Assembly (NCBI GenBank): GCA_963666205.1
Contig: OY762654.1
Coordinates: 1,003,220 to 1,067,219, forward strand
Length of the DNA: 64,000 nucleotides
Source of the DNA: Synergistales bacterium
GTDB lineage: Bacteria > Synergistota > Synergistia > Synergistales > JAFGMB01
Direction of reading: 5' to 3'
Positions within the stretch are counted from its first letter, which is position 1, and every line of letters begins with the position of its first letter. The translations under genes and the position numbers were made by a program. Below are positions 1 through 64,000 of the stretch, piece after piece. The notes beneath the pieces were generated by a model. It saw nothing but the letters and a program-made list of their open reading frames with translations. It did not search any database and was not told the origin of the DNA.

Positions 1-342
1 TTCAAAAATGTCATATACGGCGAGTCCCAACTGGACTCCGGCCAGTGGACCTGCAAAAGTCGGATCTCCGTTTGCAACGGTTTCAGCATAGATCTCTGCA
101 CCTTCGGCATCAGAAGAACCAAGTACTACTACCAGGTTCTCTTTGCCGTATTTATCGGCTGCATCCTTTATCCTCTGCTGATTCTGCAAATCCATAGCAC
201 CTGCCGCAGTTCAGACAAAACATTCCGTAACTGAAAATACTATCTCTGCTCCTGAGTCTTTCAGACATGCTTCCATTGCTGGTCCGGGAACTCCGTCTCT
301 TTCTCCCAGAAGAAGCATTTTCTTTCCTGCTAATCTACCCAT
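1..342 (-). CDS. grdA: Glycine/sarcosine/betaine reductase complex selenoprotein A (GrdA). The 3' end is cut by the window edge, and an in-frame UGA encodes selenocysteine.
   Basis: Absent from the ORF track because of an in-frame TGA (complement of 211-213). Manual translation starts at the ATG at complement 340-342, preceded by GGAGGTG. It reads [60 protein letters not shown]...[23 protein letters not shown]. This contains the conserved GrdA ECFVUTAAGAMD redox motif. Confidence 0.9.
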
Positions 343-420
343 TTGTGCACCTCCTTCCGCCTTGTATACAACAGAAGAGGGACAGAGATACTGATACTAT
401 TCTGCCCCTCAGGCTGTTCA

Positions 421-1731
421 TTATTCTTTAAATATGGTCTGTTCCTTTATTTCTGTAGACATAGCCTTGAAAGCCCTCTGAAGGAGCTCTCTTCTCTTCT
501 TCCTGTCTCCTTCGGGTCCTGATTCAGGATCTCCTACCGGATGAGGGATAGCCACACCGGGAACTATCCTGTTGGCTCCAACTGTGAGCATTATAGGTAC
601 TATTGTTGCTATCTGGACTACAGGGATACCGGCTTCTTTCTCTATTTCCCGAACCATCGATGCACCGCATCGGGTACAGGTGCCTCAGGTGGATGTGAGA
701 ATGACAGCATCAACACCAGCCTCTTTAAGTTCCTTGCCGATGGCCTGACCGAAACCTTCGGCATTGGCTACTGCTGTACCGGTTCCGGTAGTACAGTAAA
801 CGAAATCATGAAGCTTGCCGAAAACTCCTTCTTTTTCCATCTCCCGCATAATATCAAGGGGAAGGACTACATCAGGGTTATCGTTCGCATATACCCTGTC
901 ATAACCTCCATGGATGGACTCGTAATTTTCCGGTGTAAGGTCTTCGAGTTCGGAGATATTGTATTTGCCGAATTTCTCAGCAGAAGAAACCCTTATGTGA
1001 TCAGGATTACCGAAGGGAACGATGCCGCCGGAAGTACAAAGGGCAATAGTGGCCTTACTCAGGTCAGCAATGGGAGCTGCCGGATCTATCTTTTTGAATA
1101 CCGGCATTTCGAGTTCTGTTTCGAAAGCTTCTCCCCGGATCTTCCTGAGCAGCATATCAACTCCTCTTTCTGCTCCTGACTTGTCATGGAAAAAGCTTTT
1201 ACGGATACCTCTGTGGATATAACCTTCAAAGCGGGCTGGGCCAAGTTTCTCTTTTTTCAGCAGTTTCAGAGCAAGAGTAACCATTCTGGACAGGGCATCT
1301 CTCATACCCCTGGCGCTGTCACTGGTTTCGACAATGTATGTTTTTTTATGGTACATTTCGACACCGGGGTTTTCCCCATAAAGGGCTGTAACTGTGGGGA
1401 TCCCAAGCATTTCTCCCGCAGCTGAACATATATCACCACAGGCAACGCCATAACGGCCGGCATTGAAACCAGGACCGGCAATAAGCATATCGGGCTTGAA
1501 AGCCTTTATCATTTCAACACACTCAGCCTGGGCTTTTTCCATATTCTCACCGTAATAACTGTCACCGCAGATAACCGTACCTACGACTTCGGCCTCTCCC
1601 TGAAGCAGGTTCTGAAGCTGAAGTCCGGGACCCACTATCCCGTCCCGGGATGATGGTGGTACATGGGCTGTATCTTCTCCGCCCATTCCTGCATAAAACT
1701 GATTTATATAATGAACAACCCTGTAGGTCAT
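421..1731 (-). CDS. grdB: Glycine/sarcosine/betaine reductase component B selenoprotein subunit (GrdB/GrdF type), 436 codons including one UGA-encoded selenocysteine.
   Basis: The ORF track splits it into 685..1731 (ending ILTST) and 421..657 (starting MVREIEKEAG). The separating stop is TGA (complement 685-687), and the 27 nt between the two ORFs are in frame. The joined protein reads ILTST-U-GTCTRCGASMVREIEKEAGIPVV, the conserved selenocysteine motif of GrdB-family proteins. Confidence 0.9.
653..675 (-). promoter_or_regulatory. Candidate SECIS hairpin for the grdB UGA.
   Basis: The minus-strand RNA reads ACC-CGAUGC-GGU-GCAUCG-AU-GGU and starts at the 10th nt after the UGA. It has a 6-bp perfect stem, a GGU apical loop, and an ACC/GGU extension with an AU bulge. 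Position and G/U loop are in line with bacterial SECIS elements. It has not been energy-evaluated. Confidence 0.4.
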
Positions 1732-1753
1732 TTTTCTACCTCCTTAACCTCAA

Positions 1754-3040
1754 CTAGACCCATTCGCAGCCTAGTTTGCTGAATCCCAGCTCATTGGTGG
1801 AACCGATGATCGACTGGAGTTCAACATACATGGAACCATCCTCACGCAGACTGTCAGACGCTCCTCCGGAGAGATGTGCGATGGCTTCCGGGAATCCTAT
1901 GATCTTATCCATGGCCGGAACTTCTATCATCTCATTAACATTTCCGGCTGAAACGAAACCGGTCATTTCAGGTGTAGCATCTGCAAGCCCCTGGCTTGAA
2001 CCGTCAACTCCTGCTGCCTCATCTGAAATAACTACAGTTTTGATGCCCCAGTCTTCACACTTCTTGGCATTCATGCAAAGGTCGGTATCCGGATTGCCAT
2101 AGCCTTCTTCAGAAATAACCACACCATCTGCTCCGAGCTGTCTGGCCAGATTGGCATTCATCCAGGTGGTTCTCTCCTTGCCAGCCAGCACTGTGCTTTC
2201 AAGAGTTGGAATAACACCGATGAAATTGATCTCCTTGCCATGACGCTTGTAGAGCTCAAGAACGATAGGATCGTTCACATGATGGAAGGTCGTATTCTTG
2301 TCACAGGCTGAAACGCAGTTTCCCGAGACCATGGCTCCGTCAAGGATCTCATTGGGATGGACCAGGGTGGGAACTATGGACTTCATGTCAGCTCCGTAGA
2401 GGAAGGTATCGTGGAGAAGCCCCTGGGTAATGGACATGCAGAAATAGGTTATCTTGGGGAGGTCCGGGTATTTATTGTTTTCCTCAACTATGGAACCCTT
2501 GTCAAAGACCTCGACGTTATCGGCCTTTGTCTCCTTGCACTGGTCAGCAAGGTAAACGGAAAGTTTAAGCCCTGCTTCCCTGAGGGATTTTTCGTAGGCA
2601 TGTTTTTCAAGGTCTGCAACAGGTTCTGCTACTATTACGAGATTAAAGGTCTCTGAAAAGGGGTTATAGGGACTTGCCGGACCGCTCATGTCAATAAAAC
2701 CTTCCTGGAAAGCCACTATGGGACCGCAGGTAATTACAGAAGCACCCTTGAGGACAAAGGTCGCACCCTCGCCTACCGGTTCCATGGGAGCGCAGAAACC
2801 TGGAAAGAAAGAAGTACCTCCCTCCAGCTTGATCCTTGGTTCCACTACATCCTTGACAGGAATTATCCTGACACTTTCCCCGGGACGGGCCAGCTCGAGC
2901 TGTACATCAGCAAAATTTTCGTCTGCCGCAACAACTTTGATGGCCTCTTCCCTGTTGACATAAAGGACATTATCCTTCAGGGAGGTTTTTTCACCCCACT
3001 GAATATCCTTCACAAAAGCATTATGAAGTTCCAACCTCAT
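1754..3040 (-). CDS. grdE: Glycine reductase component B proprotein (GrdE-type; alpha/beta subunits produced by self-cleavage).
   Basis: A 428-aa ORF lies immediately upstream of grdB on the same strand. Size, position and overall sequence (MRLELHNAFVKDIQWGEKT..., internal ...VITCGP...) resemble GrdE/GrdG/GrdI proproteins. Confidence 0.8.
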   Translation of the reverse strand: MRLELHNAFVKDIQWGEKTSLKDNVLYVNREEAIKVVAADENFADVQLELARPGESVRIIPVKDVVEPRIKLEGGTSFFPGFCAPMEPVGEGATFVLKGASVITCGPIVAFQEGFIDMSGPASPYNPFSETFNLVIVAEPVADLEKHAYEKSLREAGLKLSVYLADQCKETKADNVEVFDKGSIVEENNKYPDLPKITYFCMSITQGLLHDTFLYGADMKSIVPTLVHPNEILDGAMVSGNCVSACDKNTTFHHVNDPIVLELYKRHGKEINFIGVIPTLESTVLAGKERTTWMNANLARQLGADGVVISEEGYGNPDTDLCMNAKKCEDWGIKTVVISDEAAGVDGSSQGLADATPEMTGFVSAGNVNEMIEVPAMDKIIGFPEAIAHLSGGASDSLREDGSMYVELQSIIGSTNELGFSKLGCEWV

Positions 3041-3325
3041 ATTGAAGCCTCCTTCTTTTACATATTTCAGGGACAGGACATGAATATCCCCTTAATAGAC
3101 CCTTTTTAACGTAAAGATTATAAGAAGACGCAACCTTATTTACATCGTACGAATCATATGGTATTTAAACTATCATGGAACTGTTTTTTAGTGCAGATAG
3201 TACAAATACCTCTTTTGCTTTCACTAAAGGCTTCAGATAAGGGTTCCTGTTGAAACGTTACGGGAACTGTCAGATGATGACCTTACCATGAAGACCCGGG
3301 GTAAGAATAAACAGGAGGGCAGGTA

Positions 3326-4570
3326 ATGCTTACAAAATGGGCTGCCGAGATCGCTGGATCCACAGCTGAAGTTATAGGATATGATGTTATCATCACTGAT
3401 ACGGAAGGGATAATAATAGGAGCAAGCAACATCCTCAGACTCGGATCCCTTCATGAGCAGTCCCTTGATGTTATCAGATATAACCGGGGTGCTGCTGTTG
3501 ACGAAACAGAAGCGCAGAAATTCAGGGGAACCCTTCCTGGGGTAACTTACCCTATTCAGTCCATGACAGGTAAGGTCGTAGGTTCTATGGCCATAACGGG
3601 CAAACCTGTAAACGTAAAACCCTTTGCGCTTATAGTGAAGAAACAGATAGAGATCCTTCTGCGCGAAAGAGAACTTCAGGAATACGCTACAAACAGGGAA
3701 GAAACTCTGCAGGCAATAATCCACGATATTTCCCATTACATTTCCGGCATATCGGATCGTAGAATGCTTATATCAAGGGCAAGAGAATTCGGATTTGACC
3801 CATCATTTCACTATATCCCGATCGCTGTCGATCTCTACCAGTTCGCGAGATATGCAAGAAAAATACGAAACGACTGCCTGAAAGACAGGACAGAAACCCC
3901 TGAACTCCTTATACAGAAGACCAAGAATGAGATCCTGAAAAGGATACGCCTGGCCTTTCCCGATCCGGCAGATATTTCAGTAATGACAGGAAATAACAAG
4001 TATTTTATCCTTCATTCCGTGGGAAACAGCCCCTCGGGACGGGAGAGATCCATCTACAGGTATACAACCTCCTCCTGCAGACAGATACTGGAAGATCTGG
4101 CCAAGATGAATCTGAATGCTGCCATAGGAATAGGTTCCATGGCAGGGAACCTGGAAGAATTGTCCAATTCATACCAGGAGGCCTGGCGGGCTTTACAGCT
4201 TGGTAAAAAATATAATCAGGGTCCTGGGATATACAATATCCAGGATTACAGGGTCGAAGAGCTCCTGGCATCTCTGCAGCCTGGCCTCAGAAACCGTTTT
4301 ATCCAGAGAAACGTGGCTGCTTTCAGACAGCAGAACGACTGGGAAGAGCTCAGACAGACATTTCTGACATGGTGTGAAAACAACTTTTCCCTTGTAAGCG
4401 CAGCCCGGGAACTTCACATTCACAGAAACACCCTTAACTACAGATTGGAAAAGATCAGAAGAATAGGAAACGTAGAACTCAGGAATTACCGGGACACCCT
4501 CAAACTGTATCTCGCTCTCCGACTGGAAAAATTCATTGGACCGGGACTTCATGAAGAAGATGAATCCTGA
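3326..4570 (+). CDS. CdaR/PucR-family transcriptional regulator (N-terminal sugar-diacid-regulator-like domain, C-terminal PucR HTH).
   Basis: The RBS AGGAGGG precedes the ATG. The C-terminal sequence FSLVSAARELHIHRNTLNYRLEKIRRI is a typical PucR-type HTH. The gene is divergent from the grd operon. Confidence 0.8.
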   Translation: MLTKWAAEIAGSTAEVIGYDVIITDTEGIIIGASNILRLGSLHEQSLDVIRYNRGAAVDETEAQKFRGTLPGVTYPIQSMTGKVVGSMAITGKPVNVKPFALIVKKQIEILLRERELQEYATNREETLQAIIHDISHYISGISDRRMLISRAREFGFDPSFHYIPIAVDLYQFARYARKIRNDCLKDRTETPELLIQKTKNEILKRIRLAFPDPADISVMTGNNKYFILHSVGNSPSGRERSIYRYTTSSCRQILEDLAKMNLNAAIGIGSMAGNLEELSNSYQEAWRALQLGKKYNQGPGIYNIQDYRVEELLASLQPGLRNRFIQRNVAAFRQQNDWEELRQTFLTWCENNFSLVSAARELHIHRNTLNYRLEKIRRIGNVELRNYRDTLKLYLALRLEKFIGPGLHEEDES

Positions 4571-4722
4571 AACAGCTGAAAGGGGTAAGCCGGCTTTACC
4601 TCAAAACAGAAGGACATTGGACCAGGTATCATTTTTGTGCAATAGATATAGTGACAGATCCGCTTCGTACATATAGTCTGGAAAGAGACCTGAAAACCTT
4701 AAGAATAAAATAGATCGGGGGA

Positions 4723-5730
4723 GTGTTGAGAATGTCCCGGGAAAATGTTTTACTGCTTTTCAGCAAAGGTTATCCCTGCTGGAATGAGGAACTTGTTGAA
4801 CTGGCGGGAGAAAATCCCACTTTCCTGCAGGACCTTCAGCAGGAAGGACTCCTGGTGAAAGAGAATGGGATCTGTTCTCTGACCCCGGCAGGAAGAAAGG
4901 CTTTCACTGAAATAGCCAGAGAATACTATTATGATGCCGCCCCGGCAGATCCAGCCGAAGATCATGGAAAAGAACTTATGAAATGCAGGCTTTCCCTGGT
5001 GCTGAACAGATCCTTTGTGGGGAGATGGGGCGTGAAGAATTTCCATGTGGGACAGCGTTTATCCTATTACCCCGGGTTAAAAAAAGGAGATATCTGCTCC
5101 ATCAGTCCTTCAATGAAACCCCGATGGCTATACAACGAGATGGCTATCATCAATGAGATCAGGGAGACCTTCCCCCAGAACAGACAAACAGACCGTCACC
5201 CCACCATTCAGGAGATAAAAGAATGGATGGAAGAAAGGGGCATGGAAGAAGGATCTCTGGAGATCGACGTCCTTTTCCTTCATTATTGCGACTTCGTGCA
5301 CTATATGCACAAGGTCCCTCCCGCATCAGACACATTAAAACTCCTGCATGCCGATCGTTTTTATATGAATTTTGTCAGAAAAGAATTTTATGATGACCCC
5401 CTGCTGCTCTTCGAAGAAATAGGGAAATTCCATCTTTTCCTTCTCTACTACAGGCACCTTATCCTCCCTGGCAACTTCGATATTGATATTCACGAGCAGG
5501 GAAACCTGAATGCCCTTATGTACATAACTGAAACAGAAGAGGAAGCAATACGATTTTATGAAACATTCAGTCCTATGGCAGAAGAACTCACAGGCCCCGC
5601 CCATCCCATGGACATCTGGTCCATGAGTATGGAGGCTATAGAAAACCACCCCATTAAGGAGGATTCTCACTTTGATTTTTTTGCAAAGATCGGACACAGG
5701 GTCGCCATAACATATCCGCCCGGGGGCTGA
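4723..5730 (+). CDS. Hypothetical protein (335 aa) with a possible N-terminal winged-helix segment.
   Basis: A long ORF with a GTG start after GGGGGA. I recognise no family. The N-terminal LQQEGLLVKENGICSLTPAGRKAF looks wHTH-like. Confidence 0.5.
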   Translation: MLRMSRENVLLLFSKGYPCWNEELVELAGENPTFLQDLQQEGLLVKENGICSLTPAGRKAFTEIAREYYYDAAPADPAEDHGKELMKCRLSLVLNRSFVGRWGVKNFHVGQRLSYYPGLKKGDICSISPSMKPRWLYNEMAIINEIRETFPQNRQTDRHPTIQEIKEWMEERGMEEGSLEIDVLFLHYCDFVHYMHKVPPASDTLKLLHADRFYMNFVRKEFYDDPLLLFEEIGKFHLFLLYYRHLILPGNFDIDIHEQGNLNALMYITETEEEAIRFYETFSPMAEELTGPAHPMDIWSMSMEAIENHPIKEDSHFDFFAKIGHRVAITYPPGG

Positions 5731-5790
5731 AAAGGGACCTGCTGATCGGGAAGTCCGTGAGACTTCCTTCAAAACAGAGATCAGGTGGGA

Positions 5791-6519
5791 TCAATAATTC
5801 ATAAAAGCAGGATATTTTTCCCAGGTTGACAGCCTGGGAACGGTTTCTGTCTGATCTGTTTCACAACAGAAGGCAATGTCCTTATCCATTCCCATATCAT
5901 TGAGAAGACTGCAGTGACCAGCCTGCTCAATGCCCCTCCTGAGATTGCCAAAACAGCTTTCCCATAACTCCAGGGCTATAACTGCTCCATCAGACATGGC
6001 TGCATCATTCCGGACCCTTCTTAATATCTCTACCATCAGACCGCAGCAGATAACATCATCCAGGGCCACCCTGCCCAGCCTTCCTGCACAGAGCAGGCCT
6101 ATCCTGTCTCCTGTATTAAGTGCTCTTTCAATGGCAGCCGATGCATTTCTCGCACATGCTGCATAAACAGGAACTTCCTGTCCCAGGGCCCTGATAAGGG
6201 CTTTGGTGCCATTGGTCGTCGTTATCACAGCAAAGGGTTTCTCCTGCAGGATATCCTTCGAATATTCAAGGGGAGAATTCCCCATATCGAAACCTTCCGG
6301 AGGAAGGGCGTCCCTTTCTCCCATTAGAAGCCAGTCATCTCCATATGTTTCCCGGATGCGCCGGGCCTGATCAACTTCTTCAACAGGTATCATAAGCCTT
6401 CCGCCCTGGTGGAAAAAGTGAACTATGTTGGTGGTGGCCCTGAGTATATCGACGACAAGCCAAGTATCCATTTCGGGAAGATTTTCTGCCGGTGAAAGGA
6501 CAACATCTATCTCAGTCAT
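5791..6519 (-). CDS. 2-phosphosulfolactate phosphatase (ComB) family protein.
   Basis: The motifs VVDILRATT, GFDMGNSP and TTTNGT are typical of the ComB family. I chose the ATG at 6519 (MTEIDVV) because GAGGAAA lies 6 nt upstream. The maximal ORF extends to 6567. Confidence 0.75.
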   Translation of the reverse strand: MTEIDVVLSPAENLPEMDTWLVVDILRATTNIVHFFHQGGRLMIPVEEVDQARRIRETYGDDWLLMGERDALPPEGFDMGNSPLEYSKDILQEKPFAVITTTNGTKALIRALGQEVPVYAACARNASAAIERALNTGDRIGLLCAGRLGRVALDDVICCGLMVEILRRVRNDAAMSDGAVIALELWESCFGNLRRGIEQAGHCSLLNDMGMDKDIAFCCETDQTETVPRLSTWEKYPAFMNY

Positions 6520-6853
6520 ATCAGCTTTCCTCATTCCTCGAATTAAGCTGTAATTATTATATCTCAAACGGGAAAAGAAACTTCCTTCGGGCTGGCAGGA
6601 TCATCTTTTCATCACATCTTTACTTTCTCTTGATATTTGTTTAGTATGTTCTGGCGCATCTCGGTAATTATACGTATTTTACTCTCATAGTGAGGCATGA
6701 AGTCTGTATTGTTGTGCTTATTCTAATAATTCAGGACAATCAGCTCTTGTTTTTTTCAATTTATGCTTTATAATGGCCGCACTTGCAGCACTCCCTCACT
6801 TTCATTTATGGTTAATTTTTAAACCGGATGAAAGTAAAGCAAGAACAAGGAGG

Positions 6854-7567
6854 ATGATCAAATTGCATAGAAAGGCTACCTGCACGATCTTCGCCCTCCT
6901 TCTGCTTTCAGTATCTGCATTTTTCATAGCGAACGCCATACTTCCATGTCTTGCTGTCAGCGGGTTGGGGAATGAGAATGAAAATTCACATAAACGAATA
7001 GTGGATCCCGACTCCACGGCAATGGCTCTGGTCCAGGAAATGCCCTCCATGATAAATGCCCTGGGCAGAAATCTGGATACAGGTCCCATCAAGGCACTTT
7101 CCGGAATGTATGAACTTGCACTGGATATCCAGGATCAGGCTGAACTGATATCCCGATATATCCAGAAACAGAACAGCAGGATCGACGACCTTACTGCCCT
7201 TCAGGAGGCCCTTGCCTTCATCCACTACAGTACAAAATACGAAGTGCCAATTGATCTTGTCATAGCTGTTGCTAATACTGAGAGTCATTTTGACCCCGAG
7301 GCGAAGAGCGGACATGGTTCCGCAGGGGTTATGCAGGTTACATGGCGGGTTCATGAAGCACTGCTTAAGGCAAACGGCATCTATTATGAAGAAGACCTTC
7401 ACGATCCGGTTAAGGGAATAGCAGCGGGAACCCTTCTTGTTTCCCGGTACCTTAAAGCCTATGGCACACCGGAGAAGGCTCTTGGGCGTTATTACGGAGG
7501 CTCGGCATCTGTTTACTGGAGCAGGATCTCAAGGAACCTGGCCAGGCTCAAGAAATACACAATGTAA
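6854..7567 (+). CDS. Lytic transglycosylase (SLT domain) protein with an N-terminal membrane anchor or signal sequence.
   Basis: The catalytic-region motifs AVANTESHFDPEAKSGHGSAGVMQV are present. The start at 6854 follows AAGGAGG, and the hydrophobic segment ATCTIFALLLLSVSAFFIANA follows. The track ORF begins earlier, at 6773. Confidence 0.8.
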   Translation: MIKLHRKATCTIFALLLLSVSAFFIANAILPCLAVSGLGNENENSHKRIVDPDSTAMALVQEMPSMINALGRNLDTGPIKALSGMYELALDIQDQAELISRYIQKQNSRIDDLTALQEALAFIHYSTKYEVPIDLVIAVANTESHFDPEAKSGHGSAGVMQVTWRVHEALLKANGIYYEEDLHDPVKGIAAGTLLVSRYLKAYGTPEKALGRYYGGSASVYWSRISRNLARLKKYTM

Positions 7568-7650
7568 AACACATGATCGGTCAGCGCCGGGAATCATCCC
7601 GGTCCTGACCGGGATGAAAACGTGGAAATATCCTTTCAGACAGATCTGCC

Positions 7651-8526
7651 TCAAGTTCTATCTCCAAAAGAAAACCCGTCCTCCCTGAAAACATCGATAC
7701 AGGCTTTCACTACATGGGGGTCAAACAGTTTTTCGCTGTCCTTCCTTATAGTTTCAAGAGCCTCATCAAGTCCGACCGCAGCCCTGTAAGGGCGATTGGA
7801 AGACATGGTCTCAACTACATCAGCTACCGCTATTATCCTCGAACAGAGATGTATTTCCTCTCCCTTAAGCCCATAGGGATAACCTGAACCATCCATCCTT
7901 TCATGATGCTGGGAAATGATCTCGGCTACCGGACATGGAAAATCTATCTCCTCGACGATATCCTTCCCCATCTTCGGATGAGTCCGTATCATCCTGTATT
8001 CAAGTTCTGAAAGATCTCCAGGCTTTGTAAGCAGATCTGAAGGAAGGCTGATCTTGCCGATGTCATGTATCATGGAGCTTATCCTCAGACATTCAGTCTC
8101 CTCTTCTGAAAGACCCATTTTCTCTGCTATGGCAACAGCGAGCATGGTCACCCTCTCCTGGTGTCCCTGGGTATAGGGATCCTTGGTTTCAAGGATCTTG
8201 CTTATGGATCTTATAGCACTGTCAAGGGTTTTTGCCATTCTTTCATAATTGAGACGGATCTCAGTCTCATATCTTTTTTCTATATTGGAACGGCCTTTCA
8301 GTTCGCCATAAATGTAGGAAAAAAGGAGAATACCGCTCACGATGACAAATAGCAGGCCCTTGTACGTCTGGAATCTCGAAAGCTGCTCCGGAGATTTTGC
8401 TAAATGCTCGATAAGGGTATCGGAAAAGAATATCCATGCACCGGCAATAAGAATATAAAAGGATACTATCCTCAACGTGATCCTGAAGATCCGGTTTTTA
8501 CTCTCTCCATGCCCTGTATCCTTCAT
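7651..8526 (-). CDS. HD-GYP domain c-di-GMP phosphodiesterase, membrane-anchored.
   Basis: Two N-terminal TM segments are present. The HD-GYP signatures are HQERV...IHDIGK...HHERMDGSGYPYGL. Confidence 0.85.
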   Translation of the reverse strand: MKDTGHGESKNRIFRITLRIVSFYILIAGAWIFFSDTLIEHLAKSPEQLSRFQTYKGLLFVIVSGILLFSYIYGELKGRSNIEKRYETEIRLNYERMAKTLDSAIRSISKILETKDPYTQGHQERVTMLAVAIAEKMGLSEEETECLRISSMIHDIGKISLPSDLLTKPGDLSELEYRMIRTHPKMGKDIVEEIDFPCPVAEIISQHHERMDGSGYPYGLKGEEIHLCSRIIAVADVVETMSSNRPYRAAVGLDEALETIRKDSEKLFDPHVVKACIDVFREDGFSFGDRT

Positions 8527-8611
8527 ATCGGATCATCTCCCTGATCCACGGCAGTATAAAAAAGAAGCTTGAGCCAGATTCCGGTCATAAGATCAATTAT
8601 CGAATGGAGGC

Positions 8612-9541
8612 TCAGGAAACCCCTTCAATAGTAACCATGTTTCTCCCGCCCTGCTTACTTCTGTACATCATCTGATCTGCACGATGAACAAGGGTATCTG
8701 CACTATCATCGATCATTGCCAGAGATCCGCCGATGGAAACAGTAACCCTGATACTATCCATATTTTCAGTAAAGACAGAGGATCCAACCAGTATCCTTAT
8801 CCTCTCTGCAACATTCTCCAGCATGGAAAGGGAAGATTCAGGAAGAGCTATTACAAATTCTTCTCCACCCCACCGGCACACCAGATCTTCCGACCTCAGG
8901 ATATTTTTAAGAGTCCCCGCCACCATTACAAGAACGTTATCTCCCACCTGATGGCCGTATAAGTCATTAAATTTTTTAAAATGATCAATATCAATGAAAA
9001 GAAGGCCCAGTGGAGACAGTTCAAGGGATCTCATTTCATGGAGTTTAAGAGAAATGAAGGTATGGCCATATCTTCTGTTCATGACCGATGTAAGAGGATC
9101 TCGAAAGGCTTCCTTTTCCAGTTTCCGGATGGTCCTCATGGATCTGTCAAGTTTCGTATTATCACTGAATACCTCCACCGCACCAATGATCCTTCCTTCG
9201 GTGTCACGAAGAGGAGATATTCTTATCAGAACGGGAACCCTGTATCCATCACAGTGATGGAGAAAAACAGATGCTTCCCTGTCGAGTCCATCCTTTAAAG
9301 TCTCATGAAGGGGACACCCTTCCAGGCAGAGTTTTTTCCCCCTGTTATCCACATGCATCAGGATATTATCTGCACAGCTTTTGCCCAGCACTTTTTCTGA
9401 AGCATACCCCGTTATCCTTTCAGCACCCTTGTTCCAGAAGAGGATCTTTCTCGAAGTATCAACGACATACACACCATCGTATAACTCCTCAAGAACATGT
9501 CTGAAAAAAACGGGATTGGCCAGCATGCTGTCTACAGGCAT
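8612..9541 (-). CDS. PAS-GGDEF diguanylate cyclase.
   Basis: An N-terminal PAS-like region (VVDTSRKILFWNKGAERITGY) is followed by a C-terminal GGDEF domain with RWGGEEF. The start lies 5 nt downstream of the panF stop. Confidence 0.85.
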   Translation of the reverse strand: MPVDSMLANPVFFRHVLEELYDGVYVVDTSRKILFWNKGAERITGYASEKVLGKSCADNILMHVDNRGKKLCLEGCPLHETLKDGLDREASVFLHHCDGYRVPVLIRISPLRDTEGRIIGAVEVFSDNTKLDRSMRTIRKLEKEAFRDPLTSVMNRRYGHTFISLKLHEMRSLELSPLGLLFIDIDHFKKFNDLYGHQVGDNVLVMVAGTLKNILRSEDLVCRWGGEEFVIALPESSLSMLENVAERIRILVGSSVFTENMDSIRVTVSIGGSLAMIDDSADTLVHRADQMMYRSKQGGRNMVTIEGVS

Positions 9542-9546
9542 ATTAT

Positions 9547-11019
9547 TTACTCCCCCCAGAATATCCGGATAATATCATCTTCAGGTTTATCTGTGGCGAT
9601 GCTGAAGACAATGAAAAGAACAAGAGCTATGAGAAGTGTGGGAACGATCACATGCATACCCCATAACCTTTTAACATAAATGACAAGGTAAAAATAGGAT
9701 GCGACTCCCCCTGTCATGGAAGCAAAAGCTCCGGCTGCATTCGCCCTTTTCCAGTAAAGTCCCAGCACAAGGGGCCACAAAAAGGCAGCCTGCAGTCCGC
9801 CAAAGGCAAAAAGATTTATCCATACGATCAGGTCTGGAGGATCAAAGGAAGCTGCGAAGACGATCGTACCGACTATAGCAGTAGTCCAGAAACTGAGCCA
9901 GTGGATCCTGGAAGTTTCACTTCCCTTTTCCCCGGCTCCGGGATTTATGTAATTCAGATAAAGGTCATTAACAATGGTGGCCGAAGCGAGGATGAGCTGG
10001 GAATCTATGGTAGACATTATAGCTGCCAGGGGCCCGGCCAGGAATACTCCTGCCATATAGGGCGGAAGGACCTTGATTATAAGGGCCGGCATTATCCTGT
10101 CTCCTACCGCAAGGTCTGGAATTATGGCCCTGCCAAATGCTCCGCACAAGTGCATCCCCAGCATCAGGAAACCCACAACTACCGTACCCAGGACTATGGC
10201 CATATGCATTGACCTGCTGTCACGATATCCAAAACATCGGACCGCCGTATGGGGCAGTCCGATAACCCCAAAACAGACAAGGATCCAGAAGGACAGGATA
10301 AAGGGTCTGGAAATAAAATCCCGGGGTCCGAAGGGCGTTATCAGGGCAGGGTCGATGGCCCTGAGATCGGTTACGATATTGCCCACTCCTCCACCGATCT
10401 TTATTATACCGAAGAGCAGAGCGAAGGTCCCCACCATCATGACACAGCCCTGGACCGCATCTGTAAGCGCCACAGCCCTGAAACCGCCAATGGTGGTATA
10501 GATTATCACTGTAACTGCAAAAATGATCAGTCCAGTGTTGTAAGACAGGCCCGTTACCCCTTCAAAGAGCCTTGCCCCTCCGATAAACTGTGCGACCATA
10601 GCCGCAATAAAGAAAACGAGGAGGCTCAGGGATCCCAGGATAACAACAGCCCGGCTCCGATATCTTTCATGAAGGATATCATTAATGGTTACGGCATTTA
10701 TCCTTCTTGCTACAATGGCAAATTTTTTTCCCAGAACACCAAGAGTAAGCCATGCTGCGGGAAGCTGTATCATTGCAAGGAGGATCCACCCGAGACCCAT
10801 CTTGTATGCGACCCCTGGCCCTCCCACAAAACTGCTCGCACTTGTGTAAGTTGCCACCAGTGTCATAGCCAGCACAAAACCGCCCATTCCCCTGCTTCCG
10901 ATAAAATATTCTTCAAGGAAATTGCCGGATCTGGAAAGAACCCGGTTACTGTAAAAGGCCATAAGGTAAACCAGGGCAAGGTATATGAACAGCGGAGCTA
11001 CAACCCGGTGATCAGTCAT
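9547..11019 (-). CDS. panF: Sodium/pantothenate symporter (SSS family).
   Basis: The N-terminus FLEEYFIGSRGMGGFVLAMTLVATYTSASSFVGGPGVAYKMGLGWILLAMIQ is closely similar to E. coli PanF. The ATG at 11019 overlaps the yhdT stop (ATGACTGA). The track ORF extends to 11115. Confidence 0.85.
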   Translation of the reverse strand: MTDHRVVAPLFIYLALVYLMAFYSNRVLSRSGNFLEEYFIGSRGMGGFVLAMTLVATYTSASSFVGGPGVAYKMGLGWILLAMIQLPAAWLTLGVLGKKFAIVARRINAVTINDILHERYRSRAVVILGSLSLLVFFIAAMVAQFIGGARLFEGVTGLSYNTGLIIFAVTVIIYTTIGGFRAVALTDAVQGCVMMVGTFALLFGIIKIGGGVGNIVTDLRAIDPALITPFGPRDFISRPFILSFWILVCFGVIGLPHTAVRCFGYRDSRSMHMAIVLGTVVVGFLMLGMHLCGAFGRAIIPDLAVGDRIMPALIIKVLPPYMAGVFLAGPLAAIMSTIDSQLILASATIVNDLYLNYINPGAGEKGSETSRIHWLSFWTTAIVGTIVFAASFDPPDLIVWINLFAFGGLQAAFLWPLVLGLYWKRANAAGAFASMTGGVASYFYLVIYVKRLWGMHVIVPTLLIALVLFIVFSIATDKPEDDIIRIFWGE

Positions 11020-11323
11020 GGTCCATCTTTCCCTTTCCATCTCCGGCTGGCTTCTCAAGGGGCATATCCCGAAAAAGGAAAACCACCATAAGTAAAGCGA
11101 GGATCGAAAAAACAATAAAACCGGCTATACAGCTGAGAAAGAACCATGACGGGAAACCTGCAATATAGGAATATTCTTCGACTGGACGGGAACCCGGTCC
11201 ATATGCGGTCAGGTACCACCATGCAAAATAGAGGAATGCAAGTACCAGAGCATAAAGGGCTTCTCTATTGGCAACCGCAAAACGGGGATCCTGGAGGAGA
11301 ATCCCCTTTCGTATTCTCATCAT
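11012..11323 (-). CDS. yhdT: YhdT-family small membrane protein (DUF997) coupled to panF.
   Basis: DPRFAVANREALYALVLAFLYFAWWYL...FLFRDMPLE resembles YhdT. The RBS GGAGGA precedes the ATG at 11323. The conserved yhdT-panF gene pairing is present. Confidence 0.7.
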   Translation of the reverse strand: MMRIRKGILLQDPRFAVANREALYALVLAFLYFAWWYLTAYGPGSRPVEEYSYIAGFPSWFFLSCIAGFIVFSILALLMVVFLFRDMPLEKPAGDGKGKMDHD

Positions 11324-11439
11324 TGTAATCCTCCTGCAACGAGATCTTTCCAAGGGACCTTTGCTTTTCCATTTACAAGCTTTAGGAAACGATTCTTCAA
11401 GGCAAATGGGTGTTCCCCATACCCCCGGGTCAGGTAAGG

Positions 11440-12033
11440 CTAAATGTCCTTACTCTCCCAGTTCCCGTATTCCATATATACGGCCCTACTGTCCGCCTCA
11501 TCCTGGCCATGCAGCCTTGCCACCACATGTAAGGAAAGATCGATTCCTGCCGATACTCCGGCTGCTGTAAGGATCTTTCCGTTATCCACAAAGCGCCTGC
11601 CCGTGACAATTTCTGCTTTTGGGGCTATCTCCCTGAAGAGTTCCCTCACACTGTGATGGGTGGTACATTCCAATCCGTCAAGGAGACCCAGTCTGCCAAG
11701 GATAAAGGAGCCTGTACATACTGAAAGGGTTATCTCACTTTCCTTATGGCACGCCGAGACCCAGTTCAATACATTCTCATTGTAAACTTCTTTACGGGTT
11801 CCCCTGCCCCCCGGAAGGATAAGAATATCCATGTGGGGATGATCCCGAAAGGAATGGTCGGGAAAAACTTTCAGACCGTTAACGGTATTTATGGCCTCTC
11901 CATTCCAGGATATGGTAAAAACATTGAACAGAGATTCTTCCTCCTCGTCTATCCTTATGGAAAAAACCTCATAGGGTCCTGCAAGATCAAGAAGTTCCAT
12001 GTTGTCGAAGATCCATATACCGACGTTTCTCAT
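11440..12033 (-). CDS. DJ-1/PfpI family (class I glutamine amidotransferase-like) protein.
   Basis: ILILPGG...SVCTGSFILGRLGLLDG...TAAGVSAGIDLSLHVV contains the nucleophile-elbow Cys motif. The start at 12033 follows AAGGGGGA. The maximal ORF extends to 12129. Confidence 0.8.
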   Translation of the reverse strand: MRNVGIWIFDNMELLDLAGPYEVFSIRIDEEEESLFNVFTISWNGEAINTVNGLKVFPDHSFRDHPHMDILILPGGRGTRKEVYNENVLNWVSACHKESEITLSVCTGSFILGRLGLLDGLECTTHHSVRELFREIAPKAEIVTGRRFVDNGKILTAAGVSAGIDLSLHVVARLHGQDEADSRAVYMEYGNWESKDI

Positions 12034-12261
12034 GAAATTCCCCCTTATATATTCTGGCGGTACTCCCTGGTAAGGATCAGTTTCAGAAGCAAAGCCTGAC
12101 CAGGGAACATAAAGCTTACCGGACTTCACTGATTCCTCTGTACAGATTAAACATGGCAGAACAGCACATTTTCCAATGACATCCCATTCGCTTTATCGTA
12201 TCATATAGACAAAAGAAAACTTACAGATTCAAGATCTTATCTCCTCAAGGAGGCTTGAACA

Positions 12262-13089
12262 ATGGCTAATCCAGTCTGGAAAAACGAAGGCTTTGAAGTA
12301 ACGGCAAGATCAACAGGATCCACACCCCTCAAAGTCAGAAATGTAGTCAATAAAGCCATGATATGCCTGTTCATACTTGTGATATCCACGGCGTATATGT
12401 GGACAAGCTATTACGCAGGAAAAGGGATCGTTCTTCCCACGGTTATCGCGATAGGCGGAGGTCTTGCAGGCTTTTATGTTTCCTTCCGCGTACCGGAGAT
12501 CTCTGTCGTTACAGTCCCCCTTTTCATGATCCTGGAAGGCCTCACTGTAGGAGGAGTTTCAGCCCTTGTGGAATTCTTCTATCCAGGGGTAGTATTGAAC
12601 GCTGTCACCCTTACCTACATTGCCGCACTCCTGCTTCTGCTGATGTCCCGATTCGATTTCCTGACCGCAGGGAACCGTTTTTTTCGGATATTCACACTTG
12701 CCGCCGGGTCCATAATTATTTTTTATGTCCTTAAATTCATTATGGGGATCTTCTCCATAAATATACTTAAATTTCTCAGTCCCATAGGTATGGCCATCTG
12801 CCTGGCCATAGTGATAGTCGGATCCATCAATCTTGTAAACGACATGGATTTCATCAGGGAAAGAGAAGCTCTCGGCATCCGCAAAAGAGCAGAATGGACA
12901 GCAGTACTGGGAATAATGGTCACCGTAGGCTGGGTATATCTCGAAGTGGCGAGACTCCTTTTTATGGTAAAGAGGTTCATATCAGGCCAGATCAGGGAAA
13001 AGAAAGAAGCCTTCATCCCTGACAAGACCGAAACACGGAAAACAGAGAACATAAAAATAGAGGACAAGATAGAAGCGGATAAGAAATAG
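12262..13089 (+). CDS. Bax inhibitor-1/YccA-like (BaxI_1-type) polytopic membrane protein.
   Basis: The N-terminal MANPVWKN... is followed by about 6-7 hydrophobic helices, a pattern like the BaxI_1 family. The C-terminal tail is charged. Confidence 0.5.
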   Translation: MANPVWKNEGFEVTARSTGSTPLKVRNVVNKAMICLFILVISTAYMWTSYYAGKGIVLPTVIAIGGGLAGFYVSFRVPEISVVTVPLFMILEGLTVGGVSALVEFFYPGVVLNAVTLTYIAALLLLLMSRFDFLTAGNRFFRIFTLAAGSIIIFYVLKFIMGIFSINILKFLSPIGMAICLAIVIVGSINLVNDMDFIREREALGIRKRAEWTAVLGIMVTVGWVYLEVARLLFMVKRFISGQIREKKEAFIPDKTETRKTENIKIEDKIEADKK

Positions 13090-13164
13090 CCCATCCGTAA
13101 ATCAGACATAAGGGGAAGATCCCCCATCAGGATCTTCCCCTTGTTCATTACATGCAGGACCCTG

Positions 13165-14013
13165 TCACACACCTGGGTCCAGAATTATATTGTCTATGAG
13201 TCTGGCCTTCCCCACCCTTACAGCAAGAGCAAGAACGGCTTTTCTGTCCATGACATCAAGGTCCCTGAGATTCCCGGCATCCTTGAGGGAAACGTAATCT
13301 ATTGACAGTGCCGGATCTGAAGATATTTTTTCACTTACAGCACTCATGATCTTTTCAGATGAAGTCTCACCATTTCTGGCCATCTCATGTGCCATGGCCA
13401 GGGAACGGTTCAGGAGAAGTGCTGATCTTCTCTGCTCCGGGGTAAGATAAAGGTTGCGGCTGCTCATGGCAAGTCCATCTTCTTCCCTGACAATGGGACA
13501 TGTTACTATCTCCACAGGTATGTTCAGATCCCTGACCATCCGTTTAATTACCTGGACCTGCTGGTAGTCTTTCTGACCGAAATAGGATCTCCCGGGTCTC
13601 ACTATATTGAAGAGCTTCGCTACCACCGTACAGACTCCCCTGAAATGTCCCGGCCTTGAGGCTCCGCAAAGAACTCTGCTGAGGTCATCCTCTTCAACGT
13701 GGACTGAAAAATTCTCCGGGTACATTTCTCCGGGAGAGGGTGAAAAGACCATGTCCACTCCTTCGGACTCAAGAAGGGCAAGATCTCTTTCCATATCCCT
13801 CGGATAAGCCTCCAGGTCCTCTCCAGGGCCAAACTGGATGGGATTAACAAATATGGAAACAGCCGTTATTTCATTCTGGCTGCGGCATTTTCGTACAAGG
13901 GACAGATGTCCCTCATGGAGGAAACCCATTGTCGGGACCAGTCCCAGGGTACGGCCCCGGGCATGATCTGAAAGAAACTGCCTTGCTCCTTCTACCGTTG
14001 CTGCTACAAACAA
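13165..14013 (-). CDS. panC: Pantoate--beta-alanine ligase.
   Basis: LVPTMGFLHEGHLSLV, FVNPIQFGPGEDL, GASRPGHFRGVCTVVAKLFNIV and FGQKDYQQ are PanC signatures. The TTG at 14013 follows GGAGGTG. The maximal ORF extends to 14058. Confidence 0.9.
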   Translation of the reverse strand: MFVAATVEGARQFLSDHARGRTLGLVPTMGFLHEGHLSLVRKCRSQNEITAVSIFVNPIQFGPGEDLEAYPRDMERDLALLESEGVDMVFSPSPGEMYPENFSVHVEEDDLSRVLCGASRPGHFRGVCTVVAKLFNIVRPGRSYFGQKDYQQVQVIKRMVRDLNIPVEIVTCPIVREEDGLAMSSRNLYLTPEQRRSALLLNRSLAMAHEMARNGETSSEKIMSAVSEKISSDPALSIDYVSLKDAGNLRDLDVMDRKAVLALAVRVGKARLIDNIILDPGV

Positions 14014-14091
14014 GGAAAAACACCTCCAACGTGGATCAGTAGTTCTATAATTCAACACATTACCATAATCCGGTTATACCTGCTGCATAAA

Positions 14092-14123
14092 GCAGGGGGA
14101 TCCATAAAAAAGGATCCCCCTGC
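14092..14123 (-). terminator. Strong hairpin between panD and panC; possible terminator or attenuator.
   Basis: GCAGGGGGATCC-N8-GGATCCCCCTGC forms a perfect 12-bp stem. On the minus strand it is followed by TTTATGCAGC, a weak U-tract. Confidence 0.4.
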
Positions 14124-14133
14124 AATTTATCAT

Positions 14134-14520
14134 TCATCTTCTGATCTCGCCGTGGATCTCCTGTGAGGACTGATCCATTATCGTGTTGTTATCATCCACG
14201 AAGACCACCCTGGTCTCAAGACCCGCCGTCTCTTCCTCCGGGATCCAGCAATAGGCAATGATTATAACCCTGTCTCCCACCTGAACAGACCTTGCGGCTG
14301 CTCCGTTGAGACAGACCATACCGCTGCCCTCCGGCCCCTCTATTGTGTAGGTCTCGAGTCGGGCGCCGTTATTCACATTGACGATCTGGACCTTTTCTCC
14401 CGGAAGGATACCCGCTGCGTTCAGAAGAAGTTTATCTATTGTAATGCTACCCACATAGTCGAGCTCGGCCTGGGTAACAACAGCTCTATGGATCTTACCC
14501 TTGAACATATTCAGGAACAC
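14134..14520 (-). CDS. panD: Aspartate 1-decarboxylase proenzyme.
   Basis: [28 protein letters not shown]...[19 protein letters not shown]...CLNGAAAR is close to B. subtilis PanD and includes the G-S self-cleavage site. The GTG at 14520 lies 9 nt after AAGAGGTG. The maximal ORF extends to 14532. Confidence 0.9.
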
Positions 14521-14632
14521 AGTAAAGATCACCTCTTATTGAAAGTACTAATGAAAACCGTTACCATTTACAGTTAAATTCGCCGTATTTTAACATAACT
14601 TTACAGAAATCGGAAAGATAAATGTCAACATA

Positions 14633-14661
14633 AGAAAAAAGCCGCCCATTCCGGGCGGCTT
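14633..14661 (-). terminator. Rho-independent terminator after the DHOD-like gene.
   Basis: The minus strand reads AGCCGCCC-GGAAT-GGGCGGCT followed by TTTTTTCTT. Confidence 0.8.
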
Positions 14662-14672
14662 ACTTGTATAAC

Positions 14673-15686
14673 CTAATACTGGGGAAACTGCTTGATTATA
14701 GTTTCGGGTTTCATGAGCATGCCCACGTACTGGGCCCGCTCATAGGCAAAGGGATCGGACAGGTTCTTCTTGCTCATTCTTCCGCGGAATTCCTTAAGGG
14801 AGTCAAGTTTCTTACCCTCCATCCATTTGATAAGCTCTCTCCTGATAAACCTTAAATGCTCAAGTTTGCCCTTGTAAAGGGCACTTACCAGCTGAACGCA
14901 GGAAGCACCTGCCATTATCAGCTTGGCCGCGTCCCTGCCCGAATATATACCTCCGCTGGCACAGATATCACCCTGGATCTGCCCGTAAAGAAGTCCGGTA
15001 AATCTCAGTGGAAGCTTGTAATCTCCCTCACAGCTCAGATCGAAGTTGAGAAGATTGACTTCCCTGTCGATATCAAGGTCCGGCTGGAAGAAACGGTTGA
15101 ATAGGACGAAGGCTCCGGCTCCTGCCTGATCCATCTTGGATATCACATTAGCTGGATTCGCATAAAAGGGACTGAGTTTGACACTCACAGGGATGGATAT
15201 TTTCTCCCTTATCTCGCAAAGGGTCTCGATCTGCTCCTTCTCTATCTGGGCACCATCCCGGTCCGGATCAGTAGGACTGGAATAGAAATTAAGTTCCAGC
15301 CCGTCTACGCCTGTCTTCTCAAGAAGCATGGCATATTCCACCCAGATTTCCCTGTTCACGGCATTGAGGCTTGCAATTAAAGGTATGTCAACTATCTCCC
15401 TGCTCTTTTTGACCCAGTAAAGATGTTCTTCCGGCCCCGAGTGTTCCATGCGTGGATGGATCCCTGTCATTTCAGCATGTCTTTCATCATATTCAGTAAG
15501 AGAATCATCCATTTGAAGTCTTTCAAGCTGGATCTGCTCCTCAAAAAGTGACTTCAACACGATAGCCCCCGCCCCGGCTTCCTCGATCTTTTTAAGGGTT
15601 TCAACGTGAGAAGTCATTTCACATGCTCCGACAACAAAGGGATTCTCCAGTTCAATACCCATATAACTGGTTTTCAGATCAACCAT
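14673..15686 (-). CDS. Dihydroorotate dehydrogenase-like (class 1 DHOD/DHPD-fold) flavoprotein.
   Basis: TIM-barrel DHOD-like motifs are present (NPFVVGA...GAGAIVLKS...GLELNFYSSP...SVKLSPF...ASGGIYSGRDAAKLIMAGASCVQL). There is no Fe-S domain. Confidence 0.7.
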   Translation of the reverse strand: MVDLKTSYMGIELENPFVVGACEMTSHVETLKKIEEAGAGAIVLKSLFEEQIQLERLQMDDSLTEYDERHAEMTGIHPRMEHSGPEEHLYWVKKSREIVDIPLIASLNAVNREIWVEYAMLLEKTGVDGLELNFYSSPTDPDRDGAQIEKEQIETLCEIREKISIPVSVKLSPFYANPANVISKMDQAGAGAFVLFNRFFQPDLDIDREVNLLNFDLSCEGDYKLPLRFTGLLYGQIQGDICASGGIYSGRDAAKLIMAGASCVQLVSALYKGKLEHLRFIRRELIKWMEGKKLDSLKEFRGRMSKKNLSDPFAYERAQYVGMLMKPETIIKQFPQY

Positions 15687-15867
15687 ATTTTCAACCTCCT
15701 TTATGGAACTGTTATGATTCAGAAATCAATACCTTTAAATCCGGGATAATTCTGGAAGAGAGTAAAAAATGAGAATAGAGCTTACTTGATTATACTAGCA
15801 GGTCATCTAGGTGAAGTAAATACCTTAAAGAAAAACCCGGCTTATGCCGGGTCAGAATGGTCTTTCC

Positions 15868-16038
15868 CTATATCCCTCCAAAGTACCAGCCCATTATGGC
15901 CATAACTCCCGCAAGGGCAATATTTGCCAGTCCCTTCACGGGCTGACCATATCTGAATCTCCTCAATCCCATAAAGAACATGATCGCGGCACATATATAA
16001 AGGACCAAGGGTGCTATGTTGTCAGCAAAGAATTGCAT
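15868..16038 (-). CDS. Candidate small membrane protein (56 aa); absent from the ORF track.
   Basis: Manual translation gives MQFFADNIAPLVLYICAAIMFFMGLRRFRYGQPVKGLANIALAGVMAIMGWYFGGI*. It has two hydrophobic helices, and GGGGAGG lies 8 nt upstream of the ATG. Confidence 0.35.
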   Translation of the reverse strand: MQFFADNIAPLVLYICAAIMFFMGLRRFRYGQPVKGLANIALAGVMAIMGWYFGGI

Positions 16039-16333
16039 CTGAAAGACCTCCCCGGATATTATGATCTCTACAGCTATAAACTGTCAGATAACAGGGAAGC
16101 CTGAATTGTACTTCTTCCCCGTAACAATAATACAATATCCCTGTCATATTTTTCATAATACCTGCAATTTATAACAGGAATACTCAAAGACCGATCTCCG
16201 GACCCGGGGAAAAGGGGGGAAGGATAGGTGCTCACCTTAAAGATAGCAACAGCTTCGGCTCTCCGGAAAAGAGCAAAGAAACGGGGAAAGCATACATCCC
16301 TGTCTCTTTGCTCTTGCATTGAAGAATGAAATA

Positions 16334-17563
16334 TTAACCTGCAAGCCTTATTACAGCTCCAAGGATCATTTCCGCACCCCTGGCTACCTGATCATAATCG
16401 GTCCACTCTTCAGGACAGTGACTTTTACCATTTCTGCTTGGAACAAATATCATTCCAACCGGCGCTACCCTGGCCATCACCATGGCATCATGGCCCGCAC
16501 CACTCGGCATTACATGGGTGGAAATATTCTTTTCTGCTGCAACCTCCTGGAATATGGACATTATCCCGGGATCTATACTGACGGGAGAGACGGCAAGGCG
16601 TTCTTCCCATGAAAAAGCAAGTCCCCCGGAAGAGCAGATCTCCTCGAGGAATTTTTTTATTTCAGAAGCGGCAGTTTCAATAACCGGCTCGGAACTGTCA
16701 CGAAGATCTATGCTGAACTGCACTTCCCCCGGGACGATGTTAAAGGCCCCCGGCCTGACATTCACCATTCCCACCGTGGCCACTGTTCCCTTACCGGCCC
16801 TTCTGGCTATGGCGTCGATCTCGGAGATCACCCTGCTGGCTCCCACCAGGGCATCCCTTCTGAAATCCATGGGGGTGGTTCCGGCGTGATCTGCCTTACC
16901 CTTTACCGTTACGAAGAAAGTCCTTATCCCCACGATAGACTCGACTATGCCTACGTCACAGCCATTCTGTTCCAGAACTGGCCCCTGCTCTATATGTAAT
17001 TCCAGAAAAGCCTTTATGCTGCCTGGCTCCCGCCTGGCCTTACCAACGCATGCAGGATCGAGTCCGAAGGATTCCATGGCTTCAGCCTTTGTTATTCCCA
17101 GGGAATCGGTTCCCTTATATATTTCATCTTCAGATACAATACCTGCCATAGCCCTGCTTCCCCAGACCCCTGAGCCAAAACGGCCCCCTTCTTCCTCCGT
17201 CATCACGACCATTTCCAGGGGATTGACAGTTTCCATGCCCTCTTCATTTATGATCCTCAAGGCCTCCAGGGCCGAAATAACACCGGCTGGACCGTCAAAA
17301 GCACCTCCGTTGACAACTGAATCTATGTGGGAACCGAACATGACCACAGGGGCATCCTTCAGAGTGCCTTCCCTTCTTCCGAAGAGATTGCCGGCATTAT
17401 CCTGATATATTTCAAGACCTGCGGCCTCCATCTCTTTCCGCAGATATTCCCTTGCCCGACTCTCTTCAGCACTGAAAGCAAGCCTCGTAACTCCTTCTCC
17501 CGGGGTTGACGTTATCCCGGCCAGAAATTCCAGATCTTTTCTTATTCTATCGACTCTCACCAT
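16334..17563 (-). CDS. M20-family Zn-dependent amidohydrolase (N-carbamoyl-amino-acid amidohydrolase / allantoate amidohydrolase / beta-ureidopropionase type).
   Basis: GVTRLAFS...GSHIDSVVNGGAFDGPAGV...EEEGGRFG...GAGHDAM are hallmarks of the AmaB/AllC family. Confidence 0.85.
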   Translation of the reverse strand: MVRVDRIRKDLEFLAGITSTPGEGVTRLAFSAEESRAREYLRKEMEAAGLEIYQDNAGNLFGRREGTLKDAPVVMFGSHIDSVVNGGAFDGPAGVISALEALRIINEEGMETVNPLEMVVMTEEEGGRFGSGVWGSRAMAGIVSEDEIYKGTDSLGITKAEAMESFGLDPACVGKARREPGSIKAFLELHIEQGPVLEQNGCDVGIVESIVGIRTFFVTVKGKADHAGTTPMDFRRDALVGASRVISEIDAIARRAGKGTVATVGMVNVRPGAFNIVPGEVQFSIDLRDSSEPVIETAASEIKKFLEEICSSGGLAFSWEERLAVSPVSIDPGIMSIFQEVAAEKNISTHVMPSGAGHDAMVMARVAPVGMIFVPSRNGKSHCPEEWTDYDQVARGAEMILGAVIRLAG

Positions 17564-17673
17564 GGAAATACCTCCCTTGTAAAAACATTATTGCCTCATG
17601 GTACGATGCTGGAAATTTTTTAAAAGCATAGCAGAAAACACTTCATAACAACAGTCAGACAACTATCTCAATT

Positions 17674-17705
17674 AAAAAGGGGTATGCCCCGGGAGGACAT
17701 ACCCC
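17674..17705 (-). terminator. Rho-independent terminator after the radical SAM gene.
   Basis: The minus strand reads GGGGTATGT-CCTCCCGG-GCATACCCC followed by TTTTTAATT. Confidence 0.75.
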
Positions 17706-17726
17706 TTCCTCTCTTCATATATTGAA

Positions 17727-19217
17727 TTATTTATTGCAACCGGCCCATTGGCGACTGCATCCTTCACATGTTGCGGGAAGATGTTTTCTCGCCTTTTCAA
17801 GGGTATAGGGATCTTCTTCCCTTTCTAGACTTTTCCAGTACCTGGATCTCCAGCTTTTATCCCATACAGGATCGTAAATAGTCTTAAGTTCCTCAGCATA
17901 CCTGTCGAGACCCTCTGCCACTTTTCCCTCCAGCATTGCCTCAAGACCGGGATGACAGGGTCTGGCGCCATATTTCCCGACAAGGTCTCTCAATACTTCC
18001 GGATGATCTATGATCATGCACGGACGAAGAAGATCATCATCTTCGTAGGGCTGGGATTCCCGAATGGCTTTAAAAAAGGGACTGGCCGCTATTTCGGAGA
18101 TGCTCTTTTCCTTTACGTTATCCACAGCAAAGGGAACGAAGACACAGGGCTCGACCATTCCGTTGTGAATGACATGCCAGTATCTTCTTCCACCAGCCAT
18201 GCATCCGTCCACGTATGGACCGTCATTCCAGAAATCTCCAAAGAGGATGGGATAGTCTCTGCTCTCTCTCCAGCCGGCGACCTTCTCTCTCAGTTTATTA
18301 CGCTGAAGGGGAGATGCCATGTATGAAAGATCAGGTTTCGCACCAATGGGTATGTACTGGAAGATCCAGCCGAAGGTGCATCCATGATCTATCATTCGGG
18401 AAATAAAATCATCGCTGGCAATATAGTCAGCATTCACATTGGTGTAAGTTGCACTGAAACCATATACCATTCCTCTTTCCTTCATCAGGGAATAGGCATT
18501 TGTCATTTTTTCATATACACCAGGACCCCTCCTGGAATCTGTATGTTCCTTTGTACCCTCAATGGAGATCATGGGTGCCACGTTGCCCAGCTCAGCCAGA
18601 CGATCCACAGTCTCCACGGTCAGAAGGGTCCCGTTTGTATAAAACTGGAAGTAACAGTCATTGTGTTTCTTCAGGAGTTCAAAGATGCGTGGGTAAAGGA
18701 GGACTTCCCCTCCGCTTAAAGTATAAAAATACATCCCCAGGGATTTCCCTTCCTCAAGCAGCCTGTCGAAGACCTCATAGGGAAGGTCCTGATCCTGGTC
18801 ATATTCCGCGGCATAACAGCCCTTACAGTGCAGATTACACTTCATGGTAGGACTTATGACCATGAAATTCGGAAGATGAACACCCAGTTCCCTGGACTTT
18901 CTGTCCCTGATCCCCCTTCCCATGACCATGAAATTCACAAATACGTTCTGCATAAACTTCTGCAGACAATTTGGACTGATCTCTCTGATCATCCTGAGGA
19001 AGGGCTGAGCGAAGGGATCATCATTTCTGATCTTTCCGGCAAGAAGCTTGAAACTTTCCCTGTGATATTTAGCCGGAGCTATCTTTGCCAGTGATTCAAA
19101 GAGATCCGCCACTTCTCCGGATTCTCCCCTTCGGATCCTGTCCGCTATCCGGTTGACGATCTTCAGGGTAAGATACCCTTTTGTCCTGTCAATCAAGGAA
19201 ACAGTCAATATTTTCAC
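17727..19217 (-). CDS. Radical SAM protein (about 490 aa) of unknown specific function.
   Basis: The CNLHCKGCYA (CxxxCxxC) cluster motif sits about 125 aa from the N-terminus, and the C-terminal tail is Cys-rich. The likely start is the TTG at 19208, after GAAGGGGTG. It lies 50 nt downstream of the gntR-type gene. Confidence 0.8.
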   Translation of the reverse strand: MKILTVSLIDRTKGYLTLKIVNRIADRIRRGESGEVADLFESLAKIAPAKYHRESFKLLAGKIRNDDPFAQPFLRMIREISPNCLQKFMQNVFVNFMVMGRGIRDRKSRELGVHLPNFMVISPTMKCNLHCKGCYAAEYDQDQDLPYEVFDRLLEEGKSLGMYFYTLSGGEVLLYPRIFELLKKHNDCYFQFYTNGTLLTVETVDRLAELGNVAPMISIEGTKEHTDSRRGPGVYEKMTNAYSLMKERGMVYGFSATYTNVNADYIASDDFISRMIDHGCTFGWIFQYIPIGAKPDLSYMASPLQRNKLREKVAGWRESRDYPILFGDFWNDGPYVDGCMAGGRRYWHVIHNGMVEPCVFVPFAVDNVKEKSISEIAASPFFKAIRESQPYEDDDLLRPCMIIDHPEVLRDLVGKYGARPCHPGLEAMLEGKVAEGLDRYAEELKTIYDPVWDKSWRSRYWKSLEREEDPYTLEKARKHLPATCEGCSRQWAGCNK

Positions 19218-19267
19218 CCCTTCTTCTCAAAATATCGAACTCGGGAAAATGATCTCATGCTGCAGTT

Positions 19268-19984
19268 TTAACTTTCCCGGGCAATTTTGTTTCTGTAGAC
19301 TTCGCTGGTAGTCCTGACTATATTTTCAAGGTGTTTCTCCATGATCCCTGATGCCTTTTCAGGATCTCCCCTCCTTACTGCCTCGAGGATCCGCCCATGG
19401 TAATCAAGGGTTATCTCTATCTGGCTGATCTTTTCGTATTGGCTCTCGTTCGATTCTTCCAGCAGTTCCCGGACAGGCTCGATCATTTTTCGAAAAAAAC
19501 TGTTCTGGCATGCTTCGGCAAGGGCCATATGAAAAGTGACATCAGCCTTAATGAATTTTTTTCTATCCCCCTGGTGTTTAACCTCTTCATCGTAGATCTT
19601 TTCAAGGTATCTGATCTGTTCCGGCGATGCACGTTCTGCTGCCAGGGACACAATGGCGACTTCGAGAAATTTTCTGGCCTCAAGCAGTTCCATGAGGGTG
19701 AACTGTTTCAAGAGGTAGGAAGTTTTCACCTGGTCCGAAAGGAGATTTATATCCTGCATGAGGTATGCACCGTCGTTCATTCTTATCTCCAGGATCCCCA
19801 TGTACTGAAGGGCTCTAAGGGCTTCTCTGACAGTTGCCCTGCTCACTGAAAAAAGATCTGCAAGGGCCCGTTCGGAGGGGAGTTTCTCCCCCGGGGTCAG
19901 ATCACCTGCGGTTATACTGTTTTTGATCTGGTCTATTACCTGTTCGCATATGGTCTTTTTATTCACTCTCTCAAACATTGGCAT
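19268..19984 (-). CDS. GntR-family (FadR/FCD subfamily) transcriptional regulator.
   Basis: The N-terminal wHTH LPSERALADLFSVSRATVREALRALQYMGILE is followed by a helical FCD-like C-terminal domain. Confidence 0.85.
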   Translation of the reverse strand: MPMFERVNKKTICEQVIDQIKNSITAGDLTPGEKLPSERALADLFSVSRATVREALRALQYMGILEIRMNDGAYLMQDINLLSDQVKTSYLLKQFTLMELLEARKFLEVAIVSLAAERASPEQIRYLEKIYDEEVKHQGDRKKFIKADVTFHMALAEACQNSFFRKMIEPVRELLEESNESQYEKISQIEITLDYHGRILEAVRRGDPEKASGIMEKHLENIVRTTSEVYRNKIARES

Positions 19985-20026
19985 TTTTCTACACCTGCCT
20001 GCAGGATTTTACTGGTCTGCTGGACT

Positions 20027-20041
20027 ATTGGTCTTACCAAT
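20027..20041. promoter_or_regulatory. Candidate GntR operator palindrome.
   Basis: ATTGGT-CTT-ACCAAT is a perfect inverted repeat. It fits the GntR-type GT-N-AC core and lies 43 nt upstream of the regulator start. Confidence 0.4.
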
Positions 20042-20268
20042 TAACTGAATGATATGACCCATCTCTATTCATGTCAACTATCTACCTTATCGCTCTGGAG
20101 AACACCCGGTTAAAGACACTGCTTCAGATACAGATAACCCCTTAAAGATCACATTTACTCATTCCTGCTTCCATTTTCCAGGATATTCTTGAATTTTTAT
20201 CGTTTTAACTTGTCAGCGTAAATGTGGTAAGCTGATCTTACAGGAGAGATGCAGAAGGAGGCGATCCT

Positions 20269-20751
20269 ATGGAAGAAGGAAGTCAGGCCGGACCCGTAAT
20301 AAAGGAAATAGCGGCTCTGCTGGAAAAACAGAAACTTGCCGTACTGGCCACCGAAGGAGAAGCTGGACCCTATACCAATATCGTTTCTTACACTTTTTCA
20401 GATGATCTGAGAGACATATTTTTTGCTACCACCAGGGCCACAAGAAAATATTCCAATATAAGTTCCCACAACATGGTATCCATGCTTGTCGATAATAGAA
20501 CGAACACGGTTGACGACCTTTTTAAGGCAAAGGCAGTCACTGCCATCGGTAGATCAGAGGAACTCGGGGAAGAAGAAAAGGATCTGGCCCTTTCCCTTAT
20601 GACAGCAAGGCATCCCTACCTTGAAGATTTTCTCTCTTCTCCCACCACCGCAACCATAAAGATCCGTGTACACAGGTATATCCTTGTGAGCCATTTCCAG
20701 AACGTCAGGGAAGTGATCTTTCATGATGAAAATGATAATACCCCTAGCTGA
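20269..20751 (+). CDS. Pyridoxamine 5'-phosphate oxidase-like FMN-binding split-barrel protein.
   Basis: The size (160 aa) and the pattern LAVLATEGEAGPYTNIVSY...FFATTRATRKYSNI are typical of PNPOx-like proteins. Confidence 0.65.
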   Translation: MEEGSQAGPVIKEIAALLEKQKLAVLATEGEAGPYTNIVSYTFSDDLRDIFFATTRATRKYSNISSHNMVSMLVDNRTNTVDDLFKAKAVTAIGRSEELGEEEKDLALSLMTARHPYLEDFLSSPTTATIKIRVHRYILVSHFQNVREVIFHDENDNTPS

Positions 20752-22906
20752 GATAACAGCGGAAGATCGTCCCCTGACCGGCGGTAAGGCATGGGCTCTT
20801 TCAAGACTCCTTCAGGAAGGCATCAATGTACCTGAAGGTATATGCATCACATCCGAAGTCTACAGTCTGTTTATGGCTCAGACAGGTCTTGGGGACATAG
20901 TTCAGCTGGAACTTAACAGAAAGTCCTTCGATGAGATGCGCTGGGAAGAGATCTGGGATGTGTCACTGAGGATAAGGAACCATTTCCTCCGGGTGGAAAT
21001 GCCTCCTGAGATAACATCACTTCTGGAAGAAAATATCCATTATTATTTCGGAACATCGCCCACCGTCGTCCGTTCTTCCGCCCCCTCTGAAGACTCTGCA
21101 GCCACTTCCTTTGCAGGTCTCCATGAATCAGTGGTCAATGTCAGGGGCGGGAAAGACATAATCGCTGCAGTAAGGAGGGTATGGGCTTCCCTCTGGTCCG
21201 ACGGAGCCATCCTTTACCGCAGGGAACTCGGCCTTGATGTACATAAAAGCACCATGGCTGTGGTTATACAGGAGATCATAAAAGGAGAAAGGTCCGGAGT
21301 CGCCTTTACCGAAGCTCCGGACAACAGCCGTAATTCCATACTCGAGGCAGTATGGGGGCTTAACCAGGGTTTTGTGGATGGAACGGTTGAACCTGACAGA
21401 TGGTTCTTCCTGAGAGAAACAGGCAAAACCATATCCCATACCCCTCCTTCTCAGAGAGACAGGATAGTCATCCCCTCTGGAGATGGGACCATGATAATGA
21501 CCCTTGATGACGAGAGGTCGAAGACACCCCCCCTTTCCGACGAAGAAGCAGAAAAACTTTTAAAACTGGGAATGAGGGTGGAGGATATTTTCCTTGCACC
21601 CCAGGACATGGAATGGACCATAAGAGCAAACAGGACCTATCTTCTTCAGTCAAGGCCTGTCACAACCATAGGCAAGGCTGGAGAAGACAGAAGGTCATGG
21701 TACCTTTCCCTCACCAGAAGCCTCGATAATCTCAGGGAACTTCAGGAAAAGATAGAAATGACTCTCCTTCCAGAGATGGATGAAGACGCCCTGAAATTCA
21801 GGAGAATGGACCTGATCTCCCTTACAGATAATGAATTGTCACGTGAAATAACAGACCGTCTTTCAGTGTTGGAGAAATGGGAAAAGGTCTACTGGGATGA
21901 TTTCATTCCCTTTGCTCACGGCGCCAGGCTCTTCGGACAGTTTTATAACGACAGGATCACCCCGAAGGACCCCTACGAGTTCGTCGATCTGCTTGCGGGT
22001 ACCGAAATGACAAGTATCGCCCGAAACACAGTTCTGGAAGATCTGGCAGGGGAAATACGAAGGGACAGATCCCTCAGGGAAAAACTGGGTAAGGGGCTTG
22101 ATATGCCGGCCCCCTTTCTGGCAAAGGTCCGGGAATTTGCATCTTCCTACGAAACCATACCTGGCTCATCAGAACCTGATGTCATCTCCGCAAGGATCAT
22201 TCAGCTCCTCCTGGAAATGGCAGATTCCCAGCCTTCCTTCCATGAGGAGAAGGGAAAAAGGACTTCAGAAATGATGGACAGGTATCTTGCCGGCTTCCAG
22301 GGAAAGGAAAGACTTCTGGCACAGGATCTTCTGGAACTTGGAAGGGCAAGCTGGAAACTGAGGGACAACGACAACATATACCTTGCAAGAATAAAGGTCG
22401 AGGTCGAGAGAGCTTCTTCAGAGGGTAAAAGAAGGATCCGGAACATGGGAAAGGATCCTGATCTTTACAGGGAACCTGGAGATGTGGCCCGAGTCCTTGA
22501 TGATCCGGACTACATGCCTCCTTCCCCGGAACCAAACCAGGATAATGGGGTCCCGGAAATTACTTCTGCCGTGGAGATAAGGGTAAGACAGGTGAAGGGA
22601 CAGCCCGCCAGTCCCGGGATAGCAACAGGCACAGCCAGGGTGATCCGTCAGGATGGGGATCTCTTTGAATTTAAAAAAGGGGAGATCCTTGTCTGTGATG
22701 CCATAGAACCCAACATGACCTTCGTAGTTCCCCTTGCCTCGGCCATAGTGGAAAGAAGGGGGGGCATGCTCATTCATGGAGCCATAATAGCAAGGGAATA
22801 CGGCCTCCCCTGTGTGACCGGAATACCCGGCGCCGTGGATATAATATCGACGGGAAAAAGGCTCACAGTTGACGGCCACCTTGGAATTATTATCATAGGG
22901 GATTGA
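20723..22906 (+). CDS. PEP-utilising enzyme with RPH-like architecture (N-terminal PEP synthase-type ATP-grasp domain, C-terminal swivelling His domain, no TIM-barrel domain).
   Basis: The N-terminus reads GGKAWALSRL...VVRSSAPSEDSAATSFAGLHES...DMEWTI...LLQSRPVT. The C-terminus reads GIATGTARVI...GGMLIHGAIIAREYGLPCV. The protein ends right after the mobile domain. It overlaps the upstream gene by 29 nt. Confidence 0.75.
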   Translation: MMKMIIPLAEITAEDRPLTGGKAWALSRLLQEGINVPEGICITSEVYSLFMAQTGLGDIVQLELNRKSFDEMRWEEIWDVSLRIRNHFLRVEMPPEITSLLEENIHYYFGTSPTVVRSSAPSEDSAATSFAGLHESVVNVRGGKDIIAAVRRVWASLWSDGAILYRRELGLDVHKSTMAVVIQEIIKGERSGVAFTEAPDNSRNSILEAVWGLNQGFVDGTVEPDRWFFLRETGKTISHTPPSQRDRIVIPSGDGTMIMTLDDERSKTPPLSDEEAEKLLKLGMRVEDIFLAPQDMEWTIRANRTYLLQSRPVTTIGKAGEDRRSWYLSLTRSLDNLRELQEKIEMTLLPEMDEDALKFRRMDLISLTDNELSREITDRLSVLEKWEKVYWDDFIPFAHGARLFGQFYNDRITPKDPYEFVDLLAGTEMTSIARNTVLEDLAGEIRRDRSLREKLGKGLDMPAPFLAKVREFASSYETIPGSSEPDVISARIIQLLLEMADSQPSFHEEKGKRTSEMMDRYLAGFQGKERLLAQDLLELGRASWKLRDNDNIYLARIKVEVERASSEGKRRIRNMGKDPDLYREPGDVARVLDDPDYMPPSPEPNQDNGVPEITSAVEIRVRQVKGQPASPGIATGTARVIRQDGDLFEFKKGEILVCDAIEPNMTFVVPLASAIVERRGGMLIHGAIIAREYGLPCVTGIPGAVDIISTGKRLTVDGHLGIIIIGD

Positions 22907-22946
22907 AAACGATCGTCAGTATACTTTCACTGGTTAATTTACCCCT

Positions 22947-22991
22947 ATTGACAGATACCCTCCCATAGTGTTAGATACCCACATCTGGTAT
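22947..22991 (+). promoter_or_regulatory. Predicted sigma-70 promoter with an overlapping inverted repeat, upstream of treT.
   Basis: TTGACA (22947-22952), a 17-nt spacer, then TTAGAT (22970-22975). The inverted repeat GATACC-N7-GGTATC (22973-22991) overlaps the -10/+1 region. Confidence 0.4.
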
Positions 22992-23097
22992 CATGCCAGA
23001 ACATTGGACCTTAAATCTTTCATGGAGCGTGACCTGCTGATGTTACGCTCTTCACAGCGCATTCATCCAAAGACAATTTTGAACAGGACGTGATCAG

Positions 23098-24312
23098 ATG
23101 CAGTCCGATCTTCTTTCCAGGTACGGGTCTATAGTCGGAGAAGAAGAGGTCCAGGAACTCTATGACCTGGCCGCTCCCTTCAGGGGAAAGGAAATAGTCC
23201 ATGTAAATTCCACAAAACAGGGCGGAGGTGTAGCAGAACTTCTGAATAGTTTTGTTCCCCTCATGAATGAACTGGGTATGAGATGTTCATGGGAGGTAAT
23301 GGAAGGGAACCAGGAATTTTACCATGCCACCAAGACCATACATAACGGTCTTCAGGGTAACCCCGTCGAATTCACCCATCTTATGAAGAATAACTTCGAG
23401 GAGACCGGCCGCCAGAATGCACAGAGGCTGAAAAGCAAGCTGGAGAACGCCGACCTGGTTATCATTCACGATCCTCAGCCGGCATCTCTACTGCATTTCT
23501 GTGACAACCGGAAGGGTAAATGGATCTGGCGATGTCATATAGACGCGGCTACCCCCCATCCCGAGGTATGGGATTTTGTGAACGGATGGGTCGAGGGATA
23601 CGATGCCAGTGTTTTTTCCATGGAAGAATTCCTGAAACCCATGGCCCATCACCAGAAGATCATCTGTCCCTCCATCGACCCCCTGAGCCAGAAGAATGCC
23701 ATGATGGATTTTCTACTTGTAGCGAGGGTCTGCCGCGATTTCGACATAGACATATGCAGACCTGTCATTCTTCAGGTATCCCGTTATGACTACTTCAAGG
23801 ATCCCATAGGAGTTATACGTGCCTATAGACTTGTAAAGAAGGAATTCCCCGATGTTCAGCTGGTCCTGGCTGGAGGCGGCGCCGATGACGATCCCGAAGG
23901 TCAGAAGGTGCTGGAGGAAGTCTACAGGGAATCTGGCGGAGATGAAGACATCCATATCCTCCTTCTGCCACCGGACGCACATCTAACCATAAATGCCCTT
24001 CAGAGGGCGGCAACCGTGGTCCTGCAGAAATCTCTCCGTGAAGGCTTCGGCCTTACAGTGTCAGAGGCATTATGGAAGAGAAAACCCGTCATCGGAGGAG
24101 ATACTGGAGGGATCCGCCTTCAGATAGATCACGAATATAACGGTTACAGGGTGAAATCCTACGTTGAAGCAGCCCAGCATATATGTACCCTTCTATCATG
24201 TGTGGATACCAGGTGTCAGATGGGAGAAAGAGCCTATGAACATGTCAGGGAAAATTTCCTGGTGACTAAATCCCTCAGGAAATGGATGAACTTTGCAGGC
24301 AGTCTCGCATAA
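23098..24312 (+). CDS. treT: Trehalose glycosyltransferring synthase (TreT-type GT4 glycosyltransferase).
   Basis: From memory, there is extended colinear similarity to archaeal and Thermotoga TreT. Matching stretches are VNSTKQGGGVAELLNSFVPLM, FYHATKTIHNGLQGN, IHDPQPA, WIWRCHID, SIDPLSQKN, QVSRYDYFKDPIGVI, DDPEG, LQKSLREGFGLTVSEALWKRKPVIGG. Confidence 0.75.
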   Translation: MQSDLLSRYGSIVGEEEVQELYDLAAPFRGKEIVHVNSTKQGGGVAELLNSFVPLMNELGMRCSWEVMEGNQEFYHATKTIHNGLQGNPVEFTHLMKNNFEETGRQNAQRLKSKLENADLVIIHDPQPASLLHFCDNRKGKWIWRCHIDAATPHPEVWDFVNGWVEGYDASVFSMEEFLKPMAHHQKIICPSIDPLSQKNAMMDFLLVARVCRDFDIDICRPVILQVSRYDYFKDPIGVIRAYRLVKKEFPDVQLVLAGGGADDDPEGQKVLEEVYRESGGDEDIHILLLPPDAHLTINALQRAATVVLQKSLREGFGLTVSEALWKRKPVIGGDTGGIRLQIDHEYNGYRVKSYVEAAQHICTLLSCVDTRCQMGERAYEHVRENFLVTKSLRKWMNFAGSLA

Positions 24313-24332
24313 CAAAAAGGATCACTTACAAT

Positions 24333-24363
24333 ACAAAGCCCGGTGTATAACCCCGGGCTTTGT
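24333..24363. terminator. Hairpin between convergent genes; candidate bidirectional terminator.
   Basis: ACAAAGCCCGG-N9-CCGGGCTTTGT forms an 11-bp stem. The flanks are moderately T-rich on both strands. Confidence 0.5.
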
Positions 24364-24389
24364 ATTCTTCATTAATCAATTACCGTTTA

Positions 24390-26078
24390 TCAGAGAGGTT
24401 CTTCATAGGTTGAAACTGTATTTTTCCCCTTTGCCTTGGACTGGTAAAGAGCCCTGTCGACCCTCCTGGTGAGCTGATCGATGGTATCTTCCCGACTTAA
24501 TTCCGCCGTGCCGAAACTGGCCGTCACTCCACAATCCAGTTCTTGAATTACTCTCCTGAGCTTCTCCGCAAGTTTCAGTGCACTGGGCAGCCTCATGGGA
24601 GTAAGGATCATGAATTCGTCCCCTCCCCACCTGACAAGGTAATCAGATTTTCGAATATTTGCATTTACAGACTCGGCTACCCTTTTAAGGACCATATCTC
24701 CCGCCATGTGACCCAGGGAGTCATTTATATCCTTGTAATTGTCGAGATCGAACATTATGAGGGAAAGACATGTCTGGTATCTCCTGGCCTTATCTATCTC
24801 CCGCAGAAGAGTTTCTTCAAAATATGCCCTGTTGAAAATACCCGTAAGTTTATCCGTTCTGGAAGCCTTGAGAAGTTCCACCGTGAGACGGTGGGCAGCC
24901 TCTTCAGCCAGTATTCTTTCCGTAATGTCATGAACTATGGAATAAAGGTATTTTTTCCCATCCATTTCTATGGGCCCTGTATAGACCTCAACATCCCTTG
25001 TTTCTCCATTACTCAGCCGGTGCCTGAACTGAAAGAACTTCTGCTCTCCCGTCTTTGCCCTGGTCATAGCCTCCCGCTGATCCTTTTCGGAAAGGGCATT
25101 GAGATCCCATCCTTTCATCCGGAGCATTTCTTTCCGTGAATAGCCATAATAACGGCAGGCCGCCGGATTCGCATCTTTAAGATCTCCCTTTTCAGGATCG
25201 ATAACAAGCATTACAGCGTGATTATTCTGAAAAAGATTCGCATAAAGCCTCTCCATGCTCTCGAGAGCATCCTGCGTCTCAAGTCTTCCTGAAATATCCC
25301 TGGCAAAGGAAATGATCCCGGCTCTGCCCTCCAGATCATAGGGCCTTATTTCAACCTCCACAGGGAAAACCTCACCGTTCCCTTTCCTGTGATAGATCTG
25401 TTCCACTACCCTTTTACCCGACCAGGCTTGACTCAGCATCTCCTTTAACAGCGGGTGGCATTCAGGAATTACTATGTCCATTGCTGACATGGCCAGTAAC
25501 TCATCCCTTGTGTATCCATAACGTTCACAGGCCGTCCTGTTAACTTCCATGATCTCCCCTGAAAGACAACCTTCTTTCAGGGTCTGGATAAAGATGGCAT
25601 TATCGCTGTTATCAAAAAGCTCCTTGTATTTTTCCTTTTCCTTCCTTAGCCTGTCCTGTAGTATTTCCTGCTCGGTAATGTCCCTTGTAATTTCAATGAC
25701 GCCCCATATGGATCCATCTTCCTCCGCCAGGGGAAAGGAGGATATCTCATTCAGTCTGGGTCCTTCAACACTGCTGCATTCCATGACAGCCCTCTCCATG
25801 ATCCCCTTCTCCAGGCTGACGATACAGGGACATCCCTCACAGGGAGCACTTCTACCTTTGAAGACCCTGTAACATTTTTCTTTCTCGGGAACTTCAGCTA
25901 AGCCGTGTTTTTTCATGGATACCTGGTTCACCCTGATGACGTTAAAATCCCTGTCCATTACCCTTACACCATCATGCAGATTATTGAGAAGAGTCTCTAT
26001 AAGTAAACGTTGGGTAACCGGAATATTACCTTCCTGTTTCTCCAATTCCTTTATGTGAGATTTAATATCAGATCCCAT
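24390..26078 (-). CDS. Cytoplasmic multi-PAS GGDEF diguanylate cyclase.
   Basis: About three PAS-like modules are followed by a GGDEF domain (RWGGDEFMILT). Confidence 0.85.
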   Translation of the reverse strand: MGSDIKSHIKELEKQEGNIPVTQRLLIETLLNNLHDGVRVMDRDFNVIRVNQVSMKKHGLAEVPEKEKCYRVFKGRSAPCEGCPCIVSLEKGIMERAVMECSSVEGPRLNEISSFPLAEEDGSIWGVIEITRDITEQEILQDRLRKEKEKYKELFDNSDNAIFIQTLKEGCLSGEIMEVNRTACERYGYTRDELLAMSAMDIVIPECHPLLKEMLSQAWSGKRVVEQIYHRKGNGEVFPVEVEIRPYDLEGRAGIISFARDISGRLETQDALESMERLYANLFQNNHAVMLVIDPEKGDLKDANPAACRYYGYSRKEMLRMKGWDLNALSEKDQREAMTRAKTGEQKFFQFRHRLSNGETRDVEVYTGPIEMDGKKYLYSIVHDITERILAEEAAHRLTVELLKASRTDKLTGIFNRAYFEETLLREIDKARRYQTCLSLIMFDLDNYKDINDSLGHMAGDMVLKRVAESVNANIRKSDYLVRWGGDEFMILTPMRLPSALKLAEKLRRVIQELDCGVTASFGTAELSREDTIDQLTRRVDRALYQSKAKGKNTVSTYEEPL

Positions 26079-26205
26079 TTGCCCCTCCAGAATAGATTTA
26101 TTTCTATCACAGCTAAAAGTATAGAGATTCCGGAAAGAGACCGTCGTTCCCTGTGAACCATAGTACAGATATCAATGGCACCAAAGCATATGGGTCTTAA
26201 GAACT

Positions 26206-26243
26206 AAAAAAATCGGGACCCTTGTCAAAAAGAGGGGTCCCGG
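26206..26243 (-). terminator. Rho-independent terminator after the 706-aa diguanylate cyclase gene.
   Basis: The minus strand reads CCGGGACCCC-N12-GGGTCCCG followed by ATTTTTTTAG. Confidence 0.75.
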
Positions 26244-26280
26244 AACATTTTATATAAAAATACTGCTTAGGGGCATACTA

Positions 26281-28401
26281 TCAGGAAAGGATATACCTGT
26301 CCCCTCCCTGCTGCTTTGCAGCATACATGGACTTGTCAGCCCGCTCAAGAAGGGAACTCAGGGAATCTCCCTGGCGGAAACCGGTCACACCCATACTGGC
26401 CGTGACACCAAGATCCGATTCCTTTATGATGATAAGCAGCTTTTTCGCCAGACATGAAGCACTATTCTCCGAAACAGGTGTAATTACCAGGAATTCATCC
26501 CCTCCCCATCTGCCGAAGAAATCGGAACTCCTGAGATTGGAGACACATTTCCTGGCGAGCAGCTTCAGGACTTCGTCTCCCCTGGAATGTCCGTAACGGT
26601 CATTTACTGCCTTGAATCCGTCGAGGTCGAACATTATCAGAGACAGTTCATCACCATAGCGTCTTGATTTGTTCAGTTCCCAGTGAAGTATCTCTTCCAG
26701 GTGTCTTCTGTTGTTTACTCCAGTCAGCTTATCAGTGGTGGAAATTGCCAGAAGTTCATCATTCAGTCTTCTCGCCCTTTCCTCTGCCCTTAATTTTTCT
26801 GAAATATCATGAACCATGAGAAGAAGAACAGACCTGTTATCAAAGAAAAGCTTTGTACTGTAGATCTCAACATTATGTACTATTCCGGATGACGTCACAT
26901 TTTCAAGATAAAAATGCTTTTTTGTCCCCAGATTTACCTGGTTCAGCTGATCGTAAGGGTCGCGACTATCTGTACCAGGTGTTATATCAGAGAACCTGCG
27001 TCCGATGAGGTCGTCATAGTCATACTCATAGAATGAACAGGCAGCCGGGTTAGCATCCCGGATAAGACCTGTTTCAGGATCCACGAGAAGCATAACTGCC
27101 TCATTTTCATGAAAAAGGCTTGCATAGCGGCGTTCACTATCTCTCAGAGTTTTTTCCGAAGACTTTCGTTCTGTAATATCCCTGATTATGGAAAGGACCG
27201 TGGCTTTGCCGTTAAGGTTGAAGAGATGAGCATTTATCTCTCCGGGTATTCTCTTTCCATTTTTGGCAAGGGCAGTCACTTCAGTCAGGGCCATCCCATT
27301 AAGCATCAGTTTTTCCCTTATTACGGCAACAGTATTTTCATGTTCAGGAACAAGGACATTGAGTGGAGTCAGTTCAAGCAGCTCTTCCCGTGTATAGCCG
27401 AGTAGCTGGCAGGCAATGTCGTTTGCCTCGATGAAGGTGCCTGCCTCGCCATCCTGGGAAATATGGTTCACAAGGATGGCATCGGATCCTTTGTCAAAAA
27501 GGAGCCTGAACCGGGCTTCGTTCTCGGACAACTTTACCTGGAGATCCCTCATCATCCTTATCTGCCCCATGTTCCTTTTCTGGACAAGGAAGGTCAGCCC
27601 AAGGGTCAGGAGTACCGTAAAAGCAGCGAACCAGAGGGTGAACTTTCGGGCAAGGATCCTGCTGTAACTGTAAAGTTCCGTACCCGGTATGGAGGCCCTG
27701 AGCAGAAGTCCGGATCCGGTAACTGCCCTGTAAAAGGCTACCACATCCTCATCCCCGTCTTTTTCTGCAACCATACTGCCAAGGTGCTGAAGAGCGTCTT
27801 CATAGACAGGATCATCCCTCAGGATCATACGGTAATGGATATTGTCTTTCCGGATACGGTCCAGAATAGAAGAGACATCGAAGATGACAAGGTCATAACC
27901 GAGAAGATCACCCCCCTCGTAAATGGGAGTGCAGATTCTGACAGCTGTTCTGTCACCATTCCGTAAATATTCAACAAGGGGCTCCCTGCATTCCACAGTC
28001 ATGGAAGGCAGGGATGGAGGTTTCTCTCCGTAGCTTGCTATCCTGTTGCCGGCAATATACCTTCTGGCAAAGAGAGCACCCTTGAGAGACTCCACACCTT
28101 CCGTCCATCCTGGAGCAGAAAACTGAACAAGTTCTTCAAGAGATACCTCTCCCATAACGAAAGACCAGGCCTTCTGACGTATGGCCGTCCTGCTTGAAAG
28201 GGTCTGGGTATTCTGGATGAAATCCTGGATGGAGTTGTCCAGGATTATGAGGGAATTCTCAACCTTACCTGCGAAATTCTCCTCCAGGCTCATCTTCAGC
28301 TCCACCTGAAGGGGCCGGTAAACAAGAAGAAGGGAAGACGAAAGAAAGATCATTACCAGTAAAAACAGATAAAGGGAAAATCTGCGGCCCGATGTAAACA
28401 T
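26281..28401 (-). CDS. Membrane sensor diguanylate cyclase (N-terminal TM, periplasmic sensor region, TM, 2 PAS, GGDEF).
   Basis: Hydrophobic segments lie at about aa 10-30 and about aa 255-275. PAS regions are followed by RWGGDEFLVIT. Confidence 0.85.
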   Translation of the reverse strand: MFTSGRRFSLYLFLLVMIFLSSSLLLVYRPLQVELKMSLEENFAGKVENSLIILDNSIQDFIQNTQTLSSRTAIRQKAWSFVMGEVSLEELVQFSAPGWTEGVESLKGALFARRYIAGNRIASYGEKPPSLPSMTVECREPLVEYLRNGDRTAVRICTPIYEGGDLLGYDLVIFDVSSILDRIRKDNIHYRMILRDDPVYEDALQHLGSMVAEKDGDEDVVAFYRAVTGSGLLLRASIPGTELYSYSRILARKFTLWFAAFTVLLTLGLTFLVQKRNMGQIRMMRDLQVKLSENEARFRLLFDKGSDAILVNHISQDGEAGTFIEANDIACQLLGYTREELLELTPLNVLVPEHENTVAVIREKLMLNGMALTEVTALAKNGKRIPGEINAHLFNLNGKATVLSIIRDITERKSSEKTLRDSERRYASLFHENEAVMLLVDPETGLIRDANPAACSFYEYDYDDLIGRRFSDITPGTDSRDPYDQLNQVNLGTKKHFYLENVTSSGIVHNVEIYSTKLFFDNRSVLLLMVHDISEKLRAEERARRLNDELLAISTTDKLTGVNNRRHLEEILHWELNKSRRYGDELSLIMFDLDGFKAVNDRYGHSRGDEVLKLLARKCVSNLRSSDFFGRWGGDEFLVITPVSENSASCLAKKLLIIIKESDLGVTASMGVTGFRQGDSLSSLLERADKSMYAAKQQGGDRYILS

Positions 28402-28614
28402 CCCTATCCTTCTCTCCGTATGAAAGTATGAGCAACCCCGTTGTTCCCCAGGGCACAGATGGAAAATATCAGGTTATTTAAAGGTTAGTTGATAAGAAAA
28501 CAAGGAAATTCATCCTTCCTGTTATCAATAATATAACCTTAATCATCTTTTTTCCATAACGCACCATTTTGAACAAACTTCAGAGACCTCAAACCGGGCC
28601 GGAAATTTATGTCA

Positions 28615-29316
28615 GCCCTGTCCGGTAAACCGATTTTGGATTTTAGATTTTGGATTTTAGATTAGATCCATTGAGTTTCTCCGTGGTGAAAAGCTTCTGG
28701 TGCTGTTTTTTTCTTTTATCGTGCAAAATAGATCCATCATTTTGCACAGTAGAAAAAAGATTTGAGGGCTTCCTCTGCGACCTCTGCGGTAAACCGATTT
28801 TAGATTTTGGATTTTAGATTTTGGATTAGATCCATTGAGTTCCTCCGTGGTGAAAGGGTTTGGGTCCTGTTTTTTTCTTTTATCGTGCAAAATAGATCCA
28901 TCATTTTGCACAGTCGACAAAGTGGCCTATTTCTTGATCTCCTAGACCCGCGAAGCGTCCGCCCGTCCCCGGTTTATTCAGTGGTTTTTGGCGGATCTGC
29001 GGTAAAACAGCTTTTGATTTTGACCTGGTTTCCCTCCGTGCTACTCCGTGCCCTCCGTGGTGAAACAGGTTTTTGGGTTTACGGTTCTAATCGTGCAAAA
29101 TAGGTCCATCATTTTGCGCAGCACACCATTGTTTATGTTTTACATCTGCGTTACTCTGCGCAACCTCAGCGCTGAAAGTCCGCCACTACTTGGGTCTAAT
29201 GGTTTTATACGATGGTTTACGGCGGATCCTCTGCGGTAAACCGATTTTGGATTTTAGATTTTGGATTTTAGATTTTGGATTAGATCCATTGAGTTCCTCC
29301 GTGGTAAAACAGCTTT
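28615..29316. repeat. Mosaic repeat patch: M1/M2 blocks, GATTTTR heptamer arrays, three hairpin A copies, and modules 5 and 6.
   Basis: The module set is the same as at 41-56 kb. Heptamer arrays lie at 28631-28668, 28795-28832 and 29241-29285. Hairpin A copies lie at 28721-28747, 28885-28911 and 29093-29119. A CTCCGTG x3 block lies at 29030-29060. Confidence 0.9.
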
Positions 29317-29319
29317 TTA

Positions 29320-30624
29320 TCATTCAACCATGTTCTTCCTGCGGTAGACCGGCAGTGCCGCCTCCCACATTCCCGGATGCTGTTTCCACAAAATAATACC
29401 CATAGCGACACATACCACACCGCCGCCCGCCAGGGTAAGGGGAGCACCGAACATGGAGGCCAGCCAGCCTGCGTTAAGGCTTCCAATGGGAGCGATCCCG
29501 AGTATGGAAACTATATATAGGCTCATCACCCTGCTCCTCTTGTTATCATCCACAAGGGTCTGGATGAAAGTATTGCATGAAACCATGGAGGATACCATGA
29601 AAAGTCCAACAAAGACCATGAGGAACATGGACAGTGCCAGGGACCTGGAAAGGGAAAAGAGGGATACGGAAATGCCGAAAAAGGACATGGAAAAGGCCAT
29701 GATCTTTCCAAGCCCCACAGGAGATCTTCTCAGGGCCAGACCGATAGACCCGGCAAGGGCTCCTATGCCGCTTGCGGCCATCAGAAAACCCAGGGTCTGG
29801 GGACCGCCACTGAGTATTTCTCTGGCAAAAACGGGTAAAAGGACGAGATAGGGGATACCGGCAAAACTTATAACCACCAGGGCTACAATGGTATTTCGAA
29901 TGGGAGAAAATCCCTTTACATAGACCAGTCCTTCCCTGAGCCCCTCAATGACCCTGCGGGGGGGACCGTCGCGATCTCCCCTGCATTCTCTAAGTTTCAT
30001 TATCATAAGAGCGGCAAGGGTGGCAAAATAGCTCAACCCGTTGATAACAAAACATACACCCTCTCCAAATGCCGCGATGGTAAGCCCTCCCAGTGAGGGA
30101 CCAAGGAGTCTGGCCACATTGAAAAGGGAAGAATTCAGGGCTATGGCATTACCAAGATCGTCGCTCTTATCAACAAGATGGACCACAAAGGCCTGCCGTG
30201 CCGGTATTTCAAAGGCATTTACCACACCCAGCAGGGAACTGAGAATAATGATATGCCAGTATTCCACCCGTCCTGACAGGGTAAGAAAAGCCAGGATAAA
30301 AGCATGGACCATACTCAGTCCCTGGCATAAAAATATCACCTTTTTAAGGTCCATCTTCTCAAGGACGACCCCTGCGAACATTCCCAGGAAAAAGACCGGG
30401 ATCTGGCCCACAAAATCCACCGCACCCAGCATGAATGCAGAATCGGTCAATCTGTAGACTAGCCAGCTCATGGCAACTCTCTGCATCCACAGGCCGCTCA
30501 GGGAGACTACCTCTCCCATAAAGAATATCCTGTAGTTTCTATGTTTCATTGCCCGAAGGAGATGATGGGCTCGAACTTTTTTAAGATTTAAAACATCTGG
30601 AGCAAATCGTCCTGACCATGACAT
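29320..30624 (-). CDS. MFS transporter (DHA3/EntS-like).
   Basis: The protein has about 12 TM helices. The N-terminus NYRIFFMGEVVSLSGLWMQRVAMSWLVYRLT is typical of the MFS_3 family. Confidence 0.8.
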   Translation of the reverse strand: MSWSGRFAPDVLNLKKVRAHHLLRAMKHRNYRIFFMGEVVSLSGLWMQRVAMSWLVYRLTDSAFMLGAVDFVGQIPVFFLGMFAGVVLEKMDLKKVIFLCQGLSMVHAFILAFLTLSGRVEYWHIIILSSLLGVVNAFEIPARQAFVVHLVDKSDDLGNAIALNSSLFNVARLLGPSLGGLTIAAFGEGVCFVINGLSYFATLAALMIMKLRECRGDRDGPPRRVIEGLREGLVYVKGFSPIRNTIVALVVISFAGIPYLVLLPVFAREILSGGPQTLGFLMAASGIGALAGSIGLALRRSPVGLGKIMAFSMSFFGISVSLFSLSRSLALSMFLMVFVGLFMVSSMVSCNTFIQTLVDDNKRSRVMSLYIVSILGIAPIGSLNAGWLASMFGAPLTLAGGGVVCVAMGIILWKQHPGMWEAALPVYRRKNMVE

Positions 30625-30655
30625 CCGGTATACCTATTCCTCTCCCTGTAAAGCT

Positions 30656-30689
30656 GAAGAGGGTTCCGAAACTGTCCGGAACCCTCTTC
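30656..30689 (-). terminator. Strong hairpin downstream of the protease gene; candidate terminator.
   Basis: GAAGAGGGTTCCG-N8-CGGAACCCTCTTC forms a 13-bp stem. The U-tract is weak. Confidence 0.45.
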
Positions 30690-30760
30690 TGAATTCATTC
30701 CTCTGAAGAAAATAAAGACTGGACCGGGCAGATATTCCCCTCAGGATCAGCTGCAGATCT

Positions 30761-31597
30761 TCAGTGCTCCTTTGTACCCGGAACCTTGGGGTAGGGCATG
30801 GGAATATACTGTACGGAAGGTCTGCCCTTCCCCGACTGGGGATAAAGGCTCATTATGTTGCATATGTGTCCATCCAGTTCCGTATTGACGGGAAGGCCTA
30901 TCTCCTTTGCCTCTTCGGGGGTGATGGGATAATCATGGGTCCAGCGGCCCTCGGTGAGCTTGGTGGCAATTTCCCTGGACTTATCCTCATCCATATTATC
31001 TATCAGGAGGTCAAAGACGAATTTGTTTGTCTGAACAATAGCCTTTCTTCCCACATCAGCAAGGATAAGGGTCTCGTCATCAATTTCTGCGATAGGCTTT
31101 TCCTCGACCACCTTTAGAATGGAAACGGCAGGGAACTGGCCTATCTGGGGATCCACCGGTCCGAGAACGGCATGTTTGTCCATGAGGATCTCGTCTGCAG
31201 CGAGGGCGATCAGGGTTCCCCCTGACATGGCATAATGGGGTACGACCACCGTCACCTTTGCAGGATGATCATTCAGGGCCTTGGCTATCTGTTCCGCTGC
31301 AAGGAGAAGTCCGCCTGGTGTATGGATTATCAGGTCTATGGGTGTATCATCGGAGGTCATACGTATAGCCCTTAGAACCTCTTCTGAATCTTCGATGTTT
31401 ATGTAATTGCGGGAAAACATTCCCAGGAATCCAACGCTTTCCTGCCTGTGGATAAGGGTTATTATCCGGCTTCCCCTGGTCTTTTCACAGGCTCTCAGGG
31501 CGGTGACCCTTCTATACTTCAGGATCAACTGGGTTAACTGGGGATAGATAAAGAAAAATATAAATAACAGGGGCCATATACTGAACTGCTGACTCAT
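30761..31597 (-). CDS. SDH-family ClpP-fold serine protease (SppA/NfeD-like), membrane-anchored.
   Basis: ITLIHRQE...PIDLIIHTPGGLLLAAEQIAKAL...VVVPHYAMSGGTLIALAADEILMDKHAVLGPVDPQ matches the SDH_sah-type family. Confidence 0.75.
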   Translation of the reverse strand: MSQQFSIWPLLFIFFFIYPQLTQLILKYRRVTALRACEKTRGSRIITLIHRQESVGFLGMFSRNYINIEDSEEVLRAIRMTSDDTPIDLIIHTPGGLLLAAEQIAKALNDHPAKVTVVVPHYAMSGGTLIALAADEILMDKHAVLGPVDPQIGQFPAVSILKVVEEKPIAEIDDETLILADVGRKAIVQTNKFVFDLLIDNMDEDKSREIATKLTEGRWTHDYPITPEEAKEIGLPVNTELDGHICNIMSLYPQSGKGRPSVQYIPMPYPKVPGTKEH

Positions 31598-31788
31598 GGA
31601 AACACCTCTCTCTGCTTCTGGAATGGAATAAAAGATTCATAGCAATTATAACCGCTGGCGGATAAAACTCACAGGGTTCAATTTTACTTTCGACTGCCAT
31701 TGAAAAAAAGACCGGGAATATTAAGGTATAATATGGAGAAGACTGTATCACTTTAAACAGATTTTCAGATGATCTCGAAAGGCTTAAA

Positions 31789-34700
31789 ATGACTGAAACC
31801 AAAAAACATCTTCCTGGAAAAAAGAAACTGCCCCTTTCGAGGGTCTTTAAATATTTACTGCTCTTCCTCCTTATCATTTCCCTTGGCCTGGCATTTTTTA
31901 TAAAGGACAGGGATATGGCCACCGGCATGATCACAAAGGCTATCATCAATGGTCTGGCTTCAGCCGGTTTTGATGGAAATATCGAAAGAGTGACTGGAAA
32001 CCCCTGGAAGGGATACCGTATAGAGGGACTGGACTTTGCTTCCGGGGATATCTTCAGTGCCTCCATCCGGACAATAGAGATCGATCTGGATCTGCTGAAG
32101 ATCTTCAACTGGGACCCCGTCGAAAAGATCGGTCTCTACGATTCAATGATAGATATCAGGGATCCCGCAAAACTGGCCCTTTTGAGATCGGAGCCATCCG
32201 GGAAAAAACTGCCCATCCCTCCCCTGCCCCTTGAGATCGAGAGTTTTGACGTCAGAATTCCAGGACATCAGGTCCTTGCTGACAGGGGCAGTATATTATA
32301 TTCCTCAAGGGCGATAGACATGGACATCTCCGGCAGAGTTGACACCCTGCCCTGGAAGATGGGAACAGTTCTTGAAATGGGAGACAGGATCCATCTCGCC
32401 AAAGGCATGTTCGACCTGGGGGCAGAAGGAAGGATCATCCTTTCGGGTGACATAAGTCCCTTAATGGATATAACCGGGACTGTGGAGAGTCTTGACCTCT
32501 ACGCCCTCAGCAGCCTGGATAAAAGATTTATGGATGCAAGGGGGATCTTCAGTTCCACCCTCTACGGAAAGGGAACTCCGAGTGAACCCGAGGCTGGAGG
32601 GACATTTTCCCTGGCAGGAGGCGAAATAGGAGGAAGGTCAATGGGATCCATATCCGGCCGATGGTCCTTTGCTGAGAATACCTTCAGAATTGATGAGATG
32701 GTCAATGAGATCCTGGGAAGCAGGATCGAAGGGGACCTTTCCATAAACACAGAGGGAGAACTGAAGCTAAAGGCACAGGGCAGGGACCTGGACCTGTCAA
32801 AAGCACAAGAACTGAAAATGGCCATCCCCGAAATGAATGGCAGGATAGACACCCTCCAGCTGAACCTGTCCGGGAAACTTCCCTGGCTGACTGGAAGAGT
32901 GGATCTTGTTTCAGGCGGTTTTTCAGTTTCGGCACAGAAATTCGATTCAATGAACCTCAATATCCTTCTGGAAGGAAAGAAGATCCTTCTGGATTCATCC
33001 CTCTCCTGGTCAGGAACCAGGGCACAGGCCGGTGGGACCCTGGACCTGTCGAAAGAACCAGCTCTGGAGTTCAGCCTCAAGGCCCCGGTCATTGACCTTG
33101 CAATTCTGCCAAAGATGGCACCGTCACTCTCTGCACTGGAACCTGAGGGGTCCATGGCCTTATCCCTGGAGGTCCGGGGCAGTATCAGGGATCCAGACAT
33201 AAAGGGATCCCTTTCATCAAGGAAATTCAGTATAAGGAAGGAACCCATTGAAGATCTCAGCCTCTCCTTTTCGGTAGTTAAGGGAACTCTGAACATGGAC
33301 AGGCTATATGCAAAAATGCTGGGAGGAGAATTAACGGGCAGGGGGGAAATACTGGACATATTCGCATCTCCCCTTCTGGATCTCGGGGTCTACGGTAAAG
33401 ACCTGGACCTTGAAAGGGCATCCCGTCTTGTTCCGTCCCCGCCTGAAGATCTGGGCGGAAGAGCCGATCTTGAGGCCCATATCCGCGGCTCCCTTGAGAA
33501 CCCCCTCATTGAAGGCACTTTACAGGGCAGACAGTTTAGAATGGGAGACCTCGTAAGAGTCGAAACAATAGATGCAAAGGTGTCGAAAAAAGGTCAGGAA
33601 GAACCTGTTCTCGAGATATCCACCCCCCTCGCCACAATAAGCGATGTGGTCCTGCAGGATGTAAATGCCAGCATTTCATGGAAGGCACCTGACCTGATAA
33701 TACAGAATATCAGCACTTCCATTCTTGACGGGGAATTTTCAGCCGCTGGCAGGATCATTACAGCACCCTCTCCCCTTCTTGATCTCCAGGCTTCCTTCGA
33801 GAACCTGGAACTGGAGGATCTTCCCTTTGCTGGCCTTCCTGAAACAGAGGGGACTACGAAGGGAACTCTCACCATAAAAGGGCCTCCCTCCGACCCGGAA
33901 ATTTCTTTCCAGGCATTATCTCCCCTTGTCTCTTCCGGCTGTGCTGAGCTGAGGTCCATAGATCTCAGGGGAAACGCTTCCAGAAAAAAAATAGACATAA
34001 CCAGTGTCAGTGCAAAGGTGGGAGAAGGCCTCCTGAAGGGAGGTATGTCCCTCATTCTCCTGGAGAAAGGGACAGATATCTATTTCAATCTTGCAGGCAG
34101 CGGACTGGACCTTGCCTATCTGCTTCCCGGGGAGGATGGATCCTGCCCGGTGGATATTTCCGGCAATATAGACCTGCAGATCCAGGGAGATTTTACGAAG
34201 GGTAAATTGAACGGTGAGGGAGATATCAGTTCCCAGGCTCTGGTTATTCAGAACTTTGCCCTGGAGAGCATGGATATTCCCCTGGACATCACCGCGAACA
34301 AAGCAGAGATAAAGGGAATGAAGATAAGTGCTTTCGGAGGAACCCTGTCCGGTGATCTCTCCCTGAACTTCGACGACCTCCAGTGGAACTCATCCTTTGA
34401 AGGGGCAGATCTGGATCTTGCCAGGGCAATGGACACCATTCCGGCCCTTTCAAAGAAACTCACGGGAAAAACCTTTTTTGATGTTAAATTCAAGGGAAAG
34501 GGTTTCAATCCTTACAACCTTTTCGGATACGGTCTTCTTGAAATAAGGGAAGGGGACATAGGAGACATCCCGGCTATAAAGGCCGCCGCCGCTACAGCAG
34601 GGGAAGAGAGGATCAGGTTTCAGAGGCTGAGAAGCAACTTCCTTGCAGACGGTTTCGGTCTTACCATCCTTGGAGGAAGCCGGGTGGAAGCCCCCCGGAA

Positions 34701-35172
34701 ATATCCTCTCTATAGGCAGATAGAAATGGATGGGAACATACAGTACGACGGAGATCTGGATCTGAAGGGAGCTGCAGAAGTGAATATCCAGGCTTTCAAT
34801 GCCTTCATGGGAACCCTGCAGATAGCATTGAAAACAGTCCTCTCCCAGGGAGACCTGGTTCAGGACATCCTGGGAAGCCTCACCGGAATAGGACGAAAGG
34901 ACTTTCGGACCATAAACTTTGAAATAGGAGGGAACAGGACCTCTCCCGAGATAAAGAAGCTGGAAGTTGAGGGCGGTCAGGAATACCTGAGCAACCTCCT
35001 GGATATGGAAGACTCCGACAAGGACAGGCAAAAGGTCGACAACAGGCAGATCACCATAAAACTTAATTTCCCGGTCGGCCCCGGGGGCAGTAAAAAAGAC
35101 GATGAAACGGGTGAGCAGCTGCAGGAACAGTTCCTTGAAGGAATACTTAAAAACCTCTTCCCCAAGGAATAA
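31789..35172 (+). CDS. Large AsmA/TamB-like membrane-anchored protein (1127 aa).
   Basis: A single N-terminal TM (YLLLFLLIISLGLAFFI) is followed by about 1000 aa of repetitive beta-rich sequence with recurrent DL.L.G motifs. This is TamB-like architecture. The family call rests on architecture, not on a motif match. Confidence 0.55.
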   Translation: MTETKKHLPGKKKLPLSRVFKYLLLFLLIISLGLAFFIKDRDMATGMITKAIINGLASAGFDGNIERVTGNPWKGYRIEGLDFASGDIFSASIRTIEIDLDLLKIFNWDPVEKIGLYDSMIDIRDPAKLALLRSEPSGKKLPIPPLPLEIESFDVRIPGHQVLADRGSILYSSRAIDMDISGRVDTLPWKMGTVLEMGDRIHLAKGMFDLGAEGRIILSGDISPLMDITGTVESLDLYALSSLDKRFMDARGIFSSTLYGKGTPSEPEAGGTFSLAGGEIGGRSMGSISGRWSFAENTFRIDEMVNEILGSRIEGDLSINTEGELKLKAQGRDLDLSKAQELKMAIPEMNGRIDTLQLNLSGKLPWLTGRVDLVSGGFSVSAQKFDSMNLNILLEGKKILLDSSLSWSGTRAQAGGTLDLSKEPALEFSLKAPVIDLAILPKMAPSLSALEPEGSMALSLEVRGSIRDPDIKGSLSSRKFSIRKEPIEDLSLSFSVVKGTLNMDRLYAKMLGGELTGRGEILDIFASPLLDLGVYGKDLDLERASRLVPSPPEDLGGRADLEAHIRGSLENPLIEGTLQGRQFRMGDLVRVETIDAKVSKKGQEEPVLEISTPLATISDVVLQDVNASISWKAPDLIIQNISTSILDGEFSAAGRIITAPSPLLDLQASFENLELEDLPFAGLPETEGTTKGTLTIKGPPSDPEISFQALSPLVSSGCAELRSIDLRGNASRKKIDITSVSAKVGEGLLKGGMSLILLEKGTDIYFNLAGSGLDLAYLLPGEDGSCPVDISGNIDLQIQGDFTKGKLNGEGDISSQALVIQNFALESMDIPLDITANKAEIKGMKISAFGGTLSGDLSLNFDDLQWNSSFEGADLDLARAMDTIPALSKKLTGKTFFDVKFKGKGFNPYNLFGYGLLEIREGDIGDIPAIKAAAATAGEERIRFQRLRSNFLADGFGLTILGGSRVEAPRKYPLYRQIEMDGNIQYDGDLDLKGAAEVNIQAFNAFMGTLQIALKTVLSQGDLVQDILGSLTGIGRKDFRTINFEIGGNRTSPEIKKLEVEGGQEYLSNLLDMEDSDKDRQKVDNRQITIKLNFPVGPGGSKKDDETGEQLQEQFLEGILKNLFPKE

Positions 35173-35204
35173 TTTCCACACCTCTTTATACAATAAATGA
35201 GAAA

Positions 35205-35230
35205 GGGCCGCTTCGTAACTGAAGCGGCCC
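35205..35230 (-). terminator. Terminator hairpin between the convergent tamB-like gene and kamA.
   Basis: GGGCCGCTTC-N6-GAAGCGGCCC. On the minus strand it is followed by TTTCTCATTTATT. Confidence 0.55.
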
Positions 35231-35261
35231 CGGATATATACAGACACAGAAGCTTGAACAG

Positions 35262-36539
35262 TTATTTTTTGTTCCTTTCGTGACGGTCGAGATGGGATGG
35301 TTCGAGGGAAAGTTCCTGGCCATTGAAGAGTTTGATCAGTCCCTCGTTGGACAGACTCTTCTGGCGCGCAACATATTCTTCGTGGTGATAAAGTTCTTCA
35401 GGCCTGCTCAGGTTATCCTCAGGCTCCTTGTAGGTGGTAATGACACCCTCGTAATTCCTTAGAAGGACCGTCCTGTCTGATCTGGACACGATGTAGTTGG
35501 GCATTACAGGGATCTTGCCCCCGCCGCCTGGAGCATCCACTATGAAATAAGGTACAGCAAGGCCTGATGTGTGGCCCCTGAGGAACTCGATTATCTCGAT
35601 GCCCTTGCCGATGGAGGTCCGGAAGTGCTCGATTCCCTCGGAAAGGTCACACTGGTAAATGTAGTAGGGTCTTACCCTTATTTTCAGCAGCTGCTGATTC
35701 AGTTCCCTGAAGATGAGGGGACAGTCGTTGACGCCCTTAAGAAGAACCGACTGGTTTCCGAGGGGCACTCCCGCATCTGCCAGCATATTGCATGCCCTTG
35801 TGGATTCCGGAGTTATTTCCTTGGGATGGTTGAAATGGACATTGATCCATATGGGATGATATTTTTTAAGCATATTGCACAGCTTCTCCGTCACTCTCTG
35901 GGGACATACCACTGGAGTTCTTGTCCCGATGCGTACAAAATCAACATGGGGAATGGCTGAAAGTTCTGCGATGGTCCATTCAAGAAGGTCTTCATCGATG
36001 GTGAATGGATCTCCTCCTGAGAGGAGTACATCCCGGAAGGTGGGTGTATTTTTCACATATTCAATGCATTTAGCGATCTGTTCCTGAGAATATGCCCTGT
36101 CAGTTTCTCCCGCATGTCTTCTTCTCGTACAGTGCCTGCAGTACATGGAACACTGGTCAGTAACAAGGAGAAGCCCCCTGTCGGGATAACGGTGGGTCAG
36201 TCCTGGCACGGGAGAATCCACATCCTCATGTAGGGGATCGCAAATGTCCGAATCTGCTATATGAGTTTCTGAAACCGTCGGGACAGCCTGCATGCGCACA
36301 GGACAGGCGGGATCATCCGGATCCATGAGGGAAGCATAATATGGAGTTATGGCCATACGGAGCCTGTTCAGGCTTTTATCGATGACCCCTGCCTCTTCAT
36401 CTGAAATATTGATTACCTGCCTGAGTTTCTCCACAGAGGTTATCCTGTTGGCTATCTGCCATTTCCAGCTGTTCCAGTCTTCATCTGAAACATCCTTCCA
36501 TATGGGTACTGACCGCCTGTCTCGATATTTCTGCATCAT
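35262..36539 (-). CDS. kamA: L-lysine 2,3-aminomutase (KamA family radical SAM).
   Basis: The CSMYCRHCTRRR cluster motif and the PYYASLMDPDDPACPVRMQ and VLLSGGDP motifs are present. The size is 425 aa. Confidence 0.9.
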   Translation of the reverse strand: MMQKYRDRRSVPIWKDVSDEDWNSWKWQIANRITSVEKLRQVINISDEEAGVIDKSLNRLRMAITPYYASLMDPDDPACPVRMQAVPTVSETHIADSDICDPLHEDVDSPVPGLTHRYPDRGLLLVTDQCSMYCRHCTRRRHAGETDRAYSQEQIAKCIEYVKNTPTFRDVLLSGGDPFTIDEDLLEWTIAELSAIPHVDFVRIGTRTPVVCPQRVTEKLCNMLKKYHPIWINVHFNHPKEITPESTRACNMLADAGVPLGNQSVLLKGVNDCPLIFRELNQQLLKIRVRPYYIYQCDLSEGIEHFRTSIGKGIEIIEFLRGHTSGLAVPYFIVDAPGGGGKIPVMPNYIVSRSDRTVLLRNYEGVITTYKEPEDNLSRPEELYHHEEYVARQKSLSNEGLIKLFNGQELSLEPSHLDRHERNKK

Positions 36540-36771
36540 ACTTTCCTCCCCTGTATTCTATGAAATATAATTTTATGCGGTTTGCAAAACTTGTTCAGAA
36601 TAATCTTAACACAAAGAATTGTACCTATTTCCACGGATTCCAATGACACATTCATACAAACTCACCAGTGCTGATCGTTCAAGTCCAGATCATCCTCGAT
36701 CTGATATGATCATATCAACACGGAGGGGACCATTAATATAACAAAATACTAAAAATAAAGGGGGAACCCCT

Positions 36772-38352
36772 ATGTATTATAAAGACCTTCTTATCTCCGG
36801 CGGAACCATTCTTACAGGAGACCCCGAAACTCCACTGGCAGGATCAATTCTCATCTCAGGAAACAGGATAGCCTCCATAGGCAGTTCCCATGAAGTGAAC
36901 TGTCATCCGGGAGCAGAACAGGCCCTGAAGATCGATCTGGGCGGGAACACCCTTATTCCGGGGCTCACGGATTCCCATCTCCACCTGGCTTCAGTGGCAA
37001 AACAGATGGAGGCCCTTTCGTTGAAAGAAGCATCATCCCTGGAGGAGATGCTGGAGATCATAAGAGAGAAAGCATCCCGTATCAACCCAGGGGATTGGAT
37101 ATACGGAGTGAGATTCGATGACTCTTCATGGCCCGAGAAAAGGCTTCCCAGCAGACAGGATCTCGACGGACTGAACCTGGATAACCCAGTGATACTGGTA
37201 AGGGTCTGTGCCCATATTCATGTGGCCAACTCTATTGCTCTTAAAAAGGTCAGCCTTCCTGCTAATATAGATGTCCTTTATGAAGACCAGGCATCAAAGA
37301 TAACGGAAATGATTCAGCTTCAGATGTACGATCGCGACAGGATGAAAGATGCCATCCACCGCACATGCCTGAAACTGGCATCACAGGGTCTGACCTGTGT
37401 CCACACATGCGGATGCAGTTCCTACGGGCTCGAGGAAGATATGGATATATACCGGGAACTGAAAAAAGAGGGAAAACTTCCCCTTAGAGTGGTCTATTAC
37501 AATGATGAACTCCCCGAACCCGGCCTGGAGAGCGGGGATGGAGACGACTGGATCCGCTACGGAGGTTACAAGATGTTCCTTGACGGCTCCCTGGGAGGAC
37601 GAACTGCAGCCCTCACCCTGCCCTATGAGGATCATCCCGGCAACATGGGTGTCCTCAACCATACTGCCGCAGAGGTCAGGGAACGTATGCTGGAAATGCA
37701 CTCGAGAAATATTCAGGTCCAGGTCCATGCCATTGGCGATGCTGCCATTGACCAGTTCATAGAAGCCCTGGAATATGCCTATGCCCATGGACCCCGGAGC
37801 AGTTCCAGCCTTCGTCACAGGATCGTCCATGCGCAGGTATGCCGCCCCGAACAGGTGGTGTCTCTCCGAAAACTGGAGGCCATTTGCGACATCCAGCCAG
37901 GTTTTGTACCCAGCGACATAGACATAGCCCGCCAGAGACTCGGGAAGGAAAGGGAACCCTGGGCCTACGCCTGGAAGGACTTTCTGAAAGCAGGCCTTCT
38001 ACTCACCGGATCCAGCGATGCCCCCGTAGAATCCACGGACCCCTTCCGGGGGATCTGGGCAGCCATGAACAGGACAGACGATAATGGATCTCCCGAGGGC
38101 GGATGGAGGCCGGAACAGAAACTCACTCTGGAGGAAACGCTGCCCCTCTTCACCTCCAACCCATGGAAGGCCATTGGCCTTTCCTCCCCCTTCGGTATGC
38201 TGAAGAAGGGTTATGCTGCCGACCTTGTCATTCTCGACAGGGATATAACAATTGCACCGCCCCATACATTAAGGAATGTAAAGCCTCTCCTCACCATGGT
38301 GGGCGGCACTGTAAGCTACGGGAAACTGGAGGGATGGCCCTCCATCCTATAA
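36772..38352 (+). CDS. Amidohydrolase family protein (Amidohydro_3 / YtcJ-like metal-dependent hydrolase).
   Basis: PGLTDSHLHL, VHAIGDAAID and SSDAPVE are metal-ligand motifs. Confidence 0.8.
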   Translation: MYYKDLLISGGTILTGDPETPLAGSILISGNRIASIGSSHEVNCHPGAEQALKIDLGGNTLIPGLTDSHLHLASVAKQMEALSLKEASSLEEMLEIIREKASRINPGDWIYGVRFDDSSWPEKRLPSRQDLDGLNLDNPVILVRVCAHIHVANSIALKKVSLPANIDVLYEDQASKITEMIQLQMYDRDRMKDAIHRTCLKLASQGLTCVHTCGCSSYGLEEDMDIYRELKKEGKLPLRVVYYNDELPEPGLESGDGDDWIRYGGYKMFLDGSLGGRTAALTLPYEDHPGNMGVLNHTAAEVRERMLEMHSRNIQVQVHAIGDAAIDQFIEALEYAYAHGPRSSSSLRHRIVHAQVCRPEQVVSLRKLEAICDIQPGFVPSDIDIARQRLGKEREPWAYAWKDFLKAGLLLTGSSDAPVESTDPFRGIWAAMNRTDDNGSPEGGWRPEQKLTLEETLPLFTSNPWKAIGLSSPFGMLKKGYAADLVILDRDITIAPPHTLRNVKPLLTMVGGTVSYGKLEGWPSIL

Positions 38353-39369
38353 AGACAGGTCCCCCGCCTTGATCAGTCCCTTTTTCCTCATATACTCGGA
38401 AAAGAACAGGGTGAGAAGGGCGGGGAGAACAAAATGAAGAAGGATAATGCCCGTCCACGCCTTTGAACCCATAACGGCAAGGGTGCCGAACTGCCCAACC
38501 AGACCACTGGTGCCCATTCCCGCTCCTATCTTGTTATTCTCCATCCTGAAAAGCAGGGTGGCAAAGGGGCCCAGTATGGCCGAACTCAAGGTCGGCGGTA
38601 CCCATATCCAGGGATTTTTCACGATATTGGGGATCTGGATCATTGAAGTGCCAAGGCCCTGGGATATAAGACCTCCCGGCCCATTTTCACGATAGCTCTG
38701 AACGGCAAAACCGATCATCTGGCATGAACAGCCCACCGTGGCCGCACCGGCGGCCAGACCGCTCAGTCCAAGGGAAATGGCCAGGGCCGCACTGCTTATG
38801 GGAAGGGTGAGGATCATCCCCATCATCACCGAAACGAGGATACCCATGGGCAGTGGGTGGAGCCTGGTGGCCATGTTTATCACGTTTCCCAGGAAATACA
38901 TGAGATCCGCTATCCACGGCCCGGCATATATACCGGCCAATCCCCCTGCGAGAATCGTTCCCGCTGGCACCAGGACTATATCCACCTTGGTCCTCCCCCG
39001 TATAAGCTTTGATATCTCTGCTCCTGTAAGTGAAGCTATAAGGGCCCCCATGGGCTCGCCTATATGGAGAGTGGGTGCACCTCCACCAAGACCTATGGTA
39101 CCCGCTCCAATGGCTCCCGTGATTATGGAAGCGAATATTCCCAGGGGTGAAGCGCCCACGCTGTAGGCAACACCGGCACCTATGGCAGGACCCATCATGT
39201 ACTGGGCAACCTGGCCAAAGGAAGCGGCCATCTCGAAACCGGTGTAATTTGCTATCTGTTTTATTATCAGGCCGATGATAAGTGAAGAAAAAAGGCCAAG
39301 GGCCATTCCATTCAGAACCTTTACTACGTAATCCTGTATATCAAGGGGTTTAACTGTTTTGCCGGACAT
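38347..39369 (-). CDS. PTS_EIIC_2 / PfoR-like polytopic membrane protein (candidate transporter).
   Basis: A Gly/Ala-rich, multi-TM protein of 340 aa. LNGMALGLFSSLIIGLIIKQI resembles the stand-alone EIIC-like (COG3641-type) family. It lies 79 nt downstream of niaR. Confidence 0.55.
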   Translation of the reverse strand: MSGKTVKPLDIQDYVVKVLNGMALGLFSSLIIGLIIKQIANYTGFEMAASFGQVAQYMMGPAIGAGVAYSVGASPLGIFASIITGAIGAGTIGLGGGAPTLHIGEPMGALIASLTGAEISKLIRGRTKVDIVLVPAGTILAGGLAGIYAGPWIADLMYFLGNVINMATRLHPLPMGILVSVMMGMILTLPISSAALAISLGLSGLAAGAATVGCSCQMIGFAVQSYRENGPGGLISQGLGTSMIQIPNIVKNPWIWVPPTLSSAILGPFATLLFRMENNKIGAGMGTSGLVGQFGTLAVMGSKAWTGIILLHFVLPALLTLFFSEYMRKKGLIKAGDLSL

Positions 39370-39448
39370 GAGGACCTCCTCGGGAATATAAATGACTTTA
39401 CAGCTGTCTTGTCACCAGCAGCTAAAAAAATATACCAGTCCGCAGGGT

Positions 39449-39970
39449 TTATATCAAGTAGTTTCTTTTTTTCAGTTCCCGAAGAATACGTTCATAGGTT
39501 TCCTCATCGGGAACTTCAATGGTGTGAAGATGCAGACCCTCCGTGAGGGATGAAAGAGGTTCTGCCCTGTCTTCCCTGACCTTCTTCATGAACTGTTCCA
39601 CATCATACCTTGTGGCCACCATGAGGTTTCCCCTTATCTCCCCGTATACTGGATGCTCCACTATCACATCGAGGATCTTTCCTCCATTGTCCACGATGGT
39701 GACAAGTTCCCCTTCAATGGAATCCACCCCTTCATGTTTCGTTACAATGGTCTTTCTGAGAGAAACGCTCTCCCTGGAAGGGGTAACGAAGTAGCCCGTG
39801 GGAGTGGCTATGATAGCCTCGCCGGAAGCCCTGAGGACAGCGATATCCTGGACGATCACCTGTCTGCTCACATTGAAGATCTCTGCAAGCTCTATACCCT
39901 TAATGCACCCGCCCCTGGTTTTCAGCAGCTCCATTATGGAAACTCTACGCTCATCCGAAGTCACGGTCAT
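39449..39970 (-). CDS. niaR: NiaR (YrxA)-type transcriptional repressor of NAD metabolism (HTH_11 + 3H domain).
   Basis: The N-terminal HTH (RRVSIMELLKTRGGCIKGIELAEIFNVSRQVIVQDIAVLRASG) is followed by a 3H-domain pattern (HEG...EHPVYGEI...LHLHTI). Confidence 0.8.
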   Translation of the reverse strand: MTVTSDERRVSIMELLKTRGGCIKGIELAEIFNVSRQVIVQDIAVLRASGEAIIATPTGYFVTPSRESVSLRKTIVTKHEGVDSIEGELVTIVDNGGKILDVIVEHPVYGEIRGNLMVATRYDVEQFMKKVREDRAEPLSSLTEGLHLHTIEVPDEETYERILRELKKRNYLI

Positions 39971-40104
39971 ACCCCCCTATCCATCGGGATACCTGTATTT
40001 ATCCATTGCCGCAATACCCTTTAAAGTCCGGATTTAGAATAACATAAAAGCTGGAGTGCCGGTATGACCTGGTATAGAATAAGTCCAGAGAGGAGGGATA
40101 TCCC

Positions 40105-41235
40105 TTGTCCACAGTAGCGCTGATGACGCAGAGAACTTACTCTGAAAAGGAACTTGAAGTCTCCATGGAAAAACTTCTCCAGGAACTTGGAGGGATGGAT
40201 CCCCTTATCAGGCCCGGAGACAGGGTTCTCCTCAAACCGAACATGCTCTCGGCCAGGCCTGTCGCAAAAAGAATAACCACCGATCCCATGGTGGTAAGGA
40301 TCATTGCCCGCATGGTACTGGACTGCGGAGCCAAACCCTTCATAGGTGACAGTCCCGGAATAGAACCCTTTCCCCAGGTGGCTAAAGCCTCAGGCATAGC
40401 GGAAATAGGAGAGGAACTGGGCATACCTGTGATCGAGCTGGATGATCCCGTTCCACTGAACAGGAATGACGATACAAGGTTCAGGAACATAGAAATATCC
40501 TCAAAGGTCATTCAGGCGGATAAAGTAATAAACATCCCAAAGCTCAAGACCCATGCCCAGATGCTTCTCACCCTCGGAGTAAAGAACCTTTTCGGAACAG
40601 TCGTAGCGCAGAGAAAGGCCGAGTGGCACTACAAGGTCGGGCTGGACAGGGACATCTTTGCCTCCCTTCACCTGGACATATACCATGCTATAAGACCTGT
40701 TATTACAATTCTTGACGGGATCTGGGGAATGGAAGGACACGGTCCCGGGAGCGGAACCCCCCGGAACTTCGGGATCCTTGCCGCTTCTGCAGACGCCGTA
40801 GCCCTGGACTGTTCCATCTGCAGAATACTCGGTGTACCCCTTGAGGACTTCCCCCTTTACCGGGAGGCAAAACGCAGAAATATAGGCCAGACAGACCTGG
40901 AGGAAGTTATTTACAGGGGAGATATGGATCCCCTCTCCGTAATTGAAGGAGTGGATATCCCCCGTCTCGACAGCCTTCACGTACTGCCCGGCTTCCTTAA
41001 GTTCTTTGGGAATACCATGATATCCCGTCCCGTCCAGGACCCGAACAGATGCATAGGGTGCGGGGAATGCGTCAGAATCTGCGCCGCCCATGCCATAAAG
41101 CTGGAGGGGAAAAGGCTTGACTACGATTACAGCAAATGCATCCGCTGCTTCTGCTGTCAGGAAGTATGCCCCATCAACGCCATAGGGTTCAAAAAGGGAT
41201 TCTTTCTGAAAGCGATGGAGATCTTCAGAAGGTAA
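40105..41235 (+). CDS. DUF362 domain protein with a C-terminal 2x[4Fe-4S] ferredoxin domain.
   Basis: VLLKPNML...DSPG...INIPKLKTH is DUF362-like. CIGCGECVRICAAHAI and CIRCFCCQEVCPINAI are ferredoxin motifs. The TTG start follows GGAGGG. Confidence 0.75.
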   Translation: MSTVALMTQRTYSEKELEVSMEKLLQELGGMDPLIRPGDRVLLKPNMLSARPVAKRITTDPMVVRIIARMVLDCGAKPFIGDSPGIEPFPQVAKASGIAEIGEELGIPVIELDDPVPLNRNDDTRFRNIEISSKVIQADKVINIPKLKTHAQMLLTLGVKNLFGTVVAQRKAEWHYKVGLDRDIFASLHLDIYHAIRPVITILDGIWGMEGHGPGSGTPRNFGILAASADAVALDCSICRILGVPLEDFPLYREAKRRNIGQTDLEEVIYRGDMDPLSVIEGVDIPRLDSLHVLPGFLKFFGNTMISRPVQDPNRCIGCGECVRICAAHAIKLEGKRLDYDYSKCIRCFCCQEVCPINAIGFKKGFFLKAMEIFRR

Positions 41236-41239
41236 CAAT

Positions 41240-41460
41240 GAATCGAAAATCTAAAATCCAAAATCCAAAATCGGTTAACCGCAGAGGGTCCGCCGTAAAC
41301 CATCGTATAAAACCATTAGACCCAAGTAGTGGCGGACTTTCAGCGCTGAGGTTTCGCAGAGTAACACGCAGGAAGACAAGAACCGTAGGGTGCTGCTTTA
41401 GCGCACCGAAACGACCAAGGTTGATAGATGTCACGAAATCGTAAATTTGTACCAGGAAGG
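41240..41460. repeat. Mosaic repeat patch in inverted orientation: heptamer array, M1, module 5, and a degenerate hairpin B.
   Basis: This is the reverse complement of the module string seen at 29141-29290 and 42829-43000. Confidence 0.9.
41351..41415. repeat. Left arm of the perfect 65-bp inverted repeat bracketing the DUF4143 ATPase gene.
   Basis: By manual reverse-complementing, it is identical to 42829-42893 (GTCGTTTCGGTGCGCTAAAGCAGCACCCTACGGTTCTTGTCTTCCTGCGTGTTACTCTGCGAAAC). Confidence 0.9.
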
Positions 41461-41646
41461 ACTTTCGGATCGGAGGGCACAGAGGAAAACATAAGACATA
41501 AAAACCGTAGACCTTTTCACCTATATCATGAAATCCCTGCCTTATTCATTGAATAAACATAATGTACATGATAATATTTAACCATACTTCAAAAATATCA
41601 TGATAATTTTGAAGTTGACTTAAAAATTATCATAAGAGGTACCTCG

Positions 41647-42825
41647 ATGATCAAAAGATATATTGCAGATATTATCAGGGAAGATCTCCAACATAAAATG
41701 GTGTTCATAGGCGGCCCAAGACAGGTAGGAAAAACTACCCTCGCAAAAATGATAGGTGAAGATTACCCCTCTTTCACCTATCTGAACTGGGATTTCCGCC
41801 CCCACAGAGAAGCTCTTGTAAGATCGACACTACCTGCTGAAACAAATCTCCTGATCCTTGACGAGATCCACAAATATCCTGATTGGAAATCTCTGATAAA
41901 GGGGATCTGGGACACCAGGACAGGCGACGAATCCATTCTGGTAACTGGAAGCTCCAAGCTGGACATTTACAGAAGAGGCGGGGATTCTCTCCTTGGCAGG
42001 TACCACTATTTTCGACTTTATCCTTTGACTCTGAAAGAACTGAATTCTCAAGCTCCCGTAGGCATGGATTTCCCGGATAAAGCTCCGAAACTTGATCTGG
42101 ACTTATCGGGGAAAGGATTGGACAAGCTCCTTTTTTTTGGAGGTTTTCCAGAACCTCTGCTTTCGGAAAGCGAAAGGGTATTGAAAAGGTGGCAAAGAGA
42201 AAGATTTGAAAGGGTCTTCAGAGACGATATCAGGGAAACAGAGAACATAAGATCTCTTGCACAGATAGAGCTTCTGGCAGCTATGCTTCCATCCAGGGTG
42301 ACATCACCCTTATCTCTGAATTCTCTGGCTGAAGACCTGGAAACCAGTTCAAACACAGTAAAAAGCTGGATGGATCTTCTTTGCAGAAATTATTTCACCT
42401 TTAAAATACCTCCATATCACAAGCGTCTTGAAAGGGCTCTCAAAAAAAGTTCTAAATACTATCTTTGGGACTGGTCCGAAATAAAGGATGAAGGTGCACG
42501 TTTTGAAAACCTTATGGCAGTTCATTTGTTGAAATATGCACATTTTATCCAGGACAGCCATGGAATTTCTGTTGAACTGTATTACCTCAGGGATACTGCT
42601 AAACGGGAAGTGGATTTTCTGCTGACTTGGCAAGACAAACCCTGGATTCTTGTCGAAACCAAGGTTAACCATGGTGATAGTTTAACCTCTCTGAACTATT
42701 TTGCAGATAAGCTTGGAGTTGATGAAAAATATGTAGTATGTCTGAATGATAAAAAAGATTACCTCGACAGGAACTCCGGCGTAAGGGTAATACCTGCAAG
42801 CAGATTTCTAATGTCCCTTGTGTGA
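41647..42825 (+). CDS. AAA+ ATPase with a C-terminal DUF4143 (AAA_14 + DUF4143 family).
   Basis: The Walker A is GGPRQVGKTT and the Walker B is LLILDEIH. The length is 392 aa and the RBS is AAGAGGT. Confidence 0.8.
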   Translation: MIKRYIADIIREDLQHKMVFIGGPRQVGKTTLAKMIGEDYPSFTYLNWDFRPHREALVRSTLPAETNLLILDEIHKYPDWKSLIKGIWDTRTGDESILVTGSSKLDIYRRGGDSLLGRYHYFRLYPLTLKELNSQAPVGMDFPDKAPKLDLDLSGKGLDKLLFFGGFPEPLLSESERVLKRWQRERFERVFRDDIRETENIRSLAQIELLAAMLPSRVTSPLSLNSLAEDLETSSNTVKSWMDLLCRNYFTFKIPPYHKRLERALKKSSKYYLWDWSEIKDEGARFENLMAVHLLKYAHFIQDSHGISVELYYLRDTAKREVDFLLTWQDKPWILVETKVNHGDSLTSLNYFADKLGVDEKYVVCLNDKKDYLDRNSGVRVIPASRFLMSLV

Positions 42826-43710
42826 TCAGTCGTTTCGGTGCGCTAAAGCAGCACCCTACGGTTCTTGTCTTCCTGCGTGTTACTCTGCGAAACATTTGCG
42901 CTTACAGTCCGCCTTAACGTCTTTGTAAGATGGTTTGCGGCGGATCCTCTGCGGTAAACCGATTTTAGATTTTGGATTTTAGATTTTGGATTAGATCCAT
43001 TGAGTTCCTCCGTGGTGAAAGGGTTTTAACGGTTCAGCTTTACGGTTCTTAGGTTTAACTCGTGCAAAATAGTATCACCGTTTTGCGCAGTAGAAAAAAG
43101 ATTTGAGGGCTTCCTCTGCGCTCTCTGCGCCCTCTGCGGTAAAATAGCTTTTGATTTTGACCTGGGTTCCCTCCGTGGTGAAAGGGTTTAACGGTTCAGC
43201 TTTACGGGTTTTCATGGCACAAAGCTGCGCTTTCGTGCCTCCACAAAACCTTTATCTCAGTAGCATCTGGTCCGAATGTACGAATCTTTCATCTTACTCC
43301 TGAAGAGTTACCCCAAGGGTTTATGTCTTCCTCTGCGCTCTCTGCGCCCTCTGCGGTAAAATAGCTTTTGACTTTGACCTGGGTTTCCCTCCGTGTACCT
43401 CCGTGCCCTCCGTGGTGAAAAAGTTTGGGGTGGATGTTATAGTTACTGGTTTTATTGTTTCCATGGCACAAATCTCCGATTTCGTGCCTCCCCAAAACCT
43501 TTATCTCAGTAGCATCTGGTCTGAATGGATGTTGACATGGAACTCAACTTTATCTTACCGGCCCGAAGGTCCGCCCGTCCACGGTTTGTTTAGATGGGTT
43601 TTGGCGGATTTCCTCTGTGCTCTCTGCGCCCTCTGCGGTAAAACAGCTTTTGACTTTGACCTGGTTTCCCTCCGTGGTACTCCGTGTCCTCCGTGGTGAA
43701 AAGGTTTGGG
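42826..43710. repeat. Mosaic repeat array: four consecutive M1-linker-M2-hairpin super-units.
   Basis: M1 blocks lie at about 42945, 43113, 43328 and 43610. M2 blocks lie at about 43005, 43168, 43385 and 43665. Hairpin A lies at 43062-43088. Hairpin B copies lie at 43216-43239 and 43465-43488. Confidence 0.9.
42829..42893. repeat. Right arm of the 65-bp perfect inverted repeat.
   Basis: It begins 3 nt after the ATPase stop codon. See 41351-41415. Confidence 0.9.
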
Positions 43711-45075
43711 TCAGGATCTCCAATAATCACATACCAGGTCTTCCAGCCTTACCAGGTTAATATCCTCTGATGATTCCAACCCCTTGAAACCTGACCTGGA
43801 GAATATATAAAATACCGTTCTGCTGCAATCCCTTCCGACTACTTTCCGGATCTTGTCAGCCTTACCTGCCAGATCCATGAAAACCCTTGAATTTGCCGGC
43901 TCACGAGTCCATTTACATTCACCAAGCACCAGGGTCTCGCCCTTTACAGCCACTATATCAACCTCATCCTCACCATCCCACCACCTGCCCATACCTTCAG
44001 GGTTTATCCAATCTTTCAGAACCTGCCTGCAGATCTTCTCCCAGGTAAAGGAAGTATGCATAGAAAGAGTGGATGAGATCTTTTCCTGGACATCAGACCC
44101 TCTCTCCCTATAGATAAGTTCCTGATCGTCCAGCAGATACCTGAAATAAAAACGCAGATACTCATCCTCGATGAAGTACAGGGGGATCTTTTTAGGTCTT
44201 TTCAGGGAGAAGGGAAGTTCCTTGCGGATCAGTCCAAGCTCAAGGAGATTCCTCAGGTAAGTTGAAATGTTCTGATGGGGAATACCAGTGATCTGTGCTA
44301 TTTCGGATGCCCTGGTCCTGCCCTTTGCAATTGTCCTCAGGATCGAAAAATATGAAGTTGGATCCTTTTTGAACTCCTCCATAACCAGAAAACGGCCCTC
44401 TTCCACTAGAAATTCACCAGGGCTCAGCATCGATTCCTTCAGTGCATTATTAAAAGAACCGTGTCCAGACATCTTCTTGAGATAAAGAGGAATTCCCCCA
44501 ACTGCAGAATATGTTTTTACCTGGTCTTCCATGTTCAGGTCAGGTAAAAATTTTCTTGCCTGCAGAAATCCCATAGGATCGATACGGTATTGCCCTGTTC
44601 TTCTGCCATATATGGGACTGCTCTCTGCCAGGGTGATTCTTTCCATCATGCCGATAAAGGAACCGCAAAGCACCATCATCACCGGCAGTTTACTGAATAC
44701 CTGATCCCACCATCTCTGAAAAAGGGAAAGAAAGGAATCATCCTTGATGGGAATATACTGAAATTCGTCCCATACGATAACCAGTTTTTCTCTGGATAAT
44801 TTGATCATCTTTTCCAGAAGGGAGAACATCTCATCCCATTTAGTGACTTCCAGAGACAAAGGCAGTTCTGCTTTTTCTTTAAGGGGAATAGAGAACCTGT
44901 TGATCAGCTGCTGCGGTTCAGACATATCAGCAGTCAGGAAAAGAGCTCCGGGAAATGTGTTCTCAAGGAGGAAAGTCTTCCCTACCCTTCTCCTGCCATA
45001 TATAACGACCAGCTCTGCATTTTCAGACCTGAACTTTTTTTCAAGAAATTCTTTCTCCTGTATCCGATCTATCAT
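43711..45075 (-). CDS. ATP-binding protein (archaeal-type ATPase domain + DUF234).
   Basis: The Walker A is YGRRRVGKTF and the Walker B is VIVWDEFQ. The C-terminal region is DUF234-like. The ATG at 45075 follows GGGGGTG. The maximal ORF extends to 45162. Confidence 0.8.
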   Translation of the reverse strand: MIDRIQEKEFLEKKFRSENAELVVIYGRRRVGKTFLLENTFPGALFLTADMSEPQQLINRFSIPLKEKAELPLSLEVTKWDEMFSLLEKMIKLSREKLVIVWDEFQYIPIKDDSFLSLFQRWWDQVFSKLPVMMVLCGSFIGMMERITLAESSPIYGRRTGQYRIDPMGFLQARKFLPDLNMEDQVKTYSAVGGIPLYLKKMSGHGSFNNALKESMLSPGEFLVEEGRFLVMEEFKKDPTSYFSILRTIAKGRTRASEIAQITGIPHQNISTYLRNLLELGLIRKELPFSLKRPKKIPLYFIEDEYLRFYFRYLLDDQELIYRERGSDVQEKISSTLSMHTSFTWEKICRQVLKDWINPEGMGRWWDGEDEVDIVAVKGETLVLGECKWTREPANSRVFMDLAGKADKIRKVVGRDCSRTVFYIFSRSGFKGLESSEDINLVRLEDLVCDYWRS

Positions 45076-45164
45076 ATGCGCACCCCCAAAATCAAAAAAT
45101 ACAGAAGATATATTCTGCAAATATATCTTCTGTATTTTAAGGGCTGCTCTTATAAATTGCAAAT

Positions 45165-45547
45165 AGTCCTTTCGGTGCGCTCTCTGCGGTAAACCAGCTT
45201 TTGCCTTAGGTTTTATGTTTTCCTCAGATATTCCTCCGTACCCTCCGCAGTAAAAGTGTCTACTGTTTTCAGGTTTTATGTTTCCCTCTGTGCCCTCCAG
45301 GTCTAATCTTTACCATGGCACAAAGCTGCGCTTTCGTGCCTCCACAAAACCTTAAAGTTAAGATGTAATCTATCTGAACTGTCAAAAAAGGAATAAATCC
45401 TGAATATTATGTCAAAGAAGTCTTGTTTTCCTCATGTTTTACCTCTGCGGTACTCTGCGTGACCCCTGCGCCCTCTGCGGTAAAACAGGTTTTGACTTTG
45501 ACCTGGGTTTCCCTCCGTGGTGAAAGGGTTTTAACGGTTCAGCTTTA
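45165..45547. repeat. Mosaic repeat patch.
   Basis: M1 blocks lie at about 45178 and about 45440-45485. A degenerate M2 lies at about 45230 and an M2 at about 45510. Hairpin B lies at 45317-45340. The terminal module TTTTAACGGTTCAGCTTTACGG overlaps the stop codon of the next gene. Confidence 0.9.
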
Positions 45548-47686
45548 CGGGGTATCTCCCCTTCGGTAATTCCCGCTCAGGTAATCATACAACCCATACA
45601 CCCGCACCGGATCCTCCAATACCCTGCCCCCCATATCCGCACAGTACCTCTCCAGTTCCTGGTATAGATTCTTCCCCAGCACATCCGGGTTAAGCTGCCT
45701 CAGAAGCTGTTCCGGGGTCTGCCAGGCACCGGGCTGACGGGCAGCATAGTAATTCCATGTAGACAGAAGGGTGAATTCCGAAGTCCATGTGTGGGCACTT
45801 TCCCTGCCGAACCAGTAATCCGCCGGTATCTCCAGATACATGCCAGCATTGCTGTAACTTTTGTCCATGGTCAGGTTATCCGTTCTGGCGATCCAGAATC
45901 CCACACCAAGGTTGTTCCACCACCTGGTCGCAGAAAACCTGGCACCCCAGTCACCGTCTATAAAGACACCGTACTCTCCAGTAAGGTCAAGGTCATAAAC
46001 AGGATCATGATAACCGGCCTGGGCCCAGTACTCCCACCACCACTCATCATCCGGATAACCTCTTCCCACGGTTATCCTGCCCGTTCCTCCGAATGTCACC
46101 GGCTTATCAGCCAGGGAAGCGAAACCCTCGGGGTCCCTTTCATGGACCACGCTCATCCGGCCCCCTACCCACCATCGGCCGTCATCGCTGTAAAACCTGG
46201 CCCATGCATTTCCGCCGAACCACTGGGCATCCAGCCACCCGGCCTCACCCAGGGCAAAGAACCTGTCGTTTATCTTGTAAAGGTAACTGAGAACACCCTT
46301 CCATATGCGGGTTTCGTCATTGGTCTCGGGTTCCCAGTAAATATCTATATCGTTATCGATGGGCTGGCGGATATCCATAATGGCCTCCCAGCCATGGCTC
46401 GACCTCATGCGGTAGATCCAGTCAACACTCCAGCGGTCCATATAATCTTCCTGGAGGGTCCTGTCGATGCGGGGTTCGTAGACAAGCATGGCCTTGAATT
46501 CCGAATTGCCCTTATGTCCCGACCTGCCAGGACCATAGTGGACAGGCCACTTGTCACGGAAAAGATCATCCCGGACCCAGGTGATTTCAGCCCCGGCCGC
46601 ATCGGTTGCACTTATGTCGCCAAGGCGCAGTAGACCGCACTGGTAACCGGGAACTTCAAGAACACTGATGGCCTCGCCTCGAAGCCTTGGCACCAGGAAA
46701 AGGCTTTCCGTATCCCATGGAAGAAGCAGGGAAGTAAGGGTCATAACCCGGGCCATGGCCTCAGCCTGGGACGTATAGCCGATATTCTCGTAGGCCACAA
46801 GGACTCTCCTGTCACCGATGAACACCTCCACATCCCGAACACCGACCCTGTTTCCGACATACTCCACAATCTGCTCTGCAAGACCTTCCAGGTCAGTTTT
46901 CTCCCAGTCGGGAAGGGTTACATCTGAAGATTCGGGAAGTGCATATTTCTTTTTATTTTTCCCGAAAAAGGGCTTCGTGAGGTCAAAATTGTATGAAAGG
47001 CCGAAACACCACTCCTCACCCCTCTGATAACTCAGGGAAGCATCCACACCCCAGGGGGTCTTCGCCACAAATCCCGCATTTACCTTTGAATCGACATCCT
47101 CCGCGATGATCCGTCTGGAACCTATAGTATCCTGGCTGTAATCCAGAGGGCTGTACTCAGCCTTGACCTCAAGCCAGTCATAGGGCTGCCATGAAAGGCC
47201 GCCGAAAAAGCCGTTAAGTCTGTCGCTGCCATAACCCCATGTGAGGGCAAGCCTGTCCCATTCCCAGGTGGCCACGCTGTAATAGGCCTGCATTATCTTC
47301 GTACCCAGAATGTCCGTAACGCCAAAGGCAACACTGGGGCGGCACTCATCCTGTTGAAACATGAGAAATTTAAGGTCAATGGCCTTGTCCTTGTATTTTC
47401 CGTAACCTTCCGATATCTGTGGCCCCGTAGCGAAACGGGTAAGGCGCAGGTTCAGTTCCATCCAGGGAAAATAACCGAGGGAAATGTAGTATGGCCTGTA
47501 GGGCTCGAACCATGAAATGCCCACCCTGCCCATACCGTCACCGGGCACCTGTGCCGTGGGGTACTCCCACAGGCCGAGGAATCCAGCATTGGAAGGACTT
47601 GCTCCGTATGAACTGCCTGTAAAGGCTGTAATAAGTAACAGAGAAAAGACAAAGACCGTTAAAAATATCCTGCGAAAAATGACCAA
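45545..47686 (-). CDS. YjbH/GfcD-family outer-membrane exopolysaccharide-associated protein.
   Basis: A signal peptide is present. GLWEYPTAQVPGDGMGRVGISWFEPYRPYYISLGYFPWMELNLRLTRF parallels the YjbH N-terminal motif pattern. The protein is 713 aa and rich in Trp, Tyr and Gly, consistent with a beta-barrel. Confidence 0.65.
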   Translation of the reverse strand: MVIFRRIFLTVFVFSLLLITAFTGSSYGASPSNAGFLGLWEYPTAQVPGDGMGRVGISWFEPYRPYYISLGYFPWMELNLRLTRFATGPQISEGYGKYKDKAIDLKFLMFQQDECRPSVAFGVTDILGTKIMQAYYSVATWEWDRLALTWGYGSDRLNGFFGGLSWQPYDWLEVKAEYSPLDYSQDTIGSRRIIAEDVDSKVNAGFVAKTPWGVDASLSYQRGEEWCFGLSYNFDLTKPFFGKNKKKYALPESSDVTLPDWEKTDLEGLAEQIVEYVGNRVGVRDVEVFIGDRRVLVAYENIGYTSQAEAMARVMTLTSLLLPWDTESLFLVPRLRGEAISVLEVPGYQCGLLRLGDISATDAAGAEITWVRDDLFRDKWPVHYGPGRSGHKGNSEFKAMLVYEPRIDRTLQEDYMDRWSVDWIYRMRSSHGWEAIMDIRQPIDNDIDIYWEPETNDETRIWKGVLSYLYKINDRFFALGEAGWLDAQWFGGNAWARFYSDDGRWWVGGRMSVVHERDPEGFASLADKPVTFGGTGRITVGRGYPDDEWWWEYWAQAGYHDPVYDLDLTGEYGVFIDGDWGARFSATRWWNNLGVGFWIARTDNLTMDKSYSNAGMYLEIPADYWFGRESAHTWTSEFTLLSTWNYYAARQPGAWQTPEQLLRQLNPDVLGKNLYQELERYCADMGGRVLEDPVRVYGLYDYLSGNYRRGDTP

Positions 47687-47724
47687 CCACTCCCCGAAGA
47701 AAAGTCAAACAAAAAACGAACCAG

Positions 47725-47895
47725 AACAATTTTACCGCAGAGGACGCAGAGAACGCAGAGGAAAGCGTAACCCTGAGTGAACCATTTTTCTTTAACCTGC
47801 TGCGTATATATTTCCGAGTTCATCCGCTCAGACCTTATCCAACTTAGACTGAGGTTAATGGATGTCACATAATCATAGATTTGTGCCAGGAGAAA
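47725..47895. repeat. Inverted copy of the hairpin B-tail-M1 element (about 165 bp).
   Basis: The reverse complement aligns along its length with 51753-51925. Hairpin B lies at 47864-47887 and M1 at 47731-47761. Confidence 0.85.
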
Positions 47896-47930
47896 CTCTA
47901 GCCATAAATTCTGGCTGGTTACTGGATTTA

Positions 47931-48308
47931 CTACAGCCCGTTGGCAAATCGGGTTATACCATCCTTAAGTTTGACTACATTGAAATTAATAAGCAATCCT
48001 AGTTTCTTGCCGCTCAGTTTCAAGTAAGAAAGGATCTGAGCCTTATGTATATCCGTTATTTTTTCAACGGATTTAAGTTCAATAATAATCTCGTCCTCTA
48101 CAACCAGATCCAGACGATAACCCAAGTCTATTTTGACTTCATCATAAATCACAGGAAGAACTTTCTGGGACTCAACTTTAAAGCCTCTTTTATTTAATTC
48201 ATAACAAAGACAAGCTTCATATGAACTTTCGAGAAGACCCGGACCTAAAGCAGAATGTACTTTAACAGCGCTATCAATAATTTCTTTGCTTATCTCATTT
48301 ATCTCCAT
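47931..48308 (-). CDS. GxxExxY protein (small PD-(D/E)XK nuclease-superfamily protein).
   Basis: A 125-aa protein with GPGLLESSYEACLCYEL (the GxxExxY motif) and D...ELK core residues. It is a paralog of 55280..55657. Confidence 0.85.
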   Translation of the reverse strand: MEINEISKEIIDSAVKVHSALGPGLLESSYEACLCYELNKRGFKVESQKVLPVIYDEVKIDLGYRLDLVVEDEIIIELKSVEKITDIHKAQILSYLKLSGKKLGLLINFNVVKLKDGITRFANGL

Positions 48309-48384
48309 AGGTCTGAATACCCCCCAATTCAGTCATGACAAAACCCTAACCATTCTACAACAAAATTGTTTTTGGTTTTGCCTC

Positions 48385-48890
48385 TAAGTCGTGCAAAACC
48401 GAGTCTGGTTTTGCGCAGTAGGAAAAAGATTTGCGGGTTTCCTCTGCGCTCTCTGCGCCCTCTGCGGTAAAACAGGTTTGAGGGTAGATTTTATAGTTTC
48501 CGTTTTTATTGTTTCCATGGCATAAATCTACGATTTCATGCCATACATCAACTTTGAGGTAAAGTAGTATCTAGTCCGAACATTCTGAACCCAGAATTGG
48601 GAAAATCCCATATTCCGCAATGTTTTAAGCTTTTCCTCCGCGGTACTCTGCGCTCCCTCTGTGTCCTCTGCGGTAAAACAGGTTTGAGGGTAGATTTTAT
48701 AGTTTCCGTTTTTATTGTTTTCATGGCACAAATCTACGATTTCGAGCCTCCCCAAAACCTTTATCTTCGTAGGATATGGTCTGTCCGGACAAATATCACA
48801 TGTTATTCATGAACAGTTATACCAAGGTTTTACGCCTTCCTCCGTGGTAAAAGGGTTATAACGGTTCAGCTTCACGGGTTTTACTCTTGA
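48385..48890. repeat. Mosaic repeat patch.
   Basis: Hairpin A lies at 48391-48416. M1 blocks lie at about 48440 and about 48635. Hairpin B copies lie at 48519-48542 and 48725-48748. An M2 lies at about 48838. Confidence 0.9.
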
Positions 48891-48923
48891 AAAAGGAAAC
48901 TTCATGTTTCAAAGTAAACCATT

Positions 48924-49505
48924 TTATTTTACTCTCATTACAACTCCGCCATTGCCCCCAACATTTGCTGGATTTTCCGATGCTATAAATAAACTCTTCG
49001 AAGGATCATCAAGATTCTCGCTCAGGGAACCATCATAGATCCCGCTTTCGGGAGACATCCTTTCCAGCTGTTTTCTGATCGAATAATCCGCATAGGTATT
49101 AGTAACATTGGCTGCAACATAAATATGAACATCTGGAGTGGCATAGGAAGGATCGCTTCCCGGCCCGGAAACATAGATAAAGTACGGGTTCTTTGAAGCA
49201 TTATTCCAATCCTTTGGACCCGTTATACTGTGAGGTTCAGGTATACCCCTGTCCAGGTATTGGCTCAGGCTGTTTATGCTAATTACACCCCAACCCTGCT
49301 CACTCTGGGAAAACCACTGCTGATTATCAGCATAGTACATAACTACTGCAGTCTTGAGAACTTCCAGGTTTGAGACTATCTTTGTCGCCTCGCTCTTACT
49401 GGTCGCGCTTCCGATTGTGATCATAAGAGAACCTGAGAGAATGCCTATAATGATGATTACAATGAGGATCTCTATAAGGGAAAAACCTCTGCTGCGCTTT
49501 TTCAA
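48924..49505 (-). CDS. Prepilin-type N-terminal cleavage/methylation domain protein (type IV pilin / pseudopilin-like).
   Basis: MKKRSRG-FSLIEILIVIIIIGILSG is a class III signal sequence. The TTG start follows AGGGAGG. Confidence 0.8.
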   Translation of the reverse strand: MKKRSRGFSLIEILIVIIIIGILSGSLMITIGSATSKSEATKIVSNLEVLKTAVVMYYADNQQWFSQSEQGWGVISINSLSQYLDRGIPEPHSITGPKDWNNASKNPYFIYVSGPGSDPSYATPDVHIYVAANVTNTYADYSIRKQLERMSPESGIYDGSLSENLDDPSKSLFIASENPANVGGNGGVVMRVK

Positions 49506-49694
49506 CTCTCAATTACCTCCCTGGCTGATTAGTATGTGGGATCTTGAACACCATTGAATAGTGTACAGACCTGTTTTCTAACCACCAGGGCAAAAAAGCC
49601 TGTTTTCCAGGGGACAGGAAGACCAATTTCCCAGGGACTTATGGACCATTTGTATTTCTCATTCGCTCAAGTCCCCCATACCTGGGTGTATTTA

Positions 49695-50300
49695 GCCTTA
49701 TCGGTGCGCTGGAGCGCACCCTGCAAAACTTTATCTTACCGGGCCGAAGGTCCGCCCGTCCTCGATTTGTTTAGTGGGTTTTGGCGGCTTTCCTCCGTGG
49801 TAGAAAGGTTTACGGTTCTAAGGTTCCAATCGTGCAAAATAGTATCACCGTTTTGCGCAGCATGTATTATAACAAGTGGTTATGACTTTCCTCCGTGCTA
49901 CTCCGTGACCTCCGTGGTAGATAGGTTTTAGCGTTTGGGCTTTACGGGTTTTCATGGCACAAATCTACGATTTCGTGCCTCCCCAAAACCTTTATCTTCG
50001 TAGGATATGGTCTGTCCGGACAAATATCGGATGTTATTCCTGTTCAGGTATACCAAGGTTTTACGCCTTCCTCCGTGTCCTCCGTGGTGAAAGGGTTATA
50101 ACGGTTCAGCTTTATGGGTTTCCATGGCACAAATCTTCGATTTCGTGCCTCTCAAAAACCTCAATCTTAGTAGTATTGGATCTTGCAAAACATAACCAAA
50201 GATTAGTCGCAGCATATTTATACAAAAGGGGTTAAGCTTTCCTCTGCGCTCTCTGCGCCCTCTGCGGTAAAACAGGTTTTGACTCTGATTTTGACTTTGG
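49695..50300. repeat. Mosaic repeat patch.
   Basis: Module 6 lies at about 49725-49795. M2 blocks lie at about 49790, 49890 and 50070. Hairpin A lies at 49832-49858. Hairpin B copies lie at 49956-49979 and 50126-50149. An M1 lies at about 50240. Confidence 0.9.
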
Positions 50301-50305
50301 TTTTG

Positions 50306-50339
50306 ATAAAAAAAGAGGATAGCCTTTCGGCTACCCTCT
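50306..50339 (-). terminator. Rho-independent terminator after the sorting-signal protein gene.
   Basis: The minus strand reads AGAGGGTAGCC-GAAA-GGCTATCCTCT followed by TTTTTTTAT. Confidence 0.85.
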
Positions 50340-50360
50340 CTCAATTATCTTCTCAGCTTA

Positions 50361-50918
50361 TTACTTCAGCAGCCACACCAGCGGTAAAGCCAGCAGACCC
50401 ATCAGAGGGCTTACAGCCCCGGCGTTACAACCGCCGCCACCGCCACCACCGGAAGTCTCTTCTTCTGCATTTACAAGATAGACCTGGGAAGTTGAAAAAT
50501 ACAGAGAAGGATCTGTTATTGTGGCAACTCCATTCACGACCTCGATAAAATCATAATAATCAGAATGATTCTGGATCAATATACCATCGGGATCAAGACC
50601 GGTACCCCTCACATCAATGGTTACTGTTCCAACAGGCGTAGTATCGTAGACTGCTTCCACACCCGCAAGGACGACGATCGTATAAGTTCCGCTTACCGGC
50701 ATATTAATATGATCACTGGTCACGCTGGAACTTAAAATACAAGAGGCACAGGAGTCCGTATCTGGAGAAAATATGATAGTCCCTGGATCAATGGACGTGT
50801 AAATCTCCGTATCGACATGTCCAACATGGCCTATATCATGACCTACCACAGCCATACCTACCGACGCAAAAACAAGAACAAGTGCTGCAGAAACTGCAAA
50901 AAGAACAACTTTTTTCAT
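50361..50918 (-). CDS. Secreted protein with a C-terminal Gly-run/Cys/TM/basic sorting signal (Synerg-CTERM-like).
   Basis: The signal peptide is MKKVVLFAVSAALVLVFASVGMA. The C-terminus is ...EEETSGGGGGGGCNAGAVSPLMGLLALPLVWLLK. The RBS is GGAGGGGG. Confidence 0.6.
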   Translation of the reverse strand: MKKVVLFAVSAALVLVFASVGMAVVGHDIGHVGHVDTEIYTSIDPGTIIFSPDTDSCASCILSSSVTSDHINMPVSGTYTIVVLAGVEAVYDTTPVGTVTIDVRGTGLDPDGILIQNHSDYYDFIEVVNGVATITDPSLYFSTSQVYLVNAEEETSGGGGGGGCNAGAVSPLMGLLALPLVWLLK

Positions 50919-51090
50919 GAATATATCCCCCTCCAGAAGAGAAATGATAAAAAATCAGTTATAACGTATACAGAAACGAACCAACCCGGATTATAAACCT
51001 AACAACTTTATAGAGCAATATTAAAAAGATCTGAATACCGGAAATGTTACATTAGACCTATCCACCACAAAGGAAATATTTAAAAACATG

Positions 51091-51243
51091 TTTAACCGCA
51101 GAGGACGCAGAGAAAACCGGGAGGAAAGCATAAAAACATCGCTATGTAGATTTTATTAATCTCCTGTTTTATATATACATGACCTGATCCTACTAAGATA
51201 AAGGTTGATGTATGGCATCAAATCATCGATTTGTGCCAGGAAG
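51091..51243. repeat. Inverted copy of the hairpin B-tail-M1 element.
   Basis: M1 lies at 51091-51113 and hairpin B at 51214-51237. It is colinear with 54837-54985 and 47731-47887. Confidence 0.85.
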
Positions 51244-51444
51244 CAAATATTTACAGTGGGCATCGAAGAAAATAACCTGGTTTTTTACCTGGAATATTTT
51301 AAATTGACTTAATTTTTATGTTCCATCATGTGATACCAGCGGCAGAAAAAGGTTCTCTTTTCTGCCGGCAGTCAACCTTAAAAAACAAAGAAATATTGTA
51401 ATAAAACCGTAGAGTCAAAAACATTGCCCAAATTAAGTTTCAGT

Positions 51445-52217
51445 ACTTGGGTTCCCTCTGCGCTCTCTGCGCCCTCTGCGGTTAGCTTAGGGTTAATAGG
51501 GGTAAAAGGTTTACGGTTCAGGTTTACGGGACCAATCGTGCAAAATAGTTCCATCATTTTGCGCAGCATAACAAGGAGTGTTAAGGGCCGAATGTCCGGC
51601 CAACCCGGCTTTAAGTTTTTTAGGAAGATCTTTGACGGAGGTTTTTGGCGGGTTTCCTCTGCGGTAAAAGAAAGATACTGAATTTGTTTTTGACTTTGGT
51701 TTTATTGGTTAAGAGGTTTTCCTCTGTGACCTCTAGTTCGAAAGCACTACCTGGCACAAATCTACGATTTGGTGCCATACATCAACCTCAGTCTAAGTAG
51801 CATAAGATCTGAGTGGACGTAACATCGGAATAAACACGCAGTATATGGATAAAATGGTTTGACGGGTTTCCTCAGGGTCTACCTCTGCGAAACTCTGCGT
51901 AACCTCAGCGTCCTCTGCGGTAAAACAGCTTTTGATTTTGACCTGGTTTCCCTCCGTGTCCTCCGTGGTAGATAGGTTTTAGCGTTTTGGCTTTACGGGT
52001 TCCCATGGCACAAATCTCCGATTTTGTGCCTCCGGAAAAACTTGTTCACCAGGTTTTGTAAGTTTCAGGTTCTCGTTCTTAATCGTGAAAAATCTAGTCT
52101 GATTTTTCGCAGCATGTTTCTTAAATCATTTGGTCTCGTTTTCCTCTGCGCTTCCTCTGCGCTCTCTGCGCCCTCTGCGGTAAAATAGCTTTTGACTTTG
52201 ACCTGGTTTCCCCTCCT
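51445..52217. repeat. Mosaic repeat patch.
   Basis: M1 blocks lie at about 51455, 51655, 51880 and 52140. Hairpin A copies lie at 51538-51564 and 52085-52110. Hairpin B copies lie at 51753-51776 and 52007-52030. An M2 lies at about 51950. Confidence 0.9.
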
Positions 52218-52434
52218 GCAAAGTTATCAGTCTTGCATACATACGGTTAAAATCAAGGTCTGACCCCATTCTTTTTTTATACTGATAATTCTTTTCATAA
52301 ATTTCACAGGACCTTTTTCCCACTTTTTTCGGGTCAGGATCTGTATTTAATCTTGACCCTATGGTAAAACTGAATAAAAGTTCAAATATTTAATATTCCA
52401 TACTTTTAAGAATATACATTATAATGTTTTTCTC

Positions 52435-52463
52435 TTGACTTTCCTTATTTAACTGCACATAAT
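52435..52463 (+). promoter_or_regulatory. Predicted sigma-70 promoter of the EPS export operon.
   Basis: TTGACT (52435-52440), a 17-nt spacer, then CATAAT (52458-52463). It lies in an AT-rich tract about 145 nt upstream of the Wza-like start. Confidence 0.45.
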
Positions 52464-52608
52464 GAAATCATTGAGAGTATCACGAGTTAGAGAACAAACC
52501 CTTCCCCTGTAAAACTATTACAATTAAATCTGAAGAGTTAGACAGTTGAAGTCAAAATTCAATGACCTTTTCTTTCTTACTTAGAGTAATTACACTTAAA
52601 CGTCGGGA

Positions 52609-54825
52609 GTGTCTAACGTGCATTTATGTTTTCGTCGTGGCATGGTATTTGCCATAGCCTTGTTCTTGTTACTGTTTTTATCCATACCATCCTTTGCAGC
52701 AGGTGAAGGTGTATCAGGAGTTACCGGACCATCCTCTGCCCCATCGGGGTCAACCGGCAGTGATGCCGGACCTGGAGGCATGGAAATAACCGGTCCAACC
52801 ATAGACGGTTCCATATTCACCCCCGACAACCAGGGTCCCGGCCAGATCGAGTTCCTGGACATGACAGGTTCCCAGGTACAGGACGCAACAGGACAGGTCC
52901 AGGCACCGGGCCAGCAGATGGGCGTTGATGACAGTAACAAAGACTACGTCTCGGGCGCCCTTCCGTCCGTTATCACCGATAAGCTTCCCCGTTTCGGATA
53001 TAACTTCTTCAGCAGACCCTCTACCGCCTTTGCACCCGTAAGGAATGTTCCGGTGGGACCCGATTACGTGGTCGGACCCGGTGACACCGTCCGCATCGAC
53101 ATCTGGGGGCTTGAAGAGGGCCATTACACCGTACCCGTTGACCGAAACGGTAACCTTTCCCTTCCCAGGGCAGGCGTTGTAGGTGTTACAGGCCTCACCT
53201 TCGACCAGGTGAAAATGGCCGTCACAAGTGCCTATTCCCGCTACTACAGCAATTTCCAGATAAATATAACCATGGGTCAGCTGAGGACCATAACCGTCTA
53301 CGTTGTTGGCCAGACCAACCGGCCAGGCGCCTATACCCTTTCATCCATGTCCACAGTGATCAATGCCCTTATCGCATCTGGAGGTCCCAGCTTTTCCGGA
53401 AGCCTGAGGAACATCCAGGTCAAACGCAACGAACGGATAGTGTCCCGGTTCGACGCCTATGAACTTCTCCTCCAGGGCAGCAAGAAAAAAGACATCCGCC
53501 TCATGGACGGCGACGTGCTCTTCATCCCCACCGTGGGTCCCCTGGTGGGCATTACCGGCGACATAAAGAACCCTGCCTACTACGAACTCAATGGGCAGGC
53601 AAGGATCTCCGATCTTGTGGAGATGGCGGGAGGGTTCACCAACCGCTACTTCAAGGGCCGGGTCCAGGTTGACCGCACCATGGGCAACGAATACCGCACA
53701 TCCTTCGAGAACGACCTCGCAGGGCTCAAGGAGAATCCTGCAAAGAACATACCCCTGGAGAACGGCGACCTCGTCAAGATCTACTCCGTTTCCGTCCAGG
53801 AATCCAAGATATACCTTTCCGGTGCCGTCGCCCGTCCGGGCCAGTACTCCATCCAGCTGGGCAGAACCAGGGTCGGCGATGTACTTCGCCGCGCAGGAGG
53901 CCTTCTCTACATGGCATCCAATGAGGGCGAGCTCACCCGGGTAAAGGTCACACAGGCCGGCCCCGAAACAAGCCGTTTCCGCTTCGACATATCAAAGGCC
54001 ATGGCCGGGGATCCCCAGAGCAACATGATCCTCGATGTCAACGACTACATAACCATCCGCACCGTACCCGACTGGACCCTCTACCGTACCGTAAGGGTAC
54101 AGGGAGAGGTGAAGTATCCCGGCGTATACACCATCCAGAAGGGCGAAAGGCTCACAGACCTCATCGAGCTTGCTGGAGGATACACGGATGAGTCTTTCCT
54201 TCCCGGTGCGACCTTCACTCGTGCCAGCGTACAGCGCAAGCAGCAGCAAAGGATCGACGAAATGATCGACCGCCTGGAGAAACAGCTTTACGGCGCATCC
54301 GTTGAAGGTACAGCAACAGCCCTCACAGAAGGGGATGCCCGCATGACCCAGATGGAGACCCAGCAGCGCCAGCGATTCCTCGACAGGCTCAGGGAAACAA
54401 AGGGAACGGGCCGCATAGTGGTGAAACTGCCCGAGAACCCCAGGATGCTCAAGGGAACACCCTATGATATAGAACTCGACCAGGGAGATACCCTGGTTAT
54501 TCCTAAAAGGCCCCAGACCGTACAGGTGGTGGGTTCCGTCTATAACCCCATGGCCTTCGTGTACCGTCCCGACCAGCCCTTCACATACTACGTGAAGCAG
54601 GCCGGCGGATATTCATACAATGCCGATACAAAGAGGATCTACATCATCAAGGCCGATGGAACGGCAACGAGGTCCTTTGTGAACAAGAAACCTGTGACCA
54701 TCGAAGATGGAGACAGCGTGATCGTGCCGGAGAAGATCGATGTCAAGGGCAAGCTGAGGGATACCAGGGACATCGTGGACATCGTGTACAAGGTCGCCGT
54801 CGGCGCCGCCGTGTTACTCGACTAA
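52609..54825 (+). CDS. Polysaccharide export protein (Wza-like Poly_export domain + multiple SLBB domains).
   Basis: A signal peptide is present. PRFGYNFF...VGPGDTVRIDIWG...VDRNGNLSLPRAGVVGVTGLT is the Poly_export motif, and it is followed by repeated SLBB-like units. The exact start is uncertain (52609-52642). Confidence 0.85.
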   Translation: MSNVHLCFRRGMVFAIALFLLLFLSIPSFAAGEGVSGVTGPSSAPSGSTGSDAGPGGMEITGPTIDGSIFTPDNQGPGQIEFLDMTGSQVQDATGQVQAPGQQMGVDDSNKDYVSGALPSVITDKLPRFGYNFFSRPSTAFAPVRNVPVGPDYVVGPGDTVRIDIWGLEEGHYTVPVDRNGNLSLPRAGVVGVTGLTFDQVKMAVTSAYSRYYSNFQINITMGQLRTITVYVVGQTNRPGAYTLSSMSTVINALIASGGPSFSGSLRNIQVKRNERIVSRFDAYELLLQGSKKKDIRLMDGDVLFIPTVGPLVGITGDIKNPAYYELNGQARISDLVEMAGGFTNRYFKGRVQVDRTMGNEYRTSFENDLAGLKENPAKNIPLENGDLVKIYSVSVQESKIYLSGAVARPGQYSIQLGRTRVGDVLRRAGGLLYMASNEGELTRVKVTQAGPETSRFRFDISKAMAGDPQSNMILDVNDYITIRTVPDWTLYRTVRVQGEVKYPGVYTIQKGERLTDLIELAGGYTDESFLPGATFTRASVQRKQQQRIDEMIDRLEKQLYGASVEGTATALTEGDARMTQMETQQRQRFLDRLRETKGTGRIVVKLPENPRMLKGTPYDIELDQGDTLVIPKRPQTVQVVGSVYNPMAFVYRPDQPFTYYVKQAGGYSYNADTKRIYIIKADGTATRSFVNKKPVTIEDGDSVIVPEKIDVKGKLRDTRDIVDIVYKVAVGAAVLLD

Positions 54826-54836
54826 AACCAAGAGCT

Positions 54837-55245
54837 GTTTTACCGCAGAGGTCGCAGAGAGCGCAGAGGAAACCGAAAGGCAGGCATAAAAATTTCGCTG
54901 TGTAGGTTTTTATTAATCTCCTGTTTTATACATGCATGACTTGATCCTACTAAGATAAAGGTTGATGTACTTTTGTGCCATGGGCATAAAGAAAATCATC
55001 AATTCTAAGAGCAAAACATGTAGTTACCTCAGAGGACGCATCGGAAAATTATAAAGAATGCAATGTTGTTTACTCTTTTGACCGTTTATTATTCTAGAAG
55101 GTTTTGGCGGATTTCATGTAGACAGGAAGTTCTAGGGGGCTAATCGTGAAAAATCTAGTCTGATTTTTCGCAGTAATACAGATTTTACAGGTTTAACGGT
55201 TTCCTCTGCGCTCTCTGCGACCTCTGCGGTTAGCTAAGGGGTTTA
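54837..55245. repeat. Mosaic repeat patch.
   Basis: An inverted M1 lies at 54837-54869, with a truncated hairpin B at about 54965-54980. The forward hairpin A-M1 unit lies at 55144-55232. Confidence 0.9.
55144..55232 (+). repeat. Left copy of the 89-bp direct repeat flanking GxxExxY gene 2.
   Basis: 88/89 identical, by manual comparison, to 55868-55956 (TCGTGAAAAATCTAGTCTGATTTTTCGCAGTAATACAGATTTTACAGGTTTAACGGTT[T/C]CCTCTGCGCTCTCTGCGACCTCTGCGGTTA). Confidence 0.9.
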
Positions 55246-55279
55246 GGTTTCACGGTCGAGAAGGGGTTTTATTCAATTT

Positions 55280-55657
55280 ATGGAAATTAATGAAATTAGC
55301 AAAACAATTATCGACAGTGCTTTCCAAGTTCACAAAGCATTAGGACCAGGTCTCCTCGAAAGTGCATATGAAGCCTGCCTCTGCTACGAACTCAAGAAAA
55401 GAGGATTTACAGTAGAATCCCAGAAAGTTCTCCCGATAATTTACGATGGACAACAAATTGATGTTGGTTATCGCCTGGATCTTCTTGTACAAGATCAGGT
55501 CATAGTAGAACTCAAATCTGTTGAACATATAAATGAGGTACATAAAGCACAGATACTCTCGTATCTCAAACTTGGTAATAAGAAACTCGGACTACTTATC
55601 AATTTCAACGTAGCCAAAATCAAGGACGGGATAACCCGTATCGTCAACGGTTTGTAG
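55280..55657 (+). CDS. GxxExxY protein (PD-(D/E)XK nuclease superfamily), paralog 2.
   Basis: A 125-aa protein with GPGLLESAYEACLCYEL. By hand alignment, about 78% of residues are identical to 47931..48308. Confidence 0.85.
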   Translation: MEINEISKTIIDSAFQVHKALGPGLLESAYEACLCYELKKRGFTVESQKVLPIIYDGQQIDVGYRLDLLVQDQVIVELKSVEHINEVHKAQILSYLKLGNKKLGLLINFNVAKIKDGITRIVNGL

Positions 55658-55744
55658 GTTTTTTCGTCTTATAATATCAAGGTTTTGATTTACAAAGAAA
55701 ATTGTTAATTAGGTTTTATCTAGTTATGCATATTTGAGGGTTTA

Positions 55745-55965
55745 GTCGGTCAAAATGGGTTGATCATTTTGACCAGTAGAGATTTTTATACAAAAAAGAT
55801 GTTTTTAGGTTTTCTCTGCGCTCTCTGCGGTTAGACAGGATTTAGACTTTAGGGTTGCCGGTTTTATTCGTGAAAAATCTAGTCTGATTTTTCGCAGTAA
55901 TACAGATTTTACAGGTTTAACGGTTCCCTCTGCGCTCTCTGCGACCTCTGCGGTTAAACAGTATT
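55745..55965. repeat. Mosaic repeat patch, including the right copy of the 89-bp direct repeat (55868-55956).
   Basis: A hairpin A variant lies at 55748-55774. An M1 lies at about 55812. A hairpin A lies at 55870-55895. An M1 lies at about 55925-55955. Confidence 0.9.
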
Positions 55966-55993
55966 TGATTTTAATAGATTTTGAGGGGTAAAC

Positions 55994-57223
55994 ATGACAC
56001 CAGAAGAACAACTCGCACAACAAAACAACCAGCAATATTACTACGAAGACGACGAGATCGACATCCTCGATCTGCTCATTGTCCTTGCCAAACACAAAAA
56101 ACTCATCCTTGGCCTCACTACCCTATTTGCGGTTCTTTCCATCGCCTATGCCCTCCTGGCCACACCCATCTACCGGGCAACCACAAAGATACTGCCCCCC
56201 ATGGCTGGCAAACAGAGCATGGCCATGAGCATGATCGCCCAGGCAGGCGTACCCGGCTTTGCCGCCGATGCCCTTGGCATCAAGACCCCCGGAGACCTTG
56301 TGGTGGGTATCGTCAAAAGCCGTACAATCATGGATAAACTGATAAATAAATTCGACCTTCAGGCCAGGTATGAATCCGAAAACATGGATCTCACCAGAGA
56401 GACTCTTTCCACCTCCACTTCTGCCGCAACCGATGCAAAAACGGGCCTTGTTTCCATTTCCATTGAAGACAAAGACCCTGCCTTTGCTGCCCAGCTTGCC
56501 AACAGCTACGTGGAGGAACTGCAGAACTTCATCCAGCAATTAGCCATAAGCGATGCCGCCCAGCAGCGTCTGTTCCTGGAAGAACAGGTAAAGGAAACCC
56601 AGGTAAACCTTTTGAAGGCCGAAAATGAACTTACCGAATACCAGAAAAAAACGGGGATCCTCAATGCCGGCCAGCAGGCATCGTCCCTTATGTCTGCCAT
56701 CGCCACCTTCCGGGCCCGCATATCCGCCAAGGAAGTGGAACTCCAGGCAGCAGAGACCTTTGCCTCTCCAAACAACCCCAGGATCCAGAAACTCAGGGCC
56801 GAGGTCAAGGGCCTTAAAGAACAGATCCAGAAACTGGAAGCCCAGGCAACGGAGGGCAGCGAAGAATCCTTCAACCTAAGCGAACTTCCAGATGCAGGCA
56901 TGGAATACCTCCGTAAGATGAGGGACCAGAAGTTCTACGAGACCTTATACGGCATGCTCCTGAGCCAGTTCGAGCAGGCAAAGATGGCCGAAGCCCAGGA
57001 ACCTGCCATCATACAGGTTATAGATGAGGCAGTGCCTCCACAGCTCAAGGCAAAACCAAAACGGAAACAGGTTGTGATCCTTGCCACGGTTCTCGGATTT
57101 TTCCTGTCCATATTTATGAGTTTTGTGATGGAATTTATTGAGAATGCAACAACGGATAACGAACGCAATGAAAAATTAAAACTGTTAAAAAAACATTTGA
57201 GTTTAAGAAAACAGCAGAACTAA
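55994..57223 (+). CDS. Polysaccharide co-polymerase / chain-length determinant (Wzz/GumC-type, no kinase domain).
   Basis: EIDILDLLIVLAKHKKLILGLTTLFAVLSIAYALLATPIYRAT is the Wzz N-terminal TM motif. It is followed by a long coiled-coil periplasmic region and a C-terminal TM. Confidence 0.8.
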   Translation: MTPEEQLAQQNNQQYYYEDDEIDILDLLIVLAKHKKLILGLTTLFAVLSIAYALLATPIYRATTKILPPMAGKQSMAMSMIAQAGVPGFAADALGIKTPGDLVVGIVKSRTIMDKLINKFDLQARYESENMDLTRETLSTSTSAATDAKTGLVSISIEDKDPAFAAQLANSYVEELQNFIQQLAISDAAQQRLFLEEQVKETQVNLLKAENELTEYQKKTGILNAGQQASSLMSAIATFRARISAKEVELQAAETFASPNNPRIQKLRAEVKGLKEQIQKLEAQATEGSEESFNLSELPDAGMEYLRKMRDQKFYETLYGMLLSQFEQAKMAEAQEPAIIQVIDEAVPPQLKAKPKRKQVVILATVLGFFLSIFMSFVMEFIENATTDNERNEKLKLLKKHLSLRKQQN

Positions 57224-57328
57224 AGTCTGAGAGTAAAAAGTTTTGAATATCATTTCCAGAAGAATCCAAGGATAAGAGCCATATTTCACTCGATTCAACG
57301 AATACTATCGAGAAAGGAACGTGTACTC

Positions 57329-58792
57329 ATGAATGGCTCAACATATGCAATAAAGAAGGAAGAACATGTTTTTTCGGGGTCAAGGTATGGCTATCTTCAG
57401 CAATGGATGATGCCCTTCACTTTATTGTCTTCAGATATTATGGCTTTCTTCTTCTCATGGGCAATAGCGATAGTTGTTGCGACCCTTATGGGTAAAAACA
57501 TTGCTTTAGCAGACTATCTGAATTTCCTTTATTTCATACCACTATTTCTCTTTGCCTTTTTGCTAAGCGGACTCTATTCCAGAACAAGTACAAACCCTGT
57601 AGAAGAGATCAGAAAATTATCATTGATAACGTCCTTTTCATTCTTTTTTTTGATCACAGGCATATTTATCATGCATCGGGAAAGCCTCTTCTTTTACTCA
57701 AGGTTTACAATTTCCCTGGCAGGGCTCTCATCTCTGGCAATTATTCCTCTATTGCGAAGCTTTACAAGACATCTTTGCGCCCATAACGCATGGTGGGGGA
57801 CTCCAGTCCTGATCCTGGGTGCTGGAAAAACTGGACAGATGATCGCCAGAAAAATAAATGAAACACCATCTTTAGGTTTGAAATTGATTACTATTCTGGA
57901 TGACGATCATGATAAACAGCTTGATACACTGTATTTCCCTGCATCAGGTCCCATTTCTGATATGCGAAATATAGCTATAAACAACAGGCTCTGTAAAGTG
58001 CTTATTTGCATGCCTGGAGTGAGTAAAGAAAAAGTCATCTCCATCATGGACGAATGCACCAGGTATTTTAACCATGTGACAGTGATTCCGGACCTTTTTG
58101 GTATGTCTTCTCTCTGGGTAAACGCAAAAGATATTGGAGGGGTATTAGCCCTTGATATACAGAATTCTTCTCTCTCCACCAGTGCTCAGTTTATTAAGAG
58201 GACTGTGGATGTATTTTTGGTACTAACGGGTGGATTTTTGATTCTCCCTCTAATTTTAATTGTCTCTTTATTTGTAAAACTGGACTCACCTGGTCGTATC
58301 TTTTATGGCAATAAACGAGTTGGAAAGAATGGAAAAAACTTTCTTTGCTGGAAATTTCGAAGTATGAAACAAAATGCAGATGAATTACTCAATTCCTATT
58401 TAGCTAAAGATCCCACGCTTCAAAAAGAATGGGATAAAACACAGAAACTTCAGAATGACCCTCGCATAACAAAGATCGGGAAATCGCTAAGGAAATGGAG
58501 CATTGATGAACTACCCCAACTCTGGAATGTTTTAAAAGGAGAAATGAGTCTGGTTGGACCCAGGCCATGTTTTGAAGAACAGTTGAAGATGTACGGGAAT
58601 AATCAACATCTTTATACCAGCGTTAAGCCAGGTATCACAGGGTATTGGCAGATATCTGGAAGAAACTCTCTTAACTTTGAAGATCGAGTCAGACTTGAGA
58701 GATATTACGTAAGCAACTGGTCAATATGGCTTGATATATATATCCTCGCCAAAACGATAATGGTTGTAATTAAAGGCGAAGGGGCTTATTAA
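57329..58792 (+). CDS. Undecaprenyl-phosphate sugar-1-phosphate transferase (WbaP/EpsB-type priming enzyme).
   Basis: N-terminal TM helices and a Rossmann-like linker are followed by the C-terminal bacterial sugar transferase domain (KRTVDVFL...DSPGRIFY...RVGKNGK.F...KFRSM...DPRITKIG..LRK.SIDELPQLWNVLKGEMSLVGPRP). Confidence 0.85.
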   Translation: MNGSTYAIKKEEHVFSGSRYGYLQQWMMPFTLLSSDIMAFFFSWAIAIVVATLMGKNIALADYLNFLYFIPLFLFAFLLSGLYSRTSTNPVEEIRKLSLITSFSFFFLITGIFIMHRESLFFYSRFTISLAGLSSLAIIPLLRSFTRHLCAHNAWWGTPVLILGAGKTGQMIARKINETPSLGLKLITILDDDHDKQLDTLYFPASGPISDMRNIAINNRLCKVLICMPGVSKEKVISIMDECTRYFNHVTVIPDLFGMSSLWVNAKDIGGVLALDIQNSSLSTSAQFIKRTVDVFLVLTGGFLILPLILIVSLFVKLDSPGRIFYGNKRVGKNGKNFLCWKFRSMKQNADELLNSYLAKDPTLQKEWDKTQKLQNDPRITKIGKSLRKWSIDELPQLWNVLKGEMSLVGPRPCFEEQLKMYGNNQHLYTSVKPGITGYWQISGRNSLNFEDRVRLERYYVSNWSIWLDIYILAKTIMVVIKGEGAY

Positions 58793-58833
58793 GACGTCGC
58801 CCTCAATTAATTAAGGCTACATGGTGAACTTAC

Positions 58834-59391
58834 TTGAATAAAAAAATTATAGATTTAAGTCAAGCTGGATATGGGAAATTTAAAAGGACGAGATCCAAAT
58901 GGATTGAGGCTTTATGGATTATAGTGGAATTTTGCTTTGTAACAAATCCCATACAAGTTTCAAGTAAATTACGTATTCTGCTTATCAGGATGTTTGGAGG
59001 AAAAATCGATAAAAATGTAATCATGAGGCCCAGAGTTCGGATCAAGTTTCCTTGGAATCTGGAAATCGGAAATAACTGCTGGATTGGTGAAGGTGTTTGG
59101 ATACATAACCAGGATAAGGTCTACATTGGCAATAATACAGTTATTTCACAAGAGGCATTTATAACAACTGGTTCCCATGATCATTACAAAACCATGGATT
59201 TGATCACAAAACCAGTCAGGATTGGTTCTGGTGTCTGGATAACCTCCAGAGCAATGATATTGCTAGGTGTTTCAATAGCTGATAATGCAATAATTACACC
59301 CAACAGTGTTGTACATCGAAACATAGAAAAAGCCGGAATTTATTGCGGAAATCCTGCTGTTTTGATAAAAGAGAGGAAGATCACAGATTAA
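58834..59391 (+). CDS. Hexapeptide-repeat O-acetyltransferase (WcaF-like).
   Basis: The pattern LRILLIRMFGGKIDKNVIMRPRVRIKFPWNLEIGNNCWIGEGVWI...TGSHD is characteristic of colanic-acid WcaF-type acetyltransferases. Confidence 0.8.
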   Translation: MNKKIIDLSQAGYGKFKRTRSKWIEALWIIVEFCFVTNPIQVSSKLRILLIRMFGGKIDKNVIMRPRVRIKFPWNLEIGNNCWIGEGVWIHNQDKVYIGNNTVISQEAFITTGSHDHYKTMDLITKPVRIGSGVWITSRAMILLGVSIADNAIITPNSVVHRNIEKAGIYCGNPAVLIKERKITD

Positions 59392-60634
59392 TCTTCTTGT
59401 AATAAGTCTTAATTATGCACCGGAACTTGTTGGTGTTGGAAAGTATTCTTCGGAAATGTGTTCCTGGTTTGTATCGAGGGGGCATTCAGTAGATGTCATA
59501 GCCGGATTACCACATTACCCCGAGTGGGAAATACATCAAGAATACAAGAATAAAGGATTCTACACAGAAGCGATTGATGGAGTAAATATTTTAAGAGTAC
59601 CCCATTTTGTTCCTCCAGCAGATAGAGTTAATGCTAAAACCAGAATTAAACTTGAAACAAGCTTTCATTTAAAATCATTGAGATATGCGTTGCCAATTTT
59701 ATTCAAAAAGAAGAAATACGATGCTGTTATAGCAGTCTGCCCTCCAATGCAGTCAGGTTTGTTCCCAATGATATACAAGATCTTTAGAAATGTCCCATGG
59801 ATATTTCATGTACAGGACCTCCAGGTAGATGCCGCCCTAAATCTTGGTATTTTAAAAAATCACACTATCATTAGAAAAATGCTATTTGGGATTGAAAAAA
59901 TGCTTTTTAAAAATGCTACAAAGGTTTCAACGATCACTGATGCGATGAAACAGAAGATCATTAATAAAGGTATTGATCCAAACAAAATGGTTCTTTTCCC
60001 AAATTGGGCTGATCTGGATTTTATTAAACCTATGGATAGAAATAATCCCTTAAGAAAAGAATTTGGCTATACAGAAGACGATACTGTAATCATGTATGCC
60101 GGTAATATGGGTGAAAAACAGGGACTCGAAATAATTATTGATGCAGCATGTCATTTTACACAAGATTCAAACATCCAGTTTGCCATGGTTGGCGACGGGA
60201 CTGCAAAAAAAAGGTTAACTAAATTAACTCGAGACAAAGGGCTTACCAACCTTCATTTTTTCCCATTGCAACCTCTTCAGAAATTACCGAATCTCCTAGC
60301 CATGGCAGATATTCATCTGGTTATCCAAAAAAGGGAGGCTTGTGACTTAGTTATGCCATCGAAATTAACTAATATTTTGGCTGCTGGAAGACCTATTATA
60401 GCAACTGCAAAATATGGAAGCCACTTATATCAAGTTATTGTTGAAAACCAATGTGGTTTGGTTTTAAAGTCACACAGGACAGTTGAACTAATTGAAGGCA
60501 TCAAAAATCTCACCAATCAAGCCCTGATGGTAGAACAAATGGGACAAAAATCTCGATTTTATGCCATAAACTATTTTGATAAAGAAAAGATCCTCCAAGA
60601 AATGGTATATAACATAAATCGGATAATGACCTAA
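59387..60634 (+). CDS. WcaI-like GT4 glycosyltransferase. The conserved N-terminus lies upstream of the first ATG, so the start is probably non-canonical (ATT).
   Basis: The track ORF starts at 59456 (MCSWFVSRGH). The in-frame upstream codons encode NLLVISLNYAPELVGVGKYSSE, the conserved WcaI N-terminal motif. No ATG, GTG or TTG occurs between the stop at 59366-59368 and 59456. The ATT at 59387 lies 6 nt after AGGAAGA. Confidence 0.7.
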   Translation: MNLLVISLNYAPELVGVGKYSSEMCSWFVSRGHSVDVIAGLPHYPEWEIHQEYKNKGFYTEAIDGVNILRVPHFVPPADRVNAKTRIKLETSFHLKSLRYALPILFKKKKYDAVIAVCPPMQSGLFPMIYKIFRNVPWIFHVQDLQVDAALNLGILKNHTIIRKMLFGIEKMLFKNATKVSTITDAMKQKIINKGIDPNKMVLFPNWADLDFIKPMDRNNPLRKEFGYTEDDTVIMYAGNMGEKQGLEIIIDAACHFTQDSNIQFAMVGDGTAKKRLTKLTRDKGLTNLHFFPLQPLQKLPNLLAMADIHLVIQKREACDLVMPSKLTNILAAGRPIIATAKYGSHLYQVIVENQCGLVLKSHRTVELIEGIKNLTNQALMVEQMGQKSRFYAINYFDKEKILQEMVYNINRIMT

Positions 60635-60787
60635 TTGTGATGGATACATAAATATAGATAAAAATGCAAATTATCCCTGCTAGGAATTGGTAACTTATTT
60701 CCCTAAAAGAATATGAATTGACCTTAGGTTTTACTATTTGTAAACACAAGATTTCTCGTAGTATTAAATTATTAGTATGAGAAAGGA

Positions 60788-61906
60788 ATGGAAATGAAAG
60801 AAGAAGACGGCCGCGTAAAGATCGTGTTATTATCACCTCTCCCACCTCCATCCGGAGGTATTGCTACTTGGACAAGCTCTATCTTAAGAAGCAGATTGAC
60901 CAAGCACTATAAATATATTCTTGTTAATACCAGGATAACAAGTCAAAGAGGGACGAGTGAATCATGTTGGCAATTTCCTTTTAGTGAATTAGCTAGAAAT
61001 GGAAAGATAATCTTTAATTTTCTTTATGCTATTTTTTATCATTCACCTAAGCTTGTCCATATAAACAACGCTTCATGGAGTTTTGGTGGTATTTTCAGGG
61101 ATTTACTCTTAGCTACCATATCAATAATTTTTAGGAAAAAAGTAATCATTCATTTTCATGATTGTTTAGTGTATCGACCAAAGTCTTTGTTCTATAGATT
61201 TTTATTAACTCAGTTAATTAAAACTTCAACTCTGATTATCACCTTAGACAAAAAATCAGAGAAATTTATAGAGAATCTTTCGATAAAACATAAGAATTAT
61301 AGTTTCTCTCTATGTAACATTCCAAATTTTATTGACAATAACAAAATATTACTAGATTCAGAAAATATGCATTCAATAAAGAATGTCAAAGTTTTATTTG
61401 TTGGAAGTATAACAAAAAACAAAGGATGTCGCGACATCCTTGAAGTTGCAAGATCATTACCAGAGATACAGTTTACGCTTATTGGTAAGGTCCAGTCAGA
61501 TATGATCGAATTGGTCAGAAAAATAGCTGAGCCCAACATTAAGTTTATCTCTGAAATATCGAATCGAGAAGTATTGAAAGAAATGCAAAAAGCCAATATT
61601 TTTTTGTTACCTTCATATAAAGAAGGATTCCCATTAGTTATTCTTGAAGCAATGGCAAACAGATTACCTGTAATAGCAACAAATGTAGGAGCTATACCTG
61701 AAGTTATCATTCAAAACAAGGGTGGATATGTGCTTAAACCAGGTGATGTTCAATCGATGAAAGAATTGTTAACAAAACTTAGATTAAACCTAGATTTAAG
61801 GTTGGAAATGGGTGAGTTTAATTTTGACTTTGTTTCTAAGAAGTTTCTTCTGTCAAACATTGAAAAATACCTTTACGAAGCATATCAGAAAGTCCTCTCG
61901 AAATAA
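60788..61906 (+). CDS. GT4-family (group 1) glycosyltransferase.
   Basis: The N-terminus is KIVLLSPLPPPSGGIATW. The C-terminus is LLPSYKEGFPLVILEAMANRLPVIATNVGAIPEVI (the E-x7-E region). Confidence 0.75.
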   Translation: MEMKEEDGRVKIVLLSPLPPPSGGIATWTSSILRSRLTKHYKYILVNTRITSQRGTSESCWQFPFSELARNGKIIFNFLYAIFYHSPKLVHINNASWSFGGIFRDLLLATISIIFRKKVIIHFHDCLVYRPKSLFYRFLLTQLIKTSTLIITLDKKSEKFIENLSIKHKNYSFSLCNIPNFIDNNKILLDSENMHSIKNVKVLFVGSITKNKGCRDILEVARSLPEIQFTLIGKVQSDMIELVRKIAEPNIKFISEISNREVLKEMQKANIFLLPSYKEGFPLVILEAMANRLPVIATNVGAIPEVIIQNKGGYVLKPGDVQSMKELLTKLRLNLDLRLEMGEFNFDFVSKKFLLSNIEKYLYEAYQKVLSK

Positions 61907-62012
61907 AAGCTAAGTACAGAGAAAATAGGTTTTCAAGAACCTTTTGGATTATAACATTGATTGATTGATTGATTTCTTGAACAGTACCAAGAGATCGGAT
62001 TAATAAAATTGG

Positions 62013-63140
62013 ATGGTGAAAGATTTGCGAAAAGTCCTCTTTTATACTGGGAGTCTGGCATCAGGGGGGGCAGAGAGACAGTTGATATACACTGCGCTAT
62101 CCGCTCAATTAAATGGTTATAAGGTGCTTATAGTAATCGATCATGACCACTGCGACTACACCAAAATGTTGGAAGGTACAAATATTGAAATCTATTGCAC
62201 TCATTCGAACAAGTACAATCCAATAAAACGTTATATTAAATTAAATGGAATAATACAAGAATTTAAGCCTGAAATTTTCCATTCATTCCTAGCAAACAAA
62301 AATTTATGGGGTATGTTATTAGCATATTTGAACAAAGTTCCGATTAAAATTGCCTCGATAAGAAACACTAATTCTTCAGCTTTTAAGGGAATTCAATTCT
62401 ACAACAAATGGGCAGACAAGATAATATGCAATTCAAGGTTTGCATATGAAATTGCTCATTCCACATACGGAGTCCCAAGAAAAAAATTGGAAGTCATCTA
62501 TAATTGCATCGATATGGATCGCTTCAACAATACAATGATCTCTCTAGATATAAAACATAATTTGGGACTTTTGGACAACACCAAACTTGGTATAACTGTA
62601 GCTCGTTTTTCCAAACAGAAAAATCATCTGGGTTTTGTCAAAGCTTTTAGTAATTTTGTTGGAGAAAATTCAAGTGTTTGTCTGCATCATTTGTTTGTAG
62701 GCAATCAAAAAGATATAAAAATAGTGCAGCCGGTAAGAGCAACCGTTGATACCTTGAATTTATCTGAAAACATAACCTTTTGGGATACCAGAGAAGATAT
62801 TCCAGAAATAATAAAAGCCTGCGATTTTCTTATACTCCCTTCTCTATATGAAGGTTTTCCAAATGTTGTTATGGAAGCGATGGCTTCAAAAACATTTGTA
62901 ATTGCAACAGCAGTAGGGGGTATACCAGAACTGGTTAAGCATATGGAAAATGGAATCTTAATTCCTAGCCCACGTGCAAAAGATATTGCAAAATCAATTG
63001 AATTATATCTCTCTCTTTCTGCTGAAAAAAAAGAACGAATAATTAATCAAGCATATATCGATATACAAAGCTACGGTATTGAAAACATGTTTAGACAAAC
63101 TGAAGAGCTCTACACAGTATTTAATTTCTCCATAGGATAG
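62013..63140 (+). CDS. GT4-family (group 1) glycosyltransferase.
   Basis: GSLASGGAERQL and ILPSLYEGFPNVVMEAMASKTFVIATAVGGIPELV are present. Confidence 0.75.
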   Translation: MVKDLRKVLFYTGSLASGGAERQLIYTALSAQLNGYKVLIVIDHDHCDYTKMLEGTNIEIYCTHSNKYNPIKRYIKLNGIIQEFKPEIFHSFLANKNLWGMLLAYLNKVPIKIASIRNTNSSAFKGIQFYNKWADKIICNSRFAYEIAHSTYGVPRKKLEVIYNCIDMDRFNNTMISLDIKHNLGLLDNTKLGITVARFSKQKNHLGFVKAFSNFVGENSSVCLHHLFVGNQKDIKIVQPVRATVDTLNLSENITFWDTREDIPEIIKACDFLILPSLYEGFPNVVMEAMASKTFVIATAVGGIPELVKHMENGILIPSPRAKDIAKSIELYLSLSAEKKERIINQAYIDIQSYGIENMFRQTEELYTVFNFSIG

Positions 63141-63205
63141 CGCTGTCATAATCTCCCCCAAAAGGAACTTACCTAATCAATAGCAACATTAGGAGGATTT
63201 TGCTC

Positions 63206-64000
63206 ATGCCCAGAACCTTCATAAAATCACCAAAGAATCATAAAAGTCTAATCGCTATGCTTTTCAGCTATATAAAACCTTCTATTTGGCATATTTGCGA
63301 AATGCTACCAGATAGACTTTTTATTTCGCTTATATTTAGGAAGTCAATGGGTTATTTTCCGAACTTAAATCAACCCAAAACATATAACGAAAAGATTCAA
63401 TGGTTAAAGTTAAATGACCGGAAACCTGAATATCATGAGATGGTTGATAAATACGAGGTTAGGAAGTTTGTTTCAGAAAGAATAGGAAGCAAATATTTAA
63501 TTGACTTGTATGGGTTATATAACTCTTCTGAAGAAATAGATTTTTGCCAGTTACCCAACCAATTCGTTATGAAATCGACACATGGCTCTCATTCAGTCTA
63601 CATTTGCAAGAATAAAACTGAAGAGGATTACAACAAGATAAGAAATTTGAGCAAAGATTGGTTTAATCAAGACATTTATACAAGATATAGAGAATGGGCC
63701 TACAAAGGTCTTAAAAAAAGAATAATTGCGGAAAAGTTATTAGTCGATTCAGAAGGGAAAACCCCAGATGATTATAAAATAATGTGTTTTAATGGAAAAC
63801 CAATGGTAATACAACATCATCAGAATCGTTTTGGGAACTATACCTTGGATTATTATGATTGTAATTGGAAACGATTAAGTGTTTATAGACCATATGCCCC
63901 AAATTCTTCGAACCCCAAACCTAAACCAATCAATCTAGAGAATATGGTGAACATAGCTAAATCTCTATCCAAAGGAATCAAGTTCGTTAGGGTAGATCTT
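63206..64000 (+). CDS. TupA-like ATP-grasp family protein; 3' end cut by the window edge.
   Basis: Not in the ORF track, because the ORF is open at the window end. AGGAGG lies at 63191-63196 and the ATG at 63206. Translation gives ...NLNQPKTYNEKIQWLKLNDRKPEYHEMVDKYEVRKFV...FVMKSTHGS...DDYKIMCFNGKP..., typical of ATPgrasp_TupA proteins in polysaccharide loci. Confidence 0.7.
   Translation, partial: MPRTFIKSPKNHKSLIAMLFSYIKPSIWHICEMLPDRLFISLIFRKSMGYFPNLNQPKTYNEKIQWLKLNDRKPEYHEMVDKYEVRKFVSERIGSKYLIDLYGLYNSSEEIDFCQLPNQFVMKSTHGSHSVYICKNKTEEDYNKIRNLSKDWFNQDIYTRYREWAYKGLKKRIIAEKLLVDSEGKTPDDYKIMCFNGKPMVIQHHQNRFGNYTLDYYDCNWKRLSVYRPYAPNSSNPKPKPINLENMVNIAKSLSKGIKFVRVDL

What the first reader, a model, noticed from the sequence alone, without database searches (positions are those of the whole stretch)
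41351..42893. DUF4143 AAA ATPase gene is bracketed by a perfect 65-bp inverted repeat (about 170-180 bp with degenerate extensions)
By manual reverse-complementing, 41351-41415 is exactly the reverse complement of 42829-42893. Outward from these cores, both arms continue with diverged but alignable module sequence. That sequence is ...GTCCGCC...GATGGTTTRCGGCGGAYCCTCTGCGGTWAACC followed by GATTTTR heptamers, covering 41240-41350 and 42894-43000.

The right arm starts 3 nt after the stop codon. The left arm lies about 230 nt upstream of the start, separated from it by a degenerate hairpin B and an AT-rich promoter-like tract.

A single gene framed by long inverted repeats is the architecture of a transposon-like cassette or of an invertible segment. 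Here the arms are members of the general repeat family, so recombination between dispersed repeats could also have produced the arrangement.
Basis: seen in the sequence. Interest (0 to 1): 0.7.

Follow-up and report, generated by a model that had tools for sequence, protein, structure and literature searches.

The report
Strain-specific inverted repeat around ATPase gene
A candidate phage-defence ATPase gene really is framed by a perfect 65-base inverted repeat, but close relatives carry the same gene with one arm or none, so the frame is a young by-product of recombination among the genome's patchwork intergenic repeats rather than a transposon or a genetic switch.

Summary
41351-41415 is the exact reverse complement of 42829-42893, and the arms continue outward at about 86% identity to about 175 nt.

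The interpretation as a transposon-like cassette or invertible switch is not supported.
- The arms are mosaics of the repeat modules that fill the intergenic DNA at 28.6-29.3 kb and 41-56 kb.
- The gene (AAA_14 + DUF4143, PADLOC candidate PDC-S01) sits at the same site and in the same orientation in every related contig that reaches a flank.
- No transposase or recombinase lies nearby, and the repeat has no fixed outer ends or target duplication.
- About 28 homologous loci in other taxa show no such frame.

Across ten related contigs the near-identical cassette occurs with both arms, a left core only, a partial right core only, or no core. Six contigs have an extra SWIM-like gene downstream instead of a right arm.

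Silent-site divergence of the cassette is about 2%, against 15-20% for the neighbouring gene. That indicates recent exchange of the cassette between lineages.

Best reading: a young, strain-specific rearrangement at a recombination-prone accessory locus.

Side observation: the commonest repeat module also brackets two GxxExxY genes here. Its exact 22-mer occurs in more than 120 unrelated metagenome contigs, which is unexplained.

The parts
41241..41350 (-). Outer part of the left arm: GATTTTR heptamer tract, GGTTAACCGCAGAGG motif and GTCCGCC...GGCGGAC hairpin. It is a copy of a general repeat module, inverted relative to almost all other copies in the window.
   Evidence: Pairs with 42894-42992 at 87% over 78 nt plus an 11-nt indel. 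It is 95% identical to a third copy at 29150-29274. It begins 6 nt after the DUF362 stop codon.
41351..41415 (+). Left copy of the 65-nt core. The outer ~35 nt resemble the start of a CTCTGCG-type module. The inner ~30 nt carry the hairpin GGTGCTGC-TTTA-GCGCACC.
   Evidence: Exact reverse complement of 42829-42893. It is identical in L210 and L213, where no right copy exists, and has 1 mismatch in L004. It is absent from L003, L209, L211 and L214.
41416..41471 (.). Degenerate 'hairpin B' module between the left core and the conserved cassette.
   Evidence: 41417-41454 pairs with 43464-43501 at 74%. Similar copies lie at 51716-51788. This stretch is only 58% alignable to L003.
41472..41646 (+). 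Conserved 5' non-coding part of the cassette. It starts with a GGAGGGCACAGAGGAAAAC motif and includes a palindromic, AT-rich promoter/operator-like tract (41568-41633) and a ribosome-binding site.
   Evidence: 96.6% identical to L003. The palindrome is conserved in L003, L004, L005, L209 and L210. A promoter-like TTAACC-18-GATAAT lies at 41578-41607. 41472-41520 has an inverted partner at 45250-45298 (49 nt, 84%).
41647..42825 (+). Cargo gene: 392-aa AAA_14 + DUF4143 ATPase with Walker A GPRQVGKT and Walker B LILDE. It matches PADLOC candidate defence family PDC-S01.
   Evidence: Pfam hits 2.2e-25 and 3.1e-25. PADLOC PDC-S01 hit 1.3e-52. No solved relative by sequence. 392 aa in all 11 members of the 90% cluster.
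42829..42893 (-). Right copy of the 65-nt core, starting 3 nt after the stop codon.
   Evidence: Exact reverse complement of the left core. Present in L004 and L005. Only its first ~29-32 nt are present in L003, with 4 mismatches. In the SWIM-allele contigs L209-L214 it is replaced from position 42831 onward by other sequence.
42894..42992 (+). Outer part of the right arm: a divergent GTCCGCC hairpin variant, CCTCTGCGGTAAACC and heptamers.
   Evidence: The right arms of L004 and L005 carry the left-arm variant of the hairpin instead, which shows patchwise exchange.
42993..43710 (+). Array of further repeat modules (CTCTGCG x3-GGTAAAA, CTCCGTG x3-GTGAAA, hairpins), all in '+' orientation, between the convergent ATPase genes.
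   Evidence: Direct-repeat families D1-D6 and module map. In L004 the first ~430 nt of this side are mirrored on the left.
43711..45162 (-). Neighbouring accessory gene: ATPase_2 + wHTH + DUF234 (PADLOC PDC-S27). It is part of the same variable, repeat-embedded locus.
   Evidence: Pfam and PADLOC 7.4e-51. Absent from L003, present in L004 and L005.
29150..29290 (+). Third copy of the outer-arm module, in right-arm orientation and not associated with the ATPase. It shows that the arms are drawn from the dispersed family.
   Evidence: 95.2% over 125 nt to 41241-41365. It diverges inward of the position equivalent to 41365.

Best explanation
The inverted repeat is a young, strain-specific structural variant with no demonstrated function of its own.

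The DUF4143 ATPase gene and its own promoter form a small accessory cassette (a candidate defence gene). The minimal shared unit is about 41480-42830. It lies in intergenic DNA packed with mosaic repeat modules. Those modules recombine with each other by deletion between direct copies, by patchwise conversion, and possibly by template switching.

In the window's clade, one such event left the same composite piece (the 65-nt core plus the adjacent module) on both sides of the gene in opposite orientation. The core is perfect because the event is recent, or because the arms still convert each other. It is not perfect because it serves as a transposon end or recombinase site.

The same repeats probably supply the homology by which the cassette is swapped between lineages.

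Shown: the anatomy, the mosaicism, the polymorphism of the arms among strains, and the low divergence of the cassette. Inferred: the recombination mechanism, the order of events, and the lack of function.
For: 1. The arms are built from family modules. The outer arm is 95% identical to 29150-29274, and the outer half of the core resembles the start of the CTCTGCG module.

2. Long inverted pairs of these modules are common, but only in the repeat-rich stretch at 41-56 kb. There are 17 pairs of at least 40 nt.

3. A census of the same cassette, 98% or more identical, in ten other contigs:
- both arms in L004;
- right arm in L005, with the left side unassembled;
- left core only in L210 and L213, two independent samples;
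- no core in L209, L211 and L214;
- only a 32-nt remnant of the right core in L003.
The gene is intact (392 aa) in all, so the repeat is dispensable.

4. The arm sequences show recombination.
- L004's left arm has 224 extra nt bounded by a 48-nt direct repeat, and the window has the deleted form.
- The patch TGAGGTTG is on the left arm in L004 but on the right arm in L005.
- The window's right arm has a divergent hairpin variant that the right arms of L004 and L005 lack.

5. The cassette is far less diverged than its neighbour. Third-position differences for ATPase versus DUF362 are 2.5% vs 20.2% (L003, p=6e-16), 2.0% vs 15.1% (L209), and 2.0% vs 19.6% (L210/L087). The non-coding promoter stretch is also 96.6% identical.

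6. Transposition or site-specific recombination finds no support. There is no transposase or recombinase nearby, no fixed termini, no target duplication, the same site and orientation everywhere, and no inverted-repeat frame in about 28 homologous loci of other taxa.
Against: - The core is invariant or differs at a single base (L004 left, L005 right) in the five arm copies available (window x2, L004 x2, L005) and identical in L210 and L213, although these genomes differ by 1.5-9% elsewhere. This could mean constraint rather than recency. For 65 nt at 5% divergence, P(no change) is only about 0.04 per pair.
- The only three places where the CTCTGCG...GGTAAAA-type modules (those matching the 42829-43710 array) lie in '-' orientation are the left flanks of three small PD-(D/E)XK-type genes: this ATPase and two GxxExxY genes. 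That hints at a systematic process rather than random rearrangement.
- L003 also has an inverted repeat around the gene, made of different modules (126 nt at 79%). Mirror symmetry may therefore be older than the core.
- The rest of the 2.95-Mb source genome and the sequencing reads could not be examined.
- Metagenome contigs can be strain chimeras, although the left-only state was seen in two independent samples.
Confidence: 0.68

Rival explanations
1. The arms are the two halves of a general cassette bracket. In this reading, palindromic CTCTGCG...GGTAAA elements act as recombination sites, or as carriers into whose centre small PD-(D/E)XK-type genes are inserted. Such genes include GxxExxY and the DUF4143 ATPase with or without its SWIM partner. 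The genes are then exchanged between lineages through the bracket. The 65-nt core would be a local elaboration of that bracket.
For: - Three small accessory genes in the window are each framed by inverted modules of the same polarity, with GGTAAA distal and TTTCCTCTGCG proximal: 41241-42992, 47730-48472 and 54818-55978.
- Two of these cassettes are about 98%-identity islands against L003, on an 83-94% backbone.
- In L209 a 24-nt inverted pair of the same motif frames ATPase plus the SWIM gene.
- In unrelated metagenome contigs the same arm type frames GxxExxY genes at 430-530 nt spacing, and also occurs as 'empty' hairpins.
- The third cassette is missing from L003, while the left arm remains.
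Against: - No enzyme for such a process is identified.
- DUF4143 homologues elsewhere lack the bracket.
- Most copies of the 22-mer in metagenomes are single arms next to ordinary, unrelated genes.
- No clean filled-versus-empty site pair was found.
- Three cases in one window is a small sample.
- Homologous recombination in shared repeats explains the identity islands without any dedicated system.
Confidence: 0.14
2. The repeat works at the RNA level. Transcripts reading through from DUF362 contain both arms, which pair into a duplex of 65 bp or more enclosing the ATPase ORF. RNase III cleavage of that stem would separate, silence or stabilise the ATPase message, in the way inverted repeats direct excision of intervening sequences from 23S rRNA. 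The 23S analogy is from my own knowledge.
For: The arms co-fold at -268 kcal/mol. No terminator-like site lies between DUF362 and the ATPase, or anywhere in 41100-43800. The right arm starts 3 nt after the stop codon and contains a hairpin.
Against: - The gene has its own conserved promoter-like tract downstream of the left arm, so its normal transcript would lack the left arm.
- Most relatives express the same gene without one or both arms.
- No expression data are available.
- The terminator scan covers only canonical intrinsic terminators.
Confidence: 0.08
3. The segment 41416-42828 is invertible. Recombination between the arms, either RecA-dependent or by a recombinase encoded elsewhere, flips the gene. 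This would change its exposure to read-through or antisense transcription and give phase-variable expression of a defence gene.
For: - 65 nt of perfect identity (208 nt at 97% in L004) is enough for homologous recombination.
- The TGAGGTTG/AAATGTTT patch has changed sides between L004 and L005, as expected from exchange between arms.
- The two GxxExxY genes lie in opposite orientation relative to equivalent brackets.
Against: - Only one orientation is seen in all contigs that reach a flank: window, L003, L004, L209 and L005.
- No invertase or integrase lies within about 10 kb.
- The promoter lies inside the segment, so flipping would not switch it off.
- The repeat is absent from most strains.
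Confidence: 0.06
4. The unit is a non-autonomous mobile cassette: a passenger gene between terminal inverted repeats, moved in trans by a transposase encoded elsewhere (MIC- or MITE-like).
For: The architecture is a single gene between long inverted repeats drawn from a dispersed family. The cassette has been exchanged recently between lineages.
Against: - The site is the same in all relatives.
- There is a single copy in the L003 genome.
- The core is absent from 185,579 representative genomes and from the metagenome collection.
- The outer ends are variable and no target duplication exists.
- The region of high identity between lineages (41472/41480-42830/42857) excludes most of the arms.
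Confidence: 0.04

Closest known systems
Mosaic intergenic repeat families such as BIMEs of enterobacteria and BOX elements of pneumococci (from my own knowledge; not tested against their sequences)
   Same: The repeats are confined to intergenic DNA. They are built from sub-modules that occur in different combinations and orientations, many with hairpin potential. They vary between close strains through gain, loss and exchange of modules.
   Different: The sequences are unrelated. Modules here consist of tandem 7-10-nt units (GATTTTR; CTCTGCG; CTCCGTG) and reach several hundred nt per spacer. No Rfam family matches them. One module's 22-mer is shared with many unrelated metagenomes.
REPIN-RAYT systems: a single-copy IS200-like tyrosine transposase gene flanked by the genome's own REP/REPIN repeats (PMC3337134)
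   Same: A single-copy gene is flanked by copies of the genome's dispersed repeat family in inverted orientation. The gene stays at one chromosomal site.
   Different: The framed gene is an AAA ATPase with a PD-(D/E)XK-type DUF4143 domain, not an HUH/Y1 transposase. The repeats are long mosaics rather than 20-40-nt palindromes. The frame is missing in most close relatives. RAYTs are described as mostly vertically inherited, whereas this cassette shows recent exchange between lineages.
Transposons, mobile insertion cassettes and MITEs with terminal inverted repeats
   Same: One gene lies between long inverted repeats.
   Different: There is no transposase, no fixed termini, no target-site duplication and no second copy. 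The position is conserved.
Large inverted repeats that expand, contract and homogenise by arm-to-arm conversion, as in the plastid genome IR and sex-chromosome palindromes (analogy from my own knowledge)
   Same: The arms within a genome are near-identical while their length and boundaries differ between relatives: 175 nt in the window and about 430 nt in L004. Patches move between arms.
   Different: The scale is hundreds of nt rather than kb to Mb. The arms are drawn from a dispersed family, so other copies can also act as donors. Conversion is inferred here, not shown.
PADLOC phage defence candidates PDC-S01 and PDC-S27 (10.1101/2024.01.29.577857; PMC12988326)
   Same: The framed ATPase matches PDC-S01 models (1.3e-52) and its neighbour matches PDC-S27 (7.4e-51). 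Both are ATPase plus PD-(D/E)XK fusions, as described for these candidates.
   Different: These are untested candidates. Nothing in the sources I read mentions flanking inverted repeats, and homologues elsewhere lack them.

Membership tests
Transposon / insertion sequence / mobile insertion cassette | Encodes a transposase, or has terminal repeats matching an IS whose transposase acts in trans | tested here: not met
   The gene has only AAA_14 + DUF4143. No transposase or integrase family appears among called genes within about 10 kb in L003, L004 and L005. An IS elsewhere in the genome could not be searched.
Transposon / insertion sequence / mobile insertion cassette | Fixed outer termini flanked by a target-site duplication | tested here: not met
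   The outer limit of the repeat differs: about 175 nt in the window and about 430 nt in L004. In both it runs up to the DUF362 stop codon. No direct repeat lies at the outer edges.
Transposon / insertion sequence / mobile insertion cassette | Several copies or variable genomic position | tested here: not met
   The site next to DUF362 is the same in the window, L003, L004 and L209. Only one copy of 98% or more exists in the L003 genome. The core 24-mer is absent from genome contigs and metagenome contigs.
Programmed invertible segment (phase-variation inverton) | Inverted repeats bounding the segment | tested here: met
   65 nt perfect, about 175 nt in all.
Programmed invertible segment (phase-variation inverton) | Site-specific recombinase gene adjacent | tested here: not met
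   None among the genes within about 10 kb.
Programmed invertible segment (phase-variation inverton) | Both orientations present in populations | tested here: inconclusive
   Only one orientation is seen in five assemblies that reach a flank. These are consensus assemblies, and no reads were available.
Programmed invertible segment (phase-variation inverton) | Flipping separates a promoter from its gene | tested here: not met
   The conserved promoter/operator-like tract 41568-41633 lies inside the segment with the gene.
REPIN-RAYT system (PMC3337134) | The flanked gene is an IS200-like tyrosine (HUH/Y1) transposase of about 500 bp | tested here: not met
   Pfam gives AAA_14 + DUF4143 and the gene is 1179 bp.
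REPIN-RAYT system (PMC3337134) | The gene is flanked by the genome's own dispersed repeats in inverted orientation and is single-copy | tested here: met
   Searches show the flanking repeats. A single high-identity copy exists in the L003 genome. The source genome outside the window was not searchable.
Mosaic intergenic repeats (BIME/BOX-like) | Confined to intergenic DNA and composed of sub-modules in variable combination and orientation | tested here: met
   The repeat blocks at 28.6-29.3 kb and 41.2-56 kb all lie between ORFs. The module composition of the same spacer differs among the window, L003, L004, L005, L209, L210 and L213.
Mosaic intergenic repeats (BIME/BOX-like) | High copy number across the genome | not testable with these tools
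   Only the 64-kb window and flanks of 10 kb or less are available. About 11 repeat-bearing spacers lie in the window.
PADLOC PDC-S01 candidate defence gene | The protein matches PDC-S01 models and has the ATPase + PD-(D/E)XK architecture | tested here: met
   PDLC04790 hit at 1.3e-52 over residues 1-387. AAA_14 + DUF4143. DUF4143 is listed in the PD-(D/E)XK superfamily (PMC3424549).
PADLOC PDC-S01 candidate defence gene | Protects against phage | not testable with these tools
   The literature read describes PDC systems as awaiting validation.

The most novel reading that the evidence does not exclude
The CTCTGCG...GGTAAAA palindromic modules may be the arms of a widespread, undescribed cassette bracket. 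In this reading, small nuclease-family or defence genes (GxxExxY, the DUF4143/PDC-S01 ATPase with or without its SWIM partner) sit in the centre of the palindrome. They would be gained, lost, flipped and passed between lineages through the arms. GxxExxY, a PD-(D/E)XK protein, could be the enzyme that acts on the arms. The 65-nt perfect repeat would then be a fresh product of that machinery rather than of general recombination.
Probability: 0.12. Interest if true: 0.75.

Novelty: new member of a known kind. Interest (0 to 1): 0.33.

Why it matters
The repeat itself is a case study, not a new system. It shows how dense mosaic intergenic repeats can create long perfect inverted repeats around an accessory gene within a clade that differs by less than 2%. 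It also shows how such repeats break short-read assemblies exactly at the arms.

Two points are more useful.
1. The candidate defence gene PDC-S01 behaves here as a discrete cassette (promoter plus gene, about 1.35 kb). It has swept across lineages that differ by 7-9% at the neighbouring gene, and its downstream partner varies: a SWIM-like gene or an inverted repeat. That gives a natural experiment on how single-gene defence candidates spread by recombination in shared repeats.
2. One repeat module is shared as an exact 22-mer with many unrelated environmental bacteria and repeatedly frames GxxExxY genes. I found no description of this in the literature, and it deserves a systematic census.

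Tried and rejected
- Core 24-mer in genome contigs and metagenome contigs: no hits. Other genes framed by the same core could therefore not be found outside the clade. The source genome is not in the representative collection.
- Empty-site search through contigs that carry DUF362: they simply end at the left arm, at assembly breaks.
- Family-wide test for inverted-repeat frames around DUF4143 homologues: negative in about 28 loci. I rejected the idea that the frame is a property of the gene family.
- Orientation of modules as a function of transcription direction: inconsistent across the 11 spacers. Rejected.
- Rfam at gathering and permissive thresholds: nothing on the arms or arrays.
- Literature searches for the repeat strings, for GxxExxY and for DUF4143 with inverted repeats: nothing relevant beyond the PD-(D/E)XK classification.
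- Filled-versus-empty comparison for the second GxxExxY cassette against L003: the spacer is rearranged, not a clean empty site.
- Unbiased check of GxxExxY flanks in loci not selected through the repeat: no GxxExxY genes there, so no test was possible.
- Genes next to the 22-mer in metagenomes: heterogeneous, and only GxxExxY recurs.
- Integron cassette or attC: considered and dropped, because there is no integrase and the repeats lie on both sides of the gene.
- Structure prediction and deep homology searches of the ATPase were not run. The question was the repeat, and Pfam and PADLOC already placed the protein.
Full report
**1. The observation**

The window sequence 41351-41415 is the exact reverse complement of 42829-42893, and the perfect match cannot be extended by a single base in either direction. 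The repeat finder reports 41331-41415/42829-42913 (85 nt, 94%) and 41241-41318/42915-42992 (78 nt, 87%). blastn joins them into 175 nt at 85.7%, with an 11-nt indel in the GTCCGCC...GGCGGAC hairpin.

The ORF 41647-42825 (392 aa) carries AAA_14 and DUF4143. Its stop codon lies 3 nt before the right arm, and the left core ends 231 nt before the ATG. A chance origin is excluded: about 4e-33 perfect 65-nt inverted pairs are expected in 3.3 kb, and a 24-mer from the core occurs only at the arms even with three mismatches allowed. An independent assembly of a close relative (L004) has both arms, so the repeat is not an assembly artefact.

**2. What the arms are made of**

The window comes from a bacterium of the Synergistota.
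- A protein at 50361-50918 ends in a Synerg-CTERM sorting signal.
- The closest public genome is titled 'MAG: Acetomicrobium hydrogeniformans'.

Self-comparison shows repeats only in intergenic DNA at 28.6-29.3 kb and in nearly every spacer between 41.2 and 56 kb. They are mosaics of modules:
- GATTTTR heptamer tracts;
- three tandem CTCTGCG units ending in GGTAAAA;
- three tandem CTCCGTG units ending in GTGAAA;
- several hairpins.

The outer arm 41241-41365 is 95% identical to a copy at 29150-29274, which then runs into a different hairpin. The outer half of the core resembles the start of the CTCTGCG module (family D8). The gene-proximal ~30 nt, containing the hairpin GGTGCTGC-TTTA-GCGCACC, are unique to the two arms.

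Inverted pairs of modules of at least 40 nt are frequent in this stretch (17 pairs). The ATPase frame is the longest of them and the only one with a long perfect core.

**3. Relatives**

The 90% cluster of the ATPase has 11 members, and I retrieved the contigs of all of them. Where a flank is reached, the gene lies at the same place and in the same orientation, directly after the DUF362/4Fe-4S gene (window, L003, L004, L209). In L005 it is convergent with the DUF234 ATPase, as in the window. No transposase, integrase or invertase is among the neighbouring genes.

The state of the arms differs between contigs:

| Contig(s) | Arm state | Other features |
|---|---|---|
| Window | both arms | |
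| L004 | both arms, about 430 nt (208 nt at 97% + 229 nt at 90%) | |
| L005 | right arm | contig starts inside the left spacer |
| L210, L213 (different samples) | left core only, 0 mismatches | SWIM-like gene downstream |
| L209, L211, L214 | no core on either side | SWIM-like gene downstream |
| L212 | no right core; left side not assembled | SWIM-like gene downstream |
| L003 | first ~32 nt of the right core only (4 mismatches); no left core | surrounded by a weaker inverted repeat of other modules (126 nt at 79%) |

In the six contigs L209-L214 the sequence departs from the window exactly after 42830 (TGATCAGT|). A 312-aa gene with a weak SWIM zinc-finger match follows 119 nt downstream. 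The ATPase is intact in every case.

**4. Evidence for recombination**

Aligning the arms shows three things.
- The window's left arm is the product of a deletion between two 48-nt direct repeats that are both still present in L004.
- A patch (TGAGGTTG versus AAATGTTT) lies on the left arm in L004 and on the right arm in L005.
- The window's right arm carries a divergent variant of the GTCCGCC hairpin, whereas the right arms of L004 and L005 carry the left-arm variant.

L210 and L213 join the left core to yet other modules. The Logan contigs with the window's exact protein end 30 nt into the left core and 2 nt into the right core. The latter is the point where the SWIM allele diverges. I infer, without proof, that both alleles coexist in those samples.

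**5. The cassette moves between lineages**

Against L003 the ATPase coding sequence differs at 18 of 1179 sites (10 third positions). The adjacent DUF362 gene differs at 101 of 1131 sites (76 third positions). The 175-nt non-coding stretch upstream of the ATG is 96.6% identical. The same contrast holds for L209 and for L210/L087, with Fisher p between 1e-11 and 1e-16.

The high-identity tract runs from 41472-41480 to 42830-42857. It covers the promoter, the gene and at most the first 29 nt of the right core, but not the arms. Because silent sites and non-coding DNA are equally affected, recent exchange between lineages is the simplest explanation. Use of the surrounding shared repeats as homology for that exchange is inferred.

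A second island of 98% identity against L003 (47723-48537) is the first GxxExxY cassette.

**6. The gene**

PADLOC models place the ATPase in candidate defence family PDC-S01 (1.3e-52) and the neighbouring DUF234 ATPase in PDC-S27 (7.4e-51). Both are described as untested candidates found by 'guilt by embedding', with ATPase domains fused to PD-(D/E)XK domains. DUF4143, DUF234 and PDDEXK_3 are all listed in the PD-(D/E)XK superfamily with unknown function. No solved structure is detectable by sequence.

Homologues of 51% identity or less in about 28 other taxa have no flanking inverted repeat; the best E-value is 0.004. The frame is therefore not a property of the gene family.

**7. Mechanism**

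I commit to the following explanation, with confidence about 0.68. The repeat is a recent rearrangement product at a recombination-prone accessory locus. Either arm may be the copy: the left-only state in L210 and L213 and the right remnant in L003 leave the direction open. The junction TGATCA|GT shares only 2 nt with the SWIM allele, which fits illegitimate joining or template switching, but this is inference.

The repeat may have consequences. These include occasional RecA-dependent flipping, a very stable RNA duplex (-268 kcal/mol) if DUF362 read-through occurs, and assembly breaks. Its absence from most carriers of the same gene argues against a required role.

Rivals, with my confidence in each:
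- a general cassette bracket: 0.14;
- an RNA-level stem: 0.08;
- an invertible segment: 0.06;
- a trans-mobilised cassette: 0.04.

**8. Comparison with known systems**

The architecture recalls RAYT genes flanked by REPINs. Membership fails on the defining feature, because the framed gene is not an HUH/Y1 transposase, and the frame is not conserved. Transposon and inverton membership fail on several tested features (see the membership table).

The arms fit the general kind 'mosaic intergenic repeats'. The length changes and patch exchange between arms resemble the behaviour of large inverted repeats that homogenise by conversion. Both comparisons rest on my own knowledge.

**9. Side observation that remains unexplained**

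The only three places where modules matching the 42829-43710 array (the CTCTGCG...GGTAAAA type) lie in '-' orientation are the left flanks of this ATPase and of two GxxExxY (TIGR04256/PDDEXK_3) genes. Each of these genes is thereby framed with the same polarity.

The 22-mer CTCTGCGCCCTCTGCGGTAAAA from that module has exact copies in more than 120 contigs from very different metagenomes and in one viral contig. There it forms local hairpins, stands alone next to unrelated genes, or frames GxxExxY genes at 430-530 nt. In 556 kb of loci not chosen through the repeat there are no GxxExxY genes and almost no such motifs. I found no description of this in the searchable literature or in Rfam.

This leaves room for a more novel reading, to which I give a probability of about 0.12.

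**10. Verdict**

The feature is real and the description accurate. The transposon and switch readings are not supported. The ordinary explanation, recombination among dispersed repeats, is well supported by comparison with ten related contigs.

Interest is modest for the finding itself (0.33). The recombining defence-candidate cassette and the widely shared repeat module are the parts worth following.

Noticed in passing
window 47730-48472 and 54818-55978: Two 125-aa GxxExxY (TIGR04256 / PDDEXK_3) genes (47931-48308 on the - strand, 55280-55657 on the + strand) are each framed by inverted CTCTGCG...GGTAAAA modules: 35 nt at 94% and 58 nt at 86%. A perfect 34-nt pair also lies at 54842-54875/55197-55230. 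The first cassette is a 98%-identity island against L003. The second is missing from L003, although the left arm remains there.
   Followed up: partly
window 43123-43144, 43340-43361 and other copies; loci L088-L208: The 22-mer CTCTGCGCCCTCTGCGGTAAAA of the commonest repeat module occurs exactly in more than 120 contigs from unrelated metagenomes (soil, Antarctic lake mats, sludge) and in one IMG/VR contig. It is always intergenic. It sometimes forms a hairpin with an inverted partner, and sometimes frames a GxxExxY gene. No literature or Rfam family was found.
   Followed up: partly
L209 4778-5716; also L210, L211, L212, L213, L214: In six related contigs the same ATPase is followed, 119 nt downstream, by a 312-aa gene with a weak SWIM zinc-finger match (CxCx9CxH; Pfam E=0.012). 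The window has the right arm at that position instead. ATPase plus SWIM-like protein may be the original two-gene unit. In L209 the locus continues into a gene that looks, by my own reading of its translated start, like an electron-transfer flavoprotein beta subunit, rather than into the polysaccharide genes.
   Followed up: partly
window 43711-45162 (- strand): The neighbouring ATPase_2 + wHTH + DUF234 gene (PADLOC PDC-S27, 7e-51) is present in L004 and L005 but absent from L003. It is flanked by repeat arrays in direct orientation, so it is a presence/absence polymorphism probably mediated by the repeats.
   Followed up: partly
window 41568-41633: A near-perfect palindrome (33-nt arms, 82%, no spacer) is made of TATCATGATAAT-like units and overlaps a promoter-like TTAACC-18-GATAAT just upstream of the ATPase start codon. 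It is conserved in all related contigs and looks like an operator for a dimeric regulator.
   Followed up: no
window 41472-41520 and 45250-45298: A 49-nt inverted pair (84%) encloses both ATPase genes. Its left member coincides with the left end of the tract that is highly conserved between lineages.
   Followed up: no
L001 and L002 (= window 41386-42830 and 41480-42830): Logan contigs with the window's exact protein stop 2 nt into the right core, which is exactly where the SWIM allele diverges. One stops at 41480, where L209 diverges. This suggests that both alleles coexist in those samples.
   Followed up: no
window 647-684 (- strand): A SECIS_4 element just reaches the Rfam gathering score (38.4 vs 38 bits). 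It lies directly downstream of the ORF 685-1731 on the - strand, so a selenoprotein gene may read through a UGA codon there.
   Followed up: no
window 50361-50918 (- strand) and 48924-49505 (- strand): A 185-aa protein with a Synerg-CTERM sorting signal and a 193-aa protein with an N-terminal methylation (pilin-like) motif each sit between repeat arrays, inside a polysaccharide-export locus (YjbH, Wza-like, Wzz-like).
   Followed up: no
window 58001-64000: G+C content falls to 33-37%, against 45-52% elsewhere in the window. This lies downstream of the Wzz-like gene and may be a horizontally acquired polysaccharide gene block.
   Followed up: no

Follow-up and report, generated by a model that had tools for sequence, protein, structure and literature searches.

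Periodic inverted arms around GxxExxY nuclease genes look like an undescribed selfish element and the source of repeat arrays at an Acetomicrobium locus

The window analysed here is a 64,000-nt stretch of an Acetomicrobium (Synergistota) genome, in which the 41.6-48.3 kb interval joins a conserved metabolic block, whose last gene is the DUF362 gene, to an exopolysaccharide (EPS) locus. The four genes called in this interval by an earlier note, together with their domain assignments, are all correct, and the further GxxExxY gene that it placed at 55280 is confirmed (55280-55657(+), PDDEXK_3 / TIGR04256). About 30 window ORFs were scanned, and all four PD-(D/E)XK-domain genes identified lie in 41.6-55.7 kb; we call them G1, G2, GxxExxY_a and GxxExxY_b. 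The features are as follows (a dot stands where no strand is assigned).

28402..29319 (+): the same repeat modules again, in a distant array flanked by a GGDEF/PAS gene and an MFS transporter gene
41241..41415 (.): left arm of the inverted pair around G1; its complement is 42829-42992 (alignment score 223)
41569..41632 (+): overlapping palindromes upstream of G1 that resemble an operator (TGATAAT...ATTATCA), with a promoter-like site, as read in the sequence
41647..42825 (+): G1, AAA+ ATPase (AAA_14), winged helix and DUF4143 PD-(D/E)XK nuclease (profiles, PADLOC, structure model)
42829..42992 (.): right arm of the inverted pair around G1; ends CCTCTGCGGTAAACC, then GATTTTR 7-mers
42993..43710 (+): composite repeat array, units of about 220-280 nt
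43585..43690 (+): direct-repeat module left of G2, family D4 (partner 45427-45530)
43711..45075 (-): G2, ATPase_2 (Orc1/Cdc6-like AAA+), MarR/ArsR-type wHTH and DUF234 nuclease (profiles, PADLOC, model)
45096..45138 (-): perfect palindrome (19 bp, loop of 5 nt) upstream of G2, overlapping its promoter-like -10 site
45427..45530 (+): direct-repeat module right of G2, family D4 (partner 43585-43690)
45545..47686 (-): YjbH gene (domain assignment)
47730..47764 (-): downstream arm of the GxxExxY_a cassette, gene strand TTTCCTCTGCGTTCTCTGCGTCCTCTGCGGTAAAA; 33/35 bases complementary to 48438-48472
47931..48308 (-): GxxExxY_a, 125-aa PDDEXK_3 / TIGR04256 nuclease (profile search)
48381..50056 (.): window-only segment with a pseudopilin-like ORF, 48924-49505(-); lacking in L083 and L003
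48438..48472 (-): GxxExxY_a cassette, upstream arm (gene strand TTTTACCGCAGAGGGCGCAGAGAGCGCAGAGGAAA)
51097..51480 (.): ORF-less pair of inverted periodic arms ("empty" element), 343-nt loop
54835..54875 (+): upstream arm of the GxxExxY_b cassette, 39/41 bases complementary to 55921-55961
55280..55657 (+): GxxExxY_b, the other PDDEXK_3 gene, sharing 74% nt and 78% aa identity with GxxExxY_a
55921..55961 (+): downstream arm of the GxxExxY_b cassette, pairing with 54835-54875

The nuclease fold proposed earlier for these families is borne out by the list of PD-(D/E)XK families in Steczkiewicz 2012, which includes DUF234, DUF4143 and PDDEXK_3, and, for the C-terminal domains of G1 and G2, by AlphaFold models and conserved catalytic residues. 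G1 (AAA_14 2e-25, DUF4143 3e-25) is modelled at pLDDT 87.6 and G2 (ATPase_2 3e-21, DUF234 3e-16) at pLDDT 93.8, each with a canonical alpha-beta-beta-beta-alpha-beta nuclease core, and the residues of the E…D…ExK pattern (E287/D323/E337/K339 in G1; E346/D373/E386/K388 in G2) are invariant or near-invariant. Structural neighbours of G1 are RuvB, ORC and Avs4; those of G2, whose ATG start as first read is supported by homologues of 450-455 aa, are PABY2304, SSO1545 and Orc1/Cdc6. The two proteins share homologous N-terminal ATPase domains (hhalign probability 93.6%); profile comparison among the DUF4143, DUF234 and GxxExxY nuclease domains gave no significant similarity. PDDEXK_3 / TIGR04256 is matched at 1e-44 by GxxExxY_a, with conserved residues E27, D67, E77, K79 and Q91, and at 3e-45 by GxxExxY_b. 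Over the full HMM length, G1 matches PADLOC PDC-S01 (1e-52) and G2 PDC-S27 (7e-51). The suggestion of defence-like cargo stands to that extent, but both systems are unvalidated phage-defence candidates (PMC12988326), and one representative of each gave E. coli no protection from T4, T5 or T7.

Palindromes lie upstream of both ATPase-nuclease genes. The promoter-like match 5' of G1 is at 41578-41607; its palindrome is also present in L003 and L089, and an analogous TGAYAATT/AATTRTCA pattern precedes the G1 homologues L242, L243 and L245. The palindrome at 45096..45138 is presumed to be an operator for G2's own wHTH; in L088 an identical palindrome stands 27 nt upstream of an 82%-identical G2 homologue.

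As the earlier note described, the genes are set apart by mosaic repeats, and the gaps of 411, 885, 469, 244 and 615 nt are all repeat-filled. Every gap from 41.2 to 56.0 kb (9/9) contains repeat motifs, as does the gap at 28402-29319, and the 27 remaining window gaps of 60 nt or more are essentially free of them (one motif match, at 36540-36771); the repeats are thus real and regionally concentrated. They also flank the non-nuclease genes for YjbH, the pseudopilin, a Synerg-CTERM protein and Wza, and in L088 they occupy nearly every gap, again including gaps beside non-nuclease genes. The first part of the 42993..43710 unit consists of a hairpin (CGTGCAAAA..TTTTGCGCAG), then three copies of CTCTGCG with GTAAAA; the later part holds TTTGACCTGG, one to three copies of CTCCGTG with GTGAAA, and a bulged hairpin (GGCACAAATC..GATTTCGTGCC). 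An Rfam search returned no family matches.

Inward-facing arm pairs in the window enclose only G1, GxxExxY_a and GxxExxY_b; the arms on either side of YjbH, the Synerg-CTERM gene and Wza face outward, and no inverted arms surround G2. The left arm of G1 contains GATTTTR 7-mers, a TTAACCGCAGAGG terminus and the periodic module CGCTGAG/CGCAGAG/CACGCAG. The arms of both GxxExxY copies are inverted and 35-41 nt long; each repeats a 9-nt unit (C-R-C-N-R-A-G-n-n) three to four times, with ends TTTACC/TTAACC (cross-locus consensus of the outer terminus, TT[C/A]ACC). The main repeat module of the locus is thus this terminal arm of the GxxExxY cassette, a point that the earlier note did not make. Inside its cassette, GxxExxY_b is also flanked by 92-nt direct repeats (55141-55232 and 55865-55956, 98% identical). 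A search of the ORF-less pair at 51097..51480 for a GxxExxY remnant detected none.

This architecture recurs across phyla. An inverted repeat joins the flanks in 53/71 metagenomic GxxExxY loci, as compared with 5/92 control ORFs taken from the same loci (Fisher p=2e-21), and in 44/61 clusters after de-duplication, the loci spanning a GC range of 0.29-0.68. The density of periodic modules is 30 per 100 kb in GxxExxY loci and 0.87 per 100 kb in a background of unrelated loci totalling 1.15 Mb, a 35-fold difference. Unit spacing peaks at 9 nt, and the arm terminus is conserved as TT[C/A]A(95%)C(83%); the search pattern did not cover TT[C/A]AC, so this conservation does not stem from it. Within each locus the left arm co-varies with the right, while arms differ from locus to locus; the contigs also carry ORF-less pairs whose arms match, and N-terminal extensions of database GxxExxY proteins (e.g. 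MNHEDTKT, TEDTE) are translated arms. In compact cassettes the upstream arm sits at -65 to -31 from the ATG, and so is probably transcribed in the GxxExxY mRNA. The gene is multi-copy, with two copies in these 64 kb and large families elsewhere, and its similarity of about 70% aa across phyla indicates horizontal spread. Inverted repeats were found at only 3/19 loci of G1 homologues outside Acetomicrobium and at 0/15 loci of G2 homologues elsewhere, and 165 kb of such loci hold 0 periodic modules. Because G1 is arm-bracketed in Acetomicrobium only and G2 is without arms, the repeats are tied to GxxExxY and not to nuclease genes generally; the proposed tie between genes and repeats therefore survives across phyla for GxxExxY, within Acetomicrobium only for G1, and not for G2.

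The view of the interval as a variable hotspot is partly supported: the order of genes is conserved in four Acetomicrobium genomes, but G2 is missing in one, a 1.7-kb segment with the pseudopilin-like ORF (N_methyl/GspG-like domain) is unique to the window, and both indels are bounded by direct repeats. In place of G2, L003 has a single hybrid copy of the direct-repeat module. Direct CTCTGCG x3 modules flank the pseudopilin segment (48436-48478 and 50236-50278; families D3, D8), and the corresponding gap in L089 holds no called gene, just ~0.9 kb of repeats. Third-codon identity among congeners is 96-100% for G1 and GxxExxY_a versus 72-86% for neighbouring genes (window versus L003: G1 97.5%, GxxExxY_a 98.4%, eight neighbouring genes 72-86%; GxxExxY_a is at 100% versus L083 and L089). 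Both GxxExxY copies keep their positions in all congeners covering them, which implies no hopping on that timescale, and neither an orthologous empty/filled site pair nor a target-site duplication was found for the cassette. The arms in Acetomicrobium run 16 one way versus 2 the other, and most are solo, which simple cassette transposition does not predict.

From the observed anatomy, statistics, comparative pattern and conserved catalytic residues, we favour, at a probability of roughly 0.55, a reading in which GxxExxY is the cargo of a selfish arm cassette, G1 and G2 are autonomous conflict- or defence-type nucleases, and the repeats aid gene exchange. Two kinds of autonomous nuclease genes would have colonised the metabolic-block/exopolysaccharide junction. 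G1 and G2 would be self-contained genes, each with its own promoter and palindromic operator, that may repress themselves through their own winged helix and act as NTP-dependent, DNA-binding nucleases. The GxxExxY nuclease, in turn, would recognise the periodic arms as DNA and nick or cleave at them, thereby propagating or maintaining the ORF-bearing element and its ORF-less derivatives, as RAYT does for REPINs. We envision that in Acetomicrobium solo and tandem arms joined other hairpin modules and were amplified into mosaic arrays, which may let homologous recombination insert, remove or exchange genes one at a time; such events could include the G2 and pseudopilin indels and a recent replacement, between species, of the blocks that hold G1 and GxxExxY_a. 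The arm cassette thus looks like the source of the local arrays and like an undescribed selfish element, and a literature search for such a cassette or mechanism found no description.

The arms could instead act as RNA, pairing in the transcript so that a long stem encloses the GxxExxY ORF and controls mRNA processing, stability or translation, with no DNA mobility and with the ORF-less pairs as structured RNAs or terminators. Near-perfect complementarity, co-variation and the probably transcribed upstream arm (-65 to -31) agree with this, as does the closest described architecture, the RNase III-cut intervening sequence (IVS) of Coxiella/Leptospira (PMC4990558). We consider it unlikely: transition mismatches lack strand asymmetry (88 G.U vs 93 A.C in the sense RNA, p=0.77), solo arms are abundant, no Rfam family matches, and a simple stem needs neither 9-nt units nor the C-R-C-N-R-A-G pattern or TT[C/A]ACC terminus seen over GC 29-68%.

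It is also doubtful that all the nuclease genes, GxxExxY included, form a small islet of anti-phage effectors beside the variable EPS locus, the repeats being generic intergenic filler of the species and a recombination substrate. The PDC-S01 (1e-52) and PDC-S27 (7e-51) matches, homologues on IMG/VR viral contigs and beside toxin-antitoxin, IS and cas remnants, the presence or absence of G2 among congeners, and the repeat-flanked non-nuclease genes here and in L088 all suit such an islet. However, GxxExxY has only weak, Cas4-like PADLOC matches (E>8e-4), the tested representatives were not protective, two candidate systems are fewer than the published island definition requires, and the islet reading leaves unexplained why periodic arms accompany GxxExxY across phyla (75% vs 5%). 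Mere coincidence, with ordinary accessory genes lying among gene-independent REP-like palindromes, would account for the arrays at 28.4-29.3 kb (GGDEF/MFS) and in nearly every L088 gap, and for the armless G2; for GxxExxY it is disfavoured and very improbable, given the contrast with control ORFs of the same loci (p=2e-21), the 35-fold module enrichment over background loci, and inward-facing pairs that in the window enclose nuclease genes only.

Among known systems, PDC-S01 and PDC-S27 share with G1 and G2 a single-gene ATPase and PD-(D/E)XK fusion scattered by horizontal transfer; G1 differs in lying here inside an inverted-arm bracket, and G2 in its conserved perfect upstream palindrome. 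The Coxiella/Leptospira IVS, a 444-nt insert in 23S rRNA, combines an S23p ORF with a terminal stem of 28 bp, and such ORF-bearing elements have been proposed to be selfish or mobile by an unknown mechanism (PMC4990558). The GxxExxY element is likewise about 0.45-0.75 kb long, with one small ORF and terminal inverted repeats of roughly 30 bp, but it lies outside rRNA (no rRNA in the window, no Rfam match), encodes PDDEXK_3 instead of four-helix S23p, and has periodic arms with a conserved terminus and without the strand asymmetry of an RNA stem.

REPIN/RAYT systems likewise place a single small gene between inverted copies of a short palindromic repeat family, with ORF-less inverted doublets dispersed intergenically in the same genome and mosaic arrays. 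Yet GxxExxY is a 125-aa PD-(D/E)XK nuclease rather than an HUH/Y1 transposase, its arms consist of 9-nt units in tandem instead of one GTAG/CGTC-tagged hairpin, and the gene is multi-copy and highly similar across phyla (~70% aa). Autonomous transposons and their MITEs, too, have terminal inverted repeats with sub-terminal units resembling protein-binding sites, and ORF-bearing and ORF-less versions with the same ends; the GxxExxY element, at about 0.5 kb, differs in having no visible target-site duplication, recombinase or strand-transfer domain. PD-(D/E)XK nucleases that serve mobility include TnsA, Rpn/PDDEXK_2 'transposase_31' and PD-(D/E)XK homing endonucleases, and GxxExxY belongs to the same nuclease superfamily.

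In a chromosome of 2.95 Mb, the interval lies where a conserved block of genes (amidohydrolase, PTS EIIC, 3H regulator and DUF362) meets an exopolysaccharide locus; the latter comprises YjbH, a Synerg-CTERM protein, Wza, Wzz, WbaP and glycosyltransferases of low GC. The left flank of the window shares 93% amino acid identity with an Acetomicrobium hydrogeniformans MAG (locus L003). An earlier note had called four genes here, G1, G2, YjbH and GxxExxY_a, together with their domains, and domain searches bear out all four; a second member of the small GxxExxY nuclease family, GxxExxY_b, lies further on:

41647-42825, forward strand: G1, AAA_14 + DUF4143
43711-45075, reverse strand: G2, ATPase_2 + MarR/ArsR-type winged helix + DUF234
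45545-47686, reverse strand: YjbH, domain match
47931-48308, reverse strand: GxxExxY_a, PDDEXK_3 / TIGR04256 'GxxExxY'
55280-55657, forward strand: GxxExxY_b, PDDEXK_3 / TIGR04256 'GxxExxY'

The longest G2 ORF extends to 45162, and the ATG start adopted in the note is backed by homologues of 450-455 aa.

Both GxxExxY proteins belong to PDDEXK_3 / TIGR04256, with Pfam scores of 148.9 and 152.8 bits (cut-off 22) and NCBIfam scores of 153 and 158 bits (cut-off 35); the family motif (G24-E27-Y30, D67, E77-x-K79) is kept in at least 95% of 122 sequences. A nuclease fold had also been proposed for the C-terminal DUF4143 of G1 and DUF234 of G2, and the predicted structures uphold it. The PD-(D/E)XK superfamily is recognized by an alpha-beta-beta-beta-alpha-beta core whose first helix carries an acidic residue, whose second strand carries D and whose third strand carries (D/E)xK. 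The AF2 model of G1 (pLDDT 87.6) presents this order as helix 282-305, strands 309-315, 321-328 and 331-339, helix 347-356 and strand 360-365, with E287, D323 and E337 invariant and K339 conserved in at least 90% of 55 sequences; that of G2 (pLDDT 93.8) presents helix 326-357, strands 361-367, 370-378 and 381-388, helix 396-413 and strand 419-426, with D373 invariant and E346, E386 and K388 each conserved in at least 90% of 67 sequences. These models place both domains in the superfamily, to which DUF4143 and DUF234 have been assigned before (PMC3424549). Foldseek matches to the whole chains are dominated by AAA+ domains and are informative for the ATPase halves only: the N-terminal half of G1 resembles RuvB, ORC, MuB and Avs4, that of G2 the archaeal ATPases PABY2304 and SSO1545 and Orc1/Cdc6, and hhalign finds these two halves homologous (probability 93.6%). 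When the nuclease domains of G1 and G2 are aligned, their D...ExK motifs line up without significance (E=0.004, probability 8%), nor is the alignment of the G1 nuclease domain with GxxExxY significant (E=0.24); a sequence search of the PDB with G1, G2 and GxxExxY gave no informative match.

The gaps between the genes (411, 885, 469, 244 and 615 nt) are all filled with mosaic repeats, as had been noted. Gap by gap, repeat motifs are present in 9/9 gaps from 41.2 to 56.0 kb and, far from these, at 28402-29319, in the gap that separates a GGDEF/PAS gene from an MFS gene. The other 27 gaps that measure 60 nt or more are virtually motif-free, with a single match at 36540-36771. The commonest module repeats the 9-nt unit CTCTGCG(n)(n) three times and then runs into GTAAAA; its sister type reads CTCCGTG...GTGAAA, and the arrays further contain two hairpins, a TTTGACCTGG motif and GATTTTR 7-mers, at which assemblies break. 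Inverted arms bracket three of the genes, and those of both GxxExxY genes are copies of the commonest module:

41241-41415 and 42829-42992: inverted arms of G1, 175 nt
47730-47764 and 48438-48472: inverted arms of GxxExxY_a, 33/35 bases complementary
54835-54875 and 55921-55961: inverted arms of GxxExxY_b, 39/41 bases complementary

Inward-facing pairs in the window enclose only these three genes and two ORF-less loops (51097-51480 and 54844-55228), in which no GxxExxY remnants were found; arms face outward around YjbH, the Synerg-CTERM gene and Wza, and run in the same orientation around G2 and a pseudopilin ORF. In L003, G1 is bracketed by different arms, including a canonical CACGGAG x3 pair. 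Across 41.2-56 kb and 28.4-29.3 kb, the arms are strongly biased in orientation (16 vs 2 for modules of at least three units, 100 vs 16 for all motif matches) independently of gene orientation, and the GC skew of the region is uniformly negative; a connection with the direction of replication, or amplification in tandem, may lie behind the bias.

The two hairpin modules vary with compensation. One is bulged (GGCAC-AAATC-loop-GATTT-C-GTGCC, at 43215-43240, 43464-43489, 48724-48749 and other copies) and alternates between AAAGC/GCTTT and AAATC/GATTT; the other alternates between CGTGCAAAA..TTTTGCGCAG and CGTGAAAAATC..GATTTTTCGCAG. Because the TGGCAC module is such a bulged hairpin with compensatory changes, and no TTGC stands at the required spacing, we rejected its reading as a sigma-54 promoter. 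Neither hairpin has an Rfam match, neither the gathering threshold nor a cut-off of E<=1 yields a known RNA family in the repeat region, and a search for a tRNA or integration site found none. Breaks in short-read assemblies coincide exactly with the repeat boundaries on either side of G1 (175 or 261 nt upstream, 5 nt downstream) and also fall in GATTTTGGATT 7-mer tracts (the contig ends of comparison loci L001, L002 and L089; L088 at 1-26 and 11253-11277), and many database entries for G1, G2 and GxxExxY lie on contigs scarcely longer than the gene.

Comparison with relatives qualifies the proposal of a variable hotspot: gene order is kept in three further Acetomicrobium genomes (L003, L083 and L089) with two differences, both of them presence or absence of a segment. 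G2 is missing in L003, which has one hybrid copy of the ~90-nt direct repeats that bound the gene in the window (43585-43690 and 45427-45530), and a 1.7-kb segment with the pseudopilin-like ORF (48381-50056) is present in the window only, between direct CTCTGCG x3 modules. The left block is also retained in more distant Synergistales, but downstream of it G1, G2, YjbH and GxxExxY are all missing. Third-codon-position identity between the window and L003 is 97.5% for G1 and 98.4% for GxxExxY_a, against 72-86% for eight neighbouring genes; for GxxExxY_a it reaches 100% in both L083 and L089, whose neighbouring genes show 77-97% and 81-86%, respectively. The small nuclease blocks have therefore been swapped between lineages much more recently than the DNA around them. 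Both blocks of high identity (41472-42865 and 47723-48537) begin and finish inside repeat modules.

The amidohydrolase gene of L083, a close relative, (17270-18850; window 36772-38352) aligns in three pieces, is called at 405 aa vs 526, and may be frameshifted or a pseudogene. Between TamB, a radical-SAM gene and the amidohydrolase gene, L003 carries about 4 kb of extra DNA (1300-4312 and 5624-6654, against window 35171-35262 and 36573-36758), which holds three ORFs of 496, 417 and 250 aa and is missing from the window. At 57000-64000 of the window, GC content is 30-39% over the WbaP/glycosyltransferase part of the exopolysaccharide locus, vs ~47% elsewhere, consistent with a horizontally exchanged polysaccharide cluster. 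Far upstream, at 647-684 on the reverse strand, Rfam RF01990 scores 38.4 bits, just over the gathering score; this bacterial SECIS element, directly downstream of the reverse-strand ORF 685-1731, suggests a selenoprotein gene whose frame continues through UGA.

The association between arms and GxxExxY extends well beyond the genus. Among 80 GxxExxY loci sampled from metagenomes, 71 had enough flank for an arm test, in which an inverted repeat between the upstream and downstream 260 nt had to exceed the 99th percentile of shuffles. Such a repeat links the flanks in 53 of the 71 (GC 0.29-0.68), and in 44/61 after clustering at 90% nucleotide identity, compared with 5 of 92 control ORFs, 100 aa or longer, taken from those loci (Fisher p=2e-21). 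Arms have a median length of 35 nt; relative to the ATG they lie at -65 to -31, and relative to the stop at +11 to +56. Their units follow C-R-C-N-R-A-G and recur at 9 nt (212 cases, vs 69 for a spacing of 8 nt and 86 for one of 10 nt); the unit sequence varies by locus and tracks GC (CACAAAG, CACAGAG, CGCAGAG, CGCCGAG, CGCGGAG, CGCAGAT), yet both arms of one locus match each other. The outer terminus is conserved as T, T, C/A, A (95%), C (83%) and lies outside the detection pattern. The density of modules with three or more units is 30 per 100 kb in GxxExxY loci vs 0.87 per 100 kb in 1.15 Mb of unrelated loci, where 8/10 belong to ORF-less pairs within one contig. Paired arms fall into a main, ORF-filled class spaced 350-700 nt apart (47/85 pairs) and a second, ORF-less class below 150 nt (18 pairs), the latter usually sharing its unit type with a filled cassette on the same contig. 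The family itself numbers 21,947 representatives at 50% clustering, with proteins about 70% identical across phyla, and many database entries carry N-terminal extensions (MNHEDTKT, TEDTE) that are translated arms. Some representatives (P0381-P0385 and about 15 others) are ~275 aa long with two tandem PDDEXK_3 domains.

A pattern scan also located the module on IMG/VR contigs of 48-65% GC, so it is not genus-specific; two of the ten matches were coding CxxC false positives, and the neighbours were uninformative (one integrase, one Mu Gp37-like protein). On one such contig (L090, GC 53%), five same-orientation periodic modules at 700-2700 flank two unknown ORFs that adjoin a phage integrase gene at the end of the predicted viral contig. 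In an unrelated uncultured bacterium (L074), a 19-kb stretch that has no GxxExxY gene carries four periodic-arm hairpins without an ORF, built of two unit types (CGCAGAGG and CACAGATG) and all inside 9 kb (6291-6447, 9035-9125, 14051-14179 and 14940-15021). Around G1 and G2 homologues outside the genus (IMG/VR and five metagenomic or genomic loci), periodic modules are absent and there are essentially no inverted flanks. Taking the window, the GxxExxY loci and these homologues together, arm association is an intrinsic trait of GxxExxY and a lineage-specific one of G1, and G2 lacks it; the earlier idea that the genes are functionally tied to the repeats survives for GxxExxY and, within the genus, for G1, and fails for G2.

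G1 and G2 each satisfy PADLOC's full-length single-gene definition of a candidate system, G1 as PDC-S01 (PDLC04790, 1e-52, residues 1-387) and G2 as PDC-S27 (PDLC04984, 7e-51, residues 29-381 of the 483-aa ORF). Both are PADLOC phage-defence candidates with validation pending (PMC12988326); one PDC-S01 and one PDC-S27 representative fell outside the four systems protective in E. coli B vs T4, T5 and T7. A defence island has been defined as at least five defence genes of at least three systems within 10-gene spacing (PMC12881386), and PADLOC found two candidate single-gene systems only among seven ORFs scanned from 41.6 to 55.7 kb. The suggestion of defence-type cargo is thus sustained by the family matches, and weakened by the shortfall from an island and by the non-protective representatives. 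Upstream of G2, a perfect 19-bp palindrome (45096-45138) overlaps a promoter-like -10 site and recurs identically upstream of an 82%-identical homologue at another locus; upstream of G1 lie overlapping TGATAAT/ATTATCA palindromes, and 60%-identical homologues from unrelated bacteria have an analogous pattern in front of them. Elsewhere, too, the homologues stand alone, next to toxin-antitoxin genes, an IS, cas remnants or a tandem paralogue; IMG/VR contigs carry distant relatives. Tandem G1 paralogues are seen in L243 (2501-5026) and L245 (3719-5325), and one G1 homologue in Candidatus Magnetomorum adjoins truncated cas1/cas2 genes. Our preferred reading makes G1 and G2 autonomous, probably self-repressed ATPase-nuclease genes of defence-candidate type, with a putative role in defence. 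Their conserved putative operators and repeat-bounded presence or absence offer handles on two of the most abundant unvalidated defence candidates.

Transcription likely runs through the arms, and they may have a role at the RNA level; however, 181 transition mismatches between arms divide almost evenly into 88 giving G.U in the sense RNA and 93 giving A.C (p=0.77), and on neither strand is there a hint of selection for stem formation in RNA. The periodic units and conserved terminus exceed the needs of a simple stem, which favours recognition of the arms by a protein. An integron would have one attC palindrome per cassette, 3' of the ORF, and IntI nearby, whereas the GxxExxY ORF sits within the palindrome; we rejected that reading on this placement, on the complexity of the arrays, far above one attC per cassette, and on the absence of an integrase among the ORFs scanned from 23 to 59 kb. 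By inspection, the arms lack the R''/R' GTTRRRY pattern. For a cut-and-paste transposon or MITE, no consistent target-site duplication and no orthologous empty site were found, and the termini TTMACC...GGTKAA are themselves within the inverted repeat. A CRISPR-like array was rejected on the irregular spacing and the absence of cas genes from the window.

On our preferred reading, GxxExxY is the cargo of a compact palindromic element, putatively mobile, and its nuclease probably acts on its own arms. In Acetomicrobium, the arms would have been amplified into mosaic arrays, and these could act as recombination substrates for the gain, loss and exchange of single genes. Our fullest reading, to which we give roughly one chance in three, is that GxxExxY proteins are the mobilizing or maintenance nuclease of cross-phylum palindromic elements with tandem 9-nt units and TT(C/A)ACC ends, a PD-(D/E)XK counterpart of RAYT/REPIN; ORF-less pairs would be non-autonomous derivatives, and in Acetomicrobium such arms could also enclose other genes, among them the PDC-S01-type G1, and promote their exchange as repeat-bounded single-gene cassettes without an integrase. 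If true, this would account for the puzzling 'NHEDTKT/TEDTE' extensions of annotated proteins and for contig breaks at periodic-arm repeats, and arms that also shuttle other genes would constitute a new route of single-gene exchange between species. A very large orphan family gains a conserved, testable DNA partner in the periodic arms, defined terminus and ORF-less copies, and a hypothesis: a minimal selfish nuclease element, possibly another REPIN/RAYT-like system with a different enzyme at its core. In the literature on GxxExxY, PDDEXK_3, PF13366 and DUF4143, coverage of which leaves out most subscription journals, no account of the cassette was found, so its novelty is provisional.

Like REPIN/RAYT, the GxxExxY cassette places a gene between inverted copies of a dispersed repeat that also forms ORF-less inverted doublets elsewhere. 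The enzymes differ: RAYT is an HUH/Y1 (IS200/IS605-like) transposase, typically in single copy, whereas GxxExxY is a PDDEXK_3 protein and multi-copy, with two in the window. The intervening sequences of 23S rRNA lie in helix 25 or 45 and are excised by RNase III, whereas GxxExxY cassettes are intergenic between protein-coding genes, and the cassette region has no rRNA or other Rfam match. The GxxExxY element is REPIN/RAYT-like in logic and like the ORF-bearing rRNA intervening sequences in anatomy.

Follow-up and report, generated by a model that had tools for sequence, protein, structure and literature searches.

Hairpin A is a genuine stem-loop that is specific to one strand and constrained in structure. 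This 31-base element is present in 11 copies in the window (the whole 64-kb stretch of DNA analyzed), all of which are intergenic and on the + strand. With filters switched off, a covariance model detected exactly 11 sites in the window, scoring 38-48 bits; the best remaining site reached 16 bits. Since the range between 16 and 38 bits was empty, we consider the list of 11 copies to be complete. A preliminary description of this DNA had placed 11 copies at the same positions, to which the model added none, and the four stem variants it listed match the sequences. The strict pattern GTGCAAAAY-N5..12-RTTTTGCRC matched nine times in the window (0.00 expected from 100 dinucleotide shuffles), and 38 additional copies were found in approximately 125 kb of contigs from relatives and strains. 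The copies in the window are as follows.

28719..28749, + strand, hairpin A copy; GTGC/GCAC, loop AGATCCATC; 48.0 bits
28883..28913, + strand, hairpin A copy; within a 164-nt tandem duplicate of the 28719..28749 unit; repeat family D16
29091..29121, + strand, hairpin A copy; GTGC/GCGC, loop AGGTCCATC; 48.1 bits
43060..43090, + strand, focal copy of hairpin A; TC-GTGCAAAAT-AGTATCACC-GTTTTGCGC-AG; T·G wobbles at pairs 2 and 9; 40.6 bits
48389..48418, + strand, hairpin A copy; pair 9 is C-G, tenth pair C-G, hexaloop GAGTCT; within a GxxExxY cassette
49830..49860, + strand, hairpin A copy; same sequence as the focal copy at 43060..43090
51536..51566, + strand, hairpin A copy; loop AGTTCCATC
52083..52112, + strand, hairpin A copy; GTGA/TCGC (pair 4 changed from C-G to A-T), hexaloop TAGTCT
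55144..55173, + strand, hairpin A copy; GTGA/TCGC variant
55746..55776, + strand, hairpin A copy; GGTC/GACC, pairs 2 and 3 both replaced; 38.3 bits
55868..55897, + strand, hairpin A copy; GTGA/TCGC variant

Each copy consists of a 9-10 bp stem without bulges, a loop of 6-10 nt, and unpaired, invariant TC and AG at the foot. Pairing was scanned with the pattern TC-N4-AAAA-N6..14-TTTT-N4-AG, which leaves the outer four stem positions unconstrained, in the window and approximately 90 kb from relatives. The scan returned 34 matches representing 27 distinct copies, and all four outer pairs were formed in 34/34. The preliminary description had suggested a covariation test; no copy carried a stem mismatch, and none of 500 shuffles reached the observed value on any of five pairing measures. 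Paired cells made up 100% of 243, against 29-55% in register-slid controls; two-sided changes occurred at five of the nine pairs, and 11 further pair types were observed. The window, a relative at 90% identity, and a Synergistales MAG at 74% identity together contained at least nine stem types, none of them mismatched. Wobble intermediates connect the stem states; pair 9 appears as T-A, T·G, and C-G, and UG is present at pair 2 in 16 of the 27 distinct copies. The full stem was predicted in 27/27 distinct copies, with energies of -7 to -16 kcal/mol. The maintenance of perfect pairing through many paired mutations argues that the folded single-stranded shape matters. Furthermore, one doublet in the relative L010 contains two hairpins with unlike stems, GGGC/GCCC and ACAC/GTGT, and, therefore, the local fold is kept and not long-range complementarity.

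The constraint falls on one strand. All non-Watson-Crick pairs were G·T on the TC→AG strand (C·A on the opposite strand), and A·C was never seen, which indicates that a single strand, RNA or ssDNA, is constrained. The top strand was predicted to be more stable in 18/27 distinct copies, and in the covariance model the reverse strand of each window site scored 16 bits or less, versus 38-48 for the top strand. Tolerance of G·T is compatible with both DNA and RNA. Since the TC and AG flanks are asymmetric, the element also has polarity. Selection on a folded RNA, single-stranded DNA, or cruciform had been proposed previously; the single-strand part of this proposal agrees with the covariation and the one-strand wobbles, whereas a cruciform or duplex reading is disfavored by G·T on one strand only and by the asymmetric flanks.

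Sequence is conserved as well as structure. Twelve alignment columns (TC, A4, T4, and AG) are invariant, and conservation drops directly outside them. Individual copies are also constrained: orthologous hairpin A copies had no substitutions in 183 + 91 nt, against rates of 2.5-2.9% in other intergenic DNA and 5.6-7.3% in coding DNA. The earlier view that structure rather than sequence is conserved is too strong: the structure is fully paired in 34/34, but these bases do not vary. The loops, which had been described as differing freely, vary widely (27 distinct sequences in 34 copies) beside mismatch-free stems; however, they fall into two classes, a 9-nt loop and a hexaloop, RRGYCT, with a tenth closing pair whose bases are complementary in the majority of copies.

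Hairpin A does not stand alone but forms part of a larger, modular repeat unit. The order of the unit is a T/G-rich leader, hairpin A, a tail of 22-42 nt, and a triple 9-mer block (CTCYGYG…GGTRAAA). In the focal unit, the other modules are as follows.

43021..43059, + strand, T/G-rich leader, GGTTTTAACGGTTCAGCTTTACGGTTCTTAGGTTTAAC; repeat family D12
43091..43113, + strand, tail from hairpin to block, TAGAAAAAAGATTTGAGGGCTTC; repeat family D2
43114..43144, + strand, triple 9-mer block (M1) ending the unit, CTCTGCGCTCTCTGCGCCCTCTGCGGTAAAA; repeat families D7 and D8

By regular-expression detection, a block in the same orientation begins 23-42 nt downstream of 8 of the 11 window copies. Inspection by eye revealed a degenerate block approximately 22 nt downstream of copy 29093, and copies 28885 and 51538 have an extra module between hairpin and block, with the block of 28885 at 130 nt. 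The claim that hairpin A always sits 25-30 nt upstream of an M1 block is therefore an approximation, although the hairpin consistently points to a block of its own orientation. Among 46 copies, 28 had a same-orientation block 22-45 nt downstream, and the nearest block was never reversed. Units in the window form tandem arrays in one orientation; all 11 copies are direct, with no inverted doublet, whereas three inverted doublets with spacers of 66-73 nt were present in the relatives L010 and L013. Inverted 9-mer blocks bound units in L010, in L013, and at 47730-48472, 51091-51484, and 54838-55232 of the window. Hairpin A has a sister element, hairpin B (TGGCAC…). A sigma-54 promoter reading of hairpin B was rejected on inspection because its GG and GC are off the -24/-12 spacing.

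Some of these inverted blocks enclose a gene for a GxxExxY nuclease, which is the sole gene enclosed by the composite inverted units. The features concerned are as follows.

47730..47760, - strand, inverted M1 block at the left end of a GxxExxY cassette
47931..48308, - strand, GxxExxY / PDDEXK_3 nuclease gene, 125 aa, in the block-bounded cassette
48442..48472, + strand, forward M1 block at the right end of the cassette; hairpin A at 48389-48418 is subterminal to it
55280..55657, + strand, second GxxExxY gene, with hairpin-plus-block units on each side

The distribution of the hairpin is narrow. When a genome collection was scanned for the strict pattern, matches beyond the chance level were confined to JAENYO01 and a single Synergistales MAG; six singletons were found in unrelated genomes, against approximately four expected by our own estimate. 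Hairpin A is thus limited to a few Synergistales genomes. The exact M1 28-mer was found in 75 contigs in an M1-anchored metagenome scan, and hairpin A was absent from all 75; the block thus has a far wider distribution than the hairpin. Triple 9-mer blocks occur across phyla, in contigs of 36-73% G+C, and they bracket GxxExxY (PD-(D/E)XK) nuclease genes in 6/6 genes chosen by taxon label. Units are gained or lost whole between strains, as unit-sized indels with junctions within the 9-mer block, and similar indels were detected between species. Neither an empty-site/filled-site pair nor a target-site duplication was seen for any single unit, and no duplication was visible at the loci L013, L104, or L102. 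Unequal recombination between blocks could also account for the unit indels.

We propose, with a probability of roughly 0.45, that hairpin A serves as a recognition signal, read by both structure and sequence, within a REP/BIME-like repeat, and we infer the following mechanism. The top strand would fold while single-stranded, more probably as DNA than as mRNA. A putative protein would read the shape, which any complementary outer stem may provide, together with the fixed bases TC, A4/T4, and AG. If this recognition were required for the copying, recombination, or retention of the unit, pairing-deficient copies would be lost and compensated variants kept. REP/REPIN hairpins serve RAYT transposases in this way. 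The GxxExxY nuclease encoded alongside is a candidate recognizer and no more than that. In the relative, most hairpin A copies do not adjoin any GxxExxY gene. Minimal GxxExxY cassettes of other phyla lack the hairpin (L104), and, thus, hairpin A is not required for this cassette type.

A role in RNA is a tentative alternative, to which we give less credence. The arrays would be transcribed, and the hairpin, located between cistrons, in 3' UTRs, or in array transcripts, would block 3'-5' exonucleases or serve as the binding or cleavage site of an RNA-binding protein or RNase, similar to E. coli REP/BIME. In favor of this, the stem states covary through G·U intermediates confined to one strand, as RNA helices classically do, and the predicted RNA folds are stable. 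An RNase or RNA-binding protein with sequence specificity could well make use of the unpaired, unchanging TC and AG. Moreover, six of the 11 copies in the window have the sense orientation relative to a neighboring gene, including 55746 and 55868, which lie 3' of the GxxExxY gene at 55280-55657. However, the other five (28719, 28883, 29091, 48389, and 49830) are antisense to both flanking genes, which weakens a cis-acting mRNA role, and in the cassette at 47730-48472 the functional strand of the hairpin is antisense to the nuclease mRNA. The orientation of hairpin A is unrelated to that of neighboring genes; its relation to GC skew was not significant (approximately seven loci consistent and three inconsistent). 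The arrays were not enriched in promoters (20 sites vs 17 ± 4.3 expected), and no Rfam family matched at the gathering score, or even at E ≤ 5 over 42.8-52.7 kb.

A further interpretation, which we regard as unlikely, centers on the cassettes. Hairpins A and B would be lineage-specific accessory signals of tiny mobile GxxExxY/9-mer-block cassettes spread across prokaryotes. The nuclease would be structure-specific, with the palindromes and hairpins at its own ends and in "solo" units without a gene as substrates. This activity would drive their spread and assembly into arrays, as well as the turnover of small gene cassettes located between housekeeping genes. ACCRCAGAG-type blocks at the 5' end and CTCTGYG…GGTNAA blocks at the 3' end are inverted around the 125-aa gene. 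The cassette at 47723-48537 is 98.0% identical to the relative, versus 87-90% for the flanking genes. The structure model of the GxxExxY protein is confident (pLDDT 95) and gave only generic PD-(D/E)XK fold matches (TM approximately 0.5); the protein had no sequence match in the PDB. The function of PDDEXK_3 is not known, and multiple horizontal transfers have been described (PMC3424549). Our literature searches on the block sequence, GxxExxY, PDDEXK_3, TIGR04256, and Synergistetes repeats returned nothing beyond this statement.

It is improbable that the pairing has no function and is a by-product of quasi-palindrome correction (intrastrand template switching), gene conversion, or the recent amplification of a few master copies. 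In favor of this, identical or near-identical copies are common: GTGA/TCGC occurs with the same loop three times in the window, and some copies are tandem duplicates. The arrays clearly recombine, and their divergence between strains, lower than that of coding DNA, fits homogenization. However, template-switch correction yields perfect Watson-Crick palindromes, whereas T·G at pair 2 persists in 16/27 distinct copies. The unique stems ACAC/GTGT, GGGC/GCCC, GAGG/TCTC, and GTAA/TTGC are not derivable by conversion from other copies, diverse loops accompany the mismatch-free stems, and the consensus is unaltered in the MAG, in which the orthologous gene is only 74% identical.

We give very little weight to a duplex DNA operator, in which a dimeric protein binds the inverted repeat and the hairpin never forms. 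The intergenic location, invariant A4/T4 core, and roughly constant spacer agree with an operator. However, the outer half-site bases turn unrelated while always remaining complementary, which a duplex reader would not need; the spacer ranges from 6 to 10 nt, the TC/AG flanks leave no two-fold symmetry, and the wobble positions break that of the duplex. An intrinsic transcription terminator is hardly credible: the stem-loop is stable and intergenic, and some units in a relative directly follow stop codons, but the stem is AT-rich, is followed by a consensus of YA and then mixed bases with no U-tract (the T-rich tract is upstream), and is oriented independently of gene direction, and a terminator scan (10 sites vs 14.3 expected) flagged 0/11 copies.

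The recognition signal that we favor was compared with known repeats. REP/REPIN sequences and BIMEs are found in Enterobacteria and Pseudomonas and are mobilized by RAYT Y1 transposases. Similar to these, hairpin A is an extragenic imperfect palindrome of approximately 30 nt with many copies, strong polarity, and a hairpin kept across variants; it occurs singly and in BIME-like tandem mosaics. Inverted doublets, REPIN-like in arrangement, were seen in L010 and L013 but not in the window. In contrast, its foot is TC 5' and AG 3', not a 5' GTAG/GTGG tetranucleotide; AGTAG follows the stem in a minority of copies, and the other strand then reads CTAC, not GTAG. The stem is AT-rich and unrelated in sequence, and it comes with a triple 9-mer block that has no counterpart in REP and BIME. 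Pfam and NCBIfam scans of approximately 40 ORFs in the window revealed no transposase, recombinase, or RAYT (PF01797). An exact-sequence lookup of the Wzz protein of the window gave no record.

The BOX (Streptococcus pneumoniae), Correia/NEMIS, ERIC, and RUP elements are likewise modular, intergenic, and stably folded by prediction; the number and order of their modules vary. BOX- and MITE-like repeats share composite units bounded by inverted terminal sequences, and terminal inverted repeats, which are used to define MITEs, are present in the composite inverted unit. However, the sequences and host phylum differ, neither a target-site duplication nor a cognate IS transposase was found here, and in the present system the terminal module is common to many phyla while the hairpin module is lineage-specific. 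The subterminal hairpins of IS200/IS605 and PATEs resemble hairpin A in the strand-specific recognition of ssDNA by shape and a few fixed bases, with compensatory variation between families. Those elements lack terminal inverted repeats and carry both hairpins on one strand, whereas the ends here are inverted and bounded by 9-mer blocks, and the window showed no gene for Y1 TnpA or TnpB. Integron attC sites also favor structure over sequence, have one functional strand, and separate small gene cassettes in strain-variable arrays. However, hairpin A lacks the R''/L''/L'/R' boxes, the GTTRRRY core, and extrahelical bases, and is 31 nt long versus 57-141 nt; no IntI or tyrosine recombinase is encoded in the window. 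Integron, USS/DUS, and CsrA-site readings were rejected because their defining features are absent. A CRISPR array was also rejected: the copies are spaced irregularly (122 nt to approximately 14 kb), the DNA between them is likewise repeated, and cas genes are absent.

Some intervening sequences of 23S rRNA carry "S23p" four-helix-bundle ORFs flanked by inverted repeats. The GxxExxY cassettes, though not hairpin A, resemble them in having a small ORF of unassigned function and inverted repeats able to pair as a long RNA duplex, and in being scattered across phyla. However, GxxExxY has a PD-(D/E)XK fold and lies between protein-coding genes, not in rRNA.

Hairpin A is a clean natural case of a helix held by selection, with at least nine stem variants, no mismatches, and wobbles on one strand only. 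Its arrays stand where no gene-linked role is evident. No described repeat families in Synergistota were found in the searchable literature, and hairpin A provides a tractable handle for finding its reader protein in this phylum. GxxExxY is a very large, horizontally mobile protein family, and its bracketing by 9-mer blocks is a wider pattern; no description of such block-bounded cassettes was found in the searchable literature. If the hairpins and blocks were substrates of the GxxExxY nuclease, they would constitute a new kind of minimal mobile element, and the same reading, if true, would account for the presence of GxxExxY genes between housekeeping genes across phyla.

Comparison sequences came from JAENYO01, labelled 'Acetomicrobium hydrogeniformans' MAG B5_bin.13 (~90% identity in syntenic genes; source of L002-L019), from a Synergistales MAG (orthologous gene 74% identical; L006, L007, and L011), and from two strain-level contigs with 95-97% identity to the window (L095 and L096). 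Assignment to the phylum Synergistota is confirmed by the Synerg-CTERM domain of ORF 50361-50918.

All eleven window copies of hairpin A reported in the preliminary description, including the focal stem-loop at 43060..43090, were found in place on the + strand. The strict pattern GTGCAAAAY-N5..12-RTTTTGCRC matched nine window sites, whereas 100 dinucleotide shuffles gave an expectation of 0.00. A covariance model made from the family and searched with filters off recovered these eleven sites and no others at 38-48 bits; the matches ranked below them (<=16 bits) were partly reverse strands of hairpin A sites and otherwise unrelated weak matches. Therefore, the list is complete and hairpin A is strongly polar. 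Its consensus is TC-[GTGC]-AAAAT-[loop 6-10 nt]-ATTTT-[GCRC]-AG. A possible decayed copy at 50181-50212, TC-TTGCAAAAC-…-ATTAGTCGC-AG, falls below the threshold of the model and lies ~25 nt ahead of an M1 block, the usual position.

Pairing was assessed with the pattern TC-N4-AAAA-N6..14-TTTT-N4-AG, which puts no constraint on the outer four pairs and thus avoids selecting for pairing. All 34 matches formed 4/4 outer pairs, through nine stem types (GTGC/GCAC, GTGC/GCGC, GTGA/TCGC, GTGA/TCAC, GGTC/GACC, GGGC/GCCC, GAGG/TCTC, GTAA/TTGC, and ACAC/GTGT). In alignment A1, 100% of 243 cells were paired, two-sided changes occurred in 5/9 pairs with 11 further pair types, and 0/500 column shuffles attained the observed values, bearing out the claim that the stem is upheld by compensatory substitutions. 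Sliding the register lowered pairing to 29-55%. Pair 9 occurs as T-A, T·G, or C-G, and pair 2 as U·G, U-A, G-C, A-U, or C-G. Only 2/49 copies were imperfect, one with a 1-nt deletion (L013 6695-6723) and one with a 1-nt insertion within the T-run (metagenome contig L095, 6653).

It had been proposed that structure rather than sequence is conserved and that the loops differ freely. The structure is conserved, but so is part of the sequence: the four A-T pairs are invariant, as are TC and AG, and half-site scans tolerating mismatches revealed no intact copy with an altered core. Directly beyond TC and AG, information content equals background, except for a T/G-rich leader and YA right after AG. 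The loops fall into two classes, 9-nt (WGNTCCAYC-like) and hexaloop (RRGYCT), and complementary bases beside the hexaloop (C-G, G-C, or T·G) add a tenth pair in most copies of the latter class. Orthologous hairpins of the window and the strain contigs showed 0 substitutions in 183 + 91 nt, against a divergence of 2.5-2.9% in other intergenic DNA and 5.6-7.3% in coding DNA. We concluded that hairpin A is a strand-specific stem-loop kept by compensatory change, with an invariant foot and core.

Hairpin A is a single module of a mosaic. The recurring unit runs from a T/G-rich leader through hairpin A or the bulged hairpin B (TGGCACAAATC-TAC-GATTT-C-GTGCC) and a tail to one to three 9-mers. These terminal blocks, of type CTCTGCG (M1) or CTCCGTG (M3), have GGTRAAA at their end; M1 is a triple 9-mer, CTCTGCG-NN three times with the same ending. 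The modules are located as follows.

Modules of the repeat units and strain differences (window coordinates unless a locus is named)
43114-43144 (+) and ~35 other sites, 28.6-56.0 kb: M1 block
43215-43240, 43464-43489, 45316-45341, 48518-48543, 48724-48749, 49955-49980, 50125-50150, 51752-51777, 52006-52031: hairpin B, forward
near 41430-41454, 47863-47888, 51213-51238: hairpin B, reversed
28617-28697, 28781-28861, 29235-29315, 42946-43026: further module, CCGATTTTRGATTTT…GGATTAGATCCATTGAGTT
L095 3139-3392 vs window 48838-48849; L096 589-931: strain differences by whole units (leader, hairpin A, tail, block)

A same-orientation block begins 22-45 nt downstream of hairpin A in 28/46 copies, and the nearest block was reversed in none of the 46. 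The description of hairpin A as always 25-30 nt upstream of M1 is thus approximate: for 8/11 window copies a regex search placed a block 23-42 nt downstream, for copy 29093 a degenerate one is visible by eye at ~22 nt, and copies 28885 and 51538 carry an extra module in between. Block termini in the window number ~35 forward vs 4 reverse, all intergenic and between 28 and 56 kb. L010 and L013 of the relative carry these modules as palindromes of 230-260 bp, which run from a reverse block and a reversed hairpin A through a ~70-nt centre to a forward hairpin A and block and resemble REPINs/MITEs. Stems within one such palindrome can be unrelated (GGGC/GCCC vs ACAC/GTGT), indicating that the local fold is kept.

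Hairpin B (TGGCAC-AAATC-TAC-GATTT-C-GTGCC), with one bulged base, fills the slot of hairpin A in the unit and is kept less strictly; some of its changes are compensated (GGCAT/ATGCC, AAAGC/GCTTT) and several are not. The CCGATTTTRGATTTT…GGATTAGATCCATTGAGTT module contains GATTTTRG repeats phased at 8 nt and invariably lies between two blocks.

Whole units are gained and lost. At 28.6-29.3 kb, the window has three hairpin units and the relative one; upstream of the YjbH gene, the relative has ~300 nt of additional reversed units, including one hairpin A. L095 carries two additional units vs the window, and the junctions of such strain differences fall within the 9-mer block. Divergence between strains is lower in the repeat arrays (2.5-2.9%) than in coding DNA (5.6-7.3%). 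Two stretches are missing from the relative's L019: 48860-49787, which comprises a pseudopilin-like gene (48924-49505, N_methyl domain) and the DNA flanking it, and 51102-52233, ~1 kb of array upstream of the Wza gene. Gain and loss of small genes seems to occur inside the arrays. Segment 47723-48537 (reverse block, hairpin B, GxxExxY nuclease gene, hairpin A, and forward block, up to the next hairpin B) is 98.0% identical to L019 4356-5169, whereas identity is 90.4% for YjbH and 86.8% for Wza, the two flanking genes, which suggests recent exchange or homogenisation of this cassette. These results showed that the repeat unit containing hairpin A as a module is polar and turns over in its entirety.

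Outside the arrays, G+C falls to 33-37% at 58000-64000, over glycosyltransferase genes at the end of a polysaccharide locus, vs ~47% elsewhere, a drop that suggests horizontal acquisition or a variable segment. At 647-684 (-), a SECIS_4 element reaching the Rfam gathering score sits between a 78-aa ORF (421-657) and an ORF (685-1731) with a match to glycine reductase selenoprotein B; this placement is consistent with a grdB gene split by UGA and with the use of selenocysteine.

The preliminary description left the folding molecule as RNA or as single-stranded or cruciform DNA. On the TC→AG strand, the non-Watson-Crick pairs are all G·T and never A·C, whereas the opposite strand would have C·A mismatches. 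Folding predictions gave the full stem for 27/27 distinct copies (-7 to -16 kcal/mol), with the TC→AG strand more stable in 18/27 under RNA and 21/27 under DNA parameters. The invariant TC and AG flanks are mutually non-complementary. This evidence points to one single strand, RNA or ssDNA, and disfavours both a cruciform and a duplex operator with two-fold symmetry. Action as RNA is a serious, if less probable, rival. We place DNA somewhat ahead because orientation is independent of gene direction, five window copies being antisense to both neighbours, and because polarity follows the unit's own terminus. A purely mutational origin of the pairing is unlikely since wobbles persist and unique compensated stems exist. 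The original observation stands, and its core interpretation holds with the corrections described.

Hairpin A has no Rfam family. It is not an intrinsic terminator (no U-tract, no match in a terminator scan), and the defining features of attC sites, CRISPR repeats, and IS200/IS605 ends rule these out. By the strict definition it is not a REP, as it lacks the GTAG foot. No RAYT, transposase, or recombinase was detected among ~40 window ORFs scanned. We classed hairpin A as a novel variant within the REP/BIME/BOX type and not as a category of its own. By analogy with REP and RAYT, a protein would read the shape and fixed bases of the folded single strand, and this recognition would be required for copying, recombination, or retention of the unit. 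A separate, almost perfect 20-bp palindrome at 45096-45138 (AAAATACAGAAGATATATTT-GCA-…), at the 5' end of a DUF234 ATPase ORF, was flagged by the terminator scan with weak miRNA-model matches and is unrelated to hairpin A.

The exact 28-mer of the block, CCTCTGCGCTCTCTGCGMCCTCTGCGGT, occurs in 75 metagenome contigs of 41-73% G+C, often as inverted pairs, and hairpin A was absent from all of these contigs that were searched. Therefore, the block is far more widespread than hairpin A. All GxxExxY/PDDEXK_3 genes in the loci examined had such blocks within ~100 nt. Six homologues were then chosen solely on their taxon label or on contig size (Planctomycetaceae, 'Methanomethylovorans', Treponemataceae, Phycisphaerales, and two unlabelled contigs; 36-65% G+C), and all six had a reverse block 5' and a forward block 3' of the gene, with the 9-mer variants CTCTGCG, CTCTGTG, CTCCGTG, and CTTTGTG.

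Loci with terminal blocks and bracketed GxxExxY (PF13366/TIGR04256) genes
L020-L094: loci with the M1 28-mer
window 47730-48472 and 55204-55958: GxxExxY genes bracketed by inverted blocks
L051, L092, L050, L097, L098, L100, L102, L103, L104: bracketed GxxExxY genes in other loci

The most compact, L104, consists of block, 20 nt, gene, 20 nt, and block between tRNA synthetase and chorismate mutase genes. The bracketed genes look like minimal TIR-bounded cassettes, beside gene-less 'empty' palindromes. The GxxExxY proteins share 62-78% identity across these phyla with invariant E27, D67, E77, and K79, and a confident protein model (pLDDT 95) has a PD-(D/E)XK fold whose structural neighbours are all generic. 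The function of the PDDEXK_3 family is listed as unknown, with multiple horizontal transfers (PMC3424549). No mention of the block sequence was found in the searchable literature. Only a few Synergistales genomes contain hairpin A; the terminal block, in contrast, is common to several phyla and tied to GxxExxY genes. This shared block-plus-GxxExxY architecture is a more unusual result than hairpin A itself.
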